Part shown: one piece after another, positions 1 through 64,000 of the stretch | How positions within the stretch are numbered: the first letter of the stretch is position 1 | Layout of the letters: each line of letters begins with the position of its first letter | The notes under the pieces: generated by a model | The model's database searches: none | Seen by the model: only the letters and a program-made list of their open reading frames with translations | What the model was told of the DNA's origin: nothing | Position numbers and translations under genes: made by a program | Assembly (NCBI GenBank): GCA_000004985.1 | Contig: GG738858.1 | Length of the DNA: 64,000 bases | DNA from: Naegleria gruberi | Taxonomy: Eukaryota | Direction: 5' to 3' (one strand)

Positions 1-550
1 ATGAATTGGTGATGGTATATTCTAATGTATCATTTCCTGCAAAACTTCCACTTGATGTGTAAACAATTGTATTCTTGGCAGATAACACAGCTTTACCATG
101 AGCAGGTTGAGTAATATTGAGAATTGTTAAATTTGAAGATCTAGTATCATAATCATTAGAAAGTGGATAGAAATTTGAAGGCACTTTCTTATAAACTTGA
201 TAATAATCATCCACAGCAACAGGATTGTAAACTGTTGCATTCAAAGTTACCATCAAGATGGTAGCAACAACACTGGCAACAACAAGACTTGAAATAACAG
301 CACCTATAACAGTTTGACTAATAGTGCCTCCCTATTGAAGAAGATGAAAGGATTCACAAACATGATATTCGAAACAATGTTAAAAATTACAGAAACATGA
401 AGAACCATCATGGAACATTATATTTCCATCAATACGCATTAGCAAAGGCTATTCGAAACTAAGTATCCTACAAACCTTCAAGAGGGAAATATTGGCTGTA
501 AAGCCTGTACGAGACACAGTTGAAGAACCCAACACAGTACCTGCAGGCAT
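1..550 (-). CDS. 5' part of a multi-exon gene running off the window: exon 1 476..550 (ATG at 550, MPAGTVLGSSTVSRTGFTANISLLK), GTTTGT-donor intron 332..475, exon 2 331..1 (GGTISQTVIGAVISSLVVASVVATILMVTLNATVYNPVAVDDYY...). Hypothetical membrane/extracellular protein
   Basis: Manual translation of the minus strand; phase-0 GT..AG intron joins the two exons in frame; hydrophobic stretch present. It is not in the ORF track because it is truncated at the window edge. No family recognised. Confidence 0.3.
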
Positions 551-1537
551 CTTCTTGCTAGTTCGTTAACTTTTTTTTTAATGATGTCTTCATCTTGGGG
601 TGTGCGGGAAGAGATGCTCATTTGGTGAACAAGGATGAACACAAGCACATGTTATTGAAGAAACCTCGAGTACTGGATAGCAGTAAGATGCGTTAAAAAC
701 ATTGTTGTTCAAATTGTCAATCGCAGGAAATAGATGACAGAAATTTGTGACTGAAAATATATAGCATTGAATATTTCCAGAATGGCACTCGGAATTTGTC
801 ATCTCAATCATCAAGTCAATTTGAAAAAGGAAGGTACCGTACTGTAAACAGACAATAAACAATAAAAAACATATTGGAAAATATTGTAAATAAGAGGATT
901 TCGTACACTGTAAGAGCAAAAATAACATTATAGAAACTAAACTATTCTGTTCAATTAAGACTCGGTAAGCTAAATTTCAAAGAAATAAGCAATTCCTAGT
1001 TAATTGAAATGAAAATTCAATATTTCTTGTTTGCTTTGACCCAGTTCGCCAAACAACGCATAAATAAAATTGTCAATTCACCCGCTTGCCGAATCTTCAA
1101 ATTTACTCTCGACATAAGACATTAGCCTTGGATTGTCAAGCTTATATGACCTACACCTTAGTTCGTGAATTTCACTATGGCATTCATCACCACAAAAGTC
1201 TCCAACGAGAACTAACCAACTACTAGTATTAGTTCTATTTATTGTACAACTTACGAATTGAGCAGTTCAATTTTTGAACTGGTAGTTCACAAGATGTCAC
1301 TACAGATTCTCGTGTTTTACAGTATCAGCAGGTTTTTTAGTTCGCTACTGGTTCGCAGTGAGTTGAAACCTTATTGAGTGTGAAAGTGTTTGTGTTGAAT
1401 TAAACTCATTCCATGAGAGTTAAACTATGATGAATGGCATAGAATGTGTTCGAATTCGATTTTAGTAAGAATTCAATGAATTGTATTCCATTTTGGTCCA
1501 CTTCCACAGCTTATTCCTATCAAATATGTGAGAGAGT

Positions 1538-2848
1538 TTACAATTTGTGCATATCATGCTCAAGGATATGCATCACAGTTTCAAGTATTGTTTGATCCAA
1601 ATCTGTAAACTCCAATCCATATTTGCCTTTAACATAATTATTCGAAAAATGTAATTCCTTCCCAACCATTCCTCTCAATAAATCATATTGAGGTTTTGGT
1701 CCTGTTAAGTAAGCTCCTAACAATAGGATTTTATCTCCGATTGTATTTTCTAAAAATGGTATCTGAGTGGGAAGTTTCAGCTTCTTTTTTTCAAGAATTT
1801 GAAGAGCTTGTGGATATTTTGATATGGCCTGACAAATATCTCTTGTGCAAATTGTGTTATTGTGAACAATGACACGTTCTTGATTTGATGCCAAGTAATC
1901 ATGATCTATGTAAAATCCATTTGATTGATCATTTACGGGTTTTGATGTTTTTTCCATGACTAGACAATGAGCTAGTGCAACATCTCTCACATCGACAGAT
2001 GGACAGAATAATCTGACATGTGCTGGTATATCTACAATACTTGAAATAATTGGTTGCATTCCAATATTCTTTCTAATTCCTATTGATGGTCCAAACATGG
2101 TCGAAGGAAGAACTGCTGCAATTTCCAATTGAGTATTTGAAAATTCTCCTTTCAATAATTCAAAAGCTTCCCTTTCCGACATTGTTTTACAATAGGCATA
2201 TGTACATTGAGTGAGAGATGCCTTATCATTCCATTCTGCTTCATCAAAGTAATGCCAACTCTTTGATTTATAATCCCAAAGAGCATCTGTTGATACTGCT
2301 GTAATGGAGGATGTAAAAATCAATCTCTTCAATCTCCTTGAGTCATTTCTCTCGTTCTGCTCCTTTCTAATTTTTACACATTCTCTCACTACATTTTTCA
2401 CACCATTTACAATTGGATCAAAGAGCTCTGATTTTGGATCTGATGAATTTCTGGTGAGTGCATCATCAAGTGGACACGCAGTAGCAAACACTCCATCACA
2501 ATCCAAAAATGCATTGTAAAAACTTCCATCTTTTGCCAAATCTGCTTGAAAAAATTGCAAATTATCATCCAAACCCTCCTGACAAGCAGCCTTCTTTATA
2601 AATTCATAATTTTCCACCTTTCCCAAATTCCTCACTGTCAAATTAACTGCATGTCCACGTCGGAGAAGAGTCATTACTAGATGACTTCCTAAAAATCCCG
2701 AACCACCAATTACACAATATTTTCTTTTTGAATTTTCTTTCAATGGTAAAGAGGTTTCTTCCATGTTGTTTGTTGCCAATTCTTGTTGTTGATTAATAGT
2801 GGTGATGTGATGTTGTTGAGAATAATCTTCGGGATAGTTTGTTCCCAT
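1538..2848 (-). CDS. NAD(P)-dependent epimerase/dehydratase (extended SDR, cinnamoyl-CoA-reductase/3beta-HSD-like), single exon, 436 aa with a Q-rich N-terminus
   Basis: Rossmann motif YCVIGGSGFLGSHLV close to the N-terminus; length and motif order typical of extended SDRs; uninterrupted 1311-nt ORF. Confidence 0.65.
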   Translation of the reverse strand: MGTNYPEDYSQQHHITTINQQQELATNNMEETSLPLKENSKRKYCVIGGSGFLGSHLVMTLLRRGHAVNLTVRNLGKVENYEFIKKAACQEGLDDNLQFFQADLAKDGSFYNAFLDCDGVFATACPLDDALTRNSSDPKSELFDPIVNGVKNVVRECVKIRKEQNERNDSRRLKRLIFTSSITAVSTDALWDYKSKSWHYFDEAEWNDKASLTQCTYAYCKTMSEREAFELLKGEFSNTQLEIAAVLPSTMFGPSIGIRKNIGMQPIISSIVDIPAHVRLFCPSVDVRDVALAHCLVMEKTSKPVNDQSNGFYIDHDYLASNQERVIVHNNTICTRDICQAISKYPQALQILEKKKLKLPTQIPFLENTIGDKILLLGAYLTGPKPQYDLLRGMVGKELHFSNNYVKGKYGLEFTDLDQTILETVMHILEHDMHKL

Positions 2849-3402
2849 TTTTTTATTAAACCTTCATAATTCGGAGTGCACTTATGTTGTGTTGTAATAA
2901 AATTAATTTATTCTTCAATGTAGTGTTACAACATTTAAGGTTTTATTAAAATAATAAAAAAATATTTAAAAAATGATACAACATGATCAATACTTTCATT
3001 ATTTTGTGTTTCATTTGAATGGTTTATTTAAAGAATTTGAAATATTTTTAATATCTTTTAATTACAATAACATTAACTTATTAGAGGAAGTTGGAAATGA
3101 AAAATTTAGAGAACACAATTATGGCATTTTCAATATTGTTTTGGGGTTTCAAATAGAGCTTGGCATAGGCGAGGATCTAATTGTAGTTATTATGATTTAT
3201 TTAATGGGAATTCGAAGAAGTTATCTGCAGAAGATGAGCTAAGGTTTTGAGTTTTCTTGTTCTTTGGTGTTGGGGATATTGTGATAATTTTTGAGCATGG
3301 AAAACACCGAACCCATATTTTATTTATTATATTTAAGTTTACAATAATGTCTTAGAATTAAACACTACATTACATACGAGTGAGATGAAATACACTCGAT
3401 GA

Positions 3403-3473
3403 GCATTAGTAGTGTAACGGTATCATACCAGCCTTCCAAGCTGGTGACCCGGGTTCGACTCCCGGCTAATGCA
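3403..3473 (+). tRNA. tRNA-Gly (anticodon UCC), 71 nt, no intron
   Basis: GCATTAGTAGTGTAACGGTATCATACCAGCCTTCCAAGCTGGTGACCCGGGTTCGACTCCCGGCTAATGCA folds as a cloverleaf: 7-bp acceptor stem, anticodon loop CTTCCAA, T-arm GGGTTCGACTCCC. Near-identical to eukaryotic cytosolic tRNA-Gly-TCC. Confidence 0.85.
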
Positions 3474-3527
3474 TCTCAATTTTAATTTTACAGTCATTCA
3501 ATTAAAATATTGAAATTTTAAAAAAAA

Positions 3528-4868
3528 ATGAGTGAAAATCATGATGAAACATTGACCAACAATTTGCTTGCATCGGAAGATGATGACAAAATGACAACTT
3601 CAACAGTTAATGCTGATAATGGCGGAGAACAACAAGATGATGAATATTTCCAATCTTATTTTGATTGTTCAGTTCATGAATTGATGATAAAGGATAAACC
3701 AAGAACTGATGGTTATTTAAAATCAATTGTGGAGAATGCTCATGTTTTTAAAGATAAAATTGTGATGGGTGAGTGATTTTATATATGAATTTATATTGAA
3801 TTTCATAGATGTTGGTGCTGGAACTGGTATTTTGAGTTTATTTGCTGCTAAATATGGTGGTGCTAAGAAAGTTTATGCTGTGGAAGCAAGTCCTATGGCT
3901 AATTTTACTAAATTATTTGTTGAACATAATGGATTGCAAGATGTGATTGAAGTTATTCATGGAAGAGTTGAGGAAATTGTTCTTCCTGTTGAAAAGGTTG
4001 ATATTATTATTAGTGAATGGATGGGATTCTACTTGTTACATGAGGTGAGTGGTTTTGGAGTTTGTGAATTTAAAAATGATTGAAATTGTTCTTCTTAATG
4101 CTTCAAATTATTGCAAATTTTAATGGAAAATTATGGAAAATTACGATGAAATGGAAAATGTTATTTAATTAGGGTATGCTCGACTCTGTTCTCTATGCTA
4201 GAGACAAGTATTTAAATCAAGATGGTTTACTATTCCCTCAAAAGGCCATTATTTACATGAGTCCATGTGAAATGAATAATTTATACAAGGAAAAGGTTAA
4301 TTTCTGGGAAGATGTTTATGGATTTGATATGAGTGCAATCATGTCTATGGCCATGTATGAAATTTCCTTAAAACCAAAGGTTGACATTATTTCACCTTCT
4401 CAACTTTTGCTTAAAAATCCAATTGTTGTGAAGGAATTGGATTTGGGTAAAATTACTGTTGATGATTTGAAATATATTGATTGTGAATGTCACATTACTC
4501 TGGATAATATCACTGATGAAGAAGCTCAAACACATGTTCATGGATTTTGTGTATGGTTCGATGTTGTTTTTGAACCAAACAAGGTCATTCTCTCAACTAG
4601 TCCAGCTGCTCCACCAACTCACTGGAAACAAACAATTATTATGCTTCCTCAAGCTATGACCATTCCAGCTTCCAAGAAAATCCCAAAGACTACTCTTGTC
4701 ATGACACCAAGTGATGAAAATCCAAGACATTACGATTTGTCACTCGATATTCCAGATGCTTTCAAAGAAGATTTTGAAGATGACGAAATGGATCTCAAAG
4801 ATATTATTATGAATCAATACGCAGCAGAAATGGAAGATGTTGATGAGGAACAAGAAGAACAAGAATAA
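3528..4868 (+). CDS. PRMT6: Type I protein arginine N-methyltransferase, PRMT6-like. Exons 3528..3768, 3809..4044, 4173..4868; introns have GTGAGT donors
   Basis: SAM motif [19 protein letters not shown] is reconstituted across intron 1; double-E loop [13 protein letters not shown] spans intron 2; THWKQT motif present; PRMT6-like blocks VSVHELMI..RTDGY and [13 protein letters not shown]; acidic C-terminal tail. Confidence 0.85.
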
Positions 4869-4943
4869 ATAGATTCTGTCTGTTGAACAGTCAAGTAAGG
4901 CTCAAGCCCAAAAAGTGGTTATTATTATCAAAATTTTGTTGGT

Positions 4944-7029
4944 TTATTGGAATTTACTCAAATTGGAATATATTTCAGACTGAGAAATAAGAGCTTTGGA
5001 CAAATCTAGAGTGTCAGATTGGTTATTATTGTCAGTTGAGCTTAGAGAAGAAGAATTAGGGATGAATGGATTTGTTTGTTGTTGGAATGTACTATTGTTG
5101 TTGTTGTTGCCTATTGTTGAATAATAATTCTGGAGATAGTTATTTTGAGGTGTCATATTATTCATATTGTTCACTTGTTGGTTTTGATAGTAGGTAGTAG
5201 TTGGGTTATTATTGTTGTTATTTGTCATTACGCCTCTATTGATGATGGCCAACAAATTATTGTATGCATTATCTCCACCATTATTTGGTACGTAATTACC
5301 ATTATTAAAGTAGAATTGTTGAGCATTTTGTTGAGTTGGAGCATTATTGAATGTAAAGTTTTGATTATTTACAGGAGAGTTGATGAAGGTATTATTGTTT
5401 GGATAGGTAGGTGTCATTTGCATGTTTTGAGGTGGTGGAGATACATCATTCATCTTTCTCTTCTTTCTATCAATTTCAATAGCATTCACTTGATGTTGCA
5501 CGAAATTGTAATTCATGTTACCCATATTTGAAGTGTTTGGCATACTATTTCCATATTGGTTATTAGTGAACATGTTTGGCTGTTGAACATTTTTCATATC
5601 CATTTGTTGTTGTTGTTGTGGATACAAATTATTATTGTTGAGAGTAACATGTTCTACGCTTCTCATCTTTCTCTTTCCATTAGAGTTGTCAACTTGCATT
5701 TGTTGTTGTGATTGATTCATAATAATTGGAACACCATTATTATTTGTAACAATTGTAGTTGGAGTAGAATTCTGAGAAGAAGAACCACCCTTAACTTGTG
5801 ATCCTCTTCTTTGTGGAGTTTTACCATTGTGCACAACTGATCGCATTTGTCCCATGATGGCACCACTCTTAACATGTGTATTGGTAATCACTTGATTGTG
5901 GAATGTAATTGAGTTGTTTTCAGAACCTTCTGATTCTTGCATGGTATCTGAATTGTTATCGAAATTACCAGAAACTGCACATTTTGGATCCATTTTGATT
6001 TGTTGGATTTGCTTTTCAACATTGGTAATATCATTCTTCATGGTCATGATTCTATTCTCAACATTTTGTCTTTTAAGTGGATCGATAATAACTTTGCTTT
6101 GTTTCAACAACTTTTCAAGTAAAATATTCTTCTCATTAATTTTAGATTTCAAACTAAAGTAAAGTTAGTGAGAGGAGGATAAACATGTATTGAATGGCAT
6201 GCTATTACTTACGATTGTATCTTTCTGTATGGCCATCTTGGAATACCAACAGCTGTTTACAAATCCAATACAAAACGGTTCATTATTCCAAAAAGTATTA
6301 AAGTTGACAAATTTAGAAAAGTAATTTTCACAAGGGGAAATTAATAATTGTAACCATGACACAACACGGGAAAATACTTACTTCTACAAACTCTCTTCAG
6401 TTGAGTCAATGAAATATTCAGCATGGCAGCCACATTCTTGATTGGAGTCTCAAAGTGAGGTCTCAACTGATCAACCGTAAATGTGATTGGAGTATATATG
6501 TTCTTAGCAGAATTCTCTTGATCATTAGGTGAGTTATTCTTTACTTCCTTCTTATTATTTTGCTTTTGTTCAATTGTAGCAGTACTTGTAATATTATTGT
6601 GGTTGAGTAACATGTGATCGATGAGTTCATGTGAAGGCATGTGAGATGGTATTATTGCATGTTGATGATGATGAATACTGCTGCTATTACTACTATCCAT
6701 ATCAACTACATGATCATTCACTGAACCATTGTTAGTACTTGATAAAAATTGATTAGGAAAACCTTCATTAGCCAAATCCATAATTTGAAAATCAATTCCC
6801 TCGAGAGCTTCATCTAAACACTGTTGATGAGTATTAATTGTCTGACTATTACTATTATTTGAGTTCATAATCAAATTAGAAAAGGAATTGAGTGAATTAT
6901 CCAAAGATGACGAATCCTCCATGCCACTATGAAAATTGTTTACATGAAATTGATTTTGTTGCATGGTTGACGTTAGGCTATTATTATGATTGAAATGTTG
7001 TTGTTGTTGCTGATTATGGCTTGTATTAC
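4944..7029 (-). CDS. RWP-RK domain transcription-factor-like gene with poly-N/Q low complexity and a C-terminal coiled coil. Inferred exons (minus): approximately 7029..6382 (ATG at 6964, but the frame stays open upstream), 6252..6213 (40-nt exon encoding ..VGIPRWPYRKIQ), 6153..4944
   Basis: The sequence ...ISLTQLKRVCR|T VGIPRWPYRK IQ|SLKSKINEK... only appears after removing two GTAAGT introns (6254..6381 and 6154..6212). This is the RWP-RK signature. It is followed by a heptad-like coiled coil (ILLEKLLKQSKVIIDPLKRQNVENRIMTMKNDITNVEKQIQQIK) and an N/Q/S/T-rich tail. Confidence 0.6.
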
Positions 7030-7126
7030 CTAGACAATTATTACCAACAGTATTATTATTATTAGTAGTATTGATAGTATTGATAGATTATTATTATTAG
7101 AAGTAGTTAATGTTGTATTATTATTA

Positions 7127-8273
7127 TTATTCATAGAAAGGCTTGTTACTGGTGTTTGATGATGATGATGACAATGCGGCAGTAGCATTACCAATAACAG
7201 TACTGCTGTTGTTGTTGCTGTTGCTGTTATTACTACCTACAACAACATTACCTGAATGTTGTTGATAAGAGTTTGATTGCGCGCTCATCAATAACTGGTG
7301 ATGTTGTTGTTGTTGTGGAGATTGGAAAGATTGAGTGGTGGAGGAGGTAGTTGAGTGGTTTTTTCCATATTCTTGTTCAAAGGCAATAGATGACTTTTCT
7401 GAGAGAATCAAATGATGTTGTGGTTGGTTATTGTTGAGGAGAGGACCTTCAATCAGTACAAGATTGTTACTGGAGGATGAATTAAAGAATGGATGATGAT
7501 GTTGCATGAGAATGGAATGTTGTTGATTAGCAGTAGCAGAACTGGTAGTAGTTGAATTGTTGTTATTATTATTATTATTATTGGATGGTGAATTTGTTGT
7601 CATTGATTGTTGTTGATGATGATTAACATGTGATAATGATGATGATGAGGAAGAGGCTTGATTTGATCGATTTCTTATAATATTATTATTGGCCAATTCA
7701 GCTGTTGCAACTGCAGTTGTTGTGAGGTTATTAGTGGTGGAGACAATTTTTCTTCTTCTTCTACTTGTTGCGAATCTTTTTCTAATAGAGCAATGTCAAT
7801 AATGAATGGAATGATTGAGTATTGTGAGAAGTAGTAGTAATGGAGGTATTTTGTGTAGCTGATGCTGATGGTAGTGCTTGTGCGTTAATATTATCGGTTG
7901 CAGAGAGACTAGTTAAACCAGAAAAAGTATCTATTCTCTCAGATGGGATTGTTTTGCGTTCAATTTTTGACAAATGACTGCCAGAATGAGAGTTGTAATT
8001 TAATCCTTGTGTAGTGAATGTAGAGGAATTTCTGGATTGTTGGTGCGATGCGGTATGTGCTTCTGATGGGTAAGTGTCGCTCACTGTCATTCCATCAATG
8101 GAATATGAGTGCCATGAAGGTTGACCAAAATTTTGATATTGCTGAATACTTTGGGAATTAATGTGCATGTTGAAATCTGTATTGTTATCCTCAGTTTCAA
8201 ATGGGTACATATCGGTTGTTTCTTTGGTTAAATTCCTGATAAGGTTTCGGTTTGTTTCGTTCGGATTATTCAT
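7127..8273 (-). other. Upstream N/Q/S-rich ORFs (7782..8273 with ATG at 8273; 7127..7696), probably 5' coding exons of the same RWP-RK gene. The 7127..7696 ORF is in the same frame as the 6964 ATG; only a 39-nt (AAT)n segment read out of frame separates them
   Basis: Same strand, same low-complexity composition; frame analysis of 6961..7140; no clean GT..AG found to join them, so it is either a repeat-length indel/assembly error or an unrecognised splice. Confidence 0.3.
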
Positions 8274-9543
8274 GTGTTTAGGATTAGATTTTCTTCAAAT
8301 TAAATTACTTGTTATTATTAATCTATGTTAAAGATATAAATGTTGATATCAAAATGTGGAAAGAGTTGGTTTCGAATACTACTTTCCAATAACTATCGTT
8401 GTATTGAACTGTTTTTCTATGATTTGTTTTGAATGTTGACTGTAGTAACACAGATTGCAGGAGGATCAAAATCTTTGTGAAATTCGAGTCAATCCAGTAG
8501 GTACGACCTGATTCTTGTTTGTGGAAGAATTAAACAAATCAGGAACTGGTGTTAGAAACAAGTTTTAGATTTCTGTTGTTTTTTTTGAATGCACTCTCAA
8601 CAAGGTAAAATATCTTGTAATTAAAATGTGGTGCGTCTCTGTTTGATTATTGTTGAGTTGGCATGACTCAAGTGCGGATGGAAACTAAACAATTCGAATA
8701 AAATGAAGAACAACATGAAAGAAAGGTTGGATGAGACGCCATCATTGTGAAATTTAAACAAATTGTATTGCATAAATTTACTCAAAAAGGGTTATTGTAT
8801 GACAAGTGGAATGAACTATCACTGAGATTAGTTTGGATTCTCTTTTTTAAGATTACCGGCTTCTTGTTAGGAATTTGGATGATAAATTGTCTTATTGTAT
8901 CAAGTCTAATTAATTGGTCATGAATGCAGTTCATTTTCATATATGAAAAATGTTTCTTGACAAGGGGTTTCAGTTACAGTTTCTGTTTCTTCACATTGTT
9001 ACAATACGTGATAATATATTTAAACCTAGTCTTGTTTGGTTCACAGCTTTATCAAGTCAAGGCTCTCTATTTTCATATTTATGGCCCTCAAATTAGTTTC
9101 GGTGATTTTACTTGCCTTCCTTATCATGATTTACAATTCATAGTGGCAGTTGACTGGATGATTATCCTTCATTACTGTAGCACGGTGTTATCGAAATTTT
9201 AATTGTAGTGTACCAGGTTAATGTGTCCACACTACATTTCAATAATTAACAATTGGTAATGTGGTTTGTAACATTGGTGGCCGCTCTCACAAAAAGTACA
9301 TTGTTATGTTTTTGATATTAGTTGCGTTGAGGCTTGAAAAAGACTTACTTTTATTGGACGATGATTACGAAGGGTTTTTAATATTGTAACTTTTGTACAA
9401 ATCAGATTCTTCTCTGAGGTCTTTATTTGAAAGATTTCGGTGCGCAGGTTTCGTTCTGTGCTGTGTTGCACATGTGGCATAATTTATATTTGTTTCTTGC
9501 TTAATTTGAGAAATTATAATTTATTTTTGATGTTTGAATGCAT

Positions 9544-10930
9544 TTAGAATGAATTATCTTCATCTACAGTTTTTGGTGTTTCAGATTGAGGAGTAGTGGT
9601 TGTTTCGTCTACAGTTTTTGGTGTTGTTTCAGTTTCCAAATTTGGTGTTGTTTCAGAAGGTGTGGTGGTTGGCTTAGTTTCTTCTTTAACATTTTCAGAT
9701 AAAACCTCTTGTGGAGTTTCTGGTTTTGGAGTTTCAACAAGCTTTTCAGAAGATGGTTCAGTAACTTGTGGAGATTGAGTTTCTTCTTCTTCCTTAAGAG
9801 TGGTCAATTCAGTAATGGTCTTTTTTGGATCTCTTTCACGATTATATGGTTTGAAATGATACTTTGTCAAAAGGCATGAACCAATACTTTGGAATCTGGA
9901 AGAAATAAATGTTTGATCTGTTTCAACATTAATCTTGAAAACATCCTCATTATTTTCAAAGATTGAAATCATGGTATTGAATGCATGTGAATAAGTAGTG
10001 TCAGGTCTATTTTGTGAATATTCCTTAAGAGTCTTTTCAATAAGCATGTCAAATAATTGGTCACTTTTAACTTTCTTACTAACTTTGCTATTTCCTAAAC
10101 AATCCACTCTGTAAGCTAAATTTTCAAGATGATCCTTTGCAATATTTGCAAATTTATAACCCAAAATTCCAGTACTATCATTACGAACACAAACTTGATT
10201 ATCATGAACAATGTAATTTGGTGAAATACATGATTGAATTGAAAATAGAGAACATTCGGCATTTCTTGGACATTGTTGACATGGATACCAAGAATATTCT
10301 TCATTATTTTAAATTATTGAATATTTTAAAAAACATGTTGAAGTTGAATTTTAAAATTCGAATAGTATTTAAAAAATCACACCAAAAGGTCATTTTCAAT
10401 AAATTCATTAAAAATAAATTCCAAACACTTTCGAATAAAAGAAACATACCATTACAATAAGGTCTATTTGATGAAACAAACAAAATTGCAACCACAGCAA
10501 CAACAATTAACAAAATGGTTGAAATTTTCGAATTGGTAGATTTAGCATCATCAGAAACATCCTTCATTTGCTTGACTAATTTAGTCAACTCAATCACAGT
10601 TGCACTTTGTGATTCTCTCCTAGCAATAAACGCAGCTTTTCTCGGAGTAAAGCTTGGAGTTGAACGACTATCAGGAATATCTTCTTCATCATCAAAAATT
10701 GCTGATTTTTCATGGATTAAATCTTCTTCTTCGTCTGTATCGTGAAGATCCATCATTTCATCAACTTTGGCAATTTCTTCATCCGGAATTTCTTCAATTT
10801 CTTGTTGTTGGCCAATTTGTAAGAATTGATTAAAGGACAAGTCAGAAATTTCTTGATAAATTATTGCTGGCTTGCTTTTTGATGGGGTTTTGAAGGGACT
10901 GCCAAAATCATAGCTAGTTGATGATGACAT
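9544..10930 (-). CDS. Single-pass membrane protein with an acidic N-terminus, a TM (ISTILLIVVAVVAILFV) and a Cys-rich domain after the TM (PCQQCPRNAECS...C..Y). Possibly a MAN1/Src1 C-terminal (MSC)-like nuclear-envelope protein, low confidence. Exons 10930..10450 and 10298..9544
   Basis: ATG at 10930; GTATGT donor after ..NRPYCN; phase-1 acceptor restores the frame into ORF 9544..10164; T/P/E-rich C-terminal tail. The domain assignment is by motif memory only. Confidence 0.45.
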
Positions 10931-11165
10931 TTTTTTATTTGTTGTTTTTTAACGGTTGGCAGGTGATTGGTGGGAAAGTGTGCACTCATTTGACAAGAAG
11001 TGTCCTATTATGTTTGATCTTTGAGCTTACGGAAAATCATTTACTTTTTTCATAAATTAGTTTAATTTCACACTTGGATTAGTATAGCTTAACACGAAAG
11101 TAAATAAAAACTTTCTTCATTTTCAATATTTAATTTTTATATGAATTTTTTTAAATTTAAAAAAA

Positions 11166-12242
11166 ATGCCAATTTCTGATAAAGCCTATTTGGCCAAGTA
11201 TTTGAAACCTGCTACTGGTAGCAGTGGATCTTCTGATTCTTGGATGGAGGAAAAGAAGAGAAAGGTTGAGAAGGATTCAAAGATTATTATTCCAAAGTCT
11301 TACGGAAGGGCTGATTCCGATGAGGAAGATGATGATCAAGTGGATGATGAACAGGAAGTGATGAATCAAGTTGGAGAAAAGGGTTCAACTGGCTCTTCTT
11401 CCGAACCATTAGAAAATCAATTAAAGAGGAAAAGACATGATAGTGATGATGAGGATGAGGATTTATCACCTGTGAGAGAACCTGTAGTAAATAGGAATGA
11501 TGCACCTTCAAAGAGGAGACATGATAGTGATGATGATGAGGATTTGTCTCCTCCTAGGCCATCAAAAGAATCAGTTGTACAGAAAAAGAGGCATGATAGT
11601 GACGATGAGGATTTGTCTCCTGTTAGAGAGCCTGTTACGAAGAGAAGACACGACAGTGATGATGATTTGTCTCCTGTGAGAGGTTCTACACGTTCGGAAG
11701 CAAAAAGTGATGCACACAGTACAGCAAAAGAAACTAGTGAAAATCAAACTGTCTACAGACATCCTGAAACAAAGAAAATTATTACTTTTGAGGAATATTC
11801 AGAACTCATGAAAAAGAAAAAGAGACAAACAAAAAAGATTACACAAAATGAAATTACATGGGCTAAAGGATTAAAACAGCAGGAGGAACGTCAAGAAATG
11901 ATATCAGAGTTTGATTCTATCAAGAGTGGTGAATATAAACCAATTTATGAAACAGATTCTTCATACAATCAACTATTGAAAGAACAATTAAAAGAAGAAG
12001 ATCCAATGGCCAGATTAATTACTGAAAAAAAGAAAAACCAACAAGATTCTAAAAAGTCAAAAACCAAAAAGAAGAAATTCTATGATGGTCCACATCCTGA
12101 AAATAGATTTAATATCAAGCCTGGTTGGAGATGGGATGGTGTAGATAGAAGTAACGGATTTGAAAATCAATATTTCAAACATATGAACAATGTTAAAGAC
12201 AGAGAAGATAGAGAATTTTTGTGGAGTAATGCTGATTTATAA
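11166..12242 (+). CDS. BUD13: BUD13/CWC26 (RES-complex splicing factor) homolog, single exon
   Basis: C-terminal signature YDGPHPENRFNIKPGWRWDGVDRSNGFE; four tandem KRRHDSDDEDLSPVREPV repeats typical of BUD13 orthologs; Lys-rich middle region. Confidence 0.8.
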   Translation: MPISDKAYLAKYLKPATGSSGSSDSWMEEKKRKVEKDSKIIIPKSYGRADSDEEDDDQVDDEQEVMNQVGEKGSTGSSSEPLENQLKRKRHDSDDEDEDLSPVREPVVNRNDAPSKRRHDSDDDEDLSPPRPSKESVVQKKRHDSDDEDLSPVREPVTKRRHDSDDDLSPVRGSTRSEAKSDAHSTAKETSENQTVYRHPETKKIITFEEYSELMKKKKRQTKKITQNEITWAKGLKQQEERQEMISEFDSIKSGEYKPIYETDSSYNQLLKEQLKEEDPMARLITEKKKNQQDSKKSKTKKKKFYDGPHPENRFNIKPGWRWDGVDRSNGFENQYFKHMNNVKDREDREFLWSNADL

Positions 12243-12243
12243 C

Positions 12244-14190
12244 TTAGTTCTTTGTTGGAATATTTCTTGCGAATACTGCATATTGTCCATAGACATTAGT
12301 TTTAGTACTATAATGTGGAATATAGAAAGATCTAATGAAAGCTGGAGATTGATTAGTGTCCAAGAATGGAGCACTAGAAATAACTCTCCACTTATCTGAC
12401 TTGGAGTATGTTTCTTCTTGTTGATCTGGAATTTCAAAATCTACAATATAATGACATTTGCTTTCAGGAATATATCTGTCCATTTCTTCACGATTTTCAT
12501 CATTCATAGTTGTTGGAATAGAAGATGTTGGCTCAACCTCTGCAAAATATTTTGGAAGTAAACCAGAGAATCCTGACTTTAAAAATCTAATTCTTACATC
12601 GAACTTATTTGATGATGGTAAAAAGAATGAGGATGGGAATCTATACCATTCCTTACCAACACAAACATTAACTGGAATATTGGTCTTATTCATTGGAGCT
12701 GATTTTTCAAGTGTTAAAAGTTCTGCATGGAGATCAGCATAAACCTTGAGAGGTGCTTGGAAATTTCTAACATTAGCAATTGATCTTGAGAGACCAAGAA
12801 CTACAATGGCAATTACAATGAGAATGGCCAAAAGTAAAGAAATAGTTGATCTTTTAACACCAACAGCACCCATCTTGTGGTCATCAATACGTTGGAGAGG
12901 TTCATCATTGTAATCACGGAGAACTGCAAGTGTAACATCAGCAGCACCACCCTTGAAAATAAGCATGTCAATAATTCTCAAAAACATTTCAATTGTAATT
13001 GATGAAGCCAAACAAATGATTGGGTAAATGACATACATGAATCTTTCTTCCTTGTGTGGCAATGAAGAGAAGAAAGTGAACCAAATGTAAAATGGAGAAA
13101 TGAAAATAATAGATCTATAGTGAATGTACCATCTTTGAGGAGCTCCTAAATAAGCAGTTTGTAATTTAGATGGAAGAGATGAATGCCAACTGTTGGTAAT
13201 AAAATAGTGCAAAAGAGCAATAATTGGTGTAGCTAAAGCAAAGAGGAAAGCAACATTGAAATTCAAAATCAAATTCTTAAAGTAAAAATTCCAAGGTTCA
13301 ACTCCAAACCTTTCACTTCCTTCACCCTTATTGTACAAAACAAGATTGAGTGGAGTAAAGAATAATCTCTTATAATAGTAGAAGTCAACAGCAATGGTAG
13401 CAGCAATAATTACAACACTGATTTGAATAGCAAACTTTAAAGTTCTCCAAAATCCAAATTTGTGAATAGTATCAATAGCAACTGGTAATCCACAAACAAC
13501 ACTGAATGGCCATCCAATAATTACTGAAGATCCAATAAACAAAACACAGAAGAAATATTTAACATATCTTTCACCATCTGTTGTAGCAAGAGAGTACCAA
13601 CTTCCGAAAGCAAACATAATCATATACATTGAGAATGTAGATGGTAAATAGGAAGCTGATGAAATGAAAATACCAGGAGATGCCAACATGGTGACAATTG
13701 TCAACAATGTAATTCTACTTCCGAATCTTTCATAAATTCCCTTTGTGAAAATAGTTTGAGAAAAGGCACAAACAAATGCAAGTCCAATACGAATAGCATA
13801 AAAAACATCAATTGAAGAAGTAAATCCTAACAACATTGCAATTTTTCCTAAAGCTGCATGTCCTAAAATATAAATATATGAACGGAGAGCAAATACTGGA
13901 CTAAATTCCCAAGTTTGCAATCCCTTTCCAAATAATATTAAATGTGTAGGTTCCCAATAATTAAAAGTTTCATCACAATCACTGATCGGCATTAAATAAG
14001 CTGCTAATAAATCAGTCAACAAGTAACAAAAGAAAATATAATTTAAAGCCTTCAAAGGTAATCTATATTCATCGACAGCACTTTCCGTCAGAGAAACATT
14101 TGGTGTTGGTCTCAAGTGAATACCACCAGCATTGGCATTCAAAGTAGGAGCAGATGAGGTTTTGGCGCTTCCTGATGATTTCTTGCCCAT
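12244..14190 (-). CDS. ALG9: ALG9 alpha-1,2-mannosyltransferase (GT22 family), single exon, 648 aa
   Basis: PISDCDETFNYWEPTH, VNVCVGKEWYRFPSSF and KCHY blocks match human/yeast ALG9 almost residue for residue; multipass TM profile. Confidence 0.9.
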   Translation of the reverse strand: MGKKSSGSAKTSSAPTLNANAGGIHLRPTPNVSLTESAVDEYRLPLKALNYIFFCYLLTDLLAAYLMPISDCDETFNYWEPTHLILFGKGLQTWEFSPVFALRSYIYILGHAALGKIAMLLGFTSSIDVFYAIRIGLAFVCAFSQTIFTKGIYERFGSRITLLTIVTMLASPGIFISSASYLPSTFSMYMIMFAFGSWYSLATTDGERYVKYFFCVLFIGSSVIIGWPFSVVCGLPVAIDTIHKFGFWRTLKFAIQISVVIIAATIAVDFYYYKRLFFTPLNLVLYNKGEGSERFGVEPWNFYFKNLILNFNVAFLFALATPIIALLHYFITNSWHSSLPSKLQTAYLGAPQRWYIHYRSIIFISPFYIWFTFFSSLPHKEERFMYVIYPIICLASSITIEMFLRIIDMLIFKGGAADVTLAVLRDYNDEPLQRIDDHKMGAVGVKRSTISLLLAILIVIAIVVLGLSRSIANVRNFQAPLKVYADLHAELLTLEKSAPMNKTNIPVNVCVGKEWYRFPSSFFLPSSNKFDVRIRFLKSGFSGLLPKYFAEVEPTSSIPTTMNDENREEMDRYIPESKCHYIVDFEIPDQQEETYSKSDKWRVISSAPFLDTNQSPAFIRSFYIPHYSTKTNVYGQYAVFARNIPTKN

Positions 14191-14590
14191 TTTTTTAATT
14201 TAACTATTTAAATTCAGTTCCTTGTCTATGCAGTGCGTTTATTTGTACAGACGAGAAAATTGTTCTTATTAGGTTTAAGAAAATACATAAAATATTTATT
14301 AAGTTACCCAATGGAACAGAAGAATATTGAGGTAATATAAATTGTAACAGTTCAACATTAAGTGTGCACATCATTAACAATTATAGAAAATTACAATAGT
14401 TACGCATCTGATGATGCTTTTGCGTTTCAGTCGAGCTGCGAACTAAGTGTTGTACTACACTTGCTGAGTTGGAGTGAAGGTTGATTCAATCAATGCAAAT
14501 TCATTCTTCAATAATTTCCCTCCAAAATTTACTCCCTTAACCGACCTTTCTTAGAAACAAACAAACGTTAAGTTTTAAAATATAAAAAAA

Positions 14591-15772
14591 ATGTATAGAG
14601 CAGAGCCTTCTCAAAATCATCTCTGTACCCGTGCAGTCAGAGAGAGGAGTTATAAAAAGCATAGGGATGCTTTAGCAACAATTAAACCTTCTATTGATAA
14701 TTCTTCTCCGAAGTCCTTCCCTCACTTGAAATCCAATTTGAAGAAGAAGCAATTGGAAAAGGGTACGTAATTTTAATAATTTACAGTGAGCGTTATTAAC
14801 AAGCATTGTTCATTATTTACAGAGAGAGGTGATCAAATAGGTAAAGACAATAGAATTCTTGTAGATAAGATGACAGAAATAATGGGAAAACACTACCTAG
14901 ACAATAAGAATAATAATCTCAAGTTTGTCGGTAGTCTTAATTCCGATAAACGAAGGAGGGATCTTAAAAAGATTACAGAGGAAAACTCTGCAATCCTTAA
15001 AAGAATTCAAACCAAACAACCTGTATACAACCATTTGAAGTGGGAACAAGAATGGAACAAATCCAGAAAGTGGATGAACGATAAAACAACTGCACTTCAA
15101 CCAATCAATCAAGGAGCTTACTATCCAATAAATACATCTGTAAGGAGGTCAAAGTCATTTGATGAGGACGATTTTAGTGATGAGGAACCAGAAACAGTTG
15201 AAGTTTATGAAGGTAATAACCAACAATTTGAAGAAGATTTCAATCCAAACGAGGACTTTGTTGACCAACCAAATGAAGGAGAACAAAGTAATTTAGAGAA
15301 AGAACCTGAAGAAACCAATCCTGCAGAAACTGAAGATTCTCAAGAATACGAAGCTTCTTTGGCCACTTTTGATTATGCAGACGAATCAAAGGTGGACTTG
15401 AATGAAACTATCGAGGAAACAAAACAAGAATCAAAACAAGAAACTACCACCACTACAGAAACCACTACTACTACCACAACAACTACAACCACCACAACCG
15501 AGGAAGTTAAAACTGAACGAATCTCTGGAAAGTATAAGGAAAAGTCTGGAAAGATTTGGGCTGTCACATCTTCCACTGCTTCAACATTTGAGTTGTTAAA
15601 TGAACAGGACGGAAGAAAGGCTGATGGTAAATATACTAAGGATTCCTCAGGAAATTATTCCATCACTTTTACTTTCCATGACCCTAGTGGTGACTCTATT
15701 TTGAACTCTGTAACATCAAACCTTAAAACTATTCCACTCAGTAATGAAGACGCCTTCACAAAAGAAGAATAA
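14591..15772 (+). CDS. CFAP97 (hemingway/KIAA1430) domain protein; exons 14591..14762 and 14823..15772
   Basis: Splicing (GTACGT donor, phase 1) gives ..FPHLKSNLKKKQLEK|ERGDQIGKDNRILVDKMTEIMGK, matching the CFAP97 consensus HL..K.KK.QLE.ER....RDNRILLEKM..IM. The acidic C-terminal half carries a 17-residue poly-Thr tract. Confidence 0.6.
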
Positions 15773-16189
15773 AGAGAAATTACAGTGGTTCCTATGTAAT
15801 GGTATCTATGGAAAGTTAATTTAATCAGGTCGTAGAACAGATTCTTAAATGCCTTATTTTACATCTGTTTTAAACCATCACAACCTGAAAAAAGATAATG
15901 TATTGGAGTGTATCCAACAAGTCCTAAACAGCCGTTATCGTGCTCAGTCAATTAGTCCACAACATTAGAAAGGTAATTTGTCTTGTTCTTTTTTTCTCAA
16001 GTCAATTACCATTTTCTTGGTGTTGAAAAATGATCAGTTGTGAGTCAATTTTTCCCTAATGATACCTAACCTTGTCCACATCATTCAATTTTTGCTGTGT
16101 TCCCACATAAAAGTGTGCTTAACATTTCTGTAATTTTGCCTTTTCGTTTGACAGCCACTAGAAAAAACGTAATCATAATATTAAAAAAT

Positions 16190-17698
16190 ATGTCACTTGC
16201 CAACCGAGAGAAAAGCAAAAGCTTTAATGTAGGTGACTACATGATAGTTTATGAAGAAGTGATGAAAAACAATCTCGCGAGGGAATGTTTCAGAGATTAT
16301 CTTCAAAATGTGGCATGTAGTGATGAGTCCATTCTTTTTCTAGACGAATACGAAAGATACAAACAGGAATATTCTCGTGTATTCGATATGATACTAAACC
16401 AACCTAATCTATCCGAAATTGACCATCACTGTGGAGAAATATACGATATGGCTGAAGGTTTAATGTACAAATTTATAAAACCAGAAAGTGAAAAGGAATT
16501 AAACGTAGGAAAACCCAAGATTGATTTATGGAAACGATGGAAAGATGAAATTTCATCATGTTCAATTCTAGAGTTTGAATCTTTTCACAAAGTTTTTCAT
16601 GATTTGGATCCAAATTTATTATTTCACGATATTGTAACAAGTGTCAACTTGGATTTACGAATTGATCAATTTCCAAGATTTTCACGATCTCCACAAATTT
16701 ACACTCTATTAGAAAAACAAGGAGAAACATTTACTAGAGCTATAGCTGTTGATATTTCACGAGGTTATCATGTGGATTTTAGATTTAAACCAAAAGATTT
16801 GGTAACTAATTTGATTTTTGATAGAGATTTGTATTTTGCATTTTCATTGATGGAAGATTCGCCTGATTGGCAAACTATTGAAAATAGCAAAAAGACACAA
16901 GCTCAATTTTACTATTCGAAAACACCCTATGTATTCGAAGATCAGAAACATAAGGGAATGCACATGTGTAAGGTGGTGTGTAATTTTGATTATCCCCTTG
17001 AAGATGTTTGGAAAGTTCTGAGACATGTCATTTCATTGGACGAACCTGGACGAACAGTTTCGAATATTAGACAACTAGGCTATATACCACCAAATTCTGA
17101 AAGAAAACCTCAAATGAATGTTGACGAATCAGCAGATCCATCAGAATACAATACACTAGGCCTCACCTTCTCAACATGTGAATTAGATTTCAAAGTTCCT
17201 GGCATGAAGAAGAGAGATATTCCACACACTCATACCACAATCTACGACCAAGCACTGCAGGGCTACGTGAACGTTGGACACACATCTTTCTTCAATGGAT
17301 ACGAAACACCAAAAGATTGTGTCCATGCAGATCTCTTCATTTTTTACTATGTCTGTAAGATTAGTCCATATCGTACTCGTTTCACACACATTGTATATTC
17401 TGATGGACATTTACCTGCAGCCATCAACAAGATTGTAACAATAACCATGTGGAAAAAGAGAGCTCTCTATTTTGAAAAGATATTTAACAAGATACTGAAA
17501 GATTTCACAGATAATGGATCAAGATTAATACGAGAGGGAGAATTGACTGATTGTTTTGGCCTTGATAAAAGTGCAAGAGATAATTTACAGGCATTCCCTA
17601 ATAGATCTTGGTATGAAGAGTATTTAAAGATGTTGCATACGAAAAATCCAAGTCCACGACTGAGTACCACATCCTCTTCAAAGTCATCAACTAAATAA
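16190..17698 (+). CDS. RGS-like domain protein (N-terminal RGS-like helix bundle, followed by a possible START/Bet-v1-like lipid-binding fold), single exon from ATG 16190
   Basis: VGDYMIVYEEVMKNNLARECFRDYLQNVACSDESILFLDEYERYKQEY resembles the RGS N-terminal half; ORF 16097..17698 has its first ATG at 16190 in an A-rich context. Function is tentative. Confidence 0.45.
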   Translation: MSLANREKSKSFNVGDYMIVYEEVMKNNLARECFRDYLQNVACSDESILFLDEYERYKQEYSRVFDMILNQPNLSEIDHHCGEIYDMAEGLMYKFIKPESEKELNVGKPKIDLWKRWKDEISSCSILEFESFHKVFHDLDPNLLFHDIVTSVNLDLRIDQFPRFSRSPQIYTLLEKQGETFTRAIAVDISRGYHVDFRFKPKDLVTNLIFDRDLYFAFSLMEDSPDWQTIENSKKTQAQFYYSKTPYVFEDQKHKGMHMCKVVCNFDYPLEDVWKVLRHVISLDEPGRTVSNIRQLGYIPPNSERKPQMNVDESADPSEYNTLGLTFSTCELDFKVPGMKKRDIPHTHTTIYDQALQGYVNVGHTSFFNGYETPKDCVHADLFIFYYVCKISPYRTRFTHIVYSDGHLPAAINKIVTITMWKKRALYFEKIFNKILKDFTDNGSRLIREGELTDCFGLDKSARDNLQAFPNRSWYEEYLKMLHTKNPSPRLSTTSSSKSSTK

Positions 17699-18015
17699 TG
17701 TATTCGAAAGTTCATTATCACTGAAACGACGTATCTTTCACTTGCGAGAAAAAGGAAGTACTTTCTAACTGGAAATCAATTCCATCCAAAACTATTTCTT
17801 TAATACTTTACAATGTAATTTCATAGTAAACGAATATTTCACTCATGACACTGAACTGAACTGAACGACTAATAGTTACTCAATACTTTCTGATGCATTT
17901 TTACTTCACCAATTCAATGCATTGTTTCAAAGTTAGCAATATTCGCATATCCAATCGCAAACGCCTGTCAATGTCATCAGAGCAACATGCCAAAATTTAA
18001 TTGTCAACACAAAAA

Positions 18016-19972
18016 ATGTTCAAAACATTGCAATCAGGTAAGTCTCGACTGAATTGTTTATATTGATGATGTTTTAATTATTTATCATCATCATTAGCTC
18101 CCGAATCCGAATCAGCCTCTGACTCTTTGAATGACACAGTTTCACCCTATTCTGCTCCTTCCTATAGAATTACAATAACAGGTAAATAATAGTAATATTT
18201 AAATAGTATTTACAATAAATAGTTGTGGAGGGAAAAGGATTTACTGGTGATAGAGATGGTAAGTAATAGTAATAATAATATTTTTTTTTAATAATACTAT
18301 ATTTAATACTATTTACAATAATAATATTTAATACAATTTAATGTATGCGTCGAAAATGATGAATAATATTGCCAATAACACTAATAGCATTTTGTAAATT
18401 ATGTGTAAATTCACCTAATTGTTGTATTCAAAAAACTAAAAGTAGAAAAACAGCAACACCACAATGGAATCAAGAATTTACATTTGAACCACTGTTTCGT
18501 AATTCACCAATGATTATTACATTGTGGAATAATAACTTGTTGTCAAAATCAGAATTTCTTGGATGTGTCCGATTGATTCCAATGAGAATAATTAGAGAAG
18601 ATGTTCTATTTGATGATTGGTTTGAATTGGAACCACTCAATACTCCTAGATATAGAAATACACCAATTATTAAAGGAGGAAAAATTAGATTACAAATTAA
18701 ATGGGAAAGATTGATTCAAAAAATTGAAACAGCTCACTATGGATTTGATGAACCAATTGAAAATTCACGAATTATTAGAGATACATCTGGAAAGGGTATT
18801 CATTTGCGTTTTAAAAATTTAGATACTTCAGATATTGAAAGTGCAGAAGGTGTTAATGGAAGGAGTAGATCTGCATACTTTTCTGGTTTCAATTACTTGG
18901 AAAGTAGTTATAATCCAACTAGAAATTTAACAGAATTTACAATTAGTTTTTGGTTTAAATGTCCTTCAATAGAGAAGGATTTTTCCATGTTGAGTACAAT
19001 TACAAGTAACAAGACACTCATCTTACAAGAATATAACAATAATAATATTCATCAACTTTCAACAGAATCAGCTGCATCACATTTAGAGAAATTATACACA
19101 TCCAATGAATCATCAAGTCCAGTTATTACATTATCTGCTCAACCAATCACATCAAACACTCATTATTTACCATCTCCAAGAGGAGGAAATCCAAATCCAT
19201 TTTCATTGAGTGTTGGTGGTCTGAGTGATGAGAAGAAGATTAGGAGATTGAGCTTGAATTCATTAGCTGCTTTGAATACAAGCTTCAGTTTAAAGAGAGG
19301 ATCGTAAGTATTTAAATTATAATTTCCAATAATAACAATTTCAGTAATTCTAAACAAGCTAAAAAGGATTTAACTGATGAGAGTATAATTTCAAAGAGTG
19401 GTTTCAGTTTAGGTACCAAAAAGATTGAATTTTATGATTGTAGAGGTCAATCTCTTGTTACTGAATTTAAATTGAAACAAAAGTCAACTCCAAATATGAC
19501 TCCTTCACTTGTACCAGAATTACAAACTCCTACTAACTCTACTGCAGATCCAAGAGTTGACTATGAAGCAATTTTTGCTGATATTCTTTCATTAATTAGT
19601 GATAGTGAAGAGTGTTATCTGACTTCAGATGCCAGTCGAAGCAGTTTAAGTTTGAGAATATATGATGAACCAGAGGAAACAAGTGAAAGCTTCCCTCGAG
19701 AAGAACTCTTTGACAAGGATGCTTGGAATCATGTTGCCTACGTCTACTCTGGTGATAGATTAAGAGAGTACATCAATAATATCCTTGTAGAGGATCAAAA
19801 ATGTGATTTTAGAATTCTTGGTTGTGGTTTGAATAGACTCTATGTTGGTGCTTCAAATGATGAATATTGTTTTGAAGGTTTCAAAGGTTTTCTTGATGAA
19901 ATCTCAATTCACAACTATGCAATGAATAAGAGTGAAATTTCCAAATTGTACAAATTCAAAGATATACAATAA
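18016..19972 (+). CDS. C2 domain + concanavalin-A-like (LamG_3) lectin domain protein. Five exons: 18016..18037, 18098..18181, 18223..18258, 18388..19303, 19345..19972
   Basis: Spliced N-terminus ...RITITVVEGKGFTGDRDGAFCKLCVNS...TATPQWNQEFTFE is C2-like. LamG_3 motifs FTISFWFK and W.HVAYVYSGDRLREYINN..FKGFLDEISIHNYAMNKSEISKLY. All introns are GT..AG with consistent phases. Confidence 0.6.
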
Positions 19973-19973
19973 A

Positions 19974-21248
19974 TCATTTGGTCCTTTTTGTAATATTTGG
20001 CAATCTTTCTAATGAATGTACTATTGGAAATGCACTGCTTGTGTTTGTGCTTTCTTTTCTCCCAGTGAGAGGATGTACATTCCTCGATCGATTAGGATTT
20101 AAAACATATTCTTTCAGATCCTTAAAATCCTTAACATCCTTCAAATCTTTAACTGCTATACTATCTTTCACTTGACTATCTTTTAATTCTTTCTGATCCT
20201 TCTTCTCCTTTAAATTATATGAATTGAATACGCTCCTTTTTCCTTGAAGAGTATCTGTGGAACTAGCCTTCTTCCTATCCTTTTTAATGGTTGATAAGGT
20301 TTCAGTAGTTTCTGGTAATTGTCTCTTCAAGTTGGATATTTCTTGTTTGATTTCTCTGAGTTCTCTCGGAGTGACAACTCTAGCTCCATTATACAAATGC
20401 AAACTCTCAATTACCTTATCCTTTTCATCACTAACCCTTGTCAAGACTTCAATAAGGGAGTCCTTTCTTTGAAGCTCTTGTTCCAGTAGGGAAAGCTTCT
20501 CCTCGTAAGTTGTTCGGAGTGAGGTTATTTCATCTTGACGAGCCTCCTCTAGTCTCTTCATATTCTTTAGAAGGTGTTCTAAATTCCTCAGATAATTATA
20601 TTTATCATTCCTTGATATGTATGTTTGATTATTATCCTGTTGAAGAAGAAATAATTGTAAATTCCTAACGACTGTTTCCGACAAGGATGTTGTTGAGAGA
20701 GTCCTCAAATCACCTTGAATAGCCTCAATTGATTTTCTAATTTGTTGCAATTCCTCACCCTCTCCTCCTCTAGCATTCGTAATACTACTATGATTTATAT
20801 TATTATTATAATTTAATAGGGCAGATGATGATGGATCATAAACATGAATTGGTGAGAGAATATTAATATTAATCGGCGTTTCTGCTCTGTCCACTTCTTC
20901 AATGCCCGTTGTTTTTGGTGAATTATTCTGACTAGCTAGTGTTGTTTCTACTATATTTCCTTCATCCTTGTTGCTTGAATGATTCTCCTCTTCTACAATT
21001 TCCGTTGAAGTCATCCTATTCGTTTTTGCTGTTGTTGTTGTTGTTAAAATATAACGCTCGCTTATTGAATAATCGCTTAAACAGTCTTTGATGGCAGTTG
21101 AAAAGGCAGTTGAGTGGTGTTGTGCTTTTAAGGAAAATTGAAAGGTTTTGTTCGTTGGGATGTTCAACAAGAATTTTTCTCTGAGCTTTTCGAAAATATC
21201 AATGGCTTGTTGTTTTGAACTGCCATAGAACAACAAAAAAAATGTCAC
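19974..21248 (-). CDS. Coiled-coil protein (hypothetical); 5' end unresolved
   Basis: 424-aa ORF whose 'M' codon is GTG; long heptad coiled coil (EHLLKNMKRLEEARQDEITSLRTTYEEKLSLLEQELQRKDSLIEVLTR); a possible ATG further in, or an upstream intron. Confidence 0.45.
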   Translation of the reverse strand: MTFFLLFYGSSKQQAIDIFEKLREKFLLNIPTNKTFQFSLKAQHHSTAFSTAIKDCLSDYSISERYILTTTTTAKTNRMTSTEIVEEENHSSNKDEGNIVETTLASQNNSPKTTGIEEVDRAETPININILSPIHVYDPSSSALLNYNNNINHSSITNARGGEGEELQQIRKSIEAIQGDLRTLSTTSLSETVVRNLQLFLLQQDNNQTYISRNDKYNYLRNLEHLLKNMKRLEEARQDEITSLRTTYEEKLSLLEQELQRKDSLIEVLTRVSDEKDKVIESLHLYNGARVVTPRELREIKQEISNLKRQLPETTETLSTIKKDRKKASSTDTLQGKRSVFNSYNLKEKKDQKELKDSQVKDSIAVKDLKDVKDFKDLKEYVLNPNRSRNVHPLTGRKESTNTSSAFPIVHSLERLPNITKRTK

Positions 21249-22467
21249 TAATTCTTGGGTTAAATGATGACATGTACAGAGTAATATTTAGTTTTTTAGA
21301 AATTGATTTCATTCAAGAATGCATGCGTCTTGTACATACATCATTTAATATTCTCATCATTGAAGATGAAACAATACAACAACAATATTTATTGAAGAAA
21401 GTTCACAAGATGAGCCAAGATCCCGACAAGACACAATCAAATGTTCACTATAGAACTCCACTATATAATAGGTACCAGATGGAGTCCTTCTATTCTCCCT
21501 ATTTTAGAGTGGAAAAAGATTATCACCAAGCATTTCAAAGATTAAAGAGAGAATTTCATAGGAAAATGGAGGAAACTGAGGAGCAGAGAAGAAGTTTGGC
21601 ATCAAATCGTTATTTAACAAAGAAGGATATTTATCATCACTATGAGGAGATTAAATCAACTGTTAATGAAACTCACTTTGAACTATTGAGGGAAAATATT
21701 AGCAAAGAGGATAATGATGGAAAGCCAGTTCTAAAGTTGGTATGTTTGAATATTCTAATTTGAAAGAGTTTTATAATTTCAAAAAGATAATTAATGGAGA
21801 TGGAGGAGCAGGGAAAACATCTCTGCTTCAATATTTGGGATATGGACAAATGTTTGAATATTTCACTGCCCTTGACGCTTGCATTTCTTACTCTATTAAA
21901 TCGAATAACTCTGAAAAACAAGAGGTTATTAGTAAGTTTGAAATAATTGACACTGCAGGTAAGTAGAGTGTAGGTAAACTCTAAAATTAAACAAAAATAG
22001 GGCAGGAAGAGTAAGTACTCTAATTATTGAGCTCTTGAGTTCGTTTTTCAACAAACAGCTATGACAGAGTGAGACCACTAATTTACCCCGATACTCATAT
22101 ATTTTGTCTTTGTTTTAGTATTGTAATGCTTAGTAGTTTTGAAAATATTCAGTATAAATGGATTCCAGAAATTAAGCATCACATGCCAGACACTCCAATA
22201 ATGTTAATGGGTTGTAAAATTGATTTAAGGAAAAATCCTCTATCCTTAAAACAAATGAAATTCAGAAATTTCTCCAAACCTATCAGTTTTGAAGAAGGAG
22301 AATTAATGGCTCGTTCTTCTGGATGCTGTACCTATGTTGAATCCTCTGCACTCACTGGAGAAGGAAACATGACTGACTTTGCAGAAATTGCTTTCAAAAC
22401 TCTGATTTATTATAGAAATAAATCATTGTTATTTCCTGGAAGAGAGAAGAAATGCGAATTGATGTAA
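21242..22467 (+). CDS. Rho-family small GTPase with a ~170-aa N-terminal extension containing an F-box-like motif. Exons 21242..~21741, ~21800..21958, 22001..22010 (10-nt micro-exon), 22059..22467. C-terminal CAAX is CELM
   Basis: Spliced product ..IINGDGGAGKTSLL...IIDTAG|Q E|DYDRVRPLIYPDTHIFCLCFSIV..MGCKIDLR.. The middle exon GGCAGGAAGA supplies G-Q-E of the DTAGQE switch-II motif. N-terminal DDMYRVIFSFLEIDFIQECMRLV is F-box-like. The first acceptor (21799/21800) is less certain. Confidence 0.7.
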
Positions 22468-22949
22468 AGATCATTGACACCTTCTTTGTAAATTTTGTTT
22501 GTTTTTGTGTAACTTGTTAAATAAAACCTAATTATTTATTGGAAGCCTAATTAAACTTATGATAAAGCTGCAAACATTTTACCAAATGATACTCTTCACC
22601 CTAATTAAGCAATCCAATTCAAATGATTGAATATCTCTGCAACATTGCATAGAGAAATTATATTAGAATCAGTTAAAAAGCATGGATTTGCACTCCAATA
22701 TGTCTCTAGAATATTATAGAGAAATTGTGCTGGAAGCAGTTTCCGGAATTCATTTGCAATTATATTAGCCTCTGACGAATTACAAGTTGATCAAATGAAA
22801 TCAACATCACTTCCACTCGGACGAATCACACGTTTTCCCATAAGTACTGCTTTCAATGGATACTCATTCCTATGTGCTAGGTGAATTGAAACATTCCTCC
22901 ACAACCATGTGAATACTAAGGACATACCATTTACTCACTGATGGATAAC

Positions 22950-24536
22950 CTAGTTGTCAGAGTTATGTGCAACTTTTTTGAGATATTTCTCTAGTCGTTT
23001 GGTTTTCTTTTCAGTCATATTGTTCCCAAACAATGATAAATATTCCAGTTTTTTCATTCCTAACAAGTGTTGAATACAATCATCAGTCAGATCATTAGAT
23101 TGTAAGTCTAGATACTTCAAATTTGGCAACCCACTAATCCATTTGATTGCGTTATCGTCTAGACCACAGAAATTCATTTCTAGATAGGTCAAATTGATCA
23201 AATTCTTGTGCCAATATTTAAAACCTTCAACACTTTCAACTAGGTCAGTAAGTGACAAATGAAGACTGGTTAGTTGTTTCATTAAGCCAAGTTGTTTTAG
23301 CACTTCACTACAACAACCAACACATTCTGAAATATCCAATATAGTTAACCTTGGTAATTTTGAAATTGATTTTACCCCTTTAACAGATATTTGTCCACCA
23401 CTAATATTTAGATATGTCAACTCCTTTAAAGAGCTTATTGAGTCTAAAAAATCATCACAAATTTCATTTCCATCAATAAAAAGAGTTGTCAGTTTTGTAA
23501 GAGATGTCAAATATTTTGCTCCACTACTGGTGATTTCATGTTGAGAAATATTTAAATATGTAAGTTGTGTAAGGGAGGCAACTAGTTTAGCTGCCTCATC
23601 ACCAAGTGCATCAATAATTGAATGGTTGCCAATATCAAGTACTCTCAAATTCTTCATAGAGCTAATCCACTTAAGTCCTTCATTTCCAAAATCATTCTTT
23701 GATATATAAAGTTCTGTCAGGTTTATCATTTTAGTAAGGCTTTCGCAGGATTCACTTTCAATCCAAATTCTGTTAATATGGAGGGTTTGCAATGATTCCA
23801 TAGAAGAAATAGGCAGCAAACCTAATGGTCCTAAATCATTATTTCCAATATCTAAAAATGTTAATGATTTTAATCTACTAATAATGTCAGCATCTTCAAA
23901 AGTCAAATTACAGTTATTCACATCCAAACTTGTCAACTTTTTCAAAGAACTTAAATGTTCTACATCTTGGTTCTCCAAATGCACTGATGAAATATTTAAA
24001 CTTGTTAAATTTTCAATCATTCCAATATATTTCACACCATTAGCGCATTTAGTCTTACTAACATTCAATACAGTCAAATGTTTCAAAGATTTCAAACACT
24101 TGACACCTTCCCTGTAACAATTTTGTCCACTCAAATCTAATTCTCGTAAATTATAAAATCGTTTCTGAATAATTGTAAAAATCAAAAGATTATATTTTAA
24201 GTGCAAACATTCTACCCGATCAATATATTTCTGATGACTTTGAGAGAGTTTCTTCCATTCTCTCCTTTCACTAATCCGAAAATTAAATTTAATTCTCGTC
24301 ATAATAATGTCAAACCACTGTCGGCAAACTAGTATACAATTTGTTAGTACTTGAACTGAATCTAAATATGTGATCACCTCAAAAGTCATATCACTGGAGA
24401 GAAAATCAATATTATATTCTAGTTCTTCTTTTGAATCTGAAATGTATTGTTGATCAAGGAGCAATTTTAGATGGTTTTGGTTTTTGATTTTCTTAAGCTT
24501 GGAAATGATGGAATCAAAGGTGCGTTTTCGTTTCAT
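22950..24536 (-). CDS. F-box / leucine-rich-repeat (RI-type LRR) protein, single exon
   Basis: F-box MTFEVITYLDSVQVLTNCILVCRQWFDII is followed by ~14 LRRs (L.xL.L..N.I...G). The ORF extends to 24629 but its first ATG is at 24536. Confidence 0.7.
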   Translation of the reverse strand: MKRKRTFDSIISKLKKIKNQNHLKLLLDQQYISDSKEELEYNIDFLSSDMTFEVITYLDSVQVLTNCILVCRQWFDIIMTRIKFNFRISERREWKKLSQSHQKYIDRVECLHLKYNLLIFTIIQKRFYNLRELDLSGQNCYREGVKCLKSLKHLTVLNVSKTKCANGVKYIGMIENLTSLNISSVHLENQDVEHLSSLKKLTSLDVNNCNLTFEDADIISRLKSLTFLDIGNNDLGPLGLLPISSMESLQTLHINRIWIESESCESLTKMINLTELYISKNDFGNEGLKWISSMKNLRVLDIGNHSIIDALGDEAAKLVASLTQLTYLNISQHEITSSGAKYLTSLTKLTTLFIDGNEICDDFLDSISSLKELTYLNISGGQISVKGVKSISKLPRLTILDISECVGCCSEVLKQLGLMKQLTSLHLSLTDLVESVEGFKYWHKNLINLTYLEMNFCGLDDNAIKWISGLPNLKYLDLQSNDLTDDCIQHLLGMKKLEYLSLFGNNMTEKKTKRLEKYLKKVAHNSDN

Positions 24537-24934
24537 TTTTTTTATTAAGATCAAAAAGATTAAGATGATCTTGAAATTTTTTGAGTAACTTTCTATTGAA
24601 TTGAGGATGCTATTCAAACTAATGACCAATCTCTTAAGTATTGAATTGATCTTGTCAGCTGTGGAAATTTTCTTGAAAATTCATCAAGTTTACAAAAGCT
24701 GTTAATACAATTTCTCTGTCGTTTCTCAATTCTTCATTAAATTCAAGTGCTAAAAATCCATCCCTTTCTGCAATTAGTTTTACAATTATTTTCACTTTCC
24801 AAAAATTCAACGGTATGTCATCTAAATCCTCATCTGAACAGAAAAGTGTTTAATTAAATAGGTATATATAAGCATCTTCTTTACAATTATTCGAATCAAA
24901 ACCCTGGACTCTATCTTCAAACATCAATATAAGA

Positions 24935-25173
24935 ATATGTACTTTTATATACGTCTCTTGGCGAATTGGTATTAGTAGTTACAGTCCCATTTTTTTGGCG
25001 GGTAATTTTTTGGGACAGATACTGAAAGCCCTCGCCTTAATTTTGTATTTTTCATGCTCATAATTATTTCTTTCGCGTCCAATCTGTGACATTCGTTCCA
25101 TACATGGACAAATGTATCAATATCTTGTTCCTGTTTGCATTTGAAAAACAGAGACGTATATAAAAGTACATAT
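24935..25173. mobile_element. Putative non-autonomous DNA transposon (MITE-like). 24-bp perfect terminal inverted repeats ATATGTACTTTTATATACGTCTCT (24935..24958) and AGAGACGTATATAAAAGTACATAT (25150..25173); possible TA target-site duplication if the TIR is taken as TGTAC...; 239 bp with no coding capacity
   Basis: Found directly by reverse-complementing the intergenic sequence. Each arm contains TATATAAAAG. The right arm ends 8 bp before the cyclase ATG at 25182. Confidence 0.4.
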
Positions 25174-25181
25174 CAAAAAAA

Positions 25182-27678
25182 ATGCAAGTTCAACCTGTAC
25201 CAGAAGAATCCGTTAGTTTATTAGAAAGCACACCAAAAAGAAGGAAAGGAGGTTGCATACCTCTACATGCATTTGTCATGATAACAATTTCTGTTTTGAT
25301 TTTGAGTGGTTGTCTTTTAGTTTGGCTTTCGTCTTTCATTGTTTCATCCTATTCGATTCAGAATTTGAATACGAATTTGATAGACGAATCTGCACAAAAG
25401 ATTAGTAGAACACTTGAAGGTTTTTTGAGTCCAGTTGGAAAGGTAATGTTGATGATTCGACTAGTTTATCTTAGTTTCTAACTGTTTATTCGAACAATTA
25501 GATAACGAGAATGATGGCTCGTGACTGGAATAAGGGAGTCGTCACAGTTTCGAATATGAGAGACTATTTACATCCAATCATTGTAGAGTTTGGCTTCACC
25601 TCAGCTGGTTTCTTTTTCAACGATACCTATTCGTATAGATATGCTTTTTCTGTTCAGGGAACTGTTAGTTCATTATTTTGGGGTAAGTTTAACTTTCGTA
25701 CGATTTATTAATGACCTTTCGAATAGTTTATGTAAGACAAGATTATGGTCAAGTAATTTCTTACAGAGATAAAGTCAATATCACCACAGGAGACGTAATC
25801 GTTCCAAACTTTATCAAAGTTGTTCCTCAAGTAGTTAACACTTTCGACTATTGGCTATTTATGGTAAACTATACCAGAGACACTGGAAGCGAAGGCGCAT
25901 TTGGCGATCCTTCTTTTGCAGCTGGTTCTGGATTTGCTCTGACCTACACTCAATGGGTCTATGATCAATTTCTCTGGAAAAACCAAACGAAAAAGAGATT
26001 TATTGGTCTAGCCAAAATCAACCTGTCACTTGACTATATAGTTCAGTATCTTTCGAGTAATATTGATTTGATTGGTGATGGTTATGTGGTTGTTACATTG
26101 AATAGTGGAATTGTAATTGGTGGTTCAATTAATACAACTGTGAATGATGGAACGACAGTTGCGAATATTTTTGACATTGAGACAAGAAAAGCGGGAAAAA
26201 CAATTAAGAAATTTTACGAAATGAATGGAAATACCTTTAAAAACTTTTCGTCGAAAAGTTTGACAGTAGAAAGTGAAGGAGTGAAATATATTGTTTCACC
26301 ATTCAAGTTTAGGTATGAAAATTTGGAGTGGAACATTTTCTTTGTTTTATACGAATCTGATGTCAATGCCCCAATGGTAATGAGTTCTTCCATAAGTGTT
26401 GGAATGACAGTTCTAATTATCATTGTCGGTTTAGTGGCAAGTTTATTGACTGGTTGGTTAGTGGCAAGTCCAATGAGATTCTTAGAGAAACAATTCGAAT
26501 TCATACGAGTCATGAAATTAGAAAATGTCAACATGACAAAATCATCCCCATTCAGAGAATTTCATTCCATTTACGGTAATTTAAATGATACAGTCATGTG
26601 GCTTAATGAAATTAAGGCTTTCATTCCAGAACATGTCTTTGCTCAGCTTAATCAAAGTGAGGAAATTTCACTTCCACCTCCAAAAGAAACCAAAAAGCAT
26701 GCAAAGAAAGAAACCGAATTTGAAGATATGAATGCAAGACAGTCACGTTCAAATTTGGGTTCAAGTCAAGTTTTAAGTTCAGGAAGTGCCGTTAGCCACT
26801 TAGCAAGAAATTCATCATTCAAATCTCCTTCCATTTTCAAGACTGGTTACTTAAAGAAGGGATGTGCCTTTGTACATGTCAAGTTGGAAGGTCTTTCCAA
26901 TAAGGATACTAATTTCATTTCTTCCTTTTTTGAGAAATTCATGTCCTCAGTGGGTCCAATTATTAAGGTACAGCAGGCAAATATTCAGTTTATTACATGT
27001 GATGAATTTGAATTCTCCATTACATCAAAGTATGTGGAGGGCAAACTACTGGAGAAGACAATCGAATGTTGTAATAAGATTGTAAAGACCATTGATCCAA
27101 ATGATAGAATTCAGGCAAGAATTGGAATTTGCTGTGGAATGGCTGAAGTTGGTAATATAGGGACCAAAACAGCAAGATTCTACTCTGTCCATGGTGATGT
27201 TCCAAATTGTGCCCGTTACTATTCTGATCTTGCATGTCAATACAATGTCAATATGATAACAGATGACAAGAATTTACCATTGGACAACTTTATCACAAGA
27301 CCACTTGATAGAATTCAAATTCCTTCAAATGTAGTATTAACTATTTATCAAATAATTGCTAAGAAAAATCAGGAAAATGACGAGTGGCTTTATGAATTGG
27401 AAAATAATAAGCTCAATGACAAGTACAATGAATATTCCAACATATTCAAATTATTCAGTATCAGTGATGATAATTATGATGTAGCTCCTCTCATTAATAG
27501 TGCGAAGGAAATACTGGATCAATACAAACTCAAAGGTTTGGACGAAAGTGATCTTTCCTTTTCCAATTTGAGAAACTTGTTGCATGTATTGAGCCAATCA
27601 CCAAAGCAGGAAGCTCTTTCAATACTACAATCTTATTCGAACACACTTGTGAAGGAAATGAAATCAAATAAATTATAA
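25182..27678 (+). CDS. Receptor-type class-III nucleotidyl (adenylyl/guanylyl) cyclase: TM1, a ~330-aa extracellular sensor domain (Cache-like?), TM2, a HAMP-like linker, then a cyclase homology domain. Exons 25182..25442, 25502..25682, 25727..27678
   Basis: CHD motifs GCAFVHVKLEGLS ... IQFITCDEFEF ... ARIGICCGMAEVGNIGTKTARFYSVHGDVPNCARYYS (compare ariGihtG.v..G.iG..r..y.v.GdtVN.AsR). Two TM helices (ITISVLILSGCLLVWLSSFIV, MTVLIIIVGLVASLLTGWLVA). Introns have GTAATG/GTAAGT donors with consistent phases. Confidence 0.7.
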
Positions 27679-27788
27679 ATAATACACATTCAATAAAACC
27701 ATTTCTCTTCTTTTTTCAATATCTCTGATTCAATCATGTTGTATTACAAAATCAAATACAAAGTGGATTTTACAAAGTCCTAAAAAAA

Positions 27789-29654
27789 ATGAAAAGAAAG
27801 CAATTCGATGATGAGAAACTACCCACCAGCAAGAAATTAAAAGAATGCCCACAAATAACAAGCAGTGCTGTTTCTTGTGTACTTGATGAAAGTTTCGGAT
27901 CAAATTTTCTCCACATTAAATTTACTTTAACCAGAAAATCAATAATCAAGTGGAAAACAAATATTCCCTCTGATTTTATTCCTATTGAATATTATTTTGA
28001 TAAAGAATTTGTTATGGAGGTGGTAAAGAAGGATGGATATGAACTCAGGTGTGCTTCACATGAATTGACAAATGACAGACAAGTTGTTTTGGAGGCAGTC
28101 AAGAATAATGTAAATGCTATTTGGTTTGCATCTGCAAATTTGAAAAATGACAAGGAGTTTATAAAACTTGTGCTGGAAAAAGAAATTAATCATGAGGAAT
28201 TCATATATGGATCAGTACTCGCTTGTTTGTCGAATGAATTAAGAAATGACAGAGAAATTGTTTTACAAGCAGTAAAACAACATGCGTTTGCATTGGAATT
28301 TGCCTCACGAACATTACAGAATGATTACAATCTTGTTTTGAAAGCAGTTCAACTCCATGGAAGTTCACTCACAAAAGCTTCTTTAGAGTTGAAAAACAAC
28401 AGAACAATAGTATTGGAAGCAATCAAAAGAAATGGATCAGCATTCAGATATGCCTCAAAGAAATTGAGAAATGACAGACAAGTTATTTTGGAGGCAATCA
28501 AGACCTATGATCAAACACTTTACTTTACCTCAGAAGAACTGCAGAATAATAAGGAATTTATTTTAGAAGCAGTGAAAATGAATGGCTGGATACTTAAATG
28601 TACATCAAGTGAATTGAAAAATGATGAGGAAGTTGTATTGGAAGCAGTAAGACGAAACAGACAATCACTAAAGTTTGCTTCTGGAAAATTGCAGCAAGAT
28701 ACTGATTTCGTTTTGAAAGCTATTACGCAAAATACAGAGGCACACCAACTTGACTTGGACGGTGATGCAATAATTATTGAACGACAGCATATTTTGGATG
28801 CTATTAAGAAACAAGACGGAACTGTTATTCAAACAATACCAAGTCCATTTCAAAACGACAAGGAAATTGTAATGGAAGCAGTTAAACAAAATGGGTTAGC
28901 GCTAAAATATGCCTCACATGAGCTTCAGAATGATACTGAAATAGTTTTGGAAGCTGTTAAAAGAAATAATTATGCTCTCAAATATGCCTCAATGGAATTG
29001 AGAAATAACAAACAAGTTGTCTTGGAAGCAGTTAAAAGTCACTCAAACGCGCTCAAATATGCCTCAGAAGAGCTGCAGAATGATAAGGAAATAGTTCTAG
29101 AAGCAGTTAAACAAAGTGGATATACACTCAAATATGCCTCCACCGAACTACAACACGATAAGGAATTAGTTTTAATAGCGATTCAACAGTATGGAATTAT
29201 TTGCCCAGAGGAGTTTAGTAATGATAGGGAATTTCTTTTGCAAGCTGCTAAACCAAATGGACGTTCTGTAATGGAATTTGTTTCGAATGAATTAAGAAAA
29301 GATCAACAATTTATTTTGGAGCTGGTTAAACGAAATGTATTAGAAACTCATTATCTTCCAAATGAATTTAGACATGACATGAAACTTATGTCTGAGATAG
29401 TTAGACACAATGGAGTAGCATTGAAATACAGTTCAGAAGAATTGACAATTGAAGAAAAATATATTTTGGAAGAAGAAGCAATTTTACAAAATGGATTTTG
29501 TTTGGATTTTAGTTTTGAAAAATTTTGTAAAAGGATCACACGAGAATATCCTGAATTATACTTGCCAAATTACAAGTTTAAACATTTGGGTGTTGATTTT
29601 CATGTATTGAATGCGCCATTTAGCGTTCCTAATGTAGCAAAGTTGTTCTATTAG
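27789..29654 (+). CDS. DUF4116-type tandem-repeat protein (~16 copies of a ~35-aa unit VLEAVKQNGxALKYASxELxNDKEIVLEAV), single exon
   Basis: Highly regular repeat periodicity in the 621-aa ORF; the assignment to DUF4116 is from memory. Confidence 0.55.
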   Translation: MKRKQFDDEKLPTSKKLKECPQITSSAVSCVLDESFGSNFLHIKFTLTRKSIIKWKTNIPSDFIPIEYYFDKEFVMEVVKKDGYELRCASHELTNDRQVVLEAVKNNVNAIWFASANLKNDKEFIKLVLEKEINHEEFIYGSVLACLSNELRNDREIVLQAVKQHAFALEFASRTLQNDYNLVLKAVQLHGSSLTKASLELKNNRTIVLEAIKRNGSAFRYASKKLRNDRQVILEAIKTYDQTLYFTSEELQNNKEFILEAVKMNGWILKCTSSELKNDEEVVLEAVRRNRQSLKFASGKLQQDTDFVLKAITQNTEAHQLDLDGDAIIIERQHILDAIKKQDGTVIQTIPSPFQNDKEIVMEAVKQNGLALKYASHELQNDTEIVLEAVKRNNYALKYASMELRNNKQVVLEAVKSHSNALKYASEELQNDKEIVLEAVKQSGYTLKYASTELQHDKELVLIAIQQYGIICPEEFSNDREFLLQAAKPNGRSVMEFVSNELRKDQQFILELVKRNVLETHYLPNEFRHDMKLMSEIVRHNGVALKYSSEELTIEEKYILEEEAILQNGFCLDFSFEKFCKRITREYPELYLPNYKFKHLGVDFHVLNAPFSVPNVAKLFY

Positions 29655-29875
29655 GCAAGGAAAGAAATAACTAATAAGGAAAATATTAAGAGTAAATTGG
29701 AAAGAGGAATCAATGAAGGAGAGTTGATACAGCAAATTGGATTTAGTGAATTCTACTGAACATAATTAGTGGACACCATCCCATCTCAATTAAATGTTCA
29801 ATGCTGTTGAATCAAAAAAACGAAAATATTTTAACGATTTAATTTTAGAATTTACAAAATCAAATTTAAAAAAAA

Positions 29876-31072
29876 ATGATGAGTTCACACTTGGAGGAGA
29901 AGAGGATTGCCTTGCTGGGGCTAGCTCCTCCTAAAAATACAGGTTTGTTTTTTTTAAAATCAACATCAATTAATCATGATGATCATAATTTTTGATAACG
30001 AATATTATTAGCGAATGAAAAACCAAAGAATGAAAAATCCACCTCTCGGAAAAGAAGTAATTCAACCAATCAAAACTCCAATGCCGGATCAACGAGTACA
30101 ACCAATACAAATTCTACCACTGCTTCATCATCATCATCGAGTAGAAAAAGAAGTGGAATGACTTCATCAAATAGTACAAATTCCTTGACAAGTGCCTCTC
30201 CTCCAACAACAACAACAACAAATACATCACAATCATCATCTTCATCTAATCAACCACAAACACAACCTCCGCAACCACAACAACAAACCTATACATCTAT
30301 CATTCAAAATAATGGTGAAAGACCTTTAACTGTAGTAATTAAAGCTCCATCTCCTTCTCCGTCAGTAATTGCTTCATCAACAATCGTTGAATCAGCATCA
30401 GTTGCCTCCTCTCAAATTCTTGCACCACCAACTATAACTAATGTTACACCATCTGTGAGTCCTTCATTGTCTCTATCTAAAATTCTACCAACCAATATTA
30501 ATATTGATAGTGAGAGCGTTGATAGTGCATCCGATGATAGCTACTTTATTGAAGATGATGAAGATGAATCATGGAGTGAAGCAAGTGATGAAGAAGAGGA
30601 AGATGAAAATTTCGATGATACTGAGGAGATTGTGATTGTGGATGATGACTTTTATGAAAAGAACTTGGAGAATATTCCAACACAAGAACAAGCACAAATT
30701 ATCCAGAAGAATATCAACTCGGACAAGGTGCAATTTTTACATACTGTGACTGTTATCCCTGTAACAACCTCTGTTCCAAGATTAAAGAGACAATTATCAT
30801 CGGGAATGAATAGAAAGAGAATTACAAAAAAGTCAATTAGTAATCCAACCATTCCGATGGAACAATTTTTCAAGAGATTGAGAGTAGAACAATTGATAAA
30901 ATACAGAAGATATCATAACATTAAAACTGTGACACCAGCTAGTAGTCGGGAGGAATTAGAAGAAGCAACAATCAACCATTTCAAAGATGAACAAGATTTC
31001 GTATCTGAAAAAGCAATTTTAAGCCAACTTTTCCATAGACTTGACACAGCTATTCCAAGTAGGCGTAAATAA
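29876..31072 (+). CDS. SAP30-like (Sin3-associated) protein; exons 29876..29942 and 30012..31072. S/T/Q-rich, acidic middle, C-terminal SAP30 Sin3-binding-like domain
   Basis: MMSSHLEEKRIALLGLAPPKNT|A NEKPK... joins in frame across a GTTTGT..AG intron. C-terminal VEQLIKYRRYHNIKTVTPASSREELEEATINHFKDEQDFVSEKAILSQLFHRL matches the SAP30_Sin3_bdg pattern (LrrYrrhf.L....sKeqL..aV..HF....v.E...I..F). Confidence 0.5.
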
Positions 31073-31103
31073 AATTGGACTGTACATTTAATAAAAACCT
31101 AGA

Positions 31104-33365
<2,262 letters not shown>

Positions 33366-33497
33366 TCATCAAACGAGAATCTCAAATTTTTATTTGATGT
33401 TACGGATGAGCAATTTGAAACACAATATTAAAATTTATTAAATAATAATTATTTAAATTATTTGGTTGATGGTGTTGTGGTGATGGTGATGGAATAA

Positions 33498-34673
33498 TTA
33501 AAATTTAAATGAGGGAAGGTATTGGGAGAGATAGTTAATAATTTGTGATTGTTGGAATTTTTCAGGAGGAATATTGAAGGTGTTGTGAGGAGTTGGATTA
33601 TTGGACAAGTGAGTTTGCATTTGGATAAAGTTGTGTTGATTGTGTTTCTTACATAGTACGGCAACAGATGTGTGACTGCTTTTACCATCTTCGAAGAGCC
33701 ACTCAGTAGAGAGGTTATTTGTATTATCTTGAACCCAGTTATAGTAGCTCACTGATTTTTCATCTTGTTTGGATCTGTCAAAGTTTTTGGTAGGATCGTC
33801 ATGGTGAATATTACTCAAAATTTTGACATTATTCACTTTAAACTTTCCATTAGAATACAGAGCAAGTGATTGGAAATTAGAGGCATTCCTTTCGAATGCA
33901 AATGAGTCAAAAATCTCTAAACGATCAATGTCAATTGACAGGTTTTCTCCATTGATTTTCAAATCAAAAAATCCCATTCCTTCCACAATTACAGTATCAA
34001 ATCCAAGTGATTCTGCAACTGATTGAGAACTTGATTCATTTGAGCAATTTAGATCACCTCCAATTACAACAAATCGTGGAAGAGCAAGAAATGATTTTGA
34101 TTTTTCATTCCACTTCTTTGCAATGACCTCTCTTGCCACAAGATACCATGGTATCACAATGTACAAATCATTAATATTCCCACTCAATGACTGATTTTGA
34201 GACAGGTATAATTTTTTCACTTTTAAATTATGGACTTGCATTGATCCACACAAAAAGCATCCAGTAATTGATTCATAATCAAACAATTCATTCCATCCCA
34301 ACAATTTCATAGATTTTCTAACTAGAATATTCAAGAAGAAATCAGAAAGAATAAACATTGTTCCTCCCATCAAGGCTAAAATTGTTAAAAACATTTGAAA
34401 TAATTCTTTCTGAGAAGGCATCGTACTAGTAAATATTGAAAACATAGATTCCTTTTCCTTCTCCTCTTTAATTTCTTGTTTTTGAATTATTGTGGTTGAA
34501 AAACATTTTGATTGATTTGTTGATTTTAATTTGAATAACATCATCGGAATATTAGATTGATAATTATTAAATATATTCCCATTATTACATATTGTAGGAA
34601 ATATTTTTGATGAATTAGCCAATTGCAATGCACTAGTCCTCCGATTCAATAAATTAAAACTCAATTTTAACAT
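33498..34673 (-). CDS. Endonuclease/exonuclease/phosphatase (EEP)-fold protein, possibly mitochondrial (presequence-like MLKLSFNLLNRRTSALQLAN), with one TM
   Basis: VVIGGDLNCSN and C-terminal SSHTSV (compare SDHxPV) are EEP motifs. The ORF runs to 34772 from a TTG; the first ATG is at 34673. Confidence 0.45.
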   Translation of the reverse strand: MLKLSFNLLNRRTSALQLANSSKIFPTICNNGNIFNNYQSNIPMMLFKLKSTNQSKCFSTTIIQKQEIKEEKEKESMFSIFTSTMPSQKELFQMFLTILALMGGTMFILSDFFLNILVRKSMKLLGWNELFDYESITGCFLCGSMQVHNLKVKKLYLSQNQSLSGNINDLYIVIPWYLVAREVIAKKWNEKSKSFLALPRFVVIGGDLNCSNESSSQSVAESLGFDTVIVEGMGFFDLKINGENLSIDIDRLEIFDSFAFERNASNFQSLALYSNGKFKVNNVKILSNIHHDDPTKNFDRSKQDEKSVSYYNWVQDNTNNLSTEWLFEDGKSSHTSVAVLCKKHNQHNFIQMQTHLSNNPTPHNTFNIPPEKFQQSQIINYLSQYLPSFKF

Positions 34674-34771
34674 TTTTTTTGTAATTGTTAAGGAATTGAT
34701 TTTAATGACGAAATTGAATCTTGAACTTAGCTTTAAAGTTGATTTAGGTTCCAATAAAAAATAGATCAACA

Positions 34772-35752
34772 ATGAAACAAGTTATATTGGGCTTTGATGA
34801 TTCTGTAAAAATAGGTGTAGCCAACTATTCAGTCAATGATACATCAAGCACTGGTTGCACTGTATTCTTCTTTCCGAATCAACAATCAACATGTGTTGTT
34901 GATGTTAGAGGAGGAAGTCCAGGGTTATTTCATGTCTCGGATGGCTATCTGGATGCTATTTGTCTTTCAGGTGGATCTTTATTTGGCTTACAGACAATTC
35001 ATGGAGTTATGGCTGGAATTTCAGAACTGAGATCAAATCCGTGCATGTGGAATCAAATACCAATTGTGAAGGGAGCTATTATTTATGACTTTAAATTGGA
35101 TTCTTTTGATAAGTCTTTTAAAGAATTGGTTTTTCCTGACATTGCTTTGGGAAGAAAGGCATTCAATTGTGTTACAACTAATTCATTTCCTGTTGGATTG
35201 GTGGGCGCTGGAAGTGGAGCAAGAGCAGGTAAAATGTCTGTAATATATGATCTAACAACCAAAGATGATAATTTGTATGCACTTCCAGAACCTTCAGGTC
35301 AAGGAGGCGCCTTTGGATATTATGAATGTAAGGGAGTTCAAGTGAAAATTGGAATATTTTCAGTATTGAATCCAGTTGGTTGTATATTCAATAAGAAACA
35401 AGAATGTGTTCTTGGACATAGGAGCCAAACCATTAAAGAAAAGAGATATGCAACTGAGGAGCTTATTGACATGAATTCAACAGAAAGGAAGGAACAAACC
35501 ACAACAAGTAATACCACACTTACAGTTCTAATCACCAACGTTACAATCTCTGATCAATTAAAAAGACAATTGGCTAAACAATTACACTCTGAAATGAGTA
35601 CTTTCATTCGACCTTTCAATACCCCTGATGATGGCGACACATTCTTCTTTGTTTCTACCAATGAGTTGAGTGAAAATCATTTCAGATACATTGACTTTAC
35701 TTCATTGGCTTCAAAATTATTACCTGATGCCATTCTCAGTATTATTGAATAA
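34772..35752 (+). CDS. Peptidase S58 (DmpA/BapA L-aminopeptidase D-Ala-esterase/amidase) family protein, single exon
   Basis: CVVDVRGGSPGLFHVSDG..., internal GAGSGARAG self-processing-like site, overall 326-aa DmpA architecture; a predominantly bacterial family. Confidence 0.65.
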   Translation: MKQVILGFDDSVKIGVANYSVNDTSSTGCTVFFFPNQQSTCVVDVRGGSPGLFHVSDGYLDAICLSGGSLFGLQTIHGVMAGISELRSNPCMWNQIPIVKGAIIYDFKLDSFDKSFKELVFPDIALGRKAFNCVTTNSFPVGLVGAGSGARAGKMSVIYDLTTKDDNLYALPEPSGQGGAFGYYECKGVQVKIGIFSVLNPVGCIFNKKQECVLGHRSQTIKEKRYATEELIDMNSTERKEQTTTSNTTLTVLITNVTISDQLKRQLAKQLHSEMSTFIRPFNTPDDGDTFFFVSTNELSENHFRYIDFTSLASKLLPDAILSIIE

Positions 35753-36015
35753 AAAAAACATTAACAAGAAATTATGTTGAGAATTCTCATAATTCTGCGT
35801 GAAATAAGGTAAGGTCCACCACACAGTGGAAATCATTGGTCATTACAACGCAGTGAGTTCCATTGATCTAAAAATAAGTTAATGTTCTCTTGAACAACTG
35901 TGTGGAAGAAAAACTATTTAAAAAAATACAAGTTCACTTCCTCAGGCTGTTGGCTCGTAATTTTTGATCATCATCAAAAAATAATTATCAAAAATAATCA
36001 TCATCAGCAATAATA

Positions 36016-37384
36016 ATGGATACAATTGTTTCACTCATCCTTCAAAGCAAGAAGAAGGATCAATTAGATGATCTCCAAAAGAAGCTTGAAGCTAACATTG
36101 ATAAGTTGAGACAAATGACTGGTCATGTTTCTACAGCCTTGAAAGCTTTGAGACCTGATGAACACGCTATGGGTATTACATATTTACTTTTCGCCAAGGC
36201 TACTCTTCCAAAGCTTGATGAAAGCTTTTTGGTTGAAGTTGAAGGTTTTGTTTCAGCTATGGATGGTGAACAAACTAGAAGAGCCGCTAACAGATTTGTT
36301 TATGTTACTAATAGATATATGGAATTGTGTAGAGATAATAACTTGTCAAGCAGAGGTATTAGAACCCTCCAAGTTGCTGTTCAACGTTTCCGAAAGTCAT
36401 CAGAATTTTTGACTCCTGTCCACAGTCAATTACTCTGTTTGTGTTTGAAGAGTAAGAACTACAAGATCGGATACAATTTAATTGAAAATAAGATCTTTGA
36501 TATTGACACTGATATCACTGGACTTACACCAAGAGATATGTTGTTGTATTATTACTATGGTGGTTTGATCTATATTGGCATGAAGGAATACTCAAAGGCA
36601 TACAATTTTTATGATCTTGTAAGTAGTTGTTTTATTGATCAACAATAGTTTCTAATTTCTTCATACTAAAAAGGCTATGCAAATTCCAGCTCTTGCTTTG
36701 AATGCTATCATGGTTGAAAGTGCCAAGAAACTTGTTTTGGTTTCACTTTTAGTACACGGTAAATATTTGGGTATTTCAAAGAATGCTTCAAACTTGGTTC
36801 ATAGACACATGAAGACATTCTGTTCTCTCTATTTAGATTTTGCTTCTGCTTTTGAACGTAATGATGTCGAAAAGGCTCTCAAGATCATGACTGAAAATGC
36901 TCAAGTTTTCAAGGAAGAAAAGAATTTGGGTTTGATGAAGCAATGTATTTCTGCTCTCAATAGAAGAAATATTCAAAAGCTTACTTCAACATATGTTACT
37001 CTCTCTTTGGTTGATATTGCCAAGGCTGCTCGTTTGAAGGATGCTAAGGAAGCCGAATCTCTCTTGTTCAAGATGATTGATAATGGTCAAATTAATGCTA
37101 GAATTAACCAAGTTGACGGAATGGTTACCTTTGAAGAAGACAGTCAATCATCTAACTTTGTTTCTCCTTTCACAAATCAAACTCTTGATAGAAGTATTCA
37201 AAAGACAGTTGACTTTACCAAACGTCTCAAGAGGATGGATGAAGAAATTTCAACATCATCTGCTTATATTATTCGTTCATTTGGTTTGAGAGAAGAAATG
37301 TTCACAATGGATGCTATGTCTAACAAGAGAGGTGGTGCTGCATCAATTGGTCGTTTGCTTGGATCTTTCGACATGTGGAGATAA
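36016..37384 (+). CDS. CSN3: COP9 signalosome subunit 3 (PCI domain); exons 36016..36618 and 36674..37384
   Basis: MLLYYYYGGLIYIGMKEYSKAYNFYDL|AMQIPALALNAIMVESAKKLVLVSLL... matches human CSN3 ([48 protein letters not shown]); GTAAGT donor, phase 0; TACTAA-like branch site. Confidence 0.85.
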
Positions 37385-37484
37385 ACTCTTAAATGATCTG
37401 AAAATTTGTAAATCTATGTAAACATAAAAAGTCCTGTAATTTTTAACATGATTGATATCTTTTTAAGTTTTGTAATACTAATCA

Positions 37485-39700
37485 TCAGTTGTTTATTTGA
37501 ATTGGCTTTAGATGAATCATCCTGTTTTGTGGGTTGTTATTATTATTCGAAACTGCTGGATCTCTCGGTTTCAAAGCAAACAAGTTTTGTCTTGAACCTT
37601 CTGATGAAGATGGAGGAGATGGATTGTACAAATGATCATTTAAGAAATGATCATACAGTTCTTTTTCCAAATCATCTAAATTATCAGTATTAAGGATTGT
37701 TGACTTCTTAGAGGCTGATTTTCGTCCTGATGTTTTTTCTGATATAATACTAGAATTTACATTTCCCCAATTAGGAGTATATGGATATCCTTGTTGTTGA
37801 TGGCTAAGTTTTGGAAGAGTTTTGATAGGAGATACATTCATCTTTGAGTAAGAAGAATCTGGAACAACTGTAGCTCCTTTGATGGAGTTTCTTAATGTCA
37901 AGTTTGATTTGCTCTTCCTCGTTTTAAGAAATTTTTCACCTGAAGCTCTTGGAGAAATACTAGCTTGTGTATCTTCTTTAACATTTTCAGAGATTGAAGA
38001 TGGTGCCCTTAGTACTTCCTTCTTGGTTCTTTGAATATTTCTATTATCATTTTCCTGGTCAATTATATCATTTTCATAGTTATGTTGTTTAAGAGTTTGT
38101 GGAGGAGAGTCCGTTAGAGGATTGAGTTGTTTCAATTGTTTTGATGGAGTTGGTTTAACTCTTCTATCCGCTATTGAACTAGTATATACAATTTTGCTGA
38201 GATTCACTGGTTTTGTCTGTACAGTTTTTGGTATTGATGGCTTATTGATCGATTCATGCTTATTGAGATCGATCTGAATAGGTTTTCTCTTTTTTTCTAT
38301 TATTTTTTCTGCTCTTGAGCTAGCCCTTGGAGGGGTTGTTGCTTCATCTCTGTCTCTGCCAGATTGCCTAGATTTTCCTCTCTTATTTCCTTGATAAATG
38401 TCACTTTCTTCTGGCATGCCATCTACAAGGTTTCCTGTCATCATTTCACTAGCTTGAATTGGTCGAGTTATTATCTTCTTTTTTCTACTATTTACAGAAT
38501 TTTGTTCGGAATAAGTTATTGTGGATGGTTGGTTTGTTTGTTGGTGCACTAGATTTCCCTTGCTTCCAAAAGTTTGAAGAGATGGTTTTTGGACTCCTCT
38601 TTCCTGAGGAAGATCTTGAGTTGATTCTTGGGTAGTAGGACTTAATACTGGTTCGTTCTTTTCTAAACCCTCAAAGAACTTGTGGTTCATGCAATCTTCT
38701 GCTGTAAATCGATCCTTTGGATCAATTTTCAGACAACCTTTCATAAAAGCTAGCCCTGTTTTAGAGACCTTACCCAAAAACCTTCGTTCCAATCCCTCAC
38801 AAGCAGTCATATCTGGAAACTTGTATCCATTAAACATTGGATTTTTAAAAAACATCTTAGTCTGTTCCTTCGTCAGTGGACCTAGCAGTTTTTGTATCAA
38901 ATATAACTGATCTATTTCAGATTGTCCAGGGAAAATGGGCCTCCCAGTCAATAGCTCAGCTACAAATATTTAAAATTAATTGAAATAATGATAACAACTT
39001 ACCCATAATACACCCTATTGCCCATATATCAACTTCTGGTCCGTAATGTTTACATCCCAGTAGGAGGGAAGGACATCTATACCACCTAGTTGCTATATAG
39101 TCAGTAAATTCAGTATCTTTCTTTGGTATTGTTCTCGCAAATCCAAAGTCAATAAGTTTAAGGTGTTTGTTACTATTAACCATGATATTCTCGAGTTTGA
39201 TATCTCTGTGTATTATTCTATTTTGATGACAATAAGCGATAGCTCTCACCAACTGATGCATATATGTTTTAACTAAGTCCTCACTAAATCCATCAGGCTG
39301 CAGTGATAAGTGTTCCAACATATTCATTTCAAAGAATTCAAATACTAGATGAAGTTTTCCTCTTTTTCGGAAGACATCTTTTAACGTTATAATATTATCG
39401 TGCTTTAAAATCCTCAATAATTTAACTTCTCGCATTGTAGTTTTCTTTACTACCTCATCCTTTTCTATTTAATTTCAATGATATGTTGAAATTTTGGTGA
39501 TATTGGTCTACTTAGTACTGAAACTTACGATCATTTTCCTTGAATTGCTTGATAGCAACATAGTCTCCCGTCTCCTTATCTCTACATTTTAATACCACTC
39601 CATACGTTCCTATAATAATTAAGTTAGAAAAACAACATCATCCTCAAACAATAAATTCCTTACCTTCTCCGATTTTATCAATCACTTCATATCGATTCAT
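37485..39700 (-). CDS. Cyclin-dependent-kinase-like (CDKL) serine/threonine kinase with a long C-terminal tail. Exons 39700..39664, 39609..39529, 39464..39003, 38959..37485
   Basis: Spliced N-terminus MNRYEVIDKIGEG|TYGVVLKCRDKETGDYVAIKQFKENDD|QKDEVVKKTTMREVKLLRILKHDN...HRDIKLENIM...DFGFAR..TDYIATRWYRCPSLLLG..YGPEVDIWAIGCIM|AELLTGRPIFPGQSEIDQLYLIQKLLG is collinear with CDKL1-5. All donors are GTAAG[T/G]. Confidence 0.85.
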
Positions 39701-40076
39701 TTTTTACAGTTTTAGGCGCGAACAATCCAACGAACCCTAAAATTGCTTGGGAAGATTTGCAAACCGTCGACAGAGATTTTGCTCTTTTTTTTCTTATGAA
39801 ACGATTGTCACTAAACATTATTTAGAAAGCATTAGAAAAGCTTTCAAAATTACTAGAATTGAAACTAGAGACTGATTTAAGGTTGGCGTATTGCCTCAAC
39901 ACTCAAATATTCAATGTTTTCCAATAAGAATTGTCTTTCAATTTGGATCTAAGATATCTCACCCTCATGATCTTGGAAATTGTACAGGTTCCCTTTTCCA
40001 AACACGCTCATCAAATATAATAAATAATAATAAAAAATAGCTCTAACAGAGTACGAGGAGAATTTTAGAGAAGAAA

Positions 40077-41111
40077 ATGGGTAATGTCGTTGCTTCGTAT
40101 GTGTTTGCTCCACCAAAACCTACCTATGATGAATCATATCCTTATCCTGTTACATTCTTGACTACAAAGTCAAAGAAGATGATTCCTTGTTATTTCATGA
40201 AGGCTAACAAGGATACAACAACGACAATTATCTATTCTCACGGTAATGCTGCAGATATTGGTGCGATGGTATGTTTATTATTTAGTAGTAACTAATTTTG
40301 AAATGGAATATAATAGTATGATTTTTTGGTTGTTTTAAGAGATCATTTGAATGGTAGGTTATGACGATGATTGGATAATATATAATGATGGAATAATATT
40401 ATTCAGTTAATGTATTGCATTATGAATATGTTGGATATGGTCTTGCAAATCAATACCAACCTTCGGAAAGTGGTACGTAGTTTCAACTGAAATGAACTTG
40501 ATGTACTAACCTTGTCACAACAGACACCTATGAAAGTGCTGAAGCTGCTTATGAGTTTTTGACAAAAGCACAAAATATTCCTCCTAAGGATATTGTAATT
40601 TTCGGAACATCCGTTGGCAGTGGGCCATCATGCTACCTAGCAAGTAAATATCCAGTGAGAGGATTAATTTTGGAATGTCGTAAGTAATTGTGATTTATTT
40701 TGTTTTATTTAATGTCAATATTAAGCATTCGTTTCGTAAGTATTAAGATGAATTATCAATGCCAATTTATAATTAATAGTATTTGCCGTATTGTATCAAC
40801 ATCTGTATTTTTGAGGCCAGTGGACATGTTTGTTAATGTTAATAGAATTCCTAATGTAAATGCTCCTGTAATTAGTAAGTTTATTGGAATTCAGTAATAT
40901 CTAATACAAGAAGTATTCCATGGTACTAAAGATGATGTTGTACCTTATGAACATGGTAAAACATTATTTGAAAATGTACAAAAAAAGTATCAATATAAGT
41001 TTATTACTTTGGAAGGAGGATCTCATCATGATATCATTGAAAGATTGACCCTTAAGACATATATTCAAACATTGAAAACCTATCTTCTCAGTCTGAGTGT
41101 TGACAAGTAAA
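40077..41111 (+). CDS. ABHD17: Alpha/beta-hydrolase ABHD17 (FAM108)-like. Exons 40077..40268, 40317..40353, 40407..40472, 40524..40679, ~40790..40890(?), ~40905..41111; N-myristoylation-type MGNVVAS start
   Basis: YVFAPPKPTY...IIYSHGNAADIGAM|YDFLVVLRDHLNV|NVLHYEYVGYGLANQYQPSES|DTYESAEAAYEFL..IVIFGTSVGSGPS..RGLILEC ... FVNVNRIPNVNAPVI ... FHGTKDDVVPYEHGK. The 37-nt exon 2 was found by homology. The exon 4/5 junction could not be phased with canonical GT-AG. Confidence 0.65.
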
Positions 41112-41119
41112 TAAATTAT

Positions 41120-42859
41120 TTATTCTTCATCTGAATTCAAGTTGATATATTTGTCAACCACAGACTCTGAGAATTGTTTTTCAACGAATTCTTTCATTGG
41201 TGACATGAGAGGAGCCTTAACAATAACATTTTTGCCACTGGTTGGGTGTTGGAAAACTATTTTGTACAAATGGAAGAATATCTTATTTACATTAAGGTTT
41301 TTGGACAAACCAATTGGAATTCTATTGTCTACTTGATCAAAGTAAGGGAAATCACCTAACATGGGAATGCCATTTGTTGCCAGATGTGAACGAACTTGTT
41401 GGACTGAACCTGATGGGATGGACACTGTAGCAAGAGCAATCCTGTTATCCTCATTGAGTTCTAGAACATTGACGACTGTCTTGATATTTCTCAATACTTT
41501 AGTGCTAGGAAGTTCATGGGTACCAGCTCTTTGTAATACCTGAACATTATACTCTGGGTGCATTACAAATTTGAGATCTCCTTCTAGGGTAAGAGTGGTA
41601 TTTTTGGTTGCCTTTTCATACTTTTCTTTCAACATTTCATGTTCCTTTCTCATATCCTTCCATCCACCAGATAAATCCAATGTTTCATGTTCCTCTCCCA
41701 TTCCTTCAAGAAGATCTAATTCTTCATCTCCATCCTCTTCCATATCACCATAGTCATCAACAAATAATTCCTCAGCTTCTCCAAGATTAAGATCAGCAAA
41801 CCTGTCAGGTTTCTTTGAAACTCCAAACGAAGATAAAATATCTTTTTCAGAAAGGTTTGATCCCTCTTCATCATCAGTTGTTTCCTCATCTTCATCAAAT
41901 TCCTCCTTCAAATGATAAAAGGGATTCAATTTCTTCTTTAAGCTATTAATGTTTGGCACAGCACAAACTGTTATATATTGTTTTTGTAAGTTGGTATTTG
42001 GCAAAAATTGTTCACTCAATTTTTGGATTGAATGTGAGTTTTTCCCACAAATAAGAACTCCTGACATTTGTGACTCCATTCTGTGGGCTAAATTAATATT
42101 CAGTGGCAATGTGTTTGTGGTTTGCTTGCTCTTTTTCTTTGATTTTTCTTTTTCTTTTTCTTTAGAAAGTACATAATTTCTAATTGCATAAATCATCGTC
42201 TCAGATTCTGGTTTAGATTTGCTTGAATGAACAGCATACCCAACAGGTTTGTTAACTACTATAACATCCTTGTCTTCATACAGTACATGAATAGGAGCTA
42301 TTGGTCCATCATACATTTCAACATGTTTCATTGGTGTGAGATTTGCTGAAAATGGTCTATTCTCTAAATAAATTTCAATTTGGAGTCCTTTCAATATATC
42401 AGTAAATTTAATAAACTTATTATCTTCATTCAATTTCTTATTATTTGCTTTCACATATCCATTTGATAATAAAAATTGAGCATACTCTCTGCTGATAGGT
42501 ACTGTTTGACTCAATAGTTTATCAACTCTAATTTTCTCTGACAAAATTGGTGAATCTTCTTCCACATCCTCTGTATTTAATACTGAAAATTTAACAGATT
42601 TTTTCCTTCCTTCAATCACATCCTTTTCCGAACACTCCAAATACTTGGTTTTTAAAATTGAAAACACATCCACACCCTTCTTTTTCCTTCTCAAAGATGA
42701 CGAATAATTATTAACTCTCCACTCTGATAGTCCATGTTGTAAGAATCGATAATGATTATATTTTTGTACGGTAGTAGTGGTAGCCCATTGTTGATGATGT
42801 TGAAGAGTTGTGTGCCCTCTGAAAAGCTTGAGAGTTTTATGAAGAGACCTTCCTAGCAT
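41120..42859 (-). CDS. RluA-family RNA pseudouridine synthase (RPUSD-like, probably organellar) with an S4-like N-terminus and an acidic insertion, single exon
   Basis: PIHVLYEDKDVIVVNKPVGYAVH and HRMESQMSGVLICGKNSHSIQKL (HRLD..TSG motif II equivalent); ATG at 42859. Confidence 0.7.
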   Translation of the reverse strand: MLGRSLHKTLKLFRGHTTLQHHQQWATTTTVQKYNHYRFLQHGLSEWRVNNYSSSLRRKKKGVDVFSILKTKYLECSEKDVIEGRKKSVKFSVLNTEDVEEDSPILSEKIRVDKLLSQTVPISREYAQFLLSNGYVKANNKKLNEDNKFIKFTDILKGLQIEIYLENRPFSANLTPMKHVEMYDGPIAPIHVLYEDKDVIVVNKPVGYAVHSSKSKPESETMIYAIRNYVLSKEKEKEKSKKKSKQTTNTLPLNINLAHRMESQMSGVLICGKNSHSIQKLSEQFLPNTNLQKQYITVCAVPNINSLKKKLNPFYHLKEEFDEDEETTDDEEGSNLSEKDILSSFGVSKKPDRFADLNLGEAEELFVDDYGDMEEDGDEELDLLEGMGEEHETLDLSGGWKDMRKEHEMLKEKYEKATKNTTLTLEGDLKFVMHPEYNVQVLQRAGTHELPSTKVLRNIKTVVNVLELNEDNRIALATVSIPSGSVQQVRSHLATNGIPMLGDFPYFDQVDNRIPIGLSKNLNVNKIFFHLYKIVFQHPTSGKNVIVKAPLMSPMKEFVEKQFSESVVDKYINLNSDEE

Positions 42860-42993
42860 TTTTTCTTTTCAAATTCTTTCATGATGATTGCTACTAAATG
42901 CAAAGAGAAACAAGGCTTTGTTTTTGAAATTACACAATTCTCTTCTTTGAAGCTTATTAATACTTTTGGCGGTATTTTCCAATCAGAAAAAAA

Positions 42994-43813
42994 ATGGAAA
43001 GAAGAGAGCAAGTGTTTTCATCGATTGAGTGGTTGAGGGAGGTAAGTTGACTTGATTTACAGTATTGGGGTGGAGAGGAGAATTTAGAGTTTCATATCAT
43101 TGGCTAAATATAAGGAGGAATCAGAGAAACATTCCATCAGAGATGAAGTGGAAAAAGAATACAAGGAAAAAGTAAAGGCTTTGGAAAATACTATTGAGGA
43201 ATTGAAGAAGAGACTTGACGATAAGAATAATGAAATTGATAAATGTGTTGTCTCTTCTAATAGGATGATCGAGACAGAATTGGAGAATCAAAAGCTTAGG
43301 GAAGAGAATAATCTATTGATGGGAAAGCAATCAGAGTATGATAGGGAAATTAAATCAGTGTTGGAATTTTATGAGAGACGATTCATAACAGTGAATGAAG
43401 ATGTTGAAGCTAAACTTTTACATTTCGAGAATAACGTTATTGCTCCACTGATGAATAATGTATCACAAGCCGAAACTAGCCTCAAGAAGGCACTCTCTGT
43501 CGGTCACAAATTGAGATCAGAGAGGAATGACCTTAGACAAAGATGTTCTCAACTCCTCTCACAATTGAGAAGCAGAACAGAGGAGTTGGATAAGCTCCAA
43601 ATGGATCACGATCAAATTCAAACAAGAAATGAAGAGAATTTGCAAAAGGTCAAAATGCAATACGAGCAAAAGATGCTGCAACTCAATACCAAGATTAATG
43701 CTGAGAGAACCTCATACTCCTCAAGTGGCCAAACTGCAATTGAAATGTATAAGAAGAAATTGCAAGCGGCTGAGCTACAGATTAAAGAGCTTAAAAAGGG
43801 TCAAAAGAAATAA
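42994..43813 (+). CDS. Coiled-coil protein (hypothetical); exons 42994..43041 and 43088..43813
   Basis: MERREQVFSSIEWLRE|SFISLAKYKEESEK... ; GTAAGT donor, phase-0 intron of 46 nt; the rest is heptad-rich. Confidence 0.5.
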
Positions 43814-44144
43814 ATGCACACCATCAACAAAGTAAAACAATTCCAAACAAGGTGATATTAATTGGATTACGATAAAAATCTCAATAGTGTTTTAAAGAAA
43901 CTACCACCAGACAATCATTTTCCTCTTTGAGATCCTCTCCATTTTGTTAACAGATTGGGTCCTGAATTGTATCTGTCGACTGTTGTCAGATACCCATGTG
44001 GACAAGTATCCGACAGGTTTGGAAAAATAAAAAAGGTAATATTACAAATTTAACATCTTTGCAAATTGACAGCTCCATAACCGAGCCCTCAAAAATCCAA
44101 ATTTCATGAAGATACTGCAAGCAATTGCTCAATAGGATAAAAAA

Positions 44145-46137
44145 ATGTCTAATAATCAACACGATCCTTCCACAAGCAACATTGAAAATCAAACCAAAGA
44201 CCCACTCCAACATGAAGTTGCATCAACACAACAACCCAGTGTGAGCACGAGTTTAAACTCTCAAAGAAGAGAAACAGAACAGTTGGAAGTCATGCAATTC
44301 TTAGAGATGGAAGATGTCCTCTCAAAGATGGATAAACAAATAGAATTCAACCACTCAACTCTACCTCAGCAGCAACAGCAAACATTTAACAACACTTCAT
44401 CGCAAAATAATTCACACAGACATAGTAAAACAGTTCAACAACAAGAAAACCAAACAACAATACCCATTCAGAAAGGTAGAAAAAAGGAATTTGTAATATC
44501 AACCAGGTGTGGACAGATTCAATTGACTTTCGAGAGGGTACTTTCGTTTTTAATAATGATTCTCACCATATCCATACTATTAGTAATGAGCATTCTTTCC
44601 ACTGGTATTGTAAGTTTCCAGAAAGCGTTTACGCCAAAAGTTAACTTCAAGTCAAGTCGTCTAAAGTCATTTTAAGTCGAAAAAAAAAGTCAATTTACTG
44701 GCAACAAAATCGATTCAAAGTCGATTCACAGACAACTGGCAATCAACTACAATCGATTCAAAGTCGATCCAATTCTTGTTTTAATTGCTTGCACTGCAGT
44801 GGAACTATTATCAAATAGACTTCTAAAGAACTTGGAGAGAAATAAAGGCTAAAGTAAGAAGAATTGACACCAAATTATGCAAATATATCAAAAGAAAATA
44901 AATTGAGTTAATTCTTCTTTCAACTGCAGGTTGGTGTTAGTTGATTTGGGGATCAATCAAAAGTCGTCTGTTTTTAACGTCATCCAAAATCAAGTCAGGT
45001 CGCACCAAGTCGATCAAAAAAGTTAATTTTTTGCGTAAACGCTTTCTGGAAACTTACAATACTATAGTAATCCAATCCAAGACAGAGGATACTTGCTATC
45101 AACATGTTGCTTCATTACTGGTCAACTTGAACGATATCAAAGTTAGTTTTGATATCATGCTAGGCAGTTCACTTTCAAAACAACGATTACTTTCTGAGGT
45201 TAACAGTACAATGAAAGTGGTGAGCAAAGAATTGGATGCTCTGATATTGGACATTCCATCGTACAATAAGGTCAATAACTTATCTAGAGAATCAATCATA
45301 CCAATGCTGAGGAAGAATTTCAATGATTTTCAAACTGTTCAAACCATAATGTTCAATAATGTTGTGAATAATGTTAAAGATTTCAACTTTTACAAGTTCA
45401 ATTACCTTACTCAACTGCAAATACTTGTTAATAGCTTGGGAGATCCATTAATTATTGCTGATAGAGCTGCGTATAATGAAGATGTGTACATGAATTATAG
45501 TGCCGGTGTTAATTTAATTCTAGTTTCGATTACATTACTAATCATTGTTCCAGTAATGGTAATTGTTTTAATTATTACTATTGGAAGAGATAATTTATTT
45601 ATGGATAAGTTGAAAAAAGCAGATGCACATGTTATTATAGAGGTAATGGAAGATGATCGCTTACATATTTTATTTAAGGAATTCTGCAAACTAAATAATC
45701 AATATTCTAAAGTTCTATTTTTGGAGAAGGTAATGTTGTACAAGGAACAATGTGAGAAAGTTTATGATTTGCATGATCAAATCGAATCTCTATCAGATGT
45801 TTCAGGAGGTGAAGCTAGTAAAAGTCTCAGCCATGAGGTTGACATTTTGGAAGCAAAGAAATTCGAATTGGCATTCGAAATCATAACTGAATTCCTTGAT
45901 AATGACAGTGAATCATTCTTGGGAGTGAAATTACTAGGTGGTAAAAGAGATATTGAAAAAGTTAAAAAGACTTTTGATGAAAAATCAATGAATTTACCAG
46001 ACAAACTTTTCAAATCACTCCAAACTAATGTCGCAGTTTACTTGTTACAAACCCACAAACTATTCCAAGCTCAACAACGGAGAAATAGAGAAGAACGTAA
46101 AAAGAATCGTCTGCTAAAACTTCAAAAACACAAATAA
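44145..46137 (+). CDS. Two-TM RGS-domain protein whose coding sequence is interrupted by a 452-bp TIR element. 5' part 44145..44607, 3' part 45061..46137 (RGS domain near the C-terminus). Could be spliced (donor 44610, acceptor 45081) or be a disrupted allele
   Basis: RGS motifs ILFKEFCKLNNQYSKVLFLEKVMLYKEQ ... ELAFEIITEFL...VAVYLLQTHKLF; TM helices FLIMILTISILLVMSILSTG and GVNLILVSITLLIIVPVMVIVLIITIG. Removing 44608..45061 (element plus one TA) fuses ORF 44145..44675 and ORF 44941..46137 in frame (..LSTG-T-IVIQSKTEDTCYQHV..). Confidence 0.6.
44608..45059. mobile_element. Tc1/mariner-Stowaway-like MITE. 27-bp perfect TIRs TTGTAAGTTTCCAGAAAGCGTTTACGC (44608..44634) and GCGTAAACGCTTTCTGGAAACTTACAA (45033..45059), extendable to ~40 bp with 2 mismatches; TA target-site duplications at 44606..44607 and 45060..45061; internal AAGTCG sub-repeats; no ORF
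   Basis: Reverse-complement comparison of 44601..44650 with 45010..45065. The TIR terminus contains the consensus 5' splice site GTAAGT. Confidence 0.6.
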
Positions 46138-46223
46138 ATTCTCAATCCTCAATTCCAACATTCAAAATTAATAAAATTTAAAAAAGAATTAAATTTAAAA
46201 ATCAATCAAAAAAAGAATAAAAA

Positions 46224-47228
46224 ATGGTTCTTTACAAACTCGGAACAACAACCAGCATTTTGAATTTTAAAACAGCCTTGTTCACTAGAATGAAACAATT
46301 CTATGATAGGGCTGTTAGATTCGATATGACAACACCACCAACAACATTACTCTATAAATCTTCATCATCTTCTGTTCGTAATTGGACATTAATCACTGAT
46401 ACAATTTTCGGAGGTAAATCCGATTGTGAATTGAGTAAAACATCAAATGGAACATGTATATTTAAAGGACAATTATATACTCTGACTAATGGTAGAAAAA
46501 TTTTACCATCATTTGCTAGAATGTGGTTTGTGGTAGGTATTATTTCCTTCAATTTATCAAATTAATCAAATATTAATTATTACTGTAATGATTACGAATA
46601 TTTCTAATTTTTAATAATAATTATAAATTTTCATGATTGATTAAATATTTAGTATCCTATTTACCATTTGGATTTATCAGATTATGAAAATGGTGGAATT
46701 AAGATTAAATATCAAACAGATAGACCTGAGGATTTCCAATTTCATTTTGAATTCAATCATTTTGTTGATGATGTCTTTTTCTATGCACCAATTACACCTG
46801 AAAGAGATTATTCACAACAAGGAGATGCCATCTTTTTCAATGGATCTAAAGGATATCAAACTGACAAGATTAGAACATTCCAAGAAACAGATGAAGATGG
46901 TAGAGTTTGGACTGTCTCTACAATTCCATTCACAAGTTTTTATGTCAACTCTATGGGAGATGAAACAAGAGTGAGTGCTATCAGAAAGGCAAAACAAACA
47001 ACAAGTGCTCAAGTTTTTGATATTGTTTCAATAGGACTTGGTATTAGTTCACTGAAAGAGGGATCTTTTTCATTTGAATTAAAATCTATTGAAGCTTTTG
47101 TTGAAACTGACGCTTCTGATGTACCAAATAGTACTTCTCTTTCATCCACACCAGATATTTCTCAACCAATTTCATCTTCAGATACTCAATCCATTCGTTC
47201 TTCCATTTACCACTCGAACTCACAATAA
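46224..47228 (+). CDS. CIA30 (complex I intermediate-associated protein 30 / NDUFAF1-like) domain protein; exons 46224..46532 and 46653..47228
   Basis: W.LITDTIFGGKSDCELSKTSNGTCIFKGQL...GGIKIKYQ pattern is CIA30-like; GTAGGT donor, phase-0 intron of 120 nt joins ..SFARMWFV|YPIYHLDLSDYENGG... Confidence 0.5.
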
Positions 47229-47381
47229 AACATGTGGAGAGAAAAATTAAAAAAAACGCGCCAATATTAAACCAAGGCTTTTTTTTGAAATCAAAAAGGA
47301 ACGTTGGATTACCAATAATTTGGTCAATTTATATATTTGTCATCATTGAACAAACAATAATCATCACAGGATTCCGAGGAA

Positions 47382-49082
47382 TTGGAGATGAAGGATCTAA
47401 TAGAAAAAATTAAACTCAAGAAGATGAATAGTCAACAGAGTCAATCATCGGAGATGATCGATTTGAACAAAGAGGATGAAGAACAAGAACCAATATTTAC
47501 TACTTTATCACCAACAAAAGATGTAGAGGCTTCTTCTGAATTAAAGAGAAAATCACGAGATGAAGTTGAAGTGGATCACTCCAAGAGACAAAGAAGAGGA
47601 CACTTTACTATTGATTGTCTTCATATTATTTGTGAATTTTTACCACCACAAAAACTTGGAACAATTATGCTTGTTTGTAAGGATTGGGATGATTTACTCA
47701 AGACCAATTATTATTTCTGGTATTGCCTGTATAAGAGAATGTTTTTTGAAGATTTAAACATTAAGAGAGAAAATATTTCAGAATATGATTTCATGAAGGC
47801 ATTCAAAACAAGATATTCCTTTGTTTTGAAGTACTCAGTGGGTTCGTCTCTGTCTAGATTTTTGGTTGAGCAAGATAATCTTGTAGAAAAGGCATATAGA
47901 TCAGAAGAAAGTGATACTGCAATTGGCTTATTGTCTAAATGTATTGCTTCACAGAATGTACTTCGTAGATACTTTGATTTGCAACGAAAGCAAGTAGATT
48001 GTTCAGTTTCAAGTATCAAATTTTTGAAAGATATTGAAGATGTAAAAGAAGGAAGAAATAATGCCAAGTATTTGATAACAATTTTCCTTGAAAGAAGTGT
48101 TGATTTGACTGACGATGATAGTGATGATGATTTATTGGAAACTAATTTCACTAGGCATGATATTGGAGCTTTGGATAATATCATTAATCAATTCAAGAGG
48201 TTTAAAAAATCAAGAAATAGCATCGTTGTAACAAACTTCCTTAAATTTGGAACAGAAGATGAAGCTAGCCAAAAAATTGACTTTATTATAATTAGCTCTC
48301 TAGGACACCATATTTCGTTTACAGCAGATATTGAAACAAGAGTTTTAGATGAAACATATTTGGACTCTGGAAGAATTAAGGTATTTGGTAAAATTGCTGA
48401 AGAAAAAACTTCACAATTTCTGTTTGAGGTTTTGTTTGATGGTGAAACTGAAAGATCTAAATTCAATTTTAATCACGAATTCACTGAACGTTGTCTTAAG
48501 GAGCTTGGGTTGAAAGATATCAATCCAAGAACACTTTTGTATTTTATTACTAGACTAGTTGATTCTGATATTGATCCTCAGTTCTTCCTTAGAATTCAAC
48601 TTGGAATTATTAATTATAGCGAATTCAACTCAACTAAGCCTTACGAAAGAGAGGGAGAAGATGCATATGTTCAAAATCTATCAGATGAAGAAGAAGAGGA
48701 AGAAGAAGGCGAGGAAGAATTGACTGAGGAAGAAAGAAGATTTGTAGTCGAATCTGATGAAGAAGTGGAAGAAGAGGCCCCACCTGAGGAAGATATTACT
48801 ATTCTAAGTTCTGGAGATGAGATGGAGGATGACGAAGAGGAAGAAGAACAAGAGGAACCAAGCAGGGGTCCAACTAGGAAGGTTATCGAAGACGATGTGG
48901 AAGAAGTGGATGTAGATGATGACAAAGAGGAAGAGGAAGAGGAAAAGGTTGGAACTTTTTCTCCAACAATTGATTTAAATGAAAATTCTGAAGAAAATGA
49001 TACATCTACATCTGAAAATACTGAAAATAAGGAAGGAGGCACAAGTGATAAACCAGTTGAATTGGATTTTGATGACGAATAA
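47382..49082 (+). CDS. F-box-like protein with a long poly-acidic (E/D-rich) C-terminal tail, single exon
   Basis: FTIDCLHIICEFLPPQKLGTIMLVCKDWDDLLKTNYYFW is F-box-like; the C-terminus is EEEEEEEGEEELTEEE... Confidence 0.5.
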   Translation: MEMKDLIEKIKLKKMNSQQSQSSEMIDLNKEDEEQEPIFTTLSPTKDVEASSELKRKSRDEVEVDHSKRQRRGHFTIDCLHIICEFLPPQKLGTIMLVCKDWDDLLKTNYYFWYCLYKRMFFEDLNIKRENISEYDFMKAFKTRYSFVLKYSVGSSLSRFLVEQDNLVEKAYRSEESDTAIGLLSKCIASQNVLRRYFDLQRKQVDCSVSSIKFLKDIEDVKEGRNNAKYLITIFLERSVDLTDDDSDDDLLETNFTRHDIGALDNIINQFKRFKKSRNSIVVTNFLKFGTEDEASQKIDFIIISSLGHHISFTADIETRVLDETYLDSGRIKVFGKIAEEKTSQFLFEVLFDGETERSKFNFNHEFTERCLKELGLKDINPRTLLYFITRLVDSDIDPQFFLRIQLGIINYSEFNSTKPYEREGEDAYVQNLSDEEEEEEEGEEELTEEERRFVVESDEEVEEEAPPEEDITILSSGDEMEDDEEEEEQEEPSRGPTRKVIEDDVEEVDVDDDKEEEEEEKVGTFSPTIDLNENSEENDTSTSENTENKEGGTSDKPVELDFDDE

Positions 49083-49184
49083 ATCCTCAAATATTGTAAA
49101 TTTTGCCCGCCAAAATATTTCAAGTCAAACAAGGAAAACAAAAAGAAGAACGTTTTCTAAAATAAATATTATTAAAAAAATAAA

Positions 49185-51617
49185 ATGAAAGCCAACTTGA
49201 GTGTGATCAAGTTATCGGATGATTCACTCCAAACATCTACTCATCCACTTTCTAATATATTTAATGATAATGACACTAAATTCGAAACAAGTATATCCTG
49301 TAAACATGTTTATATTTATTTAAATATTAATGATGATAACTTTAAAATTGATAAAATTATTGTCAAGAATAATGGAGCCAATGTAATTGAAGTTTTCGGA
49401 TTGGAGAAAGGATCGTTTGATGATAGTAATGGATCATGTATTCTACCATCAAGTTCCATGTTAAAATTTCATGAAACAAAAAGTAGGACCAAACTTAATG
49501 AACTTTATGTTTTCGATAAGAAACAATTGAATCGTGCAGCTCTTGTGAGACAAGATGAAAAAGATTTTAAAGGATGGAAGAAACTTTCTGTTAAAATTAC
49601 ACAAACATTTGGTGATTATCCTTTCGGATTGCAATACTTTGCCCTTGAGAGTGAATCATCATCATCAGCAAAAACAGATGAATCGAACAAAATGTCTGAT
49701 GAATGTTCTACACCATTAATTATAAGAGGATCCACTTTGGATATTCCTTTCCTTTCCGATGATGATGAACCTATGATAAGTGGACAAGATCAATTAGAGG
49801 AAGCTAGAAAAATGGCAAAAACCAAATTGACCTTATCACCAGCATTGAATATTACTCCAGATCTTGGATCTTCTTCTTCAACACCTTCCAAACCTAAGAA
49901 AAGAACCTTACCAAGTGGTATTGCTGCTAAACCTCAAAAGACTCAAAAGAAGAATGATTTAAGTGATGACAGTGAAAAATCAGATAAGGAAACTAAAAAG
50001 AAAACTAAAAAGCCAGCAGCCAAGACAGACAAAAAACGACCAAAATTTAAATCTATTAGTGACGATGATGACGATAAGGCATCTGCCAGTGATAGCTCAT
50101 CTAAAAAGAAAAAGACAACTAAGAAAGCTGATGCTAAAAAGCCAACCAAAAGAAAAACAACCAAAAAGAAAAAGACATTGGACGATCCATCAGATACAGA
50201 CGATGAAGAAGAATTAATTGATAATGCAAGTGATGCTGATGAAAATGGAAATTTGGCAGGTTTTGTTGTCAGTAACAAAACAGTCATCAAAGATAATAAG
50301 AAACTTCAGGATGGTCCAGTTTGTACAAATAAGACTGATGTTTTACAAGGATGTATTATAGCTATTAGTGGTATTCAGAATCCAAAGAGAACAGAAATTA
50401 GAGAGGCTGCCATGGCTATTGGTGCAAAATATAGACCTCAATATACAGCTGACACTACTCACTTAATTGCTGCCTTTGTTGATGATAGAAATGAAAAGAG
50501 TAAGCAAGCAAAGAAAGCTGGTGCATTCATTGTAAATGCAGAATGGGTTTTTGATTGTGAAAAGAATTCCAGGAGAATGAATGAAAGTAAATATTCTATG
50601 CTGAAGGATGAAAGTGAAGACGAGATTGAAGGTTCTGATGAGGAATATCAATTATCTTCTTCAAGTGATGATCTATTGGGAGATGGTGAGGATAGAGAAT
50701 ATCGTCCAAAAAGAAAAAAGAGAAAGGTAGTAGAAAAGAAGACCAGATCTGTGAAAAAGGAAAGTGACGACGAAACTAATGATGATGGAAACGAAAGCGA
50801 TAAATCGCTAGGAAAAAGTAATAGCCAAAGTTTAGCTCCACCTCCAATTGTAAAATCAGAAAAGAAGGAAAATAGTCAAGTTAAATCCGAAGTAAATTCT
50901 GATGAACAGCAGGTAGTGGCTGATATTCCAATTAAGGTTGAAGAACTCAAAGTTAAGGAAGAAGAGAGCAAACCAATAGCTCAAGACTGTGCCATGGAAG
51001 ATGATATTCTTTCCTCGTCTGATGAACAAGAAGTTTTAAGATTGAAGAGTTTTTATGACAGTGGAAATTATTCGAAATCTTTTTCTGATTTTATTGTTGA
51101 GGATATATTTGCCTTAGCTTACCAAACAGCACAGGATGGAGAGCTTTTTGACTACTTTGACAAGTGGTCACTTAAAACACCAAGTCCAAAGTTTATTAGA
51201 ATGATTGCAAGATCATCCGTTGAAGGTCCAGAGGAAGTAGTCAAACAGTTGGATGAATGCAGAGATAATATTTTAAAATATATTGAGGTCAACTTTGCCT
51301 CTAAAAAACCTAAAACAGATGTAAAGATTGATGGACCTTCAAAAGCACTTCCATCCTTCTTTGCGGGGTGTGTATTCTTTATTGATAGGGCAGTCAAAGG
51401 CAAACAAGAACTCACAAGGTATATCATTTCTTACGGAGGTGAGATTGCGACCAACTTTGAGGAAAGGAAAAATGATATAACACATGTACTTGTAAGCTCT
51501 GAGTATGAGGGCAATATTGCATATAATGATAAGGTAGTAGTGGACTTTAAATTTGTTTTGCACAGTCATAAGAGACAGAGAAAATTGAATGAGGAAGCTT
51601 ATTCTGCTGATTATTAA
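49185..51617 (+). CDS. XRCC1: XRCC1 ortholog (DNA single-strand-break repair scaffold): XRCC1 N-terminal domain, K-rich linker, BRCT1, acidic linker, BRCT2; single exon, 810 aa
   Basis: BRCT1 GCIIAISGIQNPKRTEIREAAMAIGAKYRPQYTADTTHLIAAF...GAFIVNAEWVFDC matches human GVVVVLSGFQNPFRSELRDKALELGAKYRPDWTRDSTHLICAF...GRIVRKEWVLDC. BRCT2 FFAGCVFFIDRAVKGKQELTRYIISYGGEI matches FFQGKHFFLYGEFPGDERRKLIRYVTAFNGEL. Confidence 0.85.
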   Translation: MKANLSVIKLSDDSLQTSTHPLSNIFNDNDTKFETSISCKHVYIYLNINDDNFKIDKIIVKNNGANVIEVFGLEKGSFDDSNGSCILPSSSMLKFHETKSRTKLNELYVFDKKQLNRAALVRQDEKDFKGWKKLSVKITQTFGDYPFGLQYFALESESSSSAKTDESNKMSDECSTPLIIRGSTLDIPFLSDDDEPMISGQDQLEEARKMAKTKLTLSPALNITPDLGSSSSTPSKPKKRTLPSGIAAKPQKTQKKNDLSDDSEKSDKETKKKTKKPAAKTDKKRPKFKSISDDDDDKASASDSSSKKKKTTKKADAKKPTKRKTTKKKKTLDDPSDTDDEEELIDNASDADENGNLAGFVVSNKTVIKDNKKLQDGPVCTNKTDVLQGCIIAISGIQNPKRTEIREAAMAIGAKYRPQYTADTTHLIAAFVDDRNEKSKQAKKAGAFIVNAEWVFDCEKNSRRMNESKYSMLKDESEDEIEGSDEEYQLSSSSDDLLGDGEDREYRPKRKKRKVVEKKTRSVKKESDDETNDDGNESDKSLGKSNSQSLAPPPIVKSEKKENSQVKSEVNSDEQQVVADIPIKVEELKVKEEESKPIAQDCAMEDDILSSSDEQEVLRLKSFYDSGNYSKSFSDFIVEDIFALAYQTAQDGELFDYFDKWSLKTPSPKFIRMIARSSVEGPEEVVKQLDECRDNILKYIEVNFASKKPKTDVKIDGPSKALPSFFAGCVFFIDRAVKGKQELTRYIISYGGEIATNFEERKNDITHVLVSSEYEGNIAYNDKVVVDFKFVLHSHKRQRKLNEEAYSADY

Positions 51618-51626
51618 ATAAATAAT

Positions 51627-53300
51627 TTATGATCTTTCGAAAAGTAATCTTTGACCTCTGACCTTTTCATTAATTTCTCCTTCATCATAAACAAGAGCAC
51701 CATTAACGAAAGTCTTTTTGACTTTTGACTTGAATGTATGACCTTCAAATGGAGACCATCCACACTTGTACAAAATGTTACTCTTATCAACAGTCCATGG
51801 GTCATCTAAATCAACCAAAACCAGATCAGCCTTAAATCCCTTTCTAATAAAACCTCTCTTTTCAATTTGGAAAACAATGGCAGGATTGTGACACATCTTT
51901 TCCACAATCTTTTCCAAGCTAATTTTTCCTTGATGATAAAAATCGAGCATGGCAACTAGGCTGTGTTGAACAAGTGGACCACCAGATGCTGCTTTGAAGT
52001 AACTACTTGTCTTTTCACTGATTGTGTGAGGGGCGTGATCTGTAGCAATGACATCTAAACGATCATCCAATAGAGCTTTCCACAATCCTTCTCTATCTTG
52101 TTCAGTCTTTACAGATGGATTCCATTTAATAAATGCTCCCTTAGTTTCATAATCCTTATCACTGAACCACAAGTGGTGAATACAAACTTCAGATGTAATT
52201 CTCTTCTTTGCAAGAGGTGTTTCATTGTCGAATAAATGAGTTTCTCTTTCAGTGGAAATGTGGAAAATATGCAAACGAGTATTGTGCTTTTTAGCCAAAG
52301 AAACAGCATATGAGGATGAAAGATAACATGCTTCAGCACTTCTAATATCTGGATGGCATCTAATTGGAACATCTTCACCATACTTTTCCTTATGAATTTT
52401 AGAATTTTCACGAATTGTCTTTTCATCTTCACAGTGAGCAGCAATCAATAATTTAGTTTTAGAAAAGATATCATCCAATACCTTAGGATCATCCACTAAC
52501 ATATTTCCAGTACTACTTCCCAAGAATAACTTAATTCCAGCAACATTTCTACCATTGGTCTTTAAAATTTCATCCAAATTTGTCAAAGTACCTCCAAGCA
52601 TGAATGAATAATTAATTAGTGACGAATTCTGTGCAATTTGGAATTTTTGCTCTAATAATTCTTGTGTGGTAGTTTGAGGATTAGTATTTGGTTGTTCAAT
52701 AAATGTTGTGACACCTCCAGCAGCTGCAGCTCTAGATTCAGTAAAGATATTAGCTTTGTGAGTCAATCCAGGTTCTCGGAAGTGCACTTGATCATCAATT
52801 ACACCAGGAAGTAAATGTAAACCAGTTCCATTAATAAACTTATCATATTCTCGATCTGCCATAATATTACTCAATTTATCTTGGTCATTCTCTTGATGTA
52901 AAATCATTTTAATTTTTTCTCCTTCAATAAGTACTGATCCTAAGAACATTTCATTATCATTCACAATAGTAGCATTATAAATTAAAGTTTTAGTCCTATC
53001 TCTATTTGAAACACTATCCAATCTCATATATAATCTAACAAGAACAGCAATAACTACAAAGTACAATGGTACTTTGAGCCAAGCAGGTCTTTTGTCCTTT
53101 CTCCTTCTCGTTGTAGAAGTTGTTGTCGATTCCGAAGCATCTTCTCCCTTATTCCCCTGAGAACGTCTATTTTTCAATACATTGTCTGCAACAGTGGTGA
53201 AACTTGCCTTCTCATCCTTCTCGTCTCCAGTGTTGTTGGATGATGATGAGGTTATCTTCTTATCGGTCATTTTTTTCTTCTTTCTTTTCAAAACCTTCAT
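51627..53300 (-). CDS. Type-I dihydroorotase-like cyclic amidohydrolase (DHOase/allantoinase superfamily) with a ~140-aa N-terminal extension containing a basic region and a TM anchor; single exon
   Basis: VIDDQVHFREPGLTHKANIFTESRAAAAGGVTTFIEQPNT ... IAAHCEDE ... VIATDHAPHTISEK (bacterial PyrC-like ATDHAPH) ... TM AWLKVPLYFVVIAVLVRLYM. Confidence 0.7.
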   Translation of the reverse strand: MKVLKRKKKKMTDKKITSSSSNNTGDEKDEKASFTTVADNVLKNRRSQGNKGEDASESTTTSTTRRRKDKRPAWLKVPLYFVVIAVLVRLYMRLDSVSNRDRTKTLIYNATIVNDNEMFLGSVLIEGEKIKMILHQENDQDKLSNIMADREYDKFINGTGLHLLPGVIDDQVHFREPGLTHKANIFTESRAAAAGGVTTFIEQPNTNPQTTTQELLEQKFQIAQNSSLINYSFMLGGTLTNLDEILKTNGRNVAGIKLFLGSSTGNMLVDDPKVLDDIFSKTKLLIAAHCEDEKTIRENSKIHKEKYGEDVPIRCHPDIRSAEACYLSSSYAVSLAKKHNTRLHIFHISTERETHLFDNETPLAKKRITSEVCIHHLWFSDKDYETKGAFIKWNPSVKTEQDREGLWKALLDDRLDVIATDHAPHTISEKTSSYFKAASGGPLVQHSLVAMLDFYHQGKISLEKIVEKMCHNPAIVFQIEKRGFIRKGFKADLVLVDLDDPWTVDKSNILYKCGWSPFEGHTFKSKVKKTFVNGALVYDEGEINEKVRGQRLLFERS

Positions 53301-53422
53301 ACAAAATTTGAGTAAGCCTAGTAACCCTGACCAATTGAGTTGGTGGGTACTTGTAAAAAAGACATATTATTTCTTTATGGCTTGCAATATGAGGCATCTC
53401 TCAAAAGTTTAATTCTATAATA

Positions 53423-54214
53423 ATGAAAATTAAATTAAAATTGAAAAAAATGTTTCTTCTGGATGGAGTGCCTTCCATTGATCAATACAAGGAGGGTTTA
53501 CCGACTGGTTGTGAGGCCACAGCTGCTGCACAGGCTTTACAATATTTGGGAGTGAAAGTGAGTGCAATGCAAGTGGTGCAAATGCTCAAGAGAGAACCAT
53601 TCATGTTTTCTTTCGGAAATACAATTGGAAATGATGAAAATAAATTGAATAGATTTGGTGGAAATCCGAATAGAGCATTTGTTGGTGATCCATTGAGTGC
53701 ATCTGTTGGAATGGGGTAATTATTTGATGATATTTAAAGCTTAGGTATTTTACAATAATTATTCACATTGGAAAGAGTTTATGAAAAACCAGTGAGAGAG
53801 TTGGTGAATGGAATGTTTATTCCAATGATGATGAAAAGACCAATTGATGATAGACAAATTATTGGAGTTAAAGAATTGTCTCAATCATCGCTTGATTATA
53901 TACTTGATTATTTGGAAAGAACCAAAGTACCGATTGTTATTTGGACAACTCTGAAACAAAGAGAGCCATTCTTTGTGGAAGAAGAAGTGTGGTATGATTA
54001 TTTAGATAGAAATTGTATCATTAAATGGAAGAGTCCAGAACATTGTGTCACTTTGGTCGGATTCACAAATGAAAATGTCATTGTCAATGATCCAGATACA
54101 GGCAAACAAGAACATTATGATAGGAAGATATTCGAGAAGAGATTTATTGAGATGGGCTCCATGGCCTTCTCTTTTACAATTGATGAGGGAGATAAGTGTC
54201 TTAATGATTATTGA
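53423..54214 (+). CDS. Peptidase_C39-like (YvpB/BtrH-type) cysteine peptidase domain protein; exons 53423..53715 and 53776..54214
   Basis: LLDGVPSIDQYKEGLPTGCEATAAAQALQYLG (bacterial consensus LDVP.I.Q....GCE.TS.AM.L.Y.G, catalytic Cys), downstream HCVTLVGF (His) and VIVNDPD (Asp). GTAATT donor, phase-2 intron of 60 nt gives ..SVGMG|VYEKPV.. Confidence 0.6.
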
Positions 54215-54395
54215 GATTAAATTTACGCATACATCTCAGTGCCACTGATCATGCAGTGATTCTCAATATCAACGGTGTTATCTTTATCCAAATTCACGGA
54301 CTAATAAGGAGATAGATTAACAAGGACCAAATACTTCCCGCCAAATAAACTACCGTTAATCGCTACAAACAGTTTAAAAAATTCAATAATAAAAA

Positions 54396-55553
54396 ATGTC
54401 TCTAAACAAAAAGAATGTTTCCTATCCGGTAGGCAACAGATCACTATCAGCTTTAGCCTCTAATCGTAAATTTTTCGGAAAACATCTTGATGAGAATGGA
54501 AATATGCCATCAGCTGGGGCAAAAACTAGGCCGAGAGATCTTAATGATACGCTGTACAGAACAAATCCCAACCTTAAAAAGAGTGATTTTTCTGCAGAAA
54601 AGATACAAAAACTTCAAATCAGAAAGAGAGAATCTAGGATAACAGAACGACCAATACAAGAGGAATTGGAGCACAAAAAACAAGTTTCCGAGAAGTTTAG
54701 CTACTTTGTAAATACACGACCTTGCTTCTCTTATTCATTTCACCCTGACGTCAATGAATATGCCAAACAAAATGAGACAATTTTCTCAACAAGTATTGGA
54801 ATGAATTGGAAGATCAATGAAAAATCGAGGCATGAATTGGAAAATTCAAAACCAAAACATATCGAGGATTGTAGAAAAGAAAAGGAACTAGAGAGAATGT
54901 TTTACTTTAAATCACTTGACAAAGTACCTAAGAGAGATGAATCTGAACATCAGAATAAGGTGAAGATTGATAGATTTACCACATCTCCTGATAGGAAAGA
55001 AGTGGCGGCAAGAAAACAGTCAACTAGAGATAATTTATTACACCATAGATACTTACCTATCAATGGACCAACCAACGTAACATCAACCGAAGGCAGATTT
55101 AACGACTCCCTTAAACAATTCTTCCCTTTCGAACCAAAACTTAGATACGGTAAAACAGAGTTCAAAGACACTGATAATATTCATATACCAGAAGAAACGT
55201 CCCCTCTATTTTGTTCTGAAGCTGATAGATTAGTCAACAAAATAGTCGATGCAGATATATTCCAAAACGACGTGTATGCTGATTTAAGGAGGAAAAACAT
55301 GGCAATTACGAAATCAAGAGCAGATAGAAGAAGACAAAGCGAGCATGATGTGCGAGAGAATGCTCAGAAATTGGAAGATTTGAGTGAGCAGAAGAAACTA
55401 GCAAGGGAATCTGCCATTCGAACACTGAAAGAAAAGTACATTCAGGTTGTCCATGATAATGACCCAGCTCATGGGTATAACTTTTGTTCTGGTGAAAGAC
55501 ACGAACTAGTACAATCGAAAAATATTGGTTATCAAAGTTGTTTTCAAGAATAA
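54396..55553 (+). CDS. Hypothetical basic (K/R/E-rich) protein, 385 aa, single exon
   Basis: Long ORF with ATG in an A-rich context; no family recognised. Confidence 0.35.
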   Translation: MSLNKKNVSYPVGNRSLSALASNRKFFGKHLDENGNMPSAGAKTRPRDLNDTLYRTNPNLKKSDFSAEKIQKLQIRKRESRITERPIQEELEHKKQVSEKFSYFVNTRPCFSYSFHPDVNEYAKQNETIFSTSIGMNWKINEKSRHELENSKPKHIEDCRKEKELERMFYFKSLDKVPKRDESEHQNKVKIDRFTTSPDRKEVAARKQSTRDNLLHHRYLPINGPTNVTSTEGRFNDSLKQFFPFEPKLRYGKTEFKDTDNIHIPEETSPLFCSEADRLVNKIVDADIFQNDVYADLRRKNMAITKSRADRRRQSEHDVRENAQKLEDLSEQKKLARESAIRTLKEKYIQVVHDNDPAHGYNFCSGERHELVQSKNIGYQSCFQE

Positions 55554-56033
55554 GTTTAACAATGTTTGGCAATACGACTGAACTGATCATCTAAATATTG
55601 TGTGTTAACTTCGCACATCATCTATGGCTCAACAACTTTGTAAATAAAAATGAGCAATCCAATGTTTTACTGTATCTGAAATGAAAATAATATTTCAGTT
55701 TACCTTTCTGCTGGTTTAAAAGAAACGAATTCATCACCATGAAATCACTGTTATTTTTGTTGTATTCATTCATCTGGTATTTCATTTGTTGTTCCAATTC
55801 CTCACTTGCCAATTTCTATACAACCTAATTGTATCCTGGGATTCCAAAGCTTGTTAATAAAAGTGCTTTTCCTTGTTCTTCCGGAAATCTGCATCACTTG
55901 GACGACCAAATTAATAATTCACTGAGGTGATTTTCAAGTTCCAAACCATTTTAGAAGCAGTATTTACCAGCTACGATTACTGTAGTCTATTTCACTTGAA
56001 AAATCAACACTCATACAGCATTAAAAAAACACC

Positions 56034-57383
56034 ATGAAGCGTTCCTTAATATCCAGTACTTACCTCGAAGGAGTATCATCAGCTGTATTGTTGCTGTTGG
56101 TTTCTTTCACATGTTGTTTATTTGCTACAACACTTAATGCAGCTGTTTTGCCAAATAGACAATACAAAGTTGATGCGCAAGGATCTAGAAGGGCTCCCTT
56201 CTCTGCAACACATAATGATTATGCTCAACCAATTACTCCAGTAGTCAGTACCTTTGAATACACACCCATGGCTATGATTTATCACAGTGGATGGAACAGG
56301 TTCTTGTTGGGTACTCTTAAACTTGAGCCTCATCCAGGATTTGCCACTGAGACCTTCTTTTCTGGAATGATCACTGTTGACGCTCTAACTGGAAAGGTTG
56401 CGAATGGGGGATTTCAATTGGAGAAGGGATATTCTCTTTCGGCTCCTGTCTTGTTGAGTACTAAGGGGTATTTATATGTTCCTTTATGTTTTAAGTATTG
56501 CTTCGTGAGCATTGTTAATACTTTGGATTGGTCCCTTTCTTGGTCCAATGTTGAATCACATGCAACTTCAGTTCTTGTTGAAAGTGTCAAATGTTACATT
56601 TATCTTCAACAAAAGAGTATGAAATGTTTAGATATGGATAATCTTGCCACAGTCAAGTGGACAATAACTATTCCTGAATATAGTTATAGTACTGGTTCCC
56701 TTTTGTTGGTGAATGAAAATAATGAGGAAATTGTCTATTATAACGGTGTAAAGAGTATTTCAAAAGTGTCTCCAAAACAAGCCAAAATTCTTACAACAGT
56801 TGAACCTGGATATGTTCAATCAATAGCACATACTGGATTATCATCTTTTGTGGTAGCAATTGTTAAAACACAAGATGGTTTAGATGCATTCGGTATTGTT
56901 CATGTTGATTCTGGAAAATCCAGTTTTTCAAATGGTATTGGAACACTAACAACATATTTATACCCATCAGTAACATGTATTGAAAATCCTCAACCTAATA
57001 CTTACATTTTCAAATCGTTAGCTTATTTGACAGTTCCTGTCAATGGATCACCTACTAAAATACTGTACCACTTCTCAACAACTGTAACCATTGCAAAGGA
57101 TGGTGTTGTTTCGATTGCAACACCACAATTATTCAAACTTAATGAATTGAAATCTAAAACAGTTTCATTTGCATCTGTTTCAAAAGATAATTGTCAAGTT
57201 GTTTTATACAGAAATGGAATGTATAGCAAGTTGGATCTTCACTCTGGAACCTTTATGATGAATGTTGGATCTGTAACTAAAGGCGAGTCATTTAATGATT
57301 TAATGTTAGGTGCTGATAATGGAAGAGTTTATACCATTGTTGGAAATGCTAAAACATATCTTGAATCTATTATATTAAACTAG
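56034..57383 (+). CDS. Hypothetical secreted protein (N-terminal signal peptide; possibly beta-propeller-like repeats), 449 aa
   Basis: Hydrophobic N-terminus VLLLLVSFTCCLFATTLNA; recurring YxxG/ValxxG strands; no family recognised. Confidence 0.4.
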   Translation: MKRSLISSTYLEGVSSAVLLLLVSFTCCLFATTLNAAVLPNRQYKVDAQGSRRAPFSATHNDYAQPITPVVSTFEYTPMAMIYHSGWNRFLLGTLKLEPHPGFATETFFSGMITVDALTGKVANGGFQLEKGYSLSAPVLLSTKGYLYVPLCFKYCFVSIVNTLDWSLSWSNVESHATSVLVESVKCYIYLQQKSMKCLDMDNLATVKWTITIPEYSYSTGSLLLVNENNEEIVYYNGVKSISKVSPKQAKILTTVEPGYVQSIAHTGLSSFVVAIVKTQDGLDAFGIVHVDSGKSSFSNGIGTLTTYLYPSVTCIENPQPNTYIFKSLAYLTVPVNGSPTKILYHFSTTVTIAKDGVVSIATPQLFKLNELKSKTVSFASVSKDNCQVVLYRNGMYSKLDLHSGTFMMNVGSVTKGESFNDLMLGADNGRVYTIVGNAKTYLESIILN

Positions 57384-57514
57384 TCAATAAACCCAACAAT
57401 AATTAGTTGATTTCATTCATAAAATATTTCCCACATCATGATCCTTGATTGAAAATGATAATAATACTAATAGGAATGTTCATCAACATGTTGTGATTTG
57501 TAATAATAATAAAA

Positions 57515-60500
57515 ATGAGCAATCATCAACAAATAACAACCACAACGACAACCAATTTTACTTTACCACCACTCCCACCTTCATTAATTCCAGCCAGATA
57601 TGAATTTAAAATCACTGGACAATTTCCATCACAATTCAACAATATTCAATCACAATGCTATCATCCATCACAACAAGTTTTAATATTGGGAGGAAGTAAT
57701 GGCAATTTATATTTTGTTGGTGGTGATGCTCATTATTATATTACGTTATCGGATGAATATTCAATTGAAAATATTCAAAATGATGAACAATTTCCGATCA
57801 TTTATTGTCTTTGTAAAAATCATCAAAATTCAAAATCAATTTTAATATCCTATGATTATTTAAAGAAGCAAATTGTCAATCAAGTACATTTTAATGATCA
57901 TCAAAATGTAACAAGTATCAAATATTACAAAGGTTATTTATTAATAACAACAATTGAATTTAAAAATAATATTTATTATCCATATGTAAAGTACATGTCA
58001 ACAAGTAATTTCAAATTTATTCAATCAATCTCGTTATTACATCCAATTTTCAACGCTCCTAATATTATACCACCTTCTAATTTATTAATTAATTGTGTTG
58101 AACCTCATCCGACATATGATCATGTCATTTCAGTTGGTTATTCGAATGGTGAAACTGTTATTTACTATATTTATCATGTGCAGAATACTAACAATAATTC
58201 AATTTCAACAAATCTTAATTGTATTGTTATTCCTTCACAATTTTCAGTAACCAGTTTGAATTGGCATGCTCCGAATATTATAATTTGTGGATATTCAAAT
58301 GGTTCATTTACTTTATACGAAATTAATCATCCTCAATTTACATTTTCTCTCTATTATGAAATGAATATGTTGAAGGGATGTACAAATTTCATAACTTCTT
58401 ACAATCAATTCATCATTTTTGGATTAGGATCAGATACTACAAATGCAGATTCTGGAATATATTATTTGAAAATGAATTATGAAGTAAGAAATATTGAATT
58501 TATTAGACATGTATGGTGTGATCAGAAAAGTATTGAAAATATTACATTGTTAAAATCAGTCTTTGATAATCCAAATTCAAACTCTTTAATGGCTAGTGTG
58601 ATTTATGGAGAAAATAGAAATGTGCTTGTTTTGGATTTATTTGAAAAGATGATTTATCCACAAAAAGAACTTCAATTATTCAATTTGGAAAAGTATTCTG
58701 TACCAACCCCATTCTACTCTACAAAAGATTTGATTTGTAATAATAAGGAATTTATTGTACTGAAAACTTCTGGGATGGATCTCTCAAATTTGGTATATAA
58801 CACTGTTCTTAATAATTTCAATCAAGAACAGTACAGAAGGAATATGCTTGAGTATTATTTAAGACCTGTCAATAGATGGAATATACTTGGCATGAAATAT
58901 ACTCAATACAGAGTCGATATTAATGTCGATAAAGATAATTACATTTTGGTAAAGCTTTCAGATCAAGCTTTAGGTAGTGCAGTCGAGCTGTATTTGTGCA
59001 ATCCATATTTTAACGATATCAGATATATTTATACTATTGGTAATCAAGCAAGTTACAAAACTATGTGCAAATGGAGCGATAGTGTAATTATTTTGGCATC
59101 TATGGATGGAAATTTAGATTTCTTGCATATTCCATCAGCAACTATTTTTACACATGACATTACTGAAAAATCTCCAACTGTAGACAACTCGACTAATATT
59201 TCAGAAGCTCAGGGAAACAACTTCCAAGGCATAATTGCACAAGTGGCCAAGTATAACTTTAACGTTTTAAAATATTCTAATGATAATCCAATTATCCAGC
59301 TAGTTCCTATTCAAGTAATTAATCAACTTTTAATTGCTTACCAAGATGGTACTATTAAGATAGTATCACTCTCTACAAGTGACATTTCATCTGATCAAAT
59401 TATTGAAAATGAGTTTGACAAACATTTTGGAAGTATTATTTTTGAACTCAATCCATCAGACATGAAGAGTTCACATCTCTTTGTAAAATCCATTTTACCA
59501 AAGAAAGATGTAGTTTCACATATTGAATGCTCGATATATAGAGGTAATCTCTATGCTTTCCTTGGTTTTGCCAGTGGGAAGGTAATGCTCATTCAACTGT
59601 ACGATCTAGACTATATGACCAGAAATTATCACAAACTGAGCAAATATATTCATGAGGCAAGATGGAAAGATTTAGCTGATCACATATGTCCATTCGTTAT
59701 TTATGAAAATTCAGCAAACAATTTTGGAAAAGTTATTGATATTTACACTGTTAATGACATTTATAATGAATATAATATTTCTAAAATGGTAGATGAAAAG
59801 TATTTACCACCAATGTTGAGAAGTGAATACGTACCTAATTCAATTATTAACTCTCCAAATGGACCAATTTGTTATACTATTCATAGCACTTCACTGACGA
59901 GTGTATTTGGAACTGTGAAAAATAATATGATTGCCTTCCCAATCAATAGCGCAAGTCCTCTTACCATTTTATTTCAACTCAAGAAAACTCTTCCAATATC
60001 TTTTAATTTTGTTTTGGATATTCTGGATATCAAGTTTGAAACTCTATCAAAGATTGAAGAAATGGCCAACTATAGAATTATTGTCAATGGTGTTCCATTT
60101 GAGTTTGATATCAACTCGAATCATAAACTGGTAGATACAAGGCAAGTGGCTGTTGTTGTAACAGGTGAAGAGTATCGTGTTTATGTCAGAAATGAAACCA
60201 AGTTTGAATGTATTGGATCTGCACCATCAGGTTACAATTGTGTTCAGGATCAGTACATTACAAAGATGAATTTCAAAGTACTTTCACATAGTATCCATGA
60301 CAAAGAGGCCGAGTTTTATGAAAACCAGTTCATGAATAGTAAGATGTACAATTTATGTGATGTGGATTATTTGTGTGAATATATTGATAGTGTGGAAATT
60401 TACAATAATTTATCATTCTCAGATCTTCAAAATTCTAGAATCAAACAACCAAACATTGTTGGATACATTTCCAAAGCGGGAATTCCTCCTCTTGGTCAAT

Positions 60501-61570
60501 CCCATGGCTACACTCGATCAAAATTCATCATGGTTGTCAAGGAAAAGGGTATTGAAGAATATGTTCTCTCAAAACCAATGATTAGTTTGAAAAAGTTCTC
60601 CATTAAGGAAGGAAGAAAGTATAATCATAACAATATAATATCATCTAGCTCGTTAGAATACGTTCGTTCTAATAATCAAAGTTTGATATTATTGGACAAT
60701 CAAAATAATTTAATGATGTTTAGCTTGAAACCTTCATCTTCACAATCTAAATCCATAGACAAGATTTTCACACAAAAAATATCAAACCTCCCAATATCAA
60801 GTCAACCATTCAAAATATCAACCTTTGACAGTGGAAGAGACCTCCTCATTTATAATAATGACCATGTCGTTTATGGAACTTTGTTTGATTCAAAAAGCCA
60901 TAAGAGTACAGATATTTTGGAACCTATTATCTACACTATAGATTATAAGCCACCAACTAAAGCAATTGGAGAATCAATTGTTGGATTTTTCAAGAGCTTT
61001 ACCAAGTCTACACCTTCAGATAAGGATGTCAATGAAACATTTTGGAAGATTTGTACACAACTTCAGAGAGAAGATCTCAATCTTGTCAAACAATTGGTTG
61101 TGAATAATATTGTTCCTTCTCAACCTTCTAACAATTCAGATTTTGATGATAATGAAAAGACCATTATTTCATCCTTCCTCTCAAAAGAATTGGAGCTCAA
61201 GAACAAACCAATTGTAAAGCCACTTCCTCAACCAACTACCACAAGTAGTGCAACAAATGCATCAACCAGTAGTTCAAGTAACTTGAATAATCTCTATACT
61301 AGAACCAATAGAGAATTATTGTTCGGAGATGATGAGAACGATGATAATATCAAAATTACATCATCCAATTCATCTATGAAACGATCTGAACTAAACAACA
61401 GAATTGAGGAAACTAAACTTCAAATGAGTGAGAATTTAAGAAAACTAAATGAAAGAGAGGAAAAATTGAGAGAAATTAATGAAAAAACCAGTGAAATGTC
61501 TGGAATGGCCTCTTCATTTGCAGCCAATGCACAAAAATTGAATCAGAGATCAGGATTTTTCGGTTTTTAA
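57515..61570 (+). CDS. Tomosyn/Lgl/Sro7-family protein: ~1250-aa WD40/beta-propeller region plus a C-terminal R-SNARE-like coiled coil; single exon
   Basis: C-terminus RSELNNRIEETKLQMSENLRKLNEREEKLREINEKTSEMSGMASSFAANAQKLNQR resembles the synaptobrevin/tomosyn R-SNARE motif. N-terminus has WD-like GxSNGxxxxY repeats. Confidence 0.65.
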   Translation: MSNHQQITTTTTTNFTLPPLPPSLIPARYEFKITGQFPSQFNNIQSQCYHPSQQVLILGGSNGNLYFVGGDAHYYITLSDEYSIENIQNDEQFPIIYCLCKNHQNSKSILISYDYLKKQIVNQVHFNDHQNVTSIKYYKGYLLITTIEFKNNIYYPYVKYMSTSNFKFIQSISLLHPIFNAPNIIPPSNLLINCVEPHPTYDHVISVGYSNGETVIYYIYHVQNTNNNSISTNLNCIVIPSQFSVTSLNWHAPNIIICGYSNGSFTLYEINHPQFTFSLYYEMNMLKGCTNFITSYNQFIIFGLGSDTTNADSGIYYLKMNYEVRNIEFIRHVWCDQKSIENITLLKSVFDNPNSNSLMASVIYGENRNVLVLDLFEKMIYPQKELQLFNLEKYSVPTPFYSTKDLICNNKEFIVLKTSGMDLSNLVYNTVLNNFNQEQYRRNMLEYYLRPVNRWNILGMKYTQYRVDINVDKDNYILVKLSDQALGSAVELYLCNPYFNDIRYIYTIGNQASYKTMCKWSDSVIILASMDGNLDFLHIPSATIFTHDITEKSPTVDNSTNISEAQGNNFQGIIAQVAKYNFNVLKYSNDNPIIQLVPIQVINQLLIAYQDGTIKIVSLSTSDISSDQIIENEFDKHFGSIIFELNPSDMKSSHLFVKSILPKKDVVSHIECSIYRGNLYAFLGFASGKVMLIQLYDLDYMTRNYHKLSKYIHEARWKDLADHICPFVIYENSANNFGKVIDIYTVNDIYNEYNISKMVDEKYLPPMLRSEYVPNSIINSPNGPICYTIHSTSLTSVFGTVKNNMIAFPINSASPLTILFQLKKTLPISFNFVLDILDIKFETLSKIEEMANYRIIVNGVPFEFDINSNHKLVDTRQVAVVVTGEEYRVYVRNETKFECIGSAPSGYNCVQDQYITKMNFKVLSHSIHDKEAEFYENQFMNSKMYNLCDVDYLCEYIDSVEIYNNLSFSDLQNSRIKQPNIVGYISKAGIPPLGQSHGYTRSKFIMVVKEKGIEEYVLSKPMISLKKFSIKEGRKYNHNNIISSSSLEYVRSNNQSLILLDNQNNLMMFSLKPSSSQSKSIDKIFTQKISNLPISSQPFKISTFDSGRDLLIYNNDHVVYGTLFDSKSHKSTDILEPIIYTIDYKPPTKAIGESIVGFFKSFTKSTPSDKDVNETFWKICTQLQREDLNLVKQLVVNNIVPSQPSNNSDFDDNEKTIISSFLSKELELKNKPIVKPLPQPTTTSSATNASTSSSSNLNNLYTRTNRELLFGDDENDDNIKITSSNSSMKRSELNNRIEETKLQMSENLRKLNEREEKLREINEKTSEMSGMASSFAANAQKLNQRSGFFGF

Positions 61571-62061
61571 TATTCGTGATATTTAGCAATATCCAAACTA
61601 GGTACATCCTTATTCGGATATAAAATTTTCTCAAATTTCAACAAACATTCCACAAAACCTTCATTTGGTTTAATCTTATTTCGATGTTCCTTCACATATT
61701 CATATGCAGTTTTACAATCCCATTCCTTACTTTTCATAAGATAGGCAATTACCATTGAGGCAGATCTAGAACATCCACTAGCACAATGAAAAAGAATACT
61801 CTTATCGGAATGATTTTCTCTAAATTGACTAACAAATTCAATCATCTTTTCAAAATATGGCATTAAATCAAAATGAGTATCATCATTTAATTCCATTTTC
61901 AAATATTTAATATTCCCATCTTGAAAATGATTGGGTATTTCTCTTGCACAATTAATAACACATCCAATATTTAATTCTTCAAATATTTTGAAATTTCTAG
62001 CATGAGCAAATGATCCCAAATATAATTCTTGTGGCAATATTGAACTAGGAAGTGATGACAT
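61567..62061 (-). CDS. Dual-specificity protein phosphatase (DUSP), 164 aa
   Basis: Active-site loop ILFHCASGCSRSASMVIAYLM (HCxxGxxRS); ATG at 62061. Confidence 0.8.
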   Translation of the reverse strand: MSSLPSSILPQELYLGSFAHARNFKIFEELNIGCVINCAREIPNHFQDGNIKYLKMELNDDTHFDLMPYFEKMIEFVSQFRENHSDKSILFHCASGCSRSASMVIAYLMKSKEWDCKTAYEYVKEHRNKIKPNEGFVECLLKFEKILYPNKDVPSLDIAKYHEY

Positions 62062-62338
62062 TTTTTTTTGAGTTTCTTGATGAACTTTTGAACTTGCTTG
62101 AAGATATTAATATTGTTGTAAAGCTATCATTTATTTAATTGAATTATGGATAGTTCCTCTGAAGAGAATTTGTCTAATAATAGTATTCTCAATAATTTAA
62201 TTTGAACAAAGGTCATTGAAACAAAGCAAGAAAATTAATTCCTTGTGGTGGAATTTTTTTTGGCGCCAAAATTTCAATATAAATACCACAAGGAATCTGA
62301 GCTGATTTTCAAACACAACAATTAGTAAATCAAAAAAA

Positions 62339-63032
62339 ATGCAAGCAAACAATCAAGTACCAACATTCAAGCTTCTCCTCGTTGGAGATGGTGGAACCGG
62401 AAAGACAACATTTGTTAAGAGACATTTGACTGGTGAATTTGAAAAACGTTACATTGCAACTGTTGGAGTTGAAGTTCGTCCATTAAGATTCAACACAACA
62501 AGAGGACCAATTTGTTTTGAGGTTTGGGATACTGCTGGTCAAGAAAAATTTGGTGTAAGTAATATTTAATACTTTACAAAATAGTTTACAAAAATATAAG
62601 GGATTGAGAGATGGTTATTATATTGGAGGAAAGTGTGCAATCATCATGTTTGATGTAACCTCAGTAGCCACCTATAAAAATGTTCCAACATGGCATCGTG
62701 ACATTGTCAGAGTGTGTGAAAACATTCCAATTGTCTTGTGTGGAAATAAGGTTGATGTTCAAGATAGAAAGGTTAAACCAAAATCAATCAAATATCACAG
62801 AACTAAACAATTGCAATATTATGATATCTCAGCAAAGAGCAATTACAATTATGAGAAACCATTCTTGTGGTTGGCAAGACAAATTGTTGGTGATCCAAAG
62901 TTGAGTTTAGTTGAAGAAATTCCAATTTGTCCAGTTGATATTGTAATTGATTTGGAAATGATTAAGAAATATGAAGAAGAATTGGCAAAATATAGTGCAA
63001 TTGCACTTCCAGATGATGATGAAGATTTGTAA
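62339..63032 (+). CDS. RAN: Ran GTPase; exons 62339..62554 and 62601..63032
   Basis: [36 protein letters not shown]...[10 protein letters not shown]|[21 protein letters not shown]...NKVD...C-terminal ALPDDDEDL acidic tail; GTAAGT donor, 46-nt intron, phase 0. Confidence 0.9.
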
Positions 63033-63285
63033 ATTTGAAATTCCAATTCATTGTTTTATTGTAAATAAATCATTTTTCCAAGGAATTGCATTGTTGAAGT
63101 TTGTTAATCTTGGAAGGAATATGATGAGAGCTTTTTCATTGTAAGTTTCAAACTTTCAAGTCTCGGATGTATCAATTAGTTAGTGCTATCTTGGACGCAC
63201 AAATTATTTTTTAAAACACTTTAAAAGTTTGATGAGTGGACATGATCAAAATTTCAAAACAAAATCAAAAAAAAAATACTAGAAA

Positions 63286-64000
63286 ATGTCTTCTGTTTTT
63301 AATACTTTCTTCATTGTTGGTGCTTCTCGTGGCATTGGTTTGGAATTGGTCAAACAATTATTACAAAGTAATCCAAATAGAATTGTTCACGCAACAACTA
63401 GATCTCACTCTGATAGTTTGGCTCAATTACAACAAGAAGTCACCACTCAACGTTTGATTATTCATGAAAACTTGGATGTTAACAATGATGAGTCAACTGA
63501 AGCACTCGTTCAAAAACTCTTGAATCAAAATGTTAAGATTGATGTCTTGATTAATAATGCAGGTATTATTGGAAAAGATTCAATTGGTAGTGTTTCCAGA
63601 CAAGAACTTTCCAACATGTTACAAACTAATACCTTCTCTCCAATTATTGTTTCACAAAAATTTTACAATAATCAACTCATCAACCAAAATGGTTTGATTG
63701 TTAACATTTCAAGTATTATTGGTTCAATTGAGCTTGGTATTGGTCATGTTTTTAATTCTGCTTCTTATGCAATTTCTAAGGCAGCCCTTAATATGGTTTC
63801 TAAACTTCAAAGTTTGGCATTTGCTGAAGGAAAAGTCAATGCAATTTCACTACATCCCGGATGGTTGCAAACCCAGCTTGGGGGCCAAAATGCTCCACTC
63901 TCTGTTGATGTTGGTGTTTCAGGAATTGTTAAGGTCATTGATAATTTCAATCAAGAACAAAATGGTACCTTCCTTCAATATGATGGAACTCCAGTTAAAT
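63286..64000 (+). CDS. Short-chain dehydrogenase/reductase (C-factor/CsgA-like SDR), 5' partial; continues beyond the window end
   Basis: FIVGASRGIGLELVKQL (TGxxxGIG), NNAG, catalytic SxnYAISKAALN. It is not in the ORF track because no stop codon lies inside the window. Confidence 0.7.
   Translation, partial: MSSVFNTFFIVGASRGIGLELVKQLLQSNPNRIVHATTRSHSDSLAQLQQEVTTQRLIIHENLDVNNDESTEALVQKLLNQNVKIDVLINNAGIIGKDSIGSVSRQELSNMLQTNTFSPIIVSQKFYNNQLINQNGLIVNISSIIGSIELGIGHVFNSASYAISKAALNMVSKLQSLAFAEGKVNAISLHPGWLQTQLGGQNAPLSVDVGVSGIVKVIDNFNQEQNGTFLQYDGTPVK

What the first reader, a model, noticed from the sequence alone, without database searches (positions are those of the whole stretch)
21242..22467. 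Rho GTPase gene with a 10-nt micro-exon and an F-box-like N-terminal extension
Correct reconstruction of the invariant switch-II motif DTAGQEDYDRVRP requires a 10-nt exon (GGCAGGAAGA, 22001..22010). This exon lies between a 42-nt and a 48-nt intron, both with GTAAGT donors.

The G domain is preceded by about 170 residues. These begin with an F-box-like motif (DDMYRVIFSFLEIDFIQECMRLV) and end in CAAX (CELM). An F-box-Rho fusion is not a standard architecture.
Basis: partly seen in the sequence, partly recalled or inferred. Interest (0 to 1): 0.5.

Follow-up and report, generated by a model that had tools for sequence, protein, structure and literature searches.

The report
Naegleria F-box-derived Rho gene, 10-nt exon
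This is a real Naegleria gruberi Rho-family GTPase gene with a 10-base exon and a degenerate F-box at its front end, but both the protein sequence and the F-box-plus-GTPase design were already published in 2021, so only the apparent recent origin of the tiny exon is new.

Summary
It encodes a 362-aa protein ending in CELM.

That protein is letter-for-letter the "manually corrected" model XP_002679223.1* in Table S8 of Herman et al. 2021 (PMC8296547). The same paper states that the F-box is the commonest extra domain fused to Rab, Rho, Ran and Galpha GTPase domains in Naegleria. The finding is therefore right but already known.

- **F-box:** this protein has no Pfam F-box hit, and the published table does not flag one. 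Its N-terminus is nevertheless homologous to paralogues that do hit (hhalign 96%, E 3e-9; two paralogues pass Pfam's cut-off). A family profile retrieves mostly F-box proteins from the PDB.
- **Micro-exon origin:** the two closest paralogues and a N. lovaniensis relative carry only the downstream intron, with GCA GGT CAG GAA GA uninterrupted. The 42-nt intron is specific to this gene, and probably a gain at an AG|GT site.
- **Not shown:** there is no transcript evidence, Skp1 binding is untested, and the switch-I threonine is not conserved.

The parts
21242..21739 (+). Exon 1. It encodes the N-terminal extension, residues 1-166, ending ..KPVLKL (the start of beta-1).
   Evidence: The first in-frame upstream stop is at 21182. 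The extension is conserved in paralogues.
21260..21358 (+). Degenerate F-box-derived segment, residues 7-39 (LNDDMYRVIFSFLEIDFIQECMRLVHTSFNILI). It has Asn where the consensus has Pro and Phe where it has Trp (read against the consensus from general knowledge), plus one extra residue relative to six of the seven other clade members.
   Evidence: There is no direct Pfam hit. hhalign against the paralogue F-box regions gives 96% probability, E 3e-9. Paralogues score up to 7e-6 against Pfam F-box. The clade profile hits FBXO3 in the PDB at 8e-5.
21740..21786 (+). Intron 1, 47 nt, GTATGT..AG, phase 0. It lies just before IINGDG.
   Evidence: The two closest paralogues have an intron at the same position and phase (L004, L005). 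N. lovaniensis P0012 has none there.
21787..21958 (+). Exon 2. It encodes G1 (GDGGAGKT), a divergent switch I, and runs through DTA plus the first base of the Gly codon.
21959..22000 (+). Intron 2, 42 nt, GTAAGT..AG, phase 1, inside the Gly codon of DTAGQ. It is specific to this gene's lineage.
   Evidence: It is present in the window and in the 98% allele L002. It is absent from L004, L005 and L001, which read GCA GGT CAG GAA GA (GCT GGA CAA CCT GA in L001) without interruption.
22001..22010 (+). 10-nt micro-exon GGCAGGAAGA. It supplies (G)GG CAG GAA GA(C), that is G-Q-E-D of switch II.
   Evidence: The resulting protein is identical to the published corrected model.
22011..22058 (+). Intron 3, 48 nt, GTAAGTAC..AG, phase 2, in the Asp codon of QEDYD. 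This is the older intron, shared within the clade.
   Evidence: L004, L005 (both starting gtaagtac) and N. lovaniensis L001 (starting gtaagtga) have an intron at the same position and phase.
22059..22467 (+). Exon 4. It encodes the rest of switch II, G4 (CKID), the Rho insert, G5 (SSAL), a short basic stretch (EKK) and CAAX (CELM, 22453-22464), then the stop.

Best explanation
**Shown.** This is one N. gruberi gene, the locus annotated as XP_002679223.1. It encodes a 362-aa, CAAX-terminated Rho/Rac-type GTPase with a roughly 166-residue helical N-terminal extension, and that extension begins with a degenerate descendant of an F-box.

The gene has three short introns. Two of them lie only 10 nt apart inside switch II, so a 10-nt exon (GGCAGGAAGA) must be spliced in to produce DTAGQEDYD and keep the frame.

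**Inferred.**
- The downstream intron (intron 3) is old and shared by the paralogue clade. The upstream 42-nt intron was most likely gained in this gene's lineage at an AG|GT proto-splice site. The paralogues read GCA GGT CAG there, and the window reads GCA G|gt...ag|GG CAG.
- Splicing of so small an exon is plausible because the introns are 42-48 nt and can each be recognised on their own (intron definition). Both have perfect GTAAGT donors. The two introns are probably removed one after the other.
- By analogy with RhoBTB-Cul3 and with prenylated F-box proteins such as FBXL2, the protein would be farnesylated at CELM. It would then act at a membrane as an SCF-associated module, either presenting GTPase-bound partners for ubiquitination or being turned over through its own F-box.
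- This functional step is the weakest. The F-box is sub-threshold and the switch-I threonine is not conserved, so the protein may be an atypical GTPase that does not switch.
For: **Organism and locus.** Two single-exon ORFs in the window are exact matches to N. gruberi proteins EFC46493 and EFC46604.

**Gene model.**
- The four-exon model is in frame with canonical splice sites.
- The motif plus its splice dinucleotides is unique in the window and absent from shuffles.
- The protein is identical to the manually corrected XP_002679223.1* in Table S8 of PMC8296547.
- A second allele keeps the whole structure.

**Rho identity.**

**A single gene.** The N. lovaniensis relative is contiguous across the junction between extension and G domain.

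**F-box ancestry.**. In addition, the paper flags the paralogues XP_002671699, XP_002676320 and XP_002682912 as F-box and discusses F-box-GTPase fusions.

**Intron history.** L004, L005 and L001 have only intron 3. In the tree the window gene is sister to (L005p,(P0003,XP_002673500)) with 100% bootstrap.
Against: - No transcript data could be consulted, so the splice junctions rest on inference. The curators' sequence was probably derived by the same conservation logic.
- This protein has no Pfam F-box hit. A profile of its three-member subclade finds no F-box in the PDB. The published table leaves its domain column empty.
- The AlphaFold model of the extension was unusable, with mean pLDDT 48.
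- The Thr35 equivalent in switch I is absent in the subclade and is T/N polymorphic between the two alleles.
- Allele dN/dS is 0.58, not distinguishable from neutrality with only 14 differences.
- Gain versus loss of intron 2 rests on few taxa. One loss in the sister clade plus one in the N. lovaniensis lineage would also fit.
Confidence: 0.8

Rival explanations
1. The N-terminal segment is only a relic of an F-box. It no longer binds Skp1 and serves as a helical or coiled-coil extension for dimerisation, localisation or autoinhibition of an atypical Rho. The gene model would be unchanged.
For: There is no Pfam hit at E<=10. The subclade profile finds no F-box in the PDB. The closest paralogue scores only 13.6 bits, E 0.065, below the 20.5-bit cut-off. 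Read against the F-box consensus from general knowledge, the segment has Pro->Asn and Trp->Phe; it also has a one-residue insertion relative to most clade members. The model predicts long helices at residues 85-153 (low confidence).
Against: By my reading against the F-box consensus, most of the hydrophobic core positions are kept (L7, M11, V14, I15, F16, L19, L30, V31, F35). L7, V14, F16, L19, L30 and F35 are invariant across the three subclade members, which suggests constraint. The Asn-for-Pro variant also occurs in XP_002671699, which passes Pfam's cut-off.
Confidence: 0.35
2. The locus is a young, decaying duplicate (a functional pseudogene). The micro-exon is not spliced efficiently, and the open frame simply has not yet been disrupted.
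For: Allele comparison gives 10 non-synonymous against 4 synonymous changes, dN/dS 0.58, not significantly below 1. One of these is T193N in switch I. XP_002679223 occurs only once in the published table, so it is not listed as the one-to-one counterpart of any N. fowleri gene. The paper describes birth-and-death evolution in the expanded Rab-like F-box GTPase families.
Against: The 1089-nt frame across four exons and all six splice sites are intact in two alleles. G1, G3, G4, G5 and CAAX are kept. The curators did not mark it as a pseudogene, although they marked others.
Confidence: 0.1
3. Exon 1 and the GTPase domain are separate genes, and the fusion is an artefact of joining ORFs.
For: A prokaryote-style gene caller split them on the metagenome contigs, giving P0129 (173 aa) and a separate Ras fragment.
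Against: The G domain would lack its beta-1 start and any in-frame ATG. Intron 1 sits at the same place in both closest paralogues. The N. lovaniensis relative has the extension and G domain in one exon. The layout recurs in ten or more paralogues.
Confidence: 0.03

Closest known systems
N. gruberi XP_002679223.1* (manually corrected model; Herman et al. 2021, BMC Biol 19:142, PMC8296547, Additional file 10 / Table S8, class 'Rac')
   Same: The 362-aa sequence is identical, including the residues encoded by the micro-exon. It is the same gene.
   Different: The paper gives only the protein. It does not describe the 10-nt exon or its origin, and it lists no additional domain for this entry.
Naegleria F-box-Rho paralogues (XP_002671699.1*, XP_002676320.1*, XP_002682912.1*; same paper)
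   Same: XP_002671699 and XP_002676320 have the same layout: an F-box, then a roughly 100-130-aa linker with conserved YNP and NYR motifs, then a Rho domain and CAAX. They are 32-34% identical overall, and XP_002671699 is the nearest outgroup in the tree.
   Different: Their F-boxes are detectable by Pfam or SMART, whereas this one is not. XP_002682912 is longer and its listed sequence is cut, so its full layout was not checked. The more distant paralogues XP_002676560 and N. lovaniensis P0012 keep the switch-I IPTVY motif that this subclade has lost.
RhoBTB (Rho domain plus tandem BTB; Cul3 adaptor)
   Same: A Rho-family GTPase domain is fused to a module that docks onto a cullin-RING ligase, and the GTPase is atypical. 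That description of RhoBTB is from general knowledge. The paper notes that Naegleria also has RhoBTB.
   Different: RhoBTB has BTB domains C-terminal to the GTPase and works with Cul3. This protein has an F-box-derived segment N-terminal to the GTPase and would work with Skp1-Cul1. There is no homology outside the G domain.
TbFRP (FYVE-F-box-GTPase of Euglenozoa; PMC3593210)
   Same: It is another F-box-plus-small-GTPase fusion in Discoba. Its authors propose that the F-box is coupled to rapid turnover of the protein.
   Different: Its GTPase is Rab18-like, it has a FYVE domain, and that paper reports no N. gruberi orthologue. It is an independent fusion.
FBXL2 and other prenylated F-box proteins
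   Same: An F-box combined with a C-terminal CaaX gives a membrane-anchored SCF receptor (general knowledge). FBXL2 is among the profile's PDB hits.
   Different: Its substrate-binding domain is an LRR, not a GTPase, and it is geranylgeranylated rather than predicted to be farnesylated.
Ultra-short exons (<=15 nt) that gene predictors miss
   Same: A tiny exon inside a conserved domain is typically mis-annotated (PMC8831610 abstract). The reference model at this locus needed manual correction.
   Different: This one appears constitutive and lineage-specific, a by-product of a second intron. It is not an ancient, regulated cassette.

Membership tests
Rho family of small GTPases | Ras-superfamily G domain with G1, G3, G4 and G5 motifs | tested here: met
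   Pfam Ras scores 4e-31. GDGGAGKT, DTAGQE, CKID and SSAL are all present.
Rho family of small GTPases | Rho insert between beta-5 and alpha-4 | tested here: met
   DLRKNPLSLKQMKFRNFSKPISFEEGE aligns with the insert region of TC10 and Cdc42 with a single one-residue gap.
Rho family of small GTPases | Closest relatives are Rho, Rac or Cdc42 rather than Ras or Rab | tested here: met
   The top 60 PDB hits are all TC10, Cdc42 or Rac (about 1e-38). Database hits are named Rho or Rac. The curators class it as 'Rac'.
Rho family of small GTPases | Canonical switch I with the Mg/gamma-phosphate-sensing Thr35 | tested here: inconclusive
   YFTALDA replaces YVPTVFD. The only Thr (T193) is Asn in the second allele, and the position is not Thr in the sister paralogues.
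Rho family of small GTPases | C-terminal CAAX prenylation box | tested here: met
   The protein ends ..EKKCELM*. That X = Met predicts farnesylation is general knowledge. Prenylation itself cannot be tested here.
F-box (Pfam PF00646 / PF12937) | Match of the protein itself to the family HMM | tested here: not met
   There is no F-box or F-box-like hit at E<=10 for the full protein or for residues 1-163. Subclade profiles find no F-box in the PDB.
F-box (Pfam PF00646 / PF12937) | Homology to bona fide F-box sequences through intermediates | tested here: met
   hhalign of the window subclade against six paralogue N-termini gives 96% probability, E 3e-9. Two of those six score 26.2 and 21.2 bits, above the 20.5-bit cut-off. 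The eight-member profile hits FBXO3 at 8e-5, and 18 of its 20 listed PDB hits are F-box proteins.
F-box (Pfam PF00646 / PF12937) | Three-helix F-box fold | tested here: inconclusive
   The AlphaFold2 model predicts helices at 9-18, 21-39 and 43-58, but mean pLDDT is 48. No fold search was justified.
F-box (Pfam PF00646 / PF12937) | Binding to Skp1 and assembly into SCF | not testable with these tools
   This needs a pull-down, yeast two-hybrid or complex prediction with N. gruberi Skp1.
Constitutive micro-exon | Canonical splice sites on both sides, restoration of the frame and a conserved motif, and conservation in a second allele | tested here: met
Constitutive micro-exon | Observed in transcripts | not testable with these tools
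   No RNA-seq or EST data are reachable. The only support is inference plus the published curated protein.

The most novel reading that the evidence does not exclude
The 42-nt intron 2 may be a datable, lineage-specific intron gain in a heterolobosean. It would have been inserted at an AG|GT proto-splice site (GCA GGT CAG in all sampled close paralogues), only 10 nt upstream of an older intron, and so created a 10-nt exon inside the catalytic switch II of a GTPase. Together with cryptic members like this one, the F-box-GTPase class in Naegleria would be larger than domain searches report. These proteins could be prenylated, membrane-bound SCF modules.
Probability: 0.55. Interest if true: 0.4.

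Novelty: already known. Interest (0 to 1): 0.22.

Why it matters
**As annotation.** The case shows that the deposited N. gruberi model at this locus needed correction, and it explains why: a 10-nt exon that predictors cannot see. The corrected protein is already in the literature.

**As biology.** F-box-GTPase fusions hint at ubiquitination coupled to small-GTPase signalling in Naegleria. Herman et al. 2021 already proposed this, and it remains untested.

**What is new here.**
- This particular Rho carries a cryptic, degenerate F-box.
- The micro-exon looks like a by-product of a recent intron gain next to an older intron. That makes it a small but clean case for studying intron gain and the splicing of ultra-short exons in an organism with very short introns.

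Tried and rejected
- **Pfam on the protein and its N-terminus:** the only matches were weak ones to unrelated families (OGG_N at 0.04-0.15), which I dismissed as noise.
- **Fetching paralogue DNA:** the N. gruberi paralogues P0001 and P0003 are not on record. Metagenome alleles L004 and L005 were used instead.
- **Word-indexed homologue searches with the N-terminus or its alignment:** these returned only metagenome ORF fragments.
- **AlphaFold2 on exon 1 with a 6-sequence alignment:** mean pLDDT was 48, so no fold search was run.
- **Profiles of the immediate subclade against the PDB:** no hits.
- **Looking for a source or other copies of intron 2:**
  - There is no other copy in the window or the fetched loci. 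The one exception is a 17/18 AT-rich match at 29838-29855, judged to be chance.
  - There is no exact 23-mer match in JGI metagenome contigs.
  - An origin of intron 2 by tandem duplication was considered by eye. Only the GTAAGTA donor and a CTCTAA motif, which may be a branch site, are shared with intron 3, so it is not supported.
- **Allele dN/dS:** 0.58, underpowered.
- **First motif search:** my first pattern had one N too many and found nothing.
Full report
**Origin of the window.** Two long single-exon ORFs (57515-61567 on + and 12247-14190 on -) are exact matches to Naegleria gruberi NEG-M proteins EFC46493/XP_002679237 and EFC46604/XP_002679348, which lie on a 782-kb scaffold. GC content is about 33% throughout.

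**The observation.**
The exons are 21242-21739, 21787-21958, 22001-22010 and 22059-22467. The introns are 47, 42 and 48 nt, with donors GTATGT, GTAAGT and GTAAGT, and all end in AG.
- The spliced CDS is 1089 nt and encodes 362 residues. These include GDGGAGKT (G1), DTAGQEDYDRVRPLIYP (switch II) and CKID (G4). They also include a Rho insert, SSAL (G5) and a C-terminal ..EKKCELM.
- Leaving out the 10-nt exon shifts the frame into a stop after DTAAMTE. Retaining either intron also introduces stops.
- The string AG-GGCARGARGA-GT occurs once in the window on both strands, at 21999-22012, and never in 100 shuffles.
- The first in-frame upstream stop is at 21182, and I saw no intervening in-frame ATG when reading the sequence.

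**What the protein is.**
- Pfam Ras matches residues 165-338 at 4e-31.
- Against solved structures, the top 60 hits are all TC10, Cdc42 or Rac1 at about 1e-38. The alignment continues through the Rho-insert segment with only a one-residue gap.
- It is therefore a Rho/Rac-type GTPase.
- It is atypical in switch I. YFTALDA replaces YVPTVFD, the sister paralogues read YYNLPFD and YLHGPCD, and the only threonine there (T193) is Asn in a second allele.

**Prior publication.**
- The exact 362-aa sequence is not in the 15-billion-protein collection. The best database hit is a 48%-identical N. gruberi paralogue, P0001, whose deposited model reads DTAGQEELRPLSYP.
- The literature search led to Herman et al. 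2021 (PMC8296547). Its Additional file 4 says that the N. gruberi Ras superfamily was re-annotated. [quoted passage not shown]
- Its Table S8 lists a sequence under 'Rac', tagged as manually corrected XP_002679223.1*, that is identical to my model.
- That entry has no pseudogene flag and an empty 'additional domain' cell. Paralogues XP_002671699.1*, XP_002676320.1* and XP_002682912.1* are marked F-box.
- XP_002679223 occurs only once in that table, so it is not listed as the one-to-one counterpart of any N. fowleri gene.
- The gene model and the architecture class are thus already published. The 10-nt exon itself is not described in the passages I read.

**One gene or two.**
- Intron 1 cuts the beta-1 strand (..KPVLKL|IINGDG..).
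- The two closest paralogues have an intron at exactly that place and phase.
- The N. lovaniensis relative P0012 (locus L001) encodes the extension and the G1 motif in one continuous exon.
- The fusion is real.

**The F-box question.**
- This protein has no Pfam F-box match, even at E<=10.
- Profiles of its immediate subclade, with two or three sequences, find nothing in the PDB.
- An alignment of eight clade N-termini (A1) shows the pattern L-[NP]-x-[DE]-hydrophobic-x-x-x-I-x-S-[FY]-L.
- Scanned individually, five of the eight match Pfam F-box. XP_002676320 scores 7e-6 (26.2 bits) and XP_002671699 scores 2.7e-4 (21.2 bits), both above the 20.5-bit cut-off. XP_002676560 scores 4.5e-3, P0012 scores 0.018, and the closest paralogue XP_002673500 scores 0.065.
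- The A1 profile retrieves FBXO3 (8e-5) and FBXO42 (5e-3). Next come FBXW21, KDM2A/B, beta-TrCP, FBXL2, Skp2 and FBXO4. Only two of the 20 listed hits are not F-box proteins.
- Profile-profile comparison of the window subclade against the other six N-termini gives 96% probability and E 3e-9 over 48 columns.
- The N-terminus is therefore F-box-derived but degenerate. Against the F-box consensus (general knowledge) it has Asn for Pro and Phe for Trp. It also has one inserted residue relative to most clade members.
- Whether it still binds Skp1 is unknown.
- AlphaFold2 on exon 1 gave three N-terminal helices but a mean pLDDT of 48, which is unusable.

**Distribution.** A full HMMER scan of 1.84 billion representative proteins with the 166-residue extension found only four proteins. 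All four are Naegleria: P0003 is an N. gruberi protein, and the other three are ORF fragments from one ENA metagenome, ERZ929261. They are P0129 (an allele of this gene), P0131 (an allele of XP_002673500), P0132 (a third close paralogue) and P0003. The extension is restricted to this lineage.

**Second allele.**
- Contig L002 is 98.3% identical across the gene and has no indels within it.
- All splice sites are kept. Introns 2 and 3 and the micro-exon are identical.
- There are 14 coding differences, 4 synonymous and 10 non-synonymous.
- dN/dS is 0.58 and not significantly below 1, so constraint cannot be demonstrated from this pair.

**Origin of the micro-exon (new here).**
- DNA of the paralogues shows GAT ACG/ACT GCA GGT CAG GAA GA|gtaagtac..ag|T TAT GA. 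That is a single intron, of 46 nt in L004 and 47 nt in L005.
- N. lovaniensis L001 reads GCT GGA CAA CCT GA|gtaagtga..ag|T TAT.
- This intron has the position and phase of window intron 3. Within the N. gruberi paralogues it also has the same first eight bases.
- The window instead reads GCA G|gtaagtag..atag|GG CAG GAA GA|gtaagtac.
- A neighbour-joining tree puts the window gene as sister to (L005p,(P0003,XP_002673500)) with 100% bootstrap. XP_002671699 is next, at 80%.
- With N. lovaniensis also lacking intron 2, one gain is more parsimonious than two precise losses. Each such loss would have had to spare an intron only 10 nt away.
- The site is an AG|GT proto-splice site, and the GT of the ancestral GGT codon may have become the donor. 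This is inference from few taxa.
- I found no donor sequence for the intron.

**Mechanism.**
- Shown: the gene structure, Rho identity, CAAX, F-box ancestry and the clade-specific intron.
- Inferred: introns of 42-48 nt with perfect GTAAGT donors allow recognition by intron definition, and sequential removal allows a 10-nt exon to be included.
- Inferred: farnesylation at CELM, because X = Met (general knowledge).
- Inferred: a link to SCF, by analogy with RhoBTB-Cul3, prenylated FBXL2 and the euglenozoan FYVE-F-box-GTPase TbFRP, whose authors tie the F-box to rapid turnover. The degenerate F-box and the missing Thr35 weaken the 'GTP-gated SCF receptor' reading.

**Verdict.** The residual novelty is the cryptic F-box assignment for this member and the probable intron-gain origin of the micro-exon.

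Noticed in passing
window 62339-63032 (+): A canonical Ran GTPase gene ([24 protein letters not shown]...DDDEDL). It has one 46-nt GTAAGT..AAG intron at 62555-62600, in phase 0 after GQEKFG. That position differs from the switch-II introns of the Rho gene.
   Followed up: partly
window 22519-24600 vs L002 1783-2783: In the 98%-identical metagenome allele, the sequence just downstream of the Rho gene continues with window 24600->23647 in inverted orientation, at only 92% identity. The ORF at 22950-24629 (-), which I read as leucine-rich-repeat-like without testing, is therefore either inverted or replaced by a paralogue in that strain.
   Followed up: no
window ~21205 (intergenic, between divergent genes): The metagenome allele L002 has a 68-bp insertion relative to the window. 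It lies in the roughly 230-bp region between the Rho gene and the upstream minus-strand ORF, whose start I placed near 21010 by eye.
   Followed up: no
window 21800-21880 (residues ~186-200); L002, L004, L005: The switch-I threonine (Thr35 equivalent) is not conserved in this four-gene subclade and is T/N polymorphic between alleles. The more distant F-box-Rho paralogues XP_002676560 and N. lovaniensis P0012 keep IPTVY. This suggests an atypical GTPase cycle.
   Followed up: partly
P0001 (deposited N. gruberi XP_002673500) vs L004 872-917: The deposited paralogue model reads DTAGQEELRPLSYP. This is explained if the predictor chose the AG inside T TAT GAC AG|A as the acceptor, 9 nt downstream of the true one. 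The curated version and L004 read DTAGQEDYDRLRPLSYP. Switch II in this clade is a hotspot for annotation errors.
   Followed up: partly
L003 1610-1650: A more divergent paralogue (an allele of XP_002671994) has its switch-II-region intron at a different site, in phase 2 in the Ile codon before the D57 equivalent. It lacks GQEDYDR altogether, so it has probably lost the catalytic Gln.
   Followed up: no
window 29838-29855 (-): A 17/18-nt match to the middle of intron 2 (GTAAATTCTAAAATTAAA against GTAAACTCTAAAATTAAA). It is AT-rich, does not extend, and is probably chance.
   Followed up: partly
window 38992-39447 (-): A protein-kinase-like segment, matched by the kinase part of an Anaeramoeba kinase-GTPase protein (P0112) in tblastn. 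It appears to belong to a gene that includes the ORF at 37485-38951 (-).
   Followed up: no

What the first reader, a model, noticed from the sequence alone, without database searches (positions are those of the whole stretch)
24935..25173. Second MITE-like element: 24-bp perfect inverted repeats carrying TATATAAAAG, with one end 8 bp upstream of the cyclase ATG
ATATGTACTTTTATATACGTCTCT at 24935..24958 and its exact reverse complement at 25150..25173 bracket a 191-bp non-coding core. With the TIR taken as TGTAC..., both ends are flanked by TA, the same target preference as the element at 44608.

Each TIR contains a canonical TATA-box string. The right one points at the receptor-cyclase gene (ATG at 25182). 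The left one points toward the divergently transcribed F-box/LRR gene.

This looks like a small DNA transposon that may have delivered, or been co-opted as, a core promoter. The TATA-to-ATG spacing of about 16 bp would imply an extremely short 5' UTR.
Basis: partly seen in the sequence, partly recalled or inferred. Interest (0 to 1): 0.6.

Follow-up and report, generated by a model that had tools for sequence, protein, structure and literature searches.

The report
Inverted-repeat module upstream of Naegleria cyclase
A 239-base stretch with perfect 24-base inverted ends sits directly in front of a receptor-cyclase gene of the amoeba Naegleria gruberi; it looks like a miniature transposon, but its interior looks like an ordinary promoter, and the available data cannot decide between the two.

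Summary
Arms 24935-24958 and 25150-25173 are 24/24 complementary, lie 191 nt apart, and are far beyond chance. The right arm ends 8 nt before the cyclase ATG at 25182. The window is Naegleria gruberi NEG-M.

The MITE reading fits the structure: perfect terminal repeats, small size, no coding capacity, sharp boundaries. Its defining test, dispersed copies, could not be run. No second copy exists in the 64 kb window or in the searchable collections, and the N. gruberi genome is not among them. The TA flanks are palindromic, so they cannot be told apart from a longer repeat.

Three findings change the picture:
- TATA strings are absent from the start-proximal region of 41 other candidate gene starts.
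- The core carries CCCGCCAAA, a promoter motif otherwise found in the window only 59-79 nt upstream of start codons.
- The left arm lies 398 bp from the LRR gene ATG, but 10 nt from the ATG of an unannotated DUF4116 mini-ORF.

The module is therefore most likely the working promoter region. Its origin is close to even between a transposon insertion (0.40) and a native divergent promoter with a 24-nt inverted patch (0.35). Interest is low to moderate.

The parts
24935..24958 (.). Left arm of the inverted repeat (ATATGTACTTTTATATACGTCTCT). Read on the - strand it is AGAGACGTATATAAAAGTACATAT, pointing left.
24959..25149 (.). 191-nt core: 36% G+C, no internal symmetry, no protein or RNA family match.
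25150..25173 (.). Right arm (AGAGACGTATATAAAAGTACATAT), pointing right toward the cyclase ATG.
25157..25166 (+). TATATAAAAG string in the right arm; first T is 25 nt before ATG 25182. It contains the in-frame TAA at 25161-25163.
24942..24951 (-). TATATAAAAG string in the left arm; first T is 27 nt before the - strand ATG at 24924.
24994..25002 (-). CCCGCCAAA, a 7/8 match to the E2F consensus GCGSSAAA. It is one of only three exact copies in the window; the other two lie 59-79 nt upstream of gene ATGs. Here it lies 78 nt upstream of ATG 24924.
   Evidence: consensus from PMC4862756
25174..25181 (+). A-run (caaaaaaa) directly before the start codon. This is the usual start context in the window (16 of 41 candidate starts) and lies outside the repeat.
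25182..25442 (+). Exon 1 of the receptor-type cyclase-like gene (P0001, 797 aa; 87 codons, donor GTAATG at 25443).
24885..24924 (-). Putative first mini-exon (ATG 24924, 40 nt) of an unannotated small gene; it begins 10 nt outside the left arm.
   Evidence: inferred
24834..24884 (-). Putative 51-nt intron (GTAAAG...TTCAG) that joins the mini-exon in frame to the DUF4116 open frame.
   Evidence: inferred from sequence
24655..24833 (-). Open frame with one DUF4116 repeat (Pfam 25.5 bits against cutoff 24.9); about 65 codons without a stop; not annotated and without a close homologue.
22950..24536 (-). F-box/LRR gene, 528 aa, identical to XP_002679350.1; its ATG at 24536 follows taaaaaaa.

Best explanation
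**What it is.** The 239-bp module is a miniature, non-autonomous DNA-transposon-like element (MITE). It has two perfect 24-bp terminal inverted repeats, a non-coding 191-bp core, and a TA- or ATAT-type site at each end. It inserted into the AT-rich spacer between the LRR gene and the cyclase gene of Naegleria gruberi, 8 bp upstream of the cyclase start codon.

**How it works.** Upstream untranslated regions in this genome are very short, so the element now has to serve as the cyclase's proximal promoter. Transcription most likely starts in or just after the right arm, near the A-run.

**What is shown.** The anatomy, the position, and the promoter-like content are shown.

**What is inferred.** The transposon origin and the promoter use are inferred.
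For: - The arms are perfect 24-nt repeats with sharp inner and outer boundaries and no symmetry beyond them.
- The size and lack of coding capacity fit: no Pfam hit, and no protein in the 5.8-billion-sequence database matches any of the six frames. There is no Rfam match.
- The element folds much better than shuffles (z = -5.0 as DNA, -5.8 as RNA).
- Perfect inverted repeats in the window show no continuum: 13 nt at most, then this 24-nt pair and the 30/43-nt pair of the element at 44605. The two long pairs therefore form a class apart, and the other one is clearly transposon-like.
- TA lies at both ends.
- TATA strings are foreign to other start regions of this window, 0 of 41, which fits imported sequence.
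- Removing the element leaves a 406-bp LRR-cyclase spacer, within the usual range.
- Because divergent ATGs here lie only 99-278 bp apart, the cyclase promoter must lie within the element.
Against: - No second copy has been seen anywhere, although the host genome itself could not be searched.
- The target-site duplication is ambiguous.
- The core carries CCCGCCAAA (3 exact copies in the window against 0.07 expected). The other two exact copies, and the one-mismatch variant CCCTCCAAA, lie 59-79 nt upstream of start codons.
- The stretch from that motif through the left arm aligns colinearly with the compact promoter of the XRCC1-like gene at 49185 (score 18.5 against a maximum of 16 in 500 shuffles).
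- An ATG 10 nt outside the left arm can be spliced in frame to a 65-codon open DUF4116 frame. If that gene is real, excising the element leaves only about 19 bp between two divergent start codons. That is hard to reconcile with a simple insertion.
Confidence: 0.4

Rival explanations
1. **Native divergent promoter with a local inverted copy.** The roughly 257 bp between ATG 24924 (an unannotated small DUF4116 gene, - strand) and ATG 25182 (cyclase, + strand) is an ordinary bidirectional promoter. A short replication template switch, or a conversion event, recently copied the 24-nt core-promoter patch of one side in inverted orientation to the equivalent position on the other side. Both genes now have identical TATA-containing proximal sequence.
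For: - The ATG-to-ATG spacer of 257 bp matches other divergent pairs in the window (99, 228, 236, 278 and 400 bp).
- CCCGCCAAA lies in the core 78 nt upstream of ATG 24924. In three other promoters the motif or its variant lies at -59 to -79.
- The distance from the motif to ACGT is 39 nt here, against 35 and 38 nt at genes 49185 and 14591, and the 81-nt alignment to the 49185 promoter is colinear.
- The arms lie at nearly the same distance from the two outward ATGs: 8 and 10 nt, with the TATA strings at -25 and -27.
- The DUF4116 frame is open for about 65 codons, passes the Pfam cutoff, and has a codon-usage score nearer to coding than to non-coding sequence (0.07; coding 0.15 +/- 0.13, non-coding -0.12 +/- 0.13).
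- Another promoter in the window (Ran, ATG 62340) has a 12-nt perfect inverted repeat around a palindromic E2F site.
Against: - The mini-gene is not annotated and has no close homologue. Its ATG lacks the A-run context.
- Inverted patches as long as 24 nt and 191 nt apart are rare, and none of 14-23 nt is seen in the window.
- The arm matches the k-mers enriched at -55 to -15 (CGTT, CGTTAA) only weakly; it has CGTATA.
- Arm-like sequence is only marginally commoner in other core promoters (11.8 against 11.0 matches of 24, p=0.009).
- Landing at the mirror position would be a coincidence unless it was selected.
Confidence: 0.35
2. **Selected hairpin or cruciform regulatory element.** The two arms are kept identical because they pair. 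They would pair either as DNA in a divergent promoter, or as a 24-bp RNA stem in a long cyclase 5' UTR transcribed from upstream of 24935, which would throttle translation.
For: - The predicted stem is very stable. The 256-nt RNA folds at -69 kcal/mol against -45 +/- 4 for shuffles, and the DNA at -31.9 against -16.4.
- The stem closes 8 nt before the start codon.
Against: - No orthologous or paralogous locus was available to show conservation or covariation.
- The closest available relative's cyclase homologue has no such repeat upstream (L001).
- There is no Rfam family.
- 24/24 identity with no G-U or compensatory variation is what a recent duplication gives, not what selection for pairing gives.
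- 5' UTRs in this genome appear to be far shorter than 250 nt.
Confidence: 0.08
3. **Transposon insertion that disabled the gene.** The element is a MITE, as in the best explanation, but it has no promoter activity. It cut the cyclase off from its promoter, and this copy of a large paralogous family is silent or decaying.
For: - The cyclase belongs to a multi-paralogue family (P0002 and P0003 at 41-47% identity).
- Its cyclase-domain match is below the Pfam cutoff and covers only the C-terminal half of the domain (20.5 against 21.9 bits).
- PMC12344493 reports that young transposons in N. gruberi are preferentially methylated and heterochromatic.
Against: - The 797-aa reading frame is intact across three exons.
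- The N-terminus is conserved with the paralogue.
- The core contains promoter-type motifs.
Confidence: 0.1

Closest known systems
Stowaway-like (Tc1/mariner-derived) MITEs with TA target-site duplication
   Same: Small size (239 bp), perfect terminal inverted repeats, an AT-rich and foldable body, no coding capacity, TA at both ends, and a position in the 5' region of a gene.
   Different: No copy number, no autonomous partner and no empty site are known. The termini (TGTAC...) match no terminus I can name. The TA is part of the palindrome, so a 4-bp ATAT duplication or no duplication at all fits equally well.
MITEs that carry transcription-factor sites or TATA boxes into promoters, such as the E2F-site-bearing MITEs of Brassica and other plants (PMC5950925, listed; my own knowledge of Henaff et al. 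2014)
   Same: A miniature element next to a start codon contains an E2F-like site (CCCGCCAAA) and TATA strings.
   Different: In plants the claim rests on hundreds of copies per family. Here there is one copy, and the motif could simply be native promoter sequence.
Short template-switch mutations, or quasipalindrome correction (my own knowledge of Loytynoja and Goldman 2017 and of bacterial and yeast quasipalindrome mutagenesis)
   Same: They create a perfect short inverted repeat with sharp boundaries within a few hundred bp, without target duplication and without extra copies.
   Different: Typical events are shorter and closer together. No ancestral sequence is available to show replacement rather than insertion.
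Compact bidirectional promoters of protists with very short 5' UTRs
   Same: The whole spacer between two divergent ATGs is about 250 bp, an A-run lies directly before the ATG, and upstream motifs sit at fixed distances.
   Different: Identical 24-nt proximal sequence on both sides has no counterpart in the other divergent pairs of this window.

Membership tests
MITE (miniature inverted-repeat transposable element) | Terminal inverted repeats of at least about 10 bp at both ends | tested here: met
   24/24 complementary arms with sharp boundaries
MITE (miniature inverted-repeat transposable element) | Short (under about 800 bp) and without coding capacity | tested here: met
   239 bp; longest ATG- or alternative-start ORF is 40 aa; no Pfam hit; the six-frame query found no protein
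MITE (miniature inverted-repeat transposable element) | Target-site duplication as a direct repeat flanking the terminal repeats | tested here: inconclusive
   TA, AT or ATAT can each be read as a duplication, but all are self-complementary and equally extend the inverted repeat. No longer direct repeat is present.
MITE (miniature inverted-repeat transposable element) | Multiple dispersed copies with different flanks in the same genome | not testable with these tools
   No other copy in the 64 kb window. No hits in the metagenome, viral or prokaryote collections. The N. gruberi genome is not retrievable.
MITE (miniature inverted-repeat transposable element) | Presence/absence polymorphism or an empty site at an orthologous or allelic locus | not testable with these tools
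   The protein clusters of P0001 and P0005 have a single member each, so no other strain or haplotype is in the databases.
Tc1/mariner-Stowaway superfamily | Terminal repeats shared with an autonomous element that encodes a DDE/D transposase | not tested
   No further copy of the terminal repeat is in the window. No genome is available to look for a partner.
TATA-box core promoter | Match to TATAWAWR | tested here: met
   TATATAAA and TATAAAAG occur in both arms
TATA-box core promoter | Position about 25-35 bp upstream of a mapped transcription start | not testable with these tools
   No TSS data are available. The first T is 25 nt before the ATG, so canonical spacing would put the start at or beyond the ATG.
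TATA-box core promoter | Used as a start-proximal element by other genes of the organism | tested here: not met
   0 of 41 candidate starts have TATAWAWR at -60 to -1. The motif is depleted, 28 against 44 expected.
Native N. gruberi promoter (as defined by this window) | Over-represented upstream motif CCCGCCAAA/CCCNCCAAA 59-79 nt before an ATG in the same orientation | tested here: met
   The fourth and only other occurrence in the window lies in the core, 78 nt before ATG 24924.
Native N. gruberi promoter (as defined by this window) | A real gene starts at the downstream ATG | tested here: inconclusive
   Cyclase side: yes. Left side: the spliceable 72-aa DUF4116 ORF passes Pfam and has an intermediate codon score, but it is not annotated and has no homologue.
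Short template-switch inverted patch | Single-locus perfect inverted repeat, with the ancestral sequence replaced rather than inserted into | not testable with these tools
   It needs an outgroup or another haplotype. Within the window the repeat is single-locus.

The most novel reading that the evidence does not exclude
The module is a palindromic, possibly portable, bidirectional promoter. Two identical TATA-type core promoters would fire outward from an E2F-like site, in a genome whose other genes start from TATA-less, A-run-type promoters. If it is also a multi-copy MITE, it would be a mobile promoter cassette that wires new genes, here a signalling cyclase and a DUF4116 mini-gene, into one regulatory programme in a discoban protist.
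Probability: 0.1. Interest if true: 0.5.

Novelty: new member of a known kind. Interest (0 to 1): 0.25.

Why it matters
If it is a MITE, it is one more case of a transposon sitting in, and probably serving as, a promoter. That is useful for annotating repeats in Naegleria, where few repeats are classified (PMC12344493), but it is not surprising.

If it is native, it shows that structure-only MITE calls in compact protist genomes can be promoters in disguise. It also points to an unannotated small gene.

The side result may be more useful than the element itself: this window gives first hints of Naegleria promoter grammar. The hints are an A-run before the ATG, CGTTAA-type boxes at -55 to -15, CCCGCCAAA or E2F-like sites at -59 to -79, and no TATA. 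All of these can be tested genome-wide.

Tried and rejected
- **Chance.** Rejected.
- **Extended or degenerate longer repeats, or a foldback element.** Rejected; there is no similarity beyond the 24 nt.
- **Inverted duplication of the cyclase 5' end.** Rejected; the outer flanks are unrelated.
- **Known RNA gene or structured RNA in the core.** Nothing in Rfam even at E up to 10, and no tRNA.
- **Coding remnant, such as a transposase fragment.** The 55-codon open frame on the - strand has no Pfam hit. A concatenated six-frame query found no protein.
- **Relation to the other element at 44605.** There is no sequence similarity; they share only TGTA near the ends.
- **Family members elsewhere.**
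  - The 20-mer found nothing in metagenome, viral or prokaryotic contigs.
  - A two-arm pattern found nothing in metagenomes.
  - The related Naegleria-like contig L001 has no match.
  - A literature string search found nothing.
- **Fetching more N. gruberi DNA.** This failed for three proteins.
- **Literature on Naegleria MITEs, promoters or TSS.** Nothing usable was found, and the genome paper is not held.
- **Core G+C as a sign of foreign origin.** Uninformative; the core is in the top 14% of non-coding windows.
- **The arm as a consensus core promoter.** Only a marginal signal.
- **Introner-like role for this element.** Rejected on sequence; GTACTT is a poor donor and there is no pyrimidine tract before an AG.

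Full report
**Source and setting.** The window is nuclear DNA of Naegleria gruberi strain NEG-M.
- The ORF at 25711-27675 is 100% identical to an NCBI N. gruberi predicted protein (P0001, 797 aa, on a 782-kb scaffold).
- The 528-aa LRR protein encoded from ATG 24536 is identical to XP_002679350.1.
- G+C is about 33% throughout. Genes are densely packed and have short introns.

**The observation.** The two 24-nt arms (24935-24958 and 25150-25173) are exact reverse complements separated by 191 nt.
- With up to three mismatches the 24-mer occurs nowhere else in the window, and no shuffle produced a match.
- Perfect inverted repeats with loops up to 400 nt reach 13 nt at most, apart from this pair (24 nt) and the pair of the element at 44605 (30 nt perfect, 43 nt at 95%). 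Markov simulations gave none of 16 nt or more.
- The repeat has sharp edges. The halves of the core are not related to each other (p=0.56), and neither are the outer flanks (p=0.70).
- The right arm ends 8 nt before ATG 25182. That ATG is the true start: P0001 begins there, homology to paralogue P0002 begins at codon 19, and an in-frame TAA lies at 25161-25163 inside the arm.
The first T is 25 nt before the cyclase ATG on the right. On the left, on the - strand, it is 27 nt before an ATG at 24924.

**What lies to the left.** The LRR gene starts at 24536 behind a typical taaaaaaa context. The left arm is therefore 398 bp away from it and cannot be its core promoter.
- Between them, on the - strand, lies an open frame (24833-24655) with one DUF4116 repeat (Pfam 25.5 bits, cutoff 24.9). 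It is only distantly related to the 14-repeat DUF4116 gene at 27789-29654.
- This frame has no internal start. An ATG at 24924, 10 nt outside the left arm, opens a 40-nt mini-exon that a canonical 51-nt intron (GTAAAG...TTCAG, 24884-24834) joins in frame, giving 72 aa.
- This product is not annotated and has no close relative in the protein database.
- Its codon-usage score (0.07 per codon) lies between coding (0.15 +/- 0.13) and non-coding (-0.12 +/- 0.13) sequence. About 65 stop-free codons are unlikely for old neutral sequence in this composition (my estimate, about 0.006).
- I rate this gene as about even odds of being real.

**What the element is not.**
- It matches no RNA family.
- It has no protein-coding relic detectable by Pfam or by a six-frame search of 5.8 billion proteins.
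- It is not similar to the other inverted-repeat element of the window.
- Its core G+C is unremarkable.

**Is it a dispersed family?** This is the defining test for a MITE, and I could not run it.
- There is no other copy in the window.
- There were no hits for the 20-mer or for a two-arm pattern in the JGI metagenome, IMG/VR or GTDB contig collections.
- There is no match in the one related Naegleria-like contig obtained (L001).
- Nothing was found in the literature.
- The N. gruberi assembly cannot be reached with these tools. No other strain is in the protein collection, where the relevant clusters have one member each.
- Absence in 64 kb says little: a family of 50 copies in a genome of roughly 41 Mb (my recollection of its size) would give about 0.08 further copies per window.

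**Promoter context in this genome.** I used the window's own genes as a reference.
- Of 41 candidate starts, 16 have at least six A in the eight bases before the ATG. None has TATAWAWR within 60 nt upstream, and the cyclase is the only start with it.
- TATAWAWR is under-represented overall, 28 against 44 +/- 7. TATAAAAG occurs only in the two arms. The 'canonical TATA box' is therefore atypical for this genome, which by itself hints at imported sequence.
- An unbiased k-mer ranking of positions -55 to -15 of 17 A-run starts puts CGTT, CGTTAA, ACCG and AACGT on top. The arm has ACGT followed by ATA, so it matches only weakly.
- Arm-like sequence is only marginally enriched in other core promoters.

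**The core looks like a promoter.**
- CCCGCCAAA occurs exactly three times in the window against 0.07 expected; 0 of 100 shuffles reached three.
- Two of these copies, together with the variant CCCTCCAAA, lie 59-79 nt upstream of start codons in gene orientation, at genes 49185, 54396 and 14591. The remaining copy is in the core on the - strand, 78 nt upstream of ATG 24924.
- The motif is a 7/8 match to the E2F consensus GCGSSAAA quoted in PMC4862756. Full-consensus sites are also over-represented, including a palindromic one in the Ran promoter.
- The stretch from the motif through the left arm aligns colinearly over about 81 nt with the 102-nt intergenic promoter of the XRCC1-like gene at 49185 (score 18.5; maximum of 500 shuffles 16).
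- Motif-to-ACGT distances are 39, 35 and 38 nt at the element, at 49185 and at 14591 (read).
- The leftward half of the element is therefore built like a compact native promoter.

**Function.** Divergent start codons in this window are 99-400 bp apart (34673/34772, 21014/21242, 10930/11166, 62061/62340 and 14190/14591). Promoters and 5' UTRs must therefore fit within roughly 50-200 bp.
- Whatever its origin, the module occupies the place where the cyclase promoter has to be. If the mini-gene is real, the same holds for that gene's promoter.
- A transcript starting upstream of the left arm would carry a 24-bp perfect stem closing 8 nt before the AUG (-69 kcal/mol for the 256-nt RNA). That should block scanning, so initiation in or after the right arm is the more plausible mode. 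This step is inferred, not shown.

**Origin.** Two explanations remain close.
- *For a MITE:*
  - The textbook anatomy fits.
  - There is a gap in the length distribution of inverted repeats, so this pair groups with the clearly transposon-like element at 44605.
  - The TATA strings are foreign to other start regions of the window.
  - Long template-switch patches are rare.
- *For a native promoter with a 24-nt inverted patch:*
  - The core has promoter motifs with promoter spacing.
  - The 257-bp ATG-to-ATG distance is typical.
  - The arms are placed near-symmetrically, 8 and 10 nt from the outward ATGs.
  - If the mini-gene is real, excision would leave only about 19 bp between the two divergent starts.
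- *Verdict:* I put 0.40 on the MITE (plus 0.10 on a MITE that silenced the gene), 0.35 on the native promoter, and 0.08 on a selected hairpin. One BLAST against the host genome and a look at other haplotypes would settle it.

The MITE reading is structurally reasonable but unproven. The TA preference is uninformative. The link to the LRR gene is wrong by about 400 bp. The promoter idea is right about position but not established as TATA-driven.

**Novelty and interest.** Novelty is at most a new member of a known kind, and interest is low to moderate (0.25).

Noticed in passing
window 44605-45062: The other inverted-repeat element (458 bp; 43-nt arms at 95%, 30 nt perfect) coincides almost exactly with an intron. 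Splicing GTAAGT (44610) to TATAG (45066) joins ORFs 44145-44609 and 45067-46137 in frame into a 511-aa protein with a weak RGS match. The donor lies inside the left terminal repeat. This is an introner-like arrangement. The exact spliced product is not in the protein collection.
   Followed up: partly
window 62238-62340: The promoter of a Ran-GTPase-like gene (ATG 62340) has a palindromic full E2F consensus, TTTGGCGCCAAA (62259-62270). It is bracketed by a perfect 12-nt inverted repeat, ATTCCTTGTGGT/ACCACAAGGAAT (62238-62249 and 62285-62296).
   Followed up: partly
window 49106-49114, 54337-54345, 14518-14526, 24994-25002: CCCGCCAAA, or CCCNCCAAA, is strongly over-represented (3 exact copies against 0.07 expected). 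All four occurrences lie 59-79 nt upstream of an ATG in the same orientation, which makes it a candidate Naegleria promoter element, E2F-like.
   Followed up: partly
window, -55 to -15 of 17 gene starts (e.g. 10930, 14591, 16190, 33359, 49185, 54396): CGTT, CGTTAA, ACCGTT and AACGT are the most enriched k-mers just upstream of A-run start codons (CGTT in 6 of 17 genes against 0.98 expected). This may be a Myb-type proximal box.
   Followed up: partly
window, 16 of 41 candidate start codons: A run of six to eight A directly precedes the ATG of most clear first exons (taaaaaaaATG). No TATAWAWR lies within 60 nt of any of the 41 candidate starts.
   Followed up: yes
window 25182-27678 (P0001): The 'receptor cyclase' matches Pfam Guanylate_cyc only below the curated cutoff (20.5 against 21.9 bits) and only over the C-terminal half of the domain. 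Just two N. gruberi paralogues and one metagenomic relative were found.
   Followed up: no
window 24655-24924 (- strand): An unannotated candidate small gene: a 40-nt first exon, a 51-nt intron and a DUF4116 exon, 72 aa in all.
   Followed up: partly
window 3403-3473: tRNA-Gly(TCC) gene on the + strand. It is the only Rfam or ARAGORN hit in the window.
   Followed up: no

What the first reader, a model, noticed from the sequence alone, without database searches (positions are those of the whole stretch)
25182..27678. Sensor-coupled class-III cyclase with a degenerate first metal site (Asp to His)
The architecture (N-terminal TM, large extracellular domain, TM, HAMP-like helix, cyclase homology domain) is bacterial-style receptor wiring.

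In the CHD, the beta-1 motif that normally reads F.DI.GFT is FVHVKLEGLS. The first metal-binding Asp is His. The second Asp (TCDEF) and the transition-state N...R (VPNCARY) are kept.

A homodimer of this domain would lack one catalytic metal ligand. It may therefore be a pseudo-cyclase/regulatory partner, need a heterodimeric partner, or use unusual chemistry.
Basis: inference. Interest (0 to 1): 0.55.

Follow-up and report, generated by a model that had tools for sequence, protein, structure and literature searches.

The report
Naegleria sensor with dead cyclase domain

Summary
The gene is real. It has three exons (25182-25442, 25502-25682, 25727-27678, + strand) and encodes a 797-aa protein identical to an uncharacterised Naegleria gruberi "predicted protein".

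The key residue call is off by two. The canonical beta-1 metal Asp aligns with Lys533. His531 sits at the canonical Phe position.

The domain is more degenerate than reported:
- Only Asp573, Arg612 and Asn641 of eight canonical catalytic positions remain.
- The substrate Lys is Phe569.
- The transition-state Arg position is Tyr645 (Arg644 is one residue early).
- The phosphate Lys is Pro680.

Neither half-site is complete, so the domain cannot complete an active site in a homodimer, nor supply a complete half-site to a partner.

The protein belongs to a large family (1272 cluster representatives at E<=1e-3; named members are all Discoba). In that family the catalytic columns drift, but a D-E-W-[ML]-Y-E-[LM] helix just after the CHD is nearly invariant.

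Best reading: a ligand-sensing pseudo-cyclase receptor with a non-catalytic output. This is a new variant of a known kind and of moderate interest.

The parts
25182..25442 (+). Exon 1 (aa 1-87): cytosolic N-terminus, TM1 (aa 28-55, nt 25263-25346) and the start of the long N-terminal dCache helix.
   Evidence: Spliced CDS is in frame. 100% match to the N. gruberi protein. Hydropathy. AF2 helix 28-98. This exon alone hits the family HMM at E=5.8e-15.
25443..25501 (+). Intron 1 (59 nt, GTAATG...TTAG).
25502..25682 (+). Exon 2 (aa 88-148, first base of codon 148): part of the dCache ectodomain.
   Evidence: This exon alone hits the family HMM at E=1.4e-10.
25683..25726 (+). Intron 2 (44 nt, GTAAGT...ATAG).
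25727..27678 (+). Exon 3 (aa 148-797 plus stop): rest of the dCache domain, TM2, HAMP-like segment, linker, CHD and C-terminal tail.
25347..26352 (+). Extracellular double-Cache (dCache_1-like) sensor domain, aa 56-356. It spans both introns.
   Evidence: Family profile against PDB dCache ligand-binding domains: 6iop E=1.9e-10, 6mni 1.7e-9, 9hvj, PctA/B/C. Foldseek: Mlp24 TM 0.78, PctA 0.75. 15 of 63 relatives hit Pfam dCache_1. This protein itself does not hit it.
26353..26469 (+). TM2 (aa 357-395).
   Evidence: Hydropathy. AF2 continuous helix 357-408.
26470..26658 (+). HAMP-like two-helix segment (Pro396 ... Glu425) followed by the pre-CHD helix FIPEHVFAQL (aa 446-455).
   Evidence: AF2 helices 357-408, 424-444 and 449-458. 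P396, E425, L440 and P448 are at least 90% conserved in 63 relatives. Aligns to 'FKYVPAEV' of the canonical relative P0076. No Pfam HAMP hit.
26659..26838 (+). Disordered Ser/Lys-rich insert (aa 459-518) between the pre-CHD helix and beta-1.
   Evidence: pLDDT below 50 over 458-518. The family-wide distance from P448 to G521 has a median of 67 aa, range 40-121, against about 25 aa in canonical P0076.
26839..27369 (+). Degenerate class III cyclase homology domain (aa 519-695).
   Evidence: Pfam PF00211 scores 20.5 bits, below the gathering score of 21.9, and covers only the C-terminal half. Family profile against CyaB 3r5g: E=2.4e-19 over the whole domain. Foldseek matches to CyaB, Rv1625c, Cya2 and CyaC.
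26875..26883 (+). His531-Val532-Lys533. Lys533 occupies the canonical first metal-Asp column and His531 the canonical Phe column.
27001..27003 (+). Asp573, the retained second metal Asp (canonical 'GD').
26989..26991 (+). Phe569 at the canonical substrate-specifying Lys/Glu position.
27205..27219 (+). Asn641 (transition-state Asn, kept) through Arg644 and Tyr645. Tyr645 is at the canonical Arg position and Arg644 is one residue early.
27322..27324 (+). Pro680 at the canonical phosphate-binding Lys position.
27379..27399 (+). DEWLYEL helix (aa 699-705), the most conserved motif of the family.
   Evidence: W701 92%, E700 88% and Y703 87% conserved in 63 sequences. The motif is near-universal in the 133 domains tabulated (132 family representatives plus the CyaB reference). 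AF2 helix 701-711.
27370..27675 (+). C-terminal helical domain (aa 696-797): four to five helices, resembling a TPR-like helical repeat.

Best explanation
The gene encodes a type-II-like, two-pass membrane receptor of Naegleria gruberi. It has an extracellular dCache ligand-binding domain, a HAMP-like transducer, a long disordered linker, a catalytically dead cyclase homology domain (a pseudo-cyclase) and a helical C-terminal tail.

Shown:
- The fold and domain order.
- Only 3 of 8 canonical catalytic residues survive (D573, R612, N641). The first metal Asp is Lys533.
- The protein belongs to a large family whose named members are all Discoba. In that family the catalytic columns are unconstrained, while HAMP residues, the G-N-x-G hairpin, R-P-x-D-R and a D-E-W-x-Y-E-L helix directly after the CHD are strongly conserved.

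Inferred:
- The protein does not make cAMP or cGMP.
- The CHD is kept as a dimeric scaffold.
- Ligand binding at the dCache domain is relayed through HAMP to change the conformation or accessibility of the CHD plus DEW-helix plus tail module. That module then signals by protein-protein interaction, possibly including inhibitory pairing with active cyclase paralogues and phosphorylation of the Ser-rich linker, rather than by nucleotide cyclisation.
For: Gene model and identity.

CHD homology and fold: CyaB E=2.4e-19; TM 0.76.

Residue equivalences from the profile-mediated alignment to CyaB:
- K533 = Asp1
- D573 = Asp2
- R612 = phosphate Arg
- F569 = substrate Lys
- S634 = substrate Thr/Asp
- N641 = Asn
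- Y645 = Arg
- P680 = Lys

Family-wide view (133 domains tabulated including the CyaB reference):
- The Asp1 column is K/R in 52 and D in only 7 (one of them CyaB).
- The substrate-Lys column is mostly I/S/V.
- The Asn column is mostly E/S/K.
- The Arg column is mostly K/L/E.
- DEW[ML]YE[LM] is near-universal.
- The only family member with the full DDRKTNRK set (P0076) lacks the DEW motif and has a short linker.

Conservation by region: DEW helix 0.52, HAMP 0.44, CHD 0.37, dCache 0.26.

dCache domain.

Model confidence: pLDDT 86.3, with disorder confined to residues 1-24 and 458-518.

Family size and taxa.
Against: - No activity assay exists. Inactivity is inferred from residue identities.
- This particular member keeps Asp573, Arg612, Asn641 and a near-position Arg644, so nucleotide binding, or weak Mn-dependent activity, cannot be excluded.
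- Residue-level equivalences rest on HMM alignments and secondary structure, not on inspected 3D coordinates. The tools gave no coordinates and no dimer model.
- The downstream partner of the DEW helix and tail is entirely unknown.
- The 60-aa disordered linker makes it unclear how, or whether, the HAMP signal reaches the CHD.
Confidence: 0.72

Rival explanations
1. Obligate heterodimer subunit. The degenerate CHD pairs with a catalytically competent cyclase paralogue to build one active and one regulatory site, as in mammalian tmAC C1/C2, sGC alpha/beta or chytrid NeoR/RGC.
For: - Heterodimeric class III cyclases with one degenerate site are well established (PMC12264004, read).
- The genome encodes many paralogues. 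At least 8 N. gruberi lineages of this family were seen.
- The dimer-arm G-x-x-G motif (G623, G626) is invariant or nearly so.
Against: - A productive heterodimer needs each subunit to donate one complete half-site. This protein has neither (K533 in the metal half; F569, Y645 and P680 in the substrate/transition-state half).
- The closest paralogues are equally degenerate.
- No second CHD lies in the 64-kb window.
- Pairing with an active cyclase would, on these residues, kill both sites. That makes it an inhibitor or decoy rather than a co-catalyst.
Confidence: 0.12
2. Active enzyme with non-canonical chemistry. Lys533 (Lys/Arg in many relatives) replaces metal A, or the domain catalyses a different nucleotidyl-transfer reaction.
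For: - A basic residue is the commonest occupant of the Asp1 column (K/R in 52 of the 133 tabulated domains).
- Asp573, Arg612 and Asn641 are retained in this member.
Against: - The Asp1 column also holds T, N, Q, H, E, L and Y.
- Every other catalytic column is unconstrained across the family. That is not expected for a conserved alternative mechanism.
- There is no association between K/R at Asp1 and D/E at Asp2 (Fisher p=0.37).
Confidence: 0.06
3. A decaying duplicate (a pseudogene in the making) of a horizontally acquired bacterial-type cyclase, with no function.
For: - Catalytic residues are lost.
- The Pfam score is below threshold.
- The family is highly expanded and divergent.
Against: - The 797-codon spliced ORF is intact, with canonical introns.
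- Relatives are present in N. gruberi, N. lovaniensis, Willaertia, Percolomonas, Pharyngomonas and Euglenozoa.
- There is strong positional conservation of HAMP, G-N-x-G, RPxDR and DEWxYEL.
- The AF2 fold is confident.
Confidence: 0.05

Closest known systems
Bacterial-type dCache/HAMP class IIIb adenylate cyclases. Examples are the metagenomic relative P0076 ('class 3 adenylate cyclase') and the catalytic domain of P. aeruginosa CyaB (PDB 3r5g).
   Same: - Same order of modules: TM, dCache, TM, HAMP, CHD, TPR-like tail.
- 25% identity over the proximal Cache, TM2 and HAMP region (E=1e-18).
- Same CHD fold, including the V-G-N-x-G hairpin.
   Different: - P0076 and CyaB carry the full D, D, R, K, T, N, R, K catalytic set. 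The window protein keeps 3 of 8.
- The window protein has a roughly 65-aa disordered insert before beta-1.
- It also has the DEWxYEL helix, which the canonical enzymes lack.
Degenerate CHD halves of pseudo-heterodimeric cyclases: mammalian tmAC C1/C2, soluble AC (ADCY10) C2, sGC subunits and chytrid NeoR.
   Same: - A CHD fold with lost catalytic residues.
- The sAC C2 beta-1 'FVNL' resembles remote family members 'FVNLSGF'.
- The precedent that a dead site can be regulatory (PMC12264004).
   Different: Those subunits each retain one complete complementary half-site and are partnered with the other half. This protein retains neither half, and its paralogues are equally degenerate.
Kinetoplastid receptor-type adenylate cyclases (ESAG4/GRESAG4 family). 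This comparison rests on my own knowledge and was not tested here.
   Same: They are lineage-expanded families of Discoba surface receptors with an extracellular ligand-binding domain and an intracellular CHD.
   Different: Those have a periplasmic-binding-protein-like ectodomain, a single TM and catalytically active CHDs. They have no dCache domain, no HAMP and no DEWxYEL motif.
dCache_1 chemoreceptor ligand-binding domains (V. cholerae Mlp24/Mlp37, P. aeruginosa PctA/B/C).
   Same: Same double-PDC fold with a long N-terminal helix (Foldseek TM up to 0.78; profile E down to 1.9e-10).
   Different: - The output is a pseudo-CHD, not an MCP signalling domain.
- The amino-acid-binding YxxxxRxWY motif (PMC8915833) appears absent. 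By pattern, Phe187 falls at the Arg position, and the family consensus is Q-D-Y-Y. This alignment was not verified structurally.

Membership tests
Class III nucleotidyl cyclase catalytic domain (CHD, Pfam PF00211) | CHD fold and significant sequence or profile similarity to solved cyclases. | tested here: met
   Family profile against CyaB 3r5g: E=2.4e-19 over the full domain. Foldseek prob 1.00, TM 0.76.
Class III nucleotidyl cyclase catalytic domain (CHD, Pfam PF00211) | Score above the Pfam gathering threshold. | tested here: not met
   20.5 bits against a cut-off of 21.9, and only profile positions 94-180 of 183. The isolated domain scores 21.4. 29 of 63 relatives match at E<=0.01.
Class III nucleotidyl cyclase catalytic domain (CHD, Pfam PF00211) | Two metal-binding Asp residues (beta-1 'F.DI.GFT' and beta2-3 'GD'). 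| tested here: not met
   The first is Lys533. The second, Asp573, is kept.
Class III nucleotidyl cyclase catalytic domain (CHD, Pfam PF00211) | Substrate-specifying pair (Lys or Glu, and Asp, Thr or Cys). | tested here: not met
   Phe569 and Ser634.
Class III nucleotidyl cyclase catalytic domain (CHD, Pfam PF00211) | Transition-state Asn and Arg on helix alpha-4 (N-x-A-S-R). | tested here: not met
   Asn641 is kept. The Arg position is Tyr645, and Arg644 is one residue out of register. Neither column is conserved in the family.
Class III nucleotidyl cyclase catalytic domain (CHD, Pfam PF00211) | Phosphate-binding Arg and Lys. | tested here: not met
   Arg612 is kept. The Lys position is Pro680.
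Class III nucleotidyl cyclase catalytic domain (CHD, Pfam PF00211) | Cyclase activity (cAMP or cGMP formation). | not testable with these tools
   Needs a biochemical assay.
dCache_1 extracellular sensor | Double PDC/Cache fold between two TM helices, with a long N-terminal helix. | tested here: met
dCache_1 extracellular sensor | Pfam PF02743 match. | tested here: not met
   The ectodomain gives no Pfam hit at E<=10. 15 of 63 relatives do hit, with a best E of 4.9e-10.
dCache_1AA (amino-acid sensing subclass) | AA_motif Y121, R126, W128, Y129, Y144, D173 (PctA numbering). | tested here: inconclusive
   By pattern only, residues 187-190 'FDYW' (family Q-D-Y-Y) fall where R-x-W-Y is expected, so the Arg seems absent (motif taken from PMC8915833). 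No residue-level structural alignment was available.
HAMP domain | Two amphipathic helices joined by a connector directly after the TM helix, with a conserved Pro in AS1 and Glu at the start of AS2. | tested here: met
   AF2 helices 357-408 and 424-444. P396 is 92% and E425 98% conserved.
HAMP domain | Pfam PF00672 match. | tested here: not met
   No HAMP hit for this protein or for any of the 63 relatives.
Pseudo-heterodimeric cyclase subunit (tmAC C1/C2, sGC, NeoR type) | Retains one complete half-site (either D, D, R or K/E, D/T/C, N, R, K) to complement a partner. | tested here: not met
   Both halves are incomplete. The paralogues are equally degenerate.

The most novel reading that the evidence does not exclude
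The DEWxYEL-bearing proteins are an undescribed family of non-catalytic 'pseudo-cyclase' surface receptors, known so far only from Discoba and from metagenomes. There are hundreds of lineages, many with dCache or other sensor domains.

In this reading the ancestral bacterial-type adenylate cyclase was converted into a ligand-gated scaffold in three steps:
- The active site decayed.
- A disordered, probably phosphorylatable insert uncoupled HAMP from the CHD.
- A new invariant Trp-containing helix after the last CHD strand, together with the helical tail, became the signalling output through an unknown partner.
Probability: 0.45. Interest if true: 0.65.

Novelty: new variant of a known kind. 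Interest (0 to 1): 0.48.

Why it matters
- Naegleria and its relatives are credited with very large cyclase repertoires. If a sizeable share are receptor pseudo-cyclases, counts of 'cyclases' overstate cAMP/cGMP-producing capacity. A separate, unstudied environmental-sensing pathway would then exist in Heterolobosea and Euglenozoa, a group that includes the pathogen N. fowleri's genus.
- The finding extends the known reach of bacterial-type dCache receptors in eukaryotes. A published survey found Cache in a single Naegleria protein (PMC4822843), whereas this family is mostly invisible to Pfam models.
- It gives a clean natural example of a signalling enzyme domain repurposed after complete active-site loss, marked by a simple motif (DEWxYEL) that can be mutated and used for pull-downs.

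Tried and rejected
- **Single-sequence searches.** Pfam and PDB searches aligned only the C-terminal half of the CHD and could not place beta-1. A family profile resolved this.
- **The search for homologous proteins.** The exhaustive HMM search was what revealed the family.
- **Salt-bridge idea.** I tested whether Lys/Arg at the Asp1 position pairs with the retained acidic Asp2. There is no association across the 132 family domains compared (Fisher p=0.37), so the idea was dropped.
- **Partner CHD in the window.** tblastn with this CHD, with CyaB and with the canonical P0076 CHD, plus a family-HMM scan of the six-frame translation, found only this gene.
- **afdb50 fold search.** It was unavailable.
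- **Dimer modelling.** Dimer models and inspection of metal-site geometry were not possible, because the tools give no coordinates and no multimer option.
- **Literature.** Searches found no description of this family or motif.
Full report
**What is at the coordinates.** The window is eukaryotic, about 33% GC. The interval 25182-27678 (+) is one gene with three exons: 25182-25442, 25502-25682 and 25727-27678. They are separated by two short GT..AG introns of 59 and 44 nt. The spliced CDS is 2394 nt and encodes 797 aa. It is 100% identical over its full length to an NCBI/UniProt 'predicted protein' of Naegleria gruberi. Each exon on its own matches the family HMM (E=5.8e-15, 1.4e-10 and 4.5e-190).

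**Architecture.**
- Hydropathy gives two TM segments, at aa 28-55 and about 368-395.
- An AlphaFold2 model built on a 63-sequence family alignment is confident: mean pLDDT 86.3, with disorder only at residues 1-24 and 458-518.
- The model shows a long N-terminal helix running into an alpha/beta ectodomain (aa 56-356). TM2 continues into a two-helix HAMP-like unit (357-408 and 424-444), followed by a short helix (449-458).
- Next comes a 60-aa disordered Ser/Lys-rich insert, then an alpha/beta domain (520-693) and a helical tail (701-783).
- The family profile hits bacterial chemoreceptor dCache ligand-binding domains (6iop E=1.9e-10, 6mni 1.7e-9, 9hvj, PctA/B/C) with its N-terminal part. It hits class III cyclases with its C-terminal part (CyaB 3r5g E=2.4e-19 over the whole domain; also ADCY10, Cya2, OaPAC/bPAC, RhGC and Rv1625c).
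- Foldseek of the model against the PDB gives the same two sets: CyaB TM 0.76, Mlp24 TM 0.78, all with probability 1.00.
- 'Bacterial-style receptor wiring' is therefore confirmed and made specific: TM, dCache, TM, HAMP-like, CHD.
- The protein itself is almost invisible to Pfam. PF00211 scores 20.5 bits against a gathering score of 21.9, and only for the C-terminal half. There is no dCache hit and no HAMP hit.

**The metal site.** The register of the first one is wrong.
- In the profile alignment to CyaB, family consensus 'tvlyiklsnf' pairs with CyaB 'TVFFSDIRGF'.
- Threading both sequences through the same HMM gives KKGCAFVHVKLEGLS over RKKLTVFFSDIRGFT.
- So Gly536-Leu-Ser equals the canonical G-F-T, Lys533 occupies the metal-Asp column and His531 occupies the conserved Phe column.
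- Independent support comes from remote family members that still read like canonical beta-1 (YVDIENF, FVDTDRL, FVNLSGF). They place their D or N in the Lys533 column.
- The His531 column is simply variable across the family: Y, H, T, S, R and others.
- No Asp is restored, so the first metal site is indeed degenerate. The change is Asp to Lys, not Asp to His.

**The rest of the active site** (codons checked).
- Kept: Asp573 (second metal Asp), Arg612 (phosphate Arg) and Asn641 (transition-state Asn).
- Lost: the substrate-specifying Lys/Glu is Phe569, its partner Asp/Thr is Ser634, and the phosphate Lys is Pro680.
- The transition-state Arg column holds Tyr645. Arg644 sits one residue earlier on the helix (N-C-A-R-Y against N-L-A-S-R).
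- Three of eight canonical positions survive.
- In class III cyclases each active site is built from the metal half (D, D, R) of one subunit and the substrate/transition-state half (K, D/T, N, R, K) of the other. This is established knowledge of the family and is restated in PMC12264004. Here both halves are incomplete.
- The domain therefore cannot form an active homodimer. Unlike tmAC C1/C2, sGC or NeoR, it also cannot donate a complete half to a partner.
- No other CHD lies in the window.

**The family.** An exhaustive HMM search of 1.84 billion cluster representatives found 1272 relatives at E<=1e-3, 291 at E<=1e-10 and 68 at E<=1e-30. About 50 of them share the full-length architecture.
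- Named members come from N. gruberi (at least eight paralogue lineages), N. lovaniensis, Willaertia magna, Percolomonas and Pharyngomonas. These are all Heterolobosea.
- Further named members come from Entosiphon and Papus (Euglenozoa), and one from a transcriptome labelled 'Hpha', which I take to be the diplonemid Hemistasia. Others are from metagenomes. All are uncharacterised.
- I tabulated the eight catalytic columns over 133 domains, which include the CyaB reference.
- The Asp1 column is K/R in 52 and D in 7. Asp2 is D in 48. The substrate Lys column is mostly I/S/V. The Asn column is mostly E/S/K. The Arg column is mostly K/L/E.
- The catalytic columns are therefore unconstrained.
- What is conserved is a different set. 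It comprises the HAMP residues P396 and E425, and P448 in the pre-CHD helix. It also includes G521, the hairpin G623-N-x-G626 (G623 is invariant) and R672-P-x-D-R676.
- Above all, the set includes a helix immediately after the last CHD strand reading D-E-W-[ML]-Y-E-[LM] (aa 699-705). W701 is 92% conserved and the motif is present in nearly every family member.
- Mean per-column conservation is highest in the DEW helix (0.52) and HAMP (0.44). It is lower in the CHD (0.37) and lowest in the dCache domain (0.26), as expected if ligand specificities diversify.

**A canonical relative shows what changed.** One hit, metagenomic P0076 ('class 3 adenylate cyclase'), shares the proximal Cache, TM2 and HAMP region (25% identity, E=1e-18). 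It has the complete D, D, R, K, T, N, R, K set.
- In P0076, 'FKYVPAEVV' is followed after about 25 residues by beta-1 'IAIMFTDIVQFT'. The protein ends in a TPR-like helical tail and has no DEW motif.
- In the window protein the matching 'FIPEHVFAQL' is followed by the disordered insert. The family median from P448 to G521 is 67 aa, range 40-121.
- The family thus looks derived from bacterial-type dCache-HAMP cyclases by three changes: loss of the catalytic residues, insertion of a flexible linker in front of the CHD, and gain of the DEWxYEL helix.

**How it most likely works.**
- Shown: the fold, the topology, which residues sit at the catalytic positions, and the conservation pattern.
- Inferred: the protein is a ligand-sensing pseudo-cyclase. 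The dCache domain binds an extracellular small molecule. It is probably not an amino acid, since the YxxxxRxWY motif of dCache_1AA (PMC8915833) seems to be F-D-Y-W here. That is a pattern-level call only.
- HAMP transduces the signal. The CHD is retained as a dimeric scaffold. Its conserved surface elements, with the DEW helix and tail, engage an unknown partner.
- The Ser-rich linker is a plausible regulatory or phosphorylation region.
- Inhibitory pairing with active cyclase paralogues is a compatible sub-mechanism.
- I put about 0.72 on 'catalytically inactive receptor with non-catalytic output'. I put about 0.12 on productive heterodimer catalysis, about 0.06 on unusual chemistry and about 0.05 on a functionless decaying copy.
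- The idea that Lys/Arg at the Asp1 position forms a compensating salt bridge with Asp2 found no covariation support (p=0.37).

**Comparison with what is known, and novelty.** Degenerate CHDs are well known: tmAC, sAC C2, sGC, NeoR, and the non-catalytic second domains noted in Halocafeteria (PMC5447177).
- Receptor-type cyclase expansions in Discoba are also known from kinetoplastids (my own knowledge).
- I found no description of a Discoba-wide family of fully degenerate, sensor-coupled CHDs marked by DEWxYEL. Absence from the searchable library is not proof of absence from the literature.
- I rate the finding a new variant of a known kind, with interest about 0.48.
The underlying observation of a degenerate metal site in a sensor-coupled CHD is right, and it understates the case.

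Noticed in passing
window 24935-24958 and 25150-25173: A perfect 24-nt inverted repeat (ATATGTACTTTTATATACGTCTCT / AGAGACGTATATAAAAGTACATAT) with 191 nt between the arms. The right arm ends 8 nt before the ATG of the pseudo-cyclase gene, in the intergenic region shared with the divergent LRR gene. It is the only pair in the window, with 0 expected by chance. It could be a MITE-like insertion or a promoter or 5'-UTR hairpin.
   Followed up: partly
window 27789-29654 (+): The immediately downstream ORF (621 aa) is made of 13 DUF4116 repeats (Pfam E=2e-153). Its function is unknown.
   Followed up: partly
window 22950-24629 (-): The divergently oriented upstream ORF (559 aa) is a leucine-rich-repeat protein, hitting LRR_14, LRR_4, LRR_8 and Zer-1-like LRR.
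   Followed up: partly
window 57515-61570 (+): A 1351-aa ORF whose only Pfam match is a C-terminal synaptobrevin (R-SNARE) domain at aa 1290-1345. That is an unusually long N-terminal extension for an R-SNARE.
   Followed up: no
window 16097-17698 (+); 49185-51617 (+); 31104-33359 (-); 12244-14190 (-): Other neighbours identified by Pfam: an RGS-domain protein; an XRCC1_N plus two-BRCT protein; a DEAH-box helicase (HA2/OB); and an ALG9-like GT22 mannosyltransferase. They are ordinary eukaryotic genes with no evident link to the cyclase-like gene.
   Followed up: no
paralogue P0002 (N. gruberi, 755 aa), alignment A1 columns 622-662: The annotated model of the closest paralogue lacks about 46 residues in the middle of the CHD (from the IGxxxG hairpin to helix alpha-4). 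This is probably a mis-called intron in the public annotation rather than a real deletion.
   Followed up: no
family members P0049, P0081, P0085 and others (metagenomic, 1150-1270 aa): A sub-branch annotated 'ankyrin repeat protein/class 3 adenylate cyclase' has a long, different N-terminal region in place of the dCache domain. It carries a variant motif D-[AND]-W-x-N-E-[LM]. The degenerate CHD plus Trp-helix module therefore appears to be combined with more than one kind of N-terminal region.
   Followed up: no

What the first reader, a model, noticed from the sequence alone, without database searches (positions are those of the whole stretch)
44606..45061. TA-flanked 452-bp TIR element (MITE) inside the coding sequence of an RGS gene: frame-neutral on excision, and carrying a GTAAGT donor in its terminus (introner-like)
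The sequence shows 27-bp perfect terminal inverted repeats (about 40 bp allowing 2 mismatches) flanked by a TA..TA duplication. That is the Tc1/mariner-Stowaway signature. The element has no ORF and contains AAGTCG sub-repeats.

The element splits a two-TM RGS-domain gene. Deleting the element plus one TA joins ORF 44145..44675 and ORF 44941..46137 exactly in frame (..LSTG|T|IVIQSK..). The insertion is therefore recent, with intact TIRs and TSDs.

The TIR terminus reads TT-GTAAGT. Either end of the element thus places a consensus 5' splice site at the host junction. An in-frame AG (tccaag|ACA, 45081) lies 20 nt downstream. The element could therefore be spliced out as an intron.

This is the arrangement proposed for 'introner' transposons that generate new spliceosomal introns. 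Alternatively the window captures a freshly disrupted allele.
Basis: partly seen in the sequence, partly recalled or inferred. Interest (0 to 1): 0.85.

Follow-up and report, generated by a model that had tools for sequence, protein, structure and literature searches.

The report
Small transposon inside a Naegleria gene
A 452-base non-coding "cut-and-paste" transposon has recently landed in the protein-coding part of a Naegleria gruberi signalling gene and breaks its reading frame; that it acts as a newly made intron remains unsupported speculation.

Summary
Window 44608-45059 is a 452-bp element with no ORF. Its terminal inverted repeats are perfect for 27 nt and match at 38 of 40 positions. 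It is flanked by TA/TA and holds six AAGTCG motifs that occur nowhere else in the 64 kb.

The window is Naegleria gruberi. Removing the element plus one TA gives a 512-aa two-TM, RGS-family protein. That protein aligns without a gap across the junction with its paralogs. The element is therefore a genuine, probably recent, transposon insertion into an exon.

The reference gene model hides the insertion inside a 592-nt "intron" (44476-45067). That model deletes 46 residues, including the conserved motif and the first TM helix, and is most likely an annotation workaround.

The introner reading is only weakly supported. GTAAGT in the repeat is the host's consensus donor. However:
- The element supplies no 3' splice site.
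- An exact 454-nt removal is impossible.
- The consensus donor joined to the nearest AG gives a frameshift and an immediate TAA.
- The donor would sit inside a 43-bp RNA stem.
- No second copy was found in any data I could reach.
- A published genome-wide screen lists N. gruberi NEG-M as having no introners.

Verdict: an ordinary MITE-like, TA-duplicating insertion. It is a new member of a known kind and of modest interest.

The parts
44608..45059 (.). The inserted element: 452 bp, non-coding, 33.6% GC, CpG-rich relative to the window (14 CpG against 5.2 expected)
   Evidence: Stops in all six frames. No protein match to any translated frame. No Rfam match.
44606..44607 (.). Left copy of the TA target-site duplication
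   Evidence: Removing the element plus one TA restores the ORF and colinearity with paralogs.
45060..45061 (.). Right copy of the TA target-site duplication
   Evidence: same reasoning as for the left copy.
44608..44647 (+). Left terminal inverted repeat: 27 nt perfect, 38/40 overall
45020..45059 (-). Right terminal inverted repeat
44610..44615 (+). GTAAGT inside the left TIR, identical to the host's consensus 5' splice site. Its complement ACTTAC lies at 45052-45057.
   Evidence: In the predicted RNA it pairs with 45052-57 inside the TIR stem.
44649..44766 (+). Left subterminal cluster of seven AAGTC(G) motifs, including two copies of AATCGATTCAAAGTCGAT
   Evidence: All motifs are on the + strand.
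44961..45012 (+). Right subterminal cluster of three AAGTC(G) motifs. They have the same orientation as the left cluster, so they are direct rather than inverted.
44145..44607 (+). Host gene, part upstream of the insertion: N-terminal region, conserved T.CG..(E/Q)L motif and TM helix 1
45062..46137 (+). Host gene, part downstream of the insertion: luminal/extracellular region, TM helix 2 and the RGS-like domain, through the stop codon
44476..45067 (+). The 592-nt 'intron' of the public gene model (P0001). Its donor is GTAGAA and its acceptor is ctatAG. It swallows the element plus 132 nt of conserved coding sequence upstream of the TSD and 6 nt downstream.
   Evidence: exons 44145-44475 plus 45068-46137 translate exactly to P0001. 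P0001 lacks the segment conserved in all homologs.
45066..45067 (+). First AG downstream of the element. It is out of frame with the GTAAGT donor: a 458-nt interval, and the next codon is TAA.
45080..45081 (+). Second AG downstream of the element. It is in frame with the GTAAGT donor: a 472-nt interval that would replace TIVIQSK with I.

Best explanation
A non-autonomous cut-and-paste DNA transposon, MITE-like, integrated at a TA dinucleotide in the coding exon of a Naegleria gruberi gene. It has 40-nt terminal inverted repeats and a 2-bp TA target-site duplication, the hallmark of Tc1/mariner/pogo-type integration.

The host gene belongs to a heterolobosean family of two-TM, RGS-domain proteins. 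The insertion lies just after the first transmembrane helix, at codons 155/156.

Shown:
- the element's anatomy;
- the exact restoration of the reading frame when the element and one TA are removed;
- the gap-free match of the restored protein to its paralogs.

Inferred:
- The insertion is recent, because the TIRs and TSD are intact and both halves of the host ORF are undamaged.
- On this haplotype the gene is interrupted. ORF1 runs into the element and stops at 44673-75.
- The 592-nt intron in the public model is a gene-prediction workaround, not a real intron.
- The GTAAGT in the TIR is most likely coincidental, or at best a latent cryptic donor, rather than an adaptation for splicing.

A null or heterozygous allele would be tolerable, because the gene has many paralogs.
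For: - **TIRs and TA flanks.**: a 30-nt exact arm against at most 18 nt in random windows.
- **No coding capacity.**
- **Frame restoration.** One search yields a 512-aa product.
- **Colinearity with homologs.** Multiple alignment A1. BLASTP against paralog P0002 gives E 3e-95 and is gap-free from residue 117 to 232, spanning the junction. Homolog P0003 is one uninterrupted ORF on metagenome contigs.
- **Public model.** P0001 equals exons 44145-44475 plus 45068-46137 and lacks the conserved 46 residues.
- **Large paralog family.** 62 cluster representatives, with N. gruberi paralogs on another scaffold.
- **Splicing arithmetic.** GTAAGT plus the nearest AG gives 458 nt, a frameshift and a TAA. 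There is no AG at the position needed for length-neutral removal.
- **RNA structure.** The TIR stem would enclose the donor (-140.6 kcal/mol, z -8.8).
- **Literature.** NEG-M is listed without introners in the supplementary table of PMC9860276.
Against: - Only one copy has been seen, so membership of a multi-copy family and the identity of the mobilising transposase are unverified.
- An exact host-consensus donor hexamer 2 nt inside the terminus is unlikely by chance. The chance is about 1e-3 for that hexamer within the first five positions, and about 1-2% if any donor-like hexamer in the first ten positions is allowed.
- Both host ORF halves are intact. This also fits a spliced, still-selected gene.
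- At least two GT/AG pairs would remove the element in frame: 44610/45081 and 44605/45067.
- No transcript data could be consulted.
Confidence: 0.7

Rival explanations
1. Introner-like element. The family's TIR carries the host consensus 5' splice site, so either orientation places TA-TT-GTAAGT at the upstream junction. The insertion is removed from the pre-mRNA as a new spliceosomal intron using a downstream AG (45081) or an internal acceptor (44940, 44994 or 45009). The gene stays functional with a small indel.
For: - GTAAGT at 44610 equals the donor of the validated short introns in this window and is rare by chance.
- In-frame acceptors exist.
- Both ORF halves are intact.
- Some published introner families carry only the 5' site and recruit the 3' site from the TSD or neighbouring exon, sometimes adding or deleting codons (PMC9860276).
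- TIR pairing can bring intron ends together (PMC11282704).
Against: - There is no AG at the element's 3' boundary, and the TA duplication cannot supply one.
- A length-neutral intron from the GTAAGT donor would need AG at 45062-63, which reads CT.
- The first AG after the element gives a frameshift and TAA.
- The validated introns here are 43-55 nt, against 472 nt for this one.
- The donor is buried in a 43-bp stem.
- No second copy was found in the window, the protein database, metagenomes, GTDB or viral contigs.
- NEG-M is scored introner-negative in a systematic screen.
- Classified TE content of N. gruberi is reported as 0.28%.
Confidence: 0.13
2. The public gene model is right. The cell really splices 44476-45067, discarding the element together with 132 nt of upstream exon and 6 nt of downstream exon, and makes a 466-aa protein without the first TM helix.
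For: - The model is in frame and reproduces P0001 exactly.
- The acceptor ctatAG lies directly after the TIR terminus ACTTACAA, which resembles a branch-site-like YTNAY motif. This last point is an inference.
Against: - The model deletes the T.CG..(E/Q)L motif and TM1, which are conserved in the other seven homologs aligned.
- The donor GTAGAA is not the host consensus GTAAGT.
- Gene predictors routinely bridge frame-breaking insertions with such introns (general knowledge).
Confidence: 0.07
3. Non-spliceosomal, euglenid-type 'nonconventional intron'. The element plus one TSD copy is excised precisely from the RNA, guided by pairing of its inverted-repeat ends, as in the related Discoba lineage Euglenida.
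For: - Such introns have TIR-based end pairing and TSD-like repeats at their junctions, and are thought to derive from MITEs (PMC11282704).
- Here a strong terminal stem is predicted, and exact removal of the element plus one TA restores the ORF.
Against: - Exact ORF restoration is expected for any fresh insertion.
- I found no report of nonconventional introns in Heterolobosea.
- The typical euglenid CAG/CTG pairing at +4..+6 and -8..-6 is absent. Positions +4 to +6 of the element read TAA.
- Only a single copy is known.
Confidence: 0.02
4. Assembly artefact or chimera, or an old hairpin-containing intron rather than a transposon.
For: Only one assembly was available. The window reproduces the reference model exactly, so it is not independent evidence.
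Against: - A perfect TIR, a 2-bp duplication and codon-exact restoration of a conserved protein are the signature of transposase-mediated integration, not of misassembly.
- An old intron would not leave a gap-free, colinear protein only when one TA is also removed.
- Homolog P0003 has no intron there.
Confidence: 0.03

Closest known systems
Stowaway-like / Tc1-mariner-pogo-derived MITEs (non-autonomous TIR elements with a TA target-site duplication)
   Same: - Small size (452 bp) and no ORF.
- Long TIRs (27 nt perfect, 38/40 overall).
- A strict 2-bp TA duplication.
- A strongly hairpin-forming sequence.
- A palindromic target context (G-TA-C).
   Different: - The terminal sequence TTGTAAGT... 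does not resemble the canonical Tc1 (CAGT...), mariner or plant Stowaway (CTCCCTCC...) termini; this comparison is from memory.
- The subterminal AAGTC(G) motifs have the same orientation at both ends instead of being inverted.
- Copy number and the autonomous partner are unknown.
- The host, Naegleria, is TE-poor (0.28% classified TEs). I found no published MITE description for it.
Introners / introner elements (Micromonas, Aureococcus, dinoflagellates and others; Huff et al. 2016, cited from memory; Gozashti et al. 2022, PMC9860276)
   Same: - A TIR- and TSD-bearing non-autonomous DNA transposon sitting in a coding exon.
- One splice-site-like signal, the consensus 5' site, carried in the element's terminus.
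   Different: - Introners are defined by many near-identical copies that are annotated, spliced introns. Their second splice site is carried or created by the TSD, so that splicing is usually length-neutral.
- Here one copy is known, the TA duplication cannot make an AG, and length-neutral splicing is impossible at this site.
- The consensus donor plus the nearest AG is out of frame.
- N. gruberi NEG-M was negative in the published screen.
Euglenid nonconventional introns (Discoba)
   Same: The host belongs to the same supergroup. The ends pair through inverted repeats, a short direct repeat sits at both junctions, and a MITE origin has been proposed.
   Different: There is no evidence of RNA-level removal. 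The characteristic +4..+6 / -8..-6 CAG/CTG pairing is absent. Such introns are not known in Heterolobosea.

Membership tests
TA-duplicating TIR DNA transposon, non-autonomous (Tc1/mariner/pogo-type MITE) | Terminal inverted repeats at both ends | tested here: met
   27 nt perfect and 38/40 overall (43 nt at 95% when G-TA is counted). Zero expected by chance.
TA-duplicating TIR DNA transposon, non-autonomous (Tc1/mariner/pogo-type MITE) | A 2-bp TA target-site duplication, so that removing the element plus one TA recreates the empty site | tested here: met
   TA at 44606-07 and 45060-61. Removal restores the ORF and gap-free colinearity with paralogs. Longer duplications are excluded by direct reading of the flanks.
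TA-duplicating TIR DNA transposon, non-autonomous (Tc1/mariner/pogo-type MITE) | Small size and no transposase ORF | tested here: met
   452 bp with stops in all six frames. No protein hit for any frame.
TA-duplicating TIR DNA transposon, non-autonomous (Tc1/mariner/pogo-type MITE) | Multiple dispersed copies in the genome, each with its own TA duplication | not testable with these tools
   No second copy in the 64-kb window. Scans of metagenome, GTDB and viral collections were negative or spurious.
TA-duplicating TIR DNA transposon, non-autonomous (Tc1/mariner/pogo-type MITE) | TIRs shared with an autonomous element that encodes a DD(E/D) transposase of that superfamily | not testable with these tools
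   No transposase domain in any ORF of at least 220 aa in the window. No access to Repbase, Dfam or the whole genome.
Introner (intron-generating transposon) | Many similar copies that coincide with spliced introns of unrelated genes | tested here: inconclusive
   Only one copy was seen. The supplementary table of PMC9860276 lists Naegleria_gruberi_strain_NEG-M as '1 0 0 0', against '1 1 1 0' for Aureococcus. That reading means no introner family was detected. A very low-copy family would escape that screen.
Introner (intron-generating transposon) | Both splice sites carried by the element or created by its TSD, so that intron boundaries coincide with the element and its TSD | tested here: not met
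   The 5' site is present (GTAAGT, 44610). No AG lies at or next to the 3' boundary, which reads ...ACTTACAA-TA-CT. The TSD is TA. A 454-nt removal would need AG at 45062-63, which reads CT.
Introner (intron-generating transposon) | Splicing preserves the reading frame | tested here: inconclusive
   GTAAGT plus the first AG (45067) is out of frame and is followed by TAA. GTAAGT plus the second AG (45081) is in frame with a net loss of 6 aa. In-frame internal acceptors lie at 44940, 44994 and 45009.
Introner (intron-generating transposon) | Actual removal from transcripts | not testable with these tools
   No RNA-seq or EST data are accessible. A suitable data set exists (PRJEB23822, named in PMC6142364).
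RGS-domain protein (the host gene) | Match to Pfam RGS (PF00615) above the gathering threshold | tested here: inconclusive
   This protein scores 17.6 bits against a cut-off of 23.9, E 0.005. Six of nine aligned family members match, best E 3.8e-9. Family-level assignment is therefore sound, but this member is divergent.

The most novel reading that the evidence does not exclude
The element belongs to a low-copy family of TA-targeting MITEs in Heterolobosea whose symmetric TIR has come to carry the host's consensus 5' splice site in either orientation. This would make it a 'proto-introner'.

Inserted at TA|AG sites, such an element would make a length-neutral intron: GTAAGT...TA-AG, 454 nt, changing only two exonic bases. 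At other sites, like this one, it would rely on a nearby AG (45081) and cost a few codons.

This would be the first intron-generating transposon in Discoba outside the euglenid nonconventional introns, caught one insertion after the event.
Probability: 0.1. Interest if true: 0.75.

Novelty: new member of a known kind. Interest (0 to 1): 0.35.

Why it matters
As it stands, the finding does three things.
- It documents an intact, apparently young DNA-transposon insertion in a genome reported to be very poor in transposons.
- It corrects a public gene model (XP/EFC 'predicted protein', 466 aa), which should be a 512-aa two-TM RGS-family protein interrupted by an insertion.
- It gives a concrete marker, the 27-nt TIR, for finding the family and its transposase in Naegleria.

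If the splice-competent reading were true, it would extend transposon-driven intron gain to Heterolobosea. It would also offer a case in which the insertion, the empty-site sequence and the splice outcome can all be read at a single locus. That claim needs transcript data and genome-wide copy data, and neither was available here.

Tried and rejected
1. **Second copies in the window.** BLASTN with word size 7 found only self-hits and the TIR.
2. **Six-frame translated element against 5.8 billion proteins, to catch gene models that read through other copies.** Nothing at E <= 10.
3. **TIR 22-mer in JGI metagenomes.** None.
4. **Gapped two-TIR pattern in metagenomes.** One hit, L001. Alignment shows an unrelated GC-rich fold-back contig that shares only the 12-mer, so I rejected it as a chance match.
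5. **Scans of GTDB genomes (two) and viral contigs (three) with TIR or internal-repeat patterns.** None.
6. **Exact-protein look-ups of P0001, P0002 and the truncated ORF1 product, to get independent contigs of this locus.** Not on record.
7. **Submitting the reconstructed protein to the representative search.** I used the downstream part instead.
8. **Rfam on 44400-45300.** No match.
9. **Literature on Naegleria MITEs, introners and mariner.** Nothing specific. The 2010 genome paper is not held.
10. **Other TSD lengths (3, 4 and 8 bp) and a TSD-less reading (458-bp IR unit).** Rejected. The flanks do not repeat beyond TA, and removing 458 nt does not restore the frame.
Full report
**Identity of the window.** The 64-kb window has about 33% GC throughout and is densely packed with eukaryotic genes. 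These include a COP9 subunit, a Ras-family GTPase, a DEAH helicase, an XRCC1-like protein and Alg9. The protein reconstructed across the finding matches 'predicted protein [Naegleria gruberi]' (P0001, 466 aa, on a 782-kb contig). The window reproduces that model exactly. It is therefore the N. gruberi reference sequence or something identical to it at this locus.

**The observation.**
- The inverted repeat is real. Its arms are 44605-44647 and 45020-45062, 43 nt and 95% complementary.
- The 27-mer TTGTAAGTTTCCAGAAAGCGTTTACGC occurs once on each strand, at 44608 and 45059, against none expected in shuffles.
- An exact-arm scan of the whole window finds only two non-random inverted pairs. This one is 30 nt when G-TA is counted. 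Markov-random windows reach at most 16-18 nt.
- TA flanks both ends, and nothing longer is duplicated.
- The 452-bp interior has stops in every frame, no Rfam match, and no protein match for any translated frame.
- All six AAGTCG motifs of the entire window lie inside the element. The ten AAGTC cores are all on the + strand in both subterminal regions, so they are direct repeats rather than inverted ones. The element also holds 14 CpG against 5.2 expected.

**Is it an insertion into coding sequence?** Yes.
- ORF 44145-44675 and ORF 44941-46137 are in different frames.
- Deleting 44608-45061, which is the element plus one TA, gives a 512-aa product reading ...SILSTG-T-IVIQSKTED....
- A full HMMER search with the downstream part found 62 cluster representatives. 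The closest are N. gruberi paralogs on another scaffold (P0002, P0004, P0005). The set also includes a Willaertia magna protein and proteins from metagenomes.
- In the multiple alignment the reconstruction is colinear with all of them across the insertion point. This covers a conserved T.CG..(E/Q)L motif and the first hydrophobic helix.
- BLASTP against P0002 gives 39% identity and E 3e-95, and is gap-free from residue 117 to 232. The junction is at residues 155/156.
- Homolog P0003 is a single uninterrupted ORF on two metagenome contigs.
- Six of nine aligned members hit Pfam RGS, with a best E of 3.8e-9. The interrupted member itself scores below threshold. 'Two-TM RGS-family gene' is therefore correct.

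**The public gene model.** P0001 equals exons 44145-44475 plus 45068-46137. The annotators' intron is thus 44476-45067: 592 nt, donor GTAGAA, acceptor ctatAG. It removes the element together with 138 nt of coding sequence, which is 46 residues including the conserved motif and TM1. I read this as a predictor bridging a frame-breaking insertion, not as evidence of splicing. That is an inference, because I could not see ESTs.

**What kind of element is it?** TIRs, a 2-bp TA duplication, small size and no ORF define a non-autonomous TA-duplicating DNA transposon, of the Tc1/mariner/pogo type and 'Stowaway-like'.
- Three defining features were tested and met.
- Two could not be tested: multi-copy status and a matching autonomous element. 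Only this window of the genome is accessible. No transposase domain occurs in any ORF of at least 220 aa here.
- Searches for further copies were all negative. I searched the window, translated frames against 5.8 billion proteins, JGI metagenomes, GTDB genomes and viral contigs.
- The single metagenome hit, L001, is an unrelated fold-back contig that shares only a 12-mer.
- Published work reports very low classified TE content in N. gruberi (0.28%, bioRxiv 10.64898/2026.06.24.734286). It mentions Kolobok elements, which make TTAA duplications, in Naegleria.
- I found no description of Naegleria MITEs.

**The introner idea: points in favour.**
- GTAAGT is the host's donor. It is the commonest hexamer at candidate ORF-joining introns in this window.
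- Three short introns with GTAAGT donors are validated, because Pfam domains run straight through the joins: COP9_hel_rpt 2-232, Ras 1-160 and Pkinase 39-263. They are 36619-36673, 62555-62600 and 39002-38960 on the minus strand, with lengths of 55, 46 and 43 nt.
- GTAAGT occurs at 2.7e-4 per position, so finding it 2 nt inside the terminus is unlikely by chance.
- Because the TIR is symmetric, either orientation would present it.
- In-frame acceptors exist at 45081 (TIVIQSK becomes I) and at 44940, 44994 and 45009 inside the element.

**The introner idea: points against.**
- The 3' end of the element reads ...ACTTACAA-TA-CT. It has no AG, and the TA duplication cannot supply one.
- A length-neutral intron from the GTAAGT donor would be 454 nt and need AG at 45062-63, which reads CT.
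- The first AG after the element (45066-67) gives a 458-nt interval, a frameshift and an immediate TAA.
- The predicted RNA closes the whole element with the TIR stem (-140.6 kcal/mol, z -8.8). This places GUAAGU in a 43-bp duplex.
- The validated introns nearby are about ten times shorter.
- The systematic survey of Gozashti et al. 2022 included Naegleria_gruberi_strain_NEG-M and scored it '1 0 0 0'. Introner-bearing Aureococcus scores '1 1 1 0'. I infer from these entries, not from a header line, that the first column means aquatic and the later ones introner presence.

One defining introner feature was therefore tested and not met: boundaries coinciding with the element and its TSD. The others are untestable or inconclusive.

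**Most likely mechanism.** A transposase acting in trans, from a partner not yet identified, cut the element at its TIRs and integrated it at the TA of ...CACTGG-TA-CTATAG..., duplicating the TA.
- This haplotype now encodes a 176-aa product that ends inside the element. Any spliced product would depend on cryptic sites.
- The perfect termini, the intact TSD and the undamaged host ORF halves suggest a recent event, possibly heterozygous or strain-specific.
- A large paralog family makes loss of one member tolerable.
- I put about 0.93 on 'transposon insertion into an exon'. I put about 0.7 on the full statement, which adds that the allele is interrupted rather than productively spliced.

**Rivals.**
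- Splice-competent proto-introner: about 0.13.
- The annotated 592-nt intron is real: about 0.07.
- Euglenid-type nonconventional removal: about 0.02. The review PMC11282704 describes TIR- and TSD-bearing, probably MITE-derived introns in the related Euglenida. Their characteristic end pairing is absent here, and none are known in Heterolobosea.
- Artefact or old intron: about 0.03.

**Novelty and score.** This is a new member of a known kind: a MITE-like TA-duplicating element, in an organism where such elements are scarcely documented. It comes with a useful correction to a public gene model. Interest: 0.35.

Noticed in passing
window 24935-25173: This is the second non-random inverted repeat in the window. 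It has 24 nt exact arms (24935-58 and 25150-73) that read A-TA-[TGTACTTTTATATACGTCTCT...AGAGACGTATATAAAAGTACA]-TA-T. That is compatible with another TA-flanked TIR element of about 233 bp. It lies in an intergenic stretch and ends 9 nt upstream of an ATG at 25182. Apart from a short TGTA near the terminus, its TIR does not resemble that of the 44608 element.
   Followed up: partly
window 44476-45067 (public protein P0001): The reference N. gruberi gene model places an intron around the transposon and so loses 46 conserved residues, including TM helix 1. The model should be a 512-aa protein interrupted by an insertion.
   Followed up: yes
window 44649-44766 and 44961-45012: All ten AAGTC(G) motifs of the element point the same way at both ends. 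Subterminal transposase-binding repeats would normally be inverted. AAGTCG occurs nowhere else in the 64 kb. I have no explanation for this.
   Followed up: partly
window 44771-44799 and 44910-44930: The element holds two internal copies of a pyrimidine-rich stretch ending in CTGCAG: AATTCTTGTTTTAATTGCTTGCACTGCAG and AATTCTTCTTTCAACTGCAG. On the + strand they look like good 3' splice sites. Used with the GTAAGT donor, both would lead quickly to stops: 44799 is in frame but followed by stops, and 44930 is out of frame.
   Followed up: partly
window 16097-17695: A separate ORF carries a clear Pfam RGS domain (E 1.7e-9). It is a second RGS-family gene 27 kb upstream of the interrupted one.
   Followed up: no
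window 27789-29651: An ORF holds 13 tandem DUF4116 repeats (E 2e-153). It is unrelated to the finding.
   Followed up: no
L001 (Ga0137420_1368932) 2700-3400: This metagenome contig is a near-perfect large palindrome, probably a fold-back assembly artefact. It matched the gapped TIR pattern by chance through a 12-mer and is not related to the element.
   Followed up: yes
L002 2211-3707; L003 1291-2787: Environmental contigs (JGI 3300002220 and ENA ERZ27315067) encode an intronless 498-aa member of the same two-TM RGS family. An uncultured heterolobosean-like organism therefore appears to be present in those samples.
   Followed up: no

What the first reader, a model, noticed from the sequence alone, without database searches (positions are those of the whole stretch)
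53423..54214. Bacterial-type Peptidase_C39-like (YvpB/BtrH) gene carrying a spliceosomal intron: probable ancient horizontal acquisition
The N-terminal LDGVPSIDQYKEG..GCEATAAAQALQYLG block, followed by His (HCVTLVGF) and Asp (VNDPD), is the C39-like cysteine-peptidase triad arrangement. That arrangement is almost exclusively bacterial.

Here the gene has eukaryotic codon usage, an AT-rich promoter and a 60-nt GTAATT..AG intron in phase 2. It is therefore not contamination but a domesticated transferred gene.

Two further bacterial-type enzymes lie in the same window: DmpA/S58 at 34772 and type-I DHOase-like at 51627.
Basis: partly seen in the sequence, partly recalled or inferred. Interest (0 to 1): 0.55.

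Follow-up and report, generated by a model that had tools for sequence, protein, structure and literature searches.

The report
Bacterial-type cysteine peptidase gene in Naegleria
This is a real, intron-containing Naegleria gruberi gene for a papain-fold cysteine hydrolase that an ancestor of Naegleria and Willaertia took from soil Firmicutes-type bacteria; it is a tidy but ordinary case of gene transfer, the public annotation misses its catalytic first exon, and relatives also occur in Dictyostelium and other amoebae.

Summary
The window is Naegleria gruberi NEG-M nuclear DNA. Positions 53423-54214 (+) hold a two-exon gene: exon 1 53423-53715, a 60-nt GT..AG phase-2 intron 53716-53775, and exon 2 53776-54214.

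Orthologs exist in N. fowleri, N. lovaniensis and Willaertia magna. They form one clade with 97-99% NJ bootstrap. The three Naegleria species share the intron at the identical site and phase; Willaertia and all bacterial relatives lack it. All 80 best prokaryotic relatives are Bacillota such as Tumebacillus, Lentibacillus, Virgibacillus and Clostridia.

Composition matches the neighbouring genes, and substitutions point to purifying selection. An ancient transfer followed by intron gain is well supported.

Two corrections apply:
- The RefSeq model XP_002679234.1 (133 aa) covers only part of exon 2 and lacks the catalytic Cys.
- The subfamily is not purely bacterial. Dictyostelium, Stenamoeba, Gocevia and several unnamed protist contigs carry it. 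How many transfers occurred is unresolved.

The substrate is unknown. It is most likely a cytosolic amide or peptide hydrolase. Interest is modest.

The parts
53301..53422 (.). 122-bp divergent intergenic spacer between the C39-like gene (+) and the amidohydrolase gene (-). It presumably holds both promoters.
   Evidence: ORF map. GC is 32%, not different from the window average. There is no room for an upstream signal-peptide exon. An in-frame TGA lies 11 codons upstream of the ATG.
53423..53715 (+). Exon 1 (293 nt), encoding residues 1-97 plus two bases of Gly98. It holds oxyanion Gln21 (53483-53485) and nucleophile Cys30 (53510-53512). It is absent from the RefSeq model XP_002679234.1.
   Evidence: It is homologous to the N-terminal half of N. 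lovaniensis, N. fowleri, Willaertia and bacterial proteins.
53716..53775 (+). Spliceosomal intron: 60 nt, GTAATT...AAAG, phase 2, 21.7% GC. It contains in-frame stops.
   Evidence: Removing it restores a continuous match to PF13529 and 3erv. The same site and phase occur in N. lovaniensis (134 nt) and N. fowleri (163 nt). It is absent from Willaertia, Dictyostelium and bacteria.
53776..54214 (+). Exon 2 (439 nt including the TGA stop), encoding the last base of Gly98 through Tyr243. It holds His187 (54041-54043) and Asp203 (54089-54091).
   Evidence: The RefSeq/GenBank model EFC46490.1 / XP_002679234.1 (133 aa) begins at Met111 inside this exon.

Best explanation
Positions 53423-54214 hold a functional two-exon nuclear gene of Naegleria gruberi. 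It encodes a 243-aa single-domain papain-fold hydrolase with no signal peptide. The protein belongs to the YvpB/3erv branch of Peptidase_C39_2.

**Shown here**
- The domain assignment, the fold and an intact Gln-Cys-His-Asp catalytic set.
- Orthologs in N. fowleri, N. lovaniensis and Willaertia magna that are monophyletic and follow the species tree.
- An intron shared by the three Naegleria species and absent elsewhere.
- Nearest prokaryotic relatives that are all Bacillota.
- Host-like base composition and purifying selection.

**Inferred history**
A Bacillota gene of the short, signal-less Tumebacillus-like type entered the genome of a bacterivorous heterolobosean ancestor before Naegleria and Willaertia diverged. 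It was ameliorated to host composition. It acquired a spliceosomal intron on the Naegleria stem, and it has since been inherited vertically.

**Inferred mechanism**
Cys30 is activated by His187, which Asp203 orients. Cys30 attacks an amide carbonyl, and Gln21 helps form the oxyanion hole. This gives a thioester acyl-enzyme that water resolves.

The substrate is not known. Three facts bear on it:
- Many bacterial family members are fused to cell-wall-binding repeats.
- The domain serves as a catalytic domain of Gram-positive phage endolysins.
- The eukaryotic carriers are all bacterivorous amoebae.

The most likely substrate class is therefore peptide or isopeptide bonds of bacterial cell-wall origin, such as muropeptides. 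In Naegleria these would be handled in the cytosol.
For: **Identity and fold**
- PF13529 scores 70.3 bits and E 3.2e-19.
- The AF2 model has pLDDT 92.9 and pTM 0.90.
- Q21, C30, H187 and D203 are invariant in 70 sequences.

**Host and context**
- Flanking ORFs equal N. gruberi XP_002679235.1 and XP_002679237.1.
- GC3 is host-like.

**Orthologs and intron**
- Orthologs are N. lovaniensis P0002, Willaertia P0003 and N. fowleri P0117.
- The intron site and phase are identical in all three Naegleria species.

**Phylogeny**
- Heterolobosea bootstrap support is 97-99, Naegleria 92-98, and N. fowleri + N. lovaniensis 100.
- The best 80 loci from GTDB genomes are all Bacillota.
- The motifs SPEHC and GGNPxRAF and the 13-residue W..W loop are shared with Tumebacillus-type sequences.

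**Selection**
- dN/dS is 0.36 between N. fowleri and N. lovaniensis.
- There are 6 synonymous changes against 1 non-synonymous between the window and a 98.8%-identical strain contig.

**Localisation**
- There is no N-terminal hydrophobic segment in Naegleria, Dictyostelium, Stenamoeba or Tumebacillus-type proteins.

**Cell-wall link**
- Bacterial homologs are fused to CW_binding_1, choline-binding or SLH repeats.
- Peptidase_C39_2 is listed among the enzymatically active domains of endolysins of Gram-positive phages (PMC8223927).
- The structural neighbours include the pseudomurein endoisopeptidase PeiR.
Against: - There is no transcript evidence for N. gruberi. The spliced 243-aa protein is not in the 15-billion-protein collection.
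- No member of the closest subfamily (YvpB, 3erv) has a demonstrated activity.
- The only biochemically characterised enzymes that surfaced as relatives are the double-glycine leader peptidases and the ligase CtaG. The chain description of CtaG names a 'Butirosin biosynthesis protein H N-terminal domain'.
- The lack of a signal peptide fits poorly with digestion inside phagosomes. Only Willaertia has a hydrophobic N-terminus.
- No conserved bacterial gene neighbourhood supports any substrate.
- The bacterial sister group of the heterolobosean clade is unresolved. Only 57% of 200 NJ replicates place it inside the Tumebacillus-type plus amoebozoan set.
- Only distance trees could be built.
Confidence: 0.8

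Rival explanations
1. There was one bacterium-to-eukaryote transfer followed by amoeba-to-amoeba spread, or the reverse order of recipients. On this view the heterolobosean gene came from an amoebozoan, or the other way round, rather than directly from a bacterium.
For: - Homologs occur in Dictyostelium, Stenamoeba, Gocevia and unnamed protist contigs.
- In the first NJ tree the smallest clade enclosing Heterolobosea added exactly six eukaryote-like sequences.
- In 48-60% of replicates the nearest small clade contained amoebozoan-like sequences.
Against: - An all-eukaryote clade gets only 1-2% bootstrap.
- Amoebozoan-type sequences are 45-50% identical to Tumebacillus-type proteins but only 30-39% identical to heterolobosean ones.
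- Heterolobosea keep the bacterial 'VPxIxQ' N-terminal motif, which the amoebozoan-type set has lost.
- Long heterolobosean branches make attraction artefacts likely.
Confidence: 0.2
2. The protein is not a hydrolase. It would be a papain-like acyltransferase or ligase like BtrH or CtaG, passing an acyl group from a thioester donor to an amine.
For: - CtaG is a Cys-His-Asp 'papain-like ligase' that forms amide bonds (PMC12865890). It appears among the structural hits.
- BtrH gives its name to the CtaG chain description.
- The cytosolic location suits a small-molecule substrate.
Against: - No carrier-protein or biosynthetic-cluster context exists in bacteria or around the Naegleria, Willaertia or Dictyostelium genes.
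Confidence: 0.12
3. The gene is an ancient eukaryotic gene inherited vertically and lost from most lineages.
For: It is present in two distant supergroups, Discoba and Amoebozoa.
Against: - Named eukaryotic hits are only amoebae. No animal, fungal or plant protein appeared in three searches of 5.8 billion proteins.
- Eukaryotes are not monophyletic.
- Amoebozoan-type sequences sit beside one narrow Bacillota group.
Confidence: 0.04
4. The region is bacterial contamination of the assembly, or a decaying pseudogene.
For: The public model is truncated to 133 aa. On its own, that could suggest a broken gene.
Against: - There is a spliceosomal intron conserved in three species.
- The gene lies on a 782-kb eukaryotic scaffold.
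- GC3 is host-like.
- The catalytic residues are intact.
- dN/dS is below 1, with 6 synonymous to 1 non-synonymous change between strains.
- A second, independent 98.8%-identical contig exists.
Confidence: 0.02

Closest known systems
PDB 3erv, 'putative C39-like peptidase' of Bacillus anthracis, and B. subtilis YvpB (COG-style name 'uncharacterized protein YvpB')
   Same: - Same Pfam family, PF13529.
- Same Gln/Cys/His/Asp positions and the same single-domain size.
   Different: - The Naegleria protein has eukaryote-specific insertions: FIPMMMKRPID after helix 101-116, and one extra residue before LPTGC.
- Its gene carries an intron.
- Neither 3erv nor YvpB has a known substrate, so the comparison gives the fold but not the function.
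Orthologs already in databases: N. fowleri XP_044561302.1 (FDP41_004488), N. lovaniensis C9374_008647 and Willaertia magna ABK040_014474
   Same: - 45-49% identity to N. lovaniensis and Willaertia over 90% or more of the query, by BLASTP.
- Same clade.
- Same intron site in the two Naegleria species.
- The two Naegleria proteins are auto-named 'Peptidase C39-like domain-containing protein'.
   Different: - The N. gruberi public model lacks exon 1.
- N. fowleri and N. lovaniensis carry long low-complexity inserts and share a different neighbour, NatA auxiliary subunit.
- Willaertia is intronless and has a hydrophobic N-terminus.
Dictyostelium discoideum DDB_G0270242 (Q55C37) and the Stenamoeba and Gocevia transcripts
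   Same: - Same subfamily.
- No signal peptide.
- The Dictyostelium gene is embedded in a eukaryotic chromosome.
   Different: - They are closer to Tumebacillus-type bacteria than to Naegleria.
- They are intronless at the Naegleria site.
- Most of them have their own insertion after the catalytic helix.
- They are probably a separate acquisition.
Peptidase C39 (PF03412), the double-glycine bacteriocin leader peptidase domains of ABC exporters (ComA, PCAT1, LahT)
   Different: - The score is below the Pfam cut-off: 19.3 against 22 bits.
- There is no transporter fusion.
- The protein has about 100 extra residues.
Peptidase_C39_2 catalytic domains of Gram-positive phage endolysins and cell-wall-anchored bacterial homologs
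   Same: Same Pfam family (PMC8223927). Bacterial homologs carry CW_binding_1 or SLH repeats.
   Different: - The Naegleria protein has no wall-binding module and no secretion signal.
- Viral hits are only 24-28% identical.

Membership tests
Pfam PF13529 Peptidase_C39_2 (C39-like, YvpB/BtrH family) | Profile HMM match above the curated gathering score over the full domain | tested here: met
   70.3 bits against a cut-off of 24, E 3.2e-19, profile positions 2-142 of 143.
Pfam PF13529 Peptidase_C39_2 (C39-like, YvpB/BtrH family) | Catalytic Cys at the N-terminus of the first helix, preceded by an oxyanion Gln, then His and Asp in that order | tested here: met
   Q21, C30, H187 and D203 are invariant in 16- and 70-sequence alignments. 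The codons were verified.
Pfam PF13529 Peptidase_C39_2 (C39-like, YvpB/BtrH family) | Papain-like alpha+beta fold | tested here: met
Pfam PF13529 Peptidase_C39_2 (C39-like, YvpB/BtrH family) | Demonstrated hydrolytic (or acyl-transfer) activity | not testable with these tools
   This needs recombinant enzyme. No activity is published for the YvpB/3erv branch.
Peptidase C39 proper (PF03412, bacteriocin-processing) | HMM match above cut-off and fusion to, or association with, an ABC exporter | tested here: not met
   The score is 19.3 bits, below the cut-off of 22, and only over residues 172-222. It is a single-domain protein, and no transporter is adjacent.
BtrH/CtaG-type carrier-protein-dependent acyltransferases or ligases | Close structural or sequence similarity, and a biosynthetic cluster context with a carrier protein | tested here: not met
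Horizontally acquired bacterial gene in a eukaryote | Physically integrated in the host genome (host flanks, host composition, spliceosomal intron) | tested here: met
Horizontally acquired bacterial gene in a eukaryote | Recipient-clade sequences are monophyletic and nested among sequences of one bacterial group | tested here: met
   Heterolobosea bootstrap is 97-99. All 80 best GTDB loci are Bacillota. The exact sister group is unresolved, and only NJ trees were built.
Horizontally acquired bacterial gene in a eukaryote | Absent from most other eukaryotes | tested here: inconclusive
   The only named eukaryotic hits are heteroloboseans plus the Amoebozoa Dictyostelium, Stenamoeba and Gocevia. 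Several unnamed protist contigs also carry it. The word-seeded search can miss distant homologs.
Horizontally acquired bacterial gene in a eukaryote | Expressed and correctly spliced | not testable with these tools
   No N. gruberi transcript was found. The indirect evidence is purifying selection and a conserved intron.

The most novel reading that the evidence does not exclude
A short, cytosolic Tumebacillus-type C39-like hydrolase may have been captured independently, or passed around, by unrelated bacterivorous amoebae. The carriers are Heterolobosea, dictyostelids, discosean Amoebozoa and further unnamed protists. It would be retained because it lets a phagotroph process Gram-positive cell-wall peptides, or sense or detoxify muropeptides, in its cytosol. 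That would be a convergent 'amoeba toolkit' gene of bacterial origin with an as yet undescribed activity.
Probability: 0.2. Interest if true: 0.6.

Novelty: new member of a known kind. Interest (0 to 1): 0.33.

Why it matters
Bacterial genes in Naegleria are well documented, so the category is not new. Three concrete points follow from this case.

- **Annotation.** The N. gruberi reference model NAEGRDRAFT_65491 is truncated and lacks the catalytic cysteine. Orthology, peptidase and gene-transfer surveys based on that proteome will miss or misjudge the gene.
- **Intron gain.** The locus is a clean, datable example of intron gain after transfer. The intron is present in three Naegleria species and absent in Willaertia and in the donor group.
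- **Distribution.** The same uncharacterised Bacillota enzyme recurs in several unrelated amoebae, including the experimentally tractable Dictyostelium discoideum (DDB_G0270242). That gives a practical route to finding out what the YvpB/3erv branch of this large family does.

Tried and rejected
- **Bacterial gene neighbourhood.** I scanned 109 neighbouring ORFs from 28 Bacilli loci against Pfam. Nothing recurred beyond 5-6 loci of closely related Lentibacillus-type genomes, so no operon clue emerged.
- **Synteny.** tblastx of the N. lovaniensis, N. fowleri and Willaertia loci against the window found no conserved immediate neighbours. The only other match was a CFAP97-like gene, 6 kb away in Willaertia and 39 kb away here.
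- **Giant-virus route.** The viral-contig scan gave only five hits at 24-28% identity. A viral vector is therefore not supported, although contig L085 (kinesin plus capping enzyme) could not be assigned to an organism.
- **Metagenome scans.**
  - With heterolobosean-specific patterns the scan found nothing.
  - With general patterns it found nothing closer than 40% identity.
- **Literature.** Searches for the locus tags, YvpB, and C39 with Naegleria found no paper on this gene or on its activity.
- **Structure library.** The afdb50 library was unavailable, so taxonomic spread could not be read from AlphaFold DB.
- **Single eukaryotic clade.** This hypothesis was tested and not supported, with bootstrap 1-2%.
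- **Bacillaceae donor.** A Virgibacillus/Lentibacillus donor was considered because of the shared WTTLKQ and NDPDTGKQE motifs. The SPEHC and GGNPxRAF motifs and the loop length favour the Tumebacillus type instead. The question is left open.

Full report
**1. What is in the sequence**

Positions 53423-53719 form a 98-codon ORF starting MKIKLKLKKMFLLDGVPSIDQYKEGLPTGCEATAAAQALQYLG. Positions 53768-54214 form a second ORF in the same frame, ending ...EHCVTLVGFTNENVIVNDPDTGKQ...LNDY*.

Removing 53716-53775 joins the two halves through a split Gly98 codon (GG|A). The removed segment is 60 nt, GTAATT...GGAAAG, with 21.7% GC. The result is a 732-nt CDS and a 243-aa protein. Without splicing, the frame ends at a TAA at the second to fourth bases of the intron.

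**2. Family and fold**

- The spliced protein matches Pfam PF13529 (Peptidase_C39_2) end to end: 70.3 bits against a cut-off of 24, E 3.2e-19.
- It scores below the cut-off for the bacteriocin-type C39 family PF03412, and it matches no NCBIfam equivalog.
- The only solved relative found by sequence is 3erv, a structural-genomics 'putative C39-like peptidase' from Bacillus anthracis (E 7e-15). That alignment passes straight through the splice junction.
- An AlphaFold2 model built on a 70-sequence alignment is confident, with pLDDT 92.9 and pTM 0.90.
- Gln21, Cys30, His187 and Asp203 are invariant across the alignment.

**3. Whose genome**

The two ORFs downstream (54396-55553 and 57515-61570) are identical to N. 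gruberi XP_002679235.1 and XP_002679237.1, on a 782-kb scaffold. Upstream lie an amidohydrolase gene and an XRCC1/BRCT gene.

The locus itself is annotated as NAEGRDRAFT_65491 (EFC46490.1 / XP_002679234.1). That model has only 133 aa, starting at Met111 inside exon 2. It therefore lacks the catalytic cysteine.

A second contig (Logan ERR1078381) is 98.8% identical and has the same exon-intron layout.

**4. Relatives in eukaryotes**

The best full-length hits are N. lovaniensis (49% identity) and Willaertia magna (45%). N. fowleri XP_044561302.1 (343 aa) is hidden in a cluster whose representative is an exon-2 fragment.

N. lovaniensis and N. fowleri have GTAAGT...AG introns of 134 and 163 nt. 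They lie at exactly the same nucleotide and phase as N. gruberi...ATGGG|GT...AG|AGT.... The Willaertia gene is uninterrupted, as are the bacterial genes and the Dictyostelium gene. The simplest reading is an intron gain on the Naegleria stem after the transfer. Loss in Willaertia is the alternative.

A profile search seeded with metagenomic near-relatives found more eukaryotes:

- Dictyostelium discoideum DDB_G0270242 (Q55C37, on chromosome 1) and D. citrinum.
- Stenamoeba stenopodia and Gocevia fonbrunei (EukProt transcriptomes).

Several unnamed contigs are plainly eukaryotic by their neighbours or by their own intron:

- L085 carries a kinesin, a capping-enzyme/adenylate-kinase fusion and ankyrin/OGFOD2.
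- L086 has 27% GC, a poly-Q neighbour, and a GTAAAT..TTTTAG intron at a different site.
- L087 has 61% GC and a UBA/PARP-like neighbour.
- L176 encodes a 461-aa protein with KE-rich inserts.

**5. Relatives in bacteria and the trees**

A scan of one genome per GTDB species returned 220 confirmed loci. The best 80 are all Bacillota: Tumebacillus, Lentibacillus, Virgibacillus, Thalassobacillus, Oceanobacillus, Paenibacillus and many Clostridia MAGs. Identity ranges from 27 to 38%.

I built neighbour-joining trees with 186 and 218 sequences over 215 and 199 columns, using Kimura and Scoredist distances with 100-200 bootstraps. Support was as follows:

| Clade | Bootstrap support (%) |
|---|---|
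| Heterolobosea | 97-99 |
| Naegleria | 92-98 |
| N. fowleri + N. lovaniensis | 100 |
| All eukaryotes together | 1-2 |

- The gene tree mirrors the species tree.
- The amoebozoan-type sequences cluster beside the Tumebacillus-type proteins, to which they are 45-50% identical.
- The sister of the heterolobosean clade is unresolved. In 57% of 200 replicates it lies inside the Tumebacillus-type plus amoebozoan set.
- The signature motifs SPEHC and GGNPxRAF and a 13-residue W..W loop link Heterolobosea to the Tumebacillus type rather than to Bacillaceae. WTTLKQ and NDPDTGKQE point the other way.
- Only distance methods were available, and the heterolobosean branch is long. I therefore regard donor family and number of transfers as open.

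**6. Integration and selection**

The gene has 35.5% GC and GC3 0.30, inside the range of nine neighbouring genes (GC3 0.24-0.31).

| Comparison | Result |
|---|---|
| N. fowleri vs N. lovaniensis | dN/dS 0.36 |
| N. gruberi vs N. fowleri (near saturation) | dN/dS about 0.19 |
| N. gruberi vs Willaertia (near saturation) | dN/dS about 0.23 |
| The two N. gruberi-type sequences, within the CDS | 6 synonymous, 1 non-synonymous |

There is no paralog in the window.

**7. How it probably works**

The fold and the intact Gln/Cys/His/Asp set support a thiol hydrolase that acts through an acyl-enzyme intermediate. That much rests on established knowledge of clan CA enzymes applied to conserved residues.

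The substrate is an inference. The points in favour of a cell-wall peptide substrate are:

- Many bacterial homologs carry CW_binding_1, choline-binding or SLH repeats.
- Peptidase_C39_2 is catalogued as an enzymatically active endolysin domain exclusive to phages of Gram-positive hosts (PMC8223927).
- PeiR is among the structural neighbours.
- All eukaryotic carriers identified are bacterivorous amoebae.

The points against a phagosomal digestive role are:

- The Naegleria, Dictyostelium, Stenamoeba and Tumebacillus-type proteins have no hydrophobic N-terminus.
- The 122-bp spacer leaves no room for a hidden signal-peptide exon.
- Only Willaertia has a signal- or anchor-like segment.

A cytosolic role is therefore favoured, for example on muropeptides. 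An acyl-transfer role like that of CtaG or BtrH (PMC12865890) remains a minority alternative. The bacterial gene context is uninformative, and no publication gives an activity for YvpB or 3erv.

**8. Comparison with what is known, and verdict**

The protein is a bona fide member of PF13529. It is not a member of PF03412 or of the carrier-protein-dependent ligases.

As a phenomenon, it is a standard example of a bacterium-derived gene domesticated in a free-living amoeba. Its orthologs in N. fowleri, N. lovaniensis and D. discoideum are already auto-labelled 'Peptidase C39-like domain-containing protein'. I found no paper discussing the gene.

What is new is limited to three items: a corrected N. 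gruberi gene model, a datable post-transfer intron gain, and a patchy distribution restricted to amoebae.

- Novelty: new member of a known kind.
- Interest: 0.33.

Noticed in passing
window 53776-54214 (public model starts at Met111, about 53813): The RefSeq/GenBank model NAEGRDRAFT_65491 (XP_002679234.1, 133 aa) covers only part of exon 2. It omits exon 1, which holds the catalytic Cys30. The full 243-aa protein is absent from the 15-billion-protein collection.
   Followed up: yes
window 51627-53300 (-): A 557-aa Amidohydro_1 (dihydroorotase/allantoinase-type) ORF lies head-to-head with the C39-like gene, 122 bp away. It has a K/S-rich N-terminal extension and a hydrophobic segment (PLYFVVIAVLVRLYM). 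The exact protein is not in the collection, so the public model probably differs. Whether it is also of bacterial origin was not tested.
   Followed up: partly
Its origin was not examined. Together with the C39-like gene, it could hint at a set of enzymes for unusual, bacteria-derived peptides, but that is speculation.
   Followed up: partly
L002:6001-6762 (Willaertia magna): The Willaertia ortholog is intronless. Unlike the Naegleria proteins, it starts with a strongly hydrophobic segment (FIFPIIIAFFILIVTVIVV, mean Kyte-Doolittle 3.6) and has no internal Met before the domain. It may therefore be secreted or membrane-anchored.
   Followed up: partly
L085 (JGI metagenome 3300062347, 8.2 kb), gene at 2705-3361: This AT-rich, intron-poor contig carries a C39-like gene between an ankyrin/OGFOD2-like gene, an adenylate-kinase/mRNA-capping-enzyme fusion and a kinesin. 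It comes from an unidentified protist or possibly a giant virus. The source annotates the protein as bacterial 'YvpB'.
   Followed up: partly
L086:65-908 (Logan SRR28285696): A 27%-GC protist contig holds a C39-like gene with its own intron (GTAAAT...TTTTAG, after ...LNWLGFS). The site differs from the Naegleria intron site, so this is an independent intron in a transferred gene.
   Followed up: partly
window 14586-15051 vs L002:12296-12760: A CFAP97-like gene lies about 6 kb from the C39-like gene in Willaertia and about 39 kb from it in N. gruberi. This is the only trace of shared linkage. The immediate neighbours differ among N. gruberi, the N. fowleri/N. lovaniensis pair (which share a NatA auxiliary-subunit neighbour) and Willaertia.
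   Followed up: partly
window 53400-53403 and 53290-53363 vs L004: Against a 98.8%-identical strain contig, differences cluster in the short divergent promoter region. They include a 4-bp indel 20 bp upstream of the ATG. Within the CDS, changes are almost all synonymous.
   Followed up: partly
window 49185-51617 (+): An 810-aa ORF carries an XRCC1 N-terminal domain and two BRCT domains, a typical eukaryotic DNA-repair scaffold. The exact sequence is not in the protein collection, so the public model probably differs, perhaps through introns.
   Followed up: no
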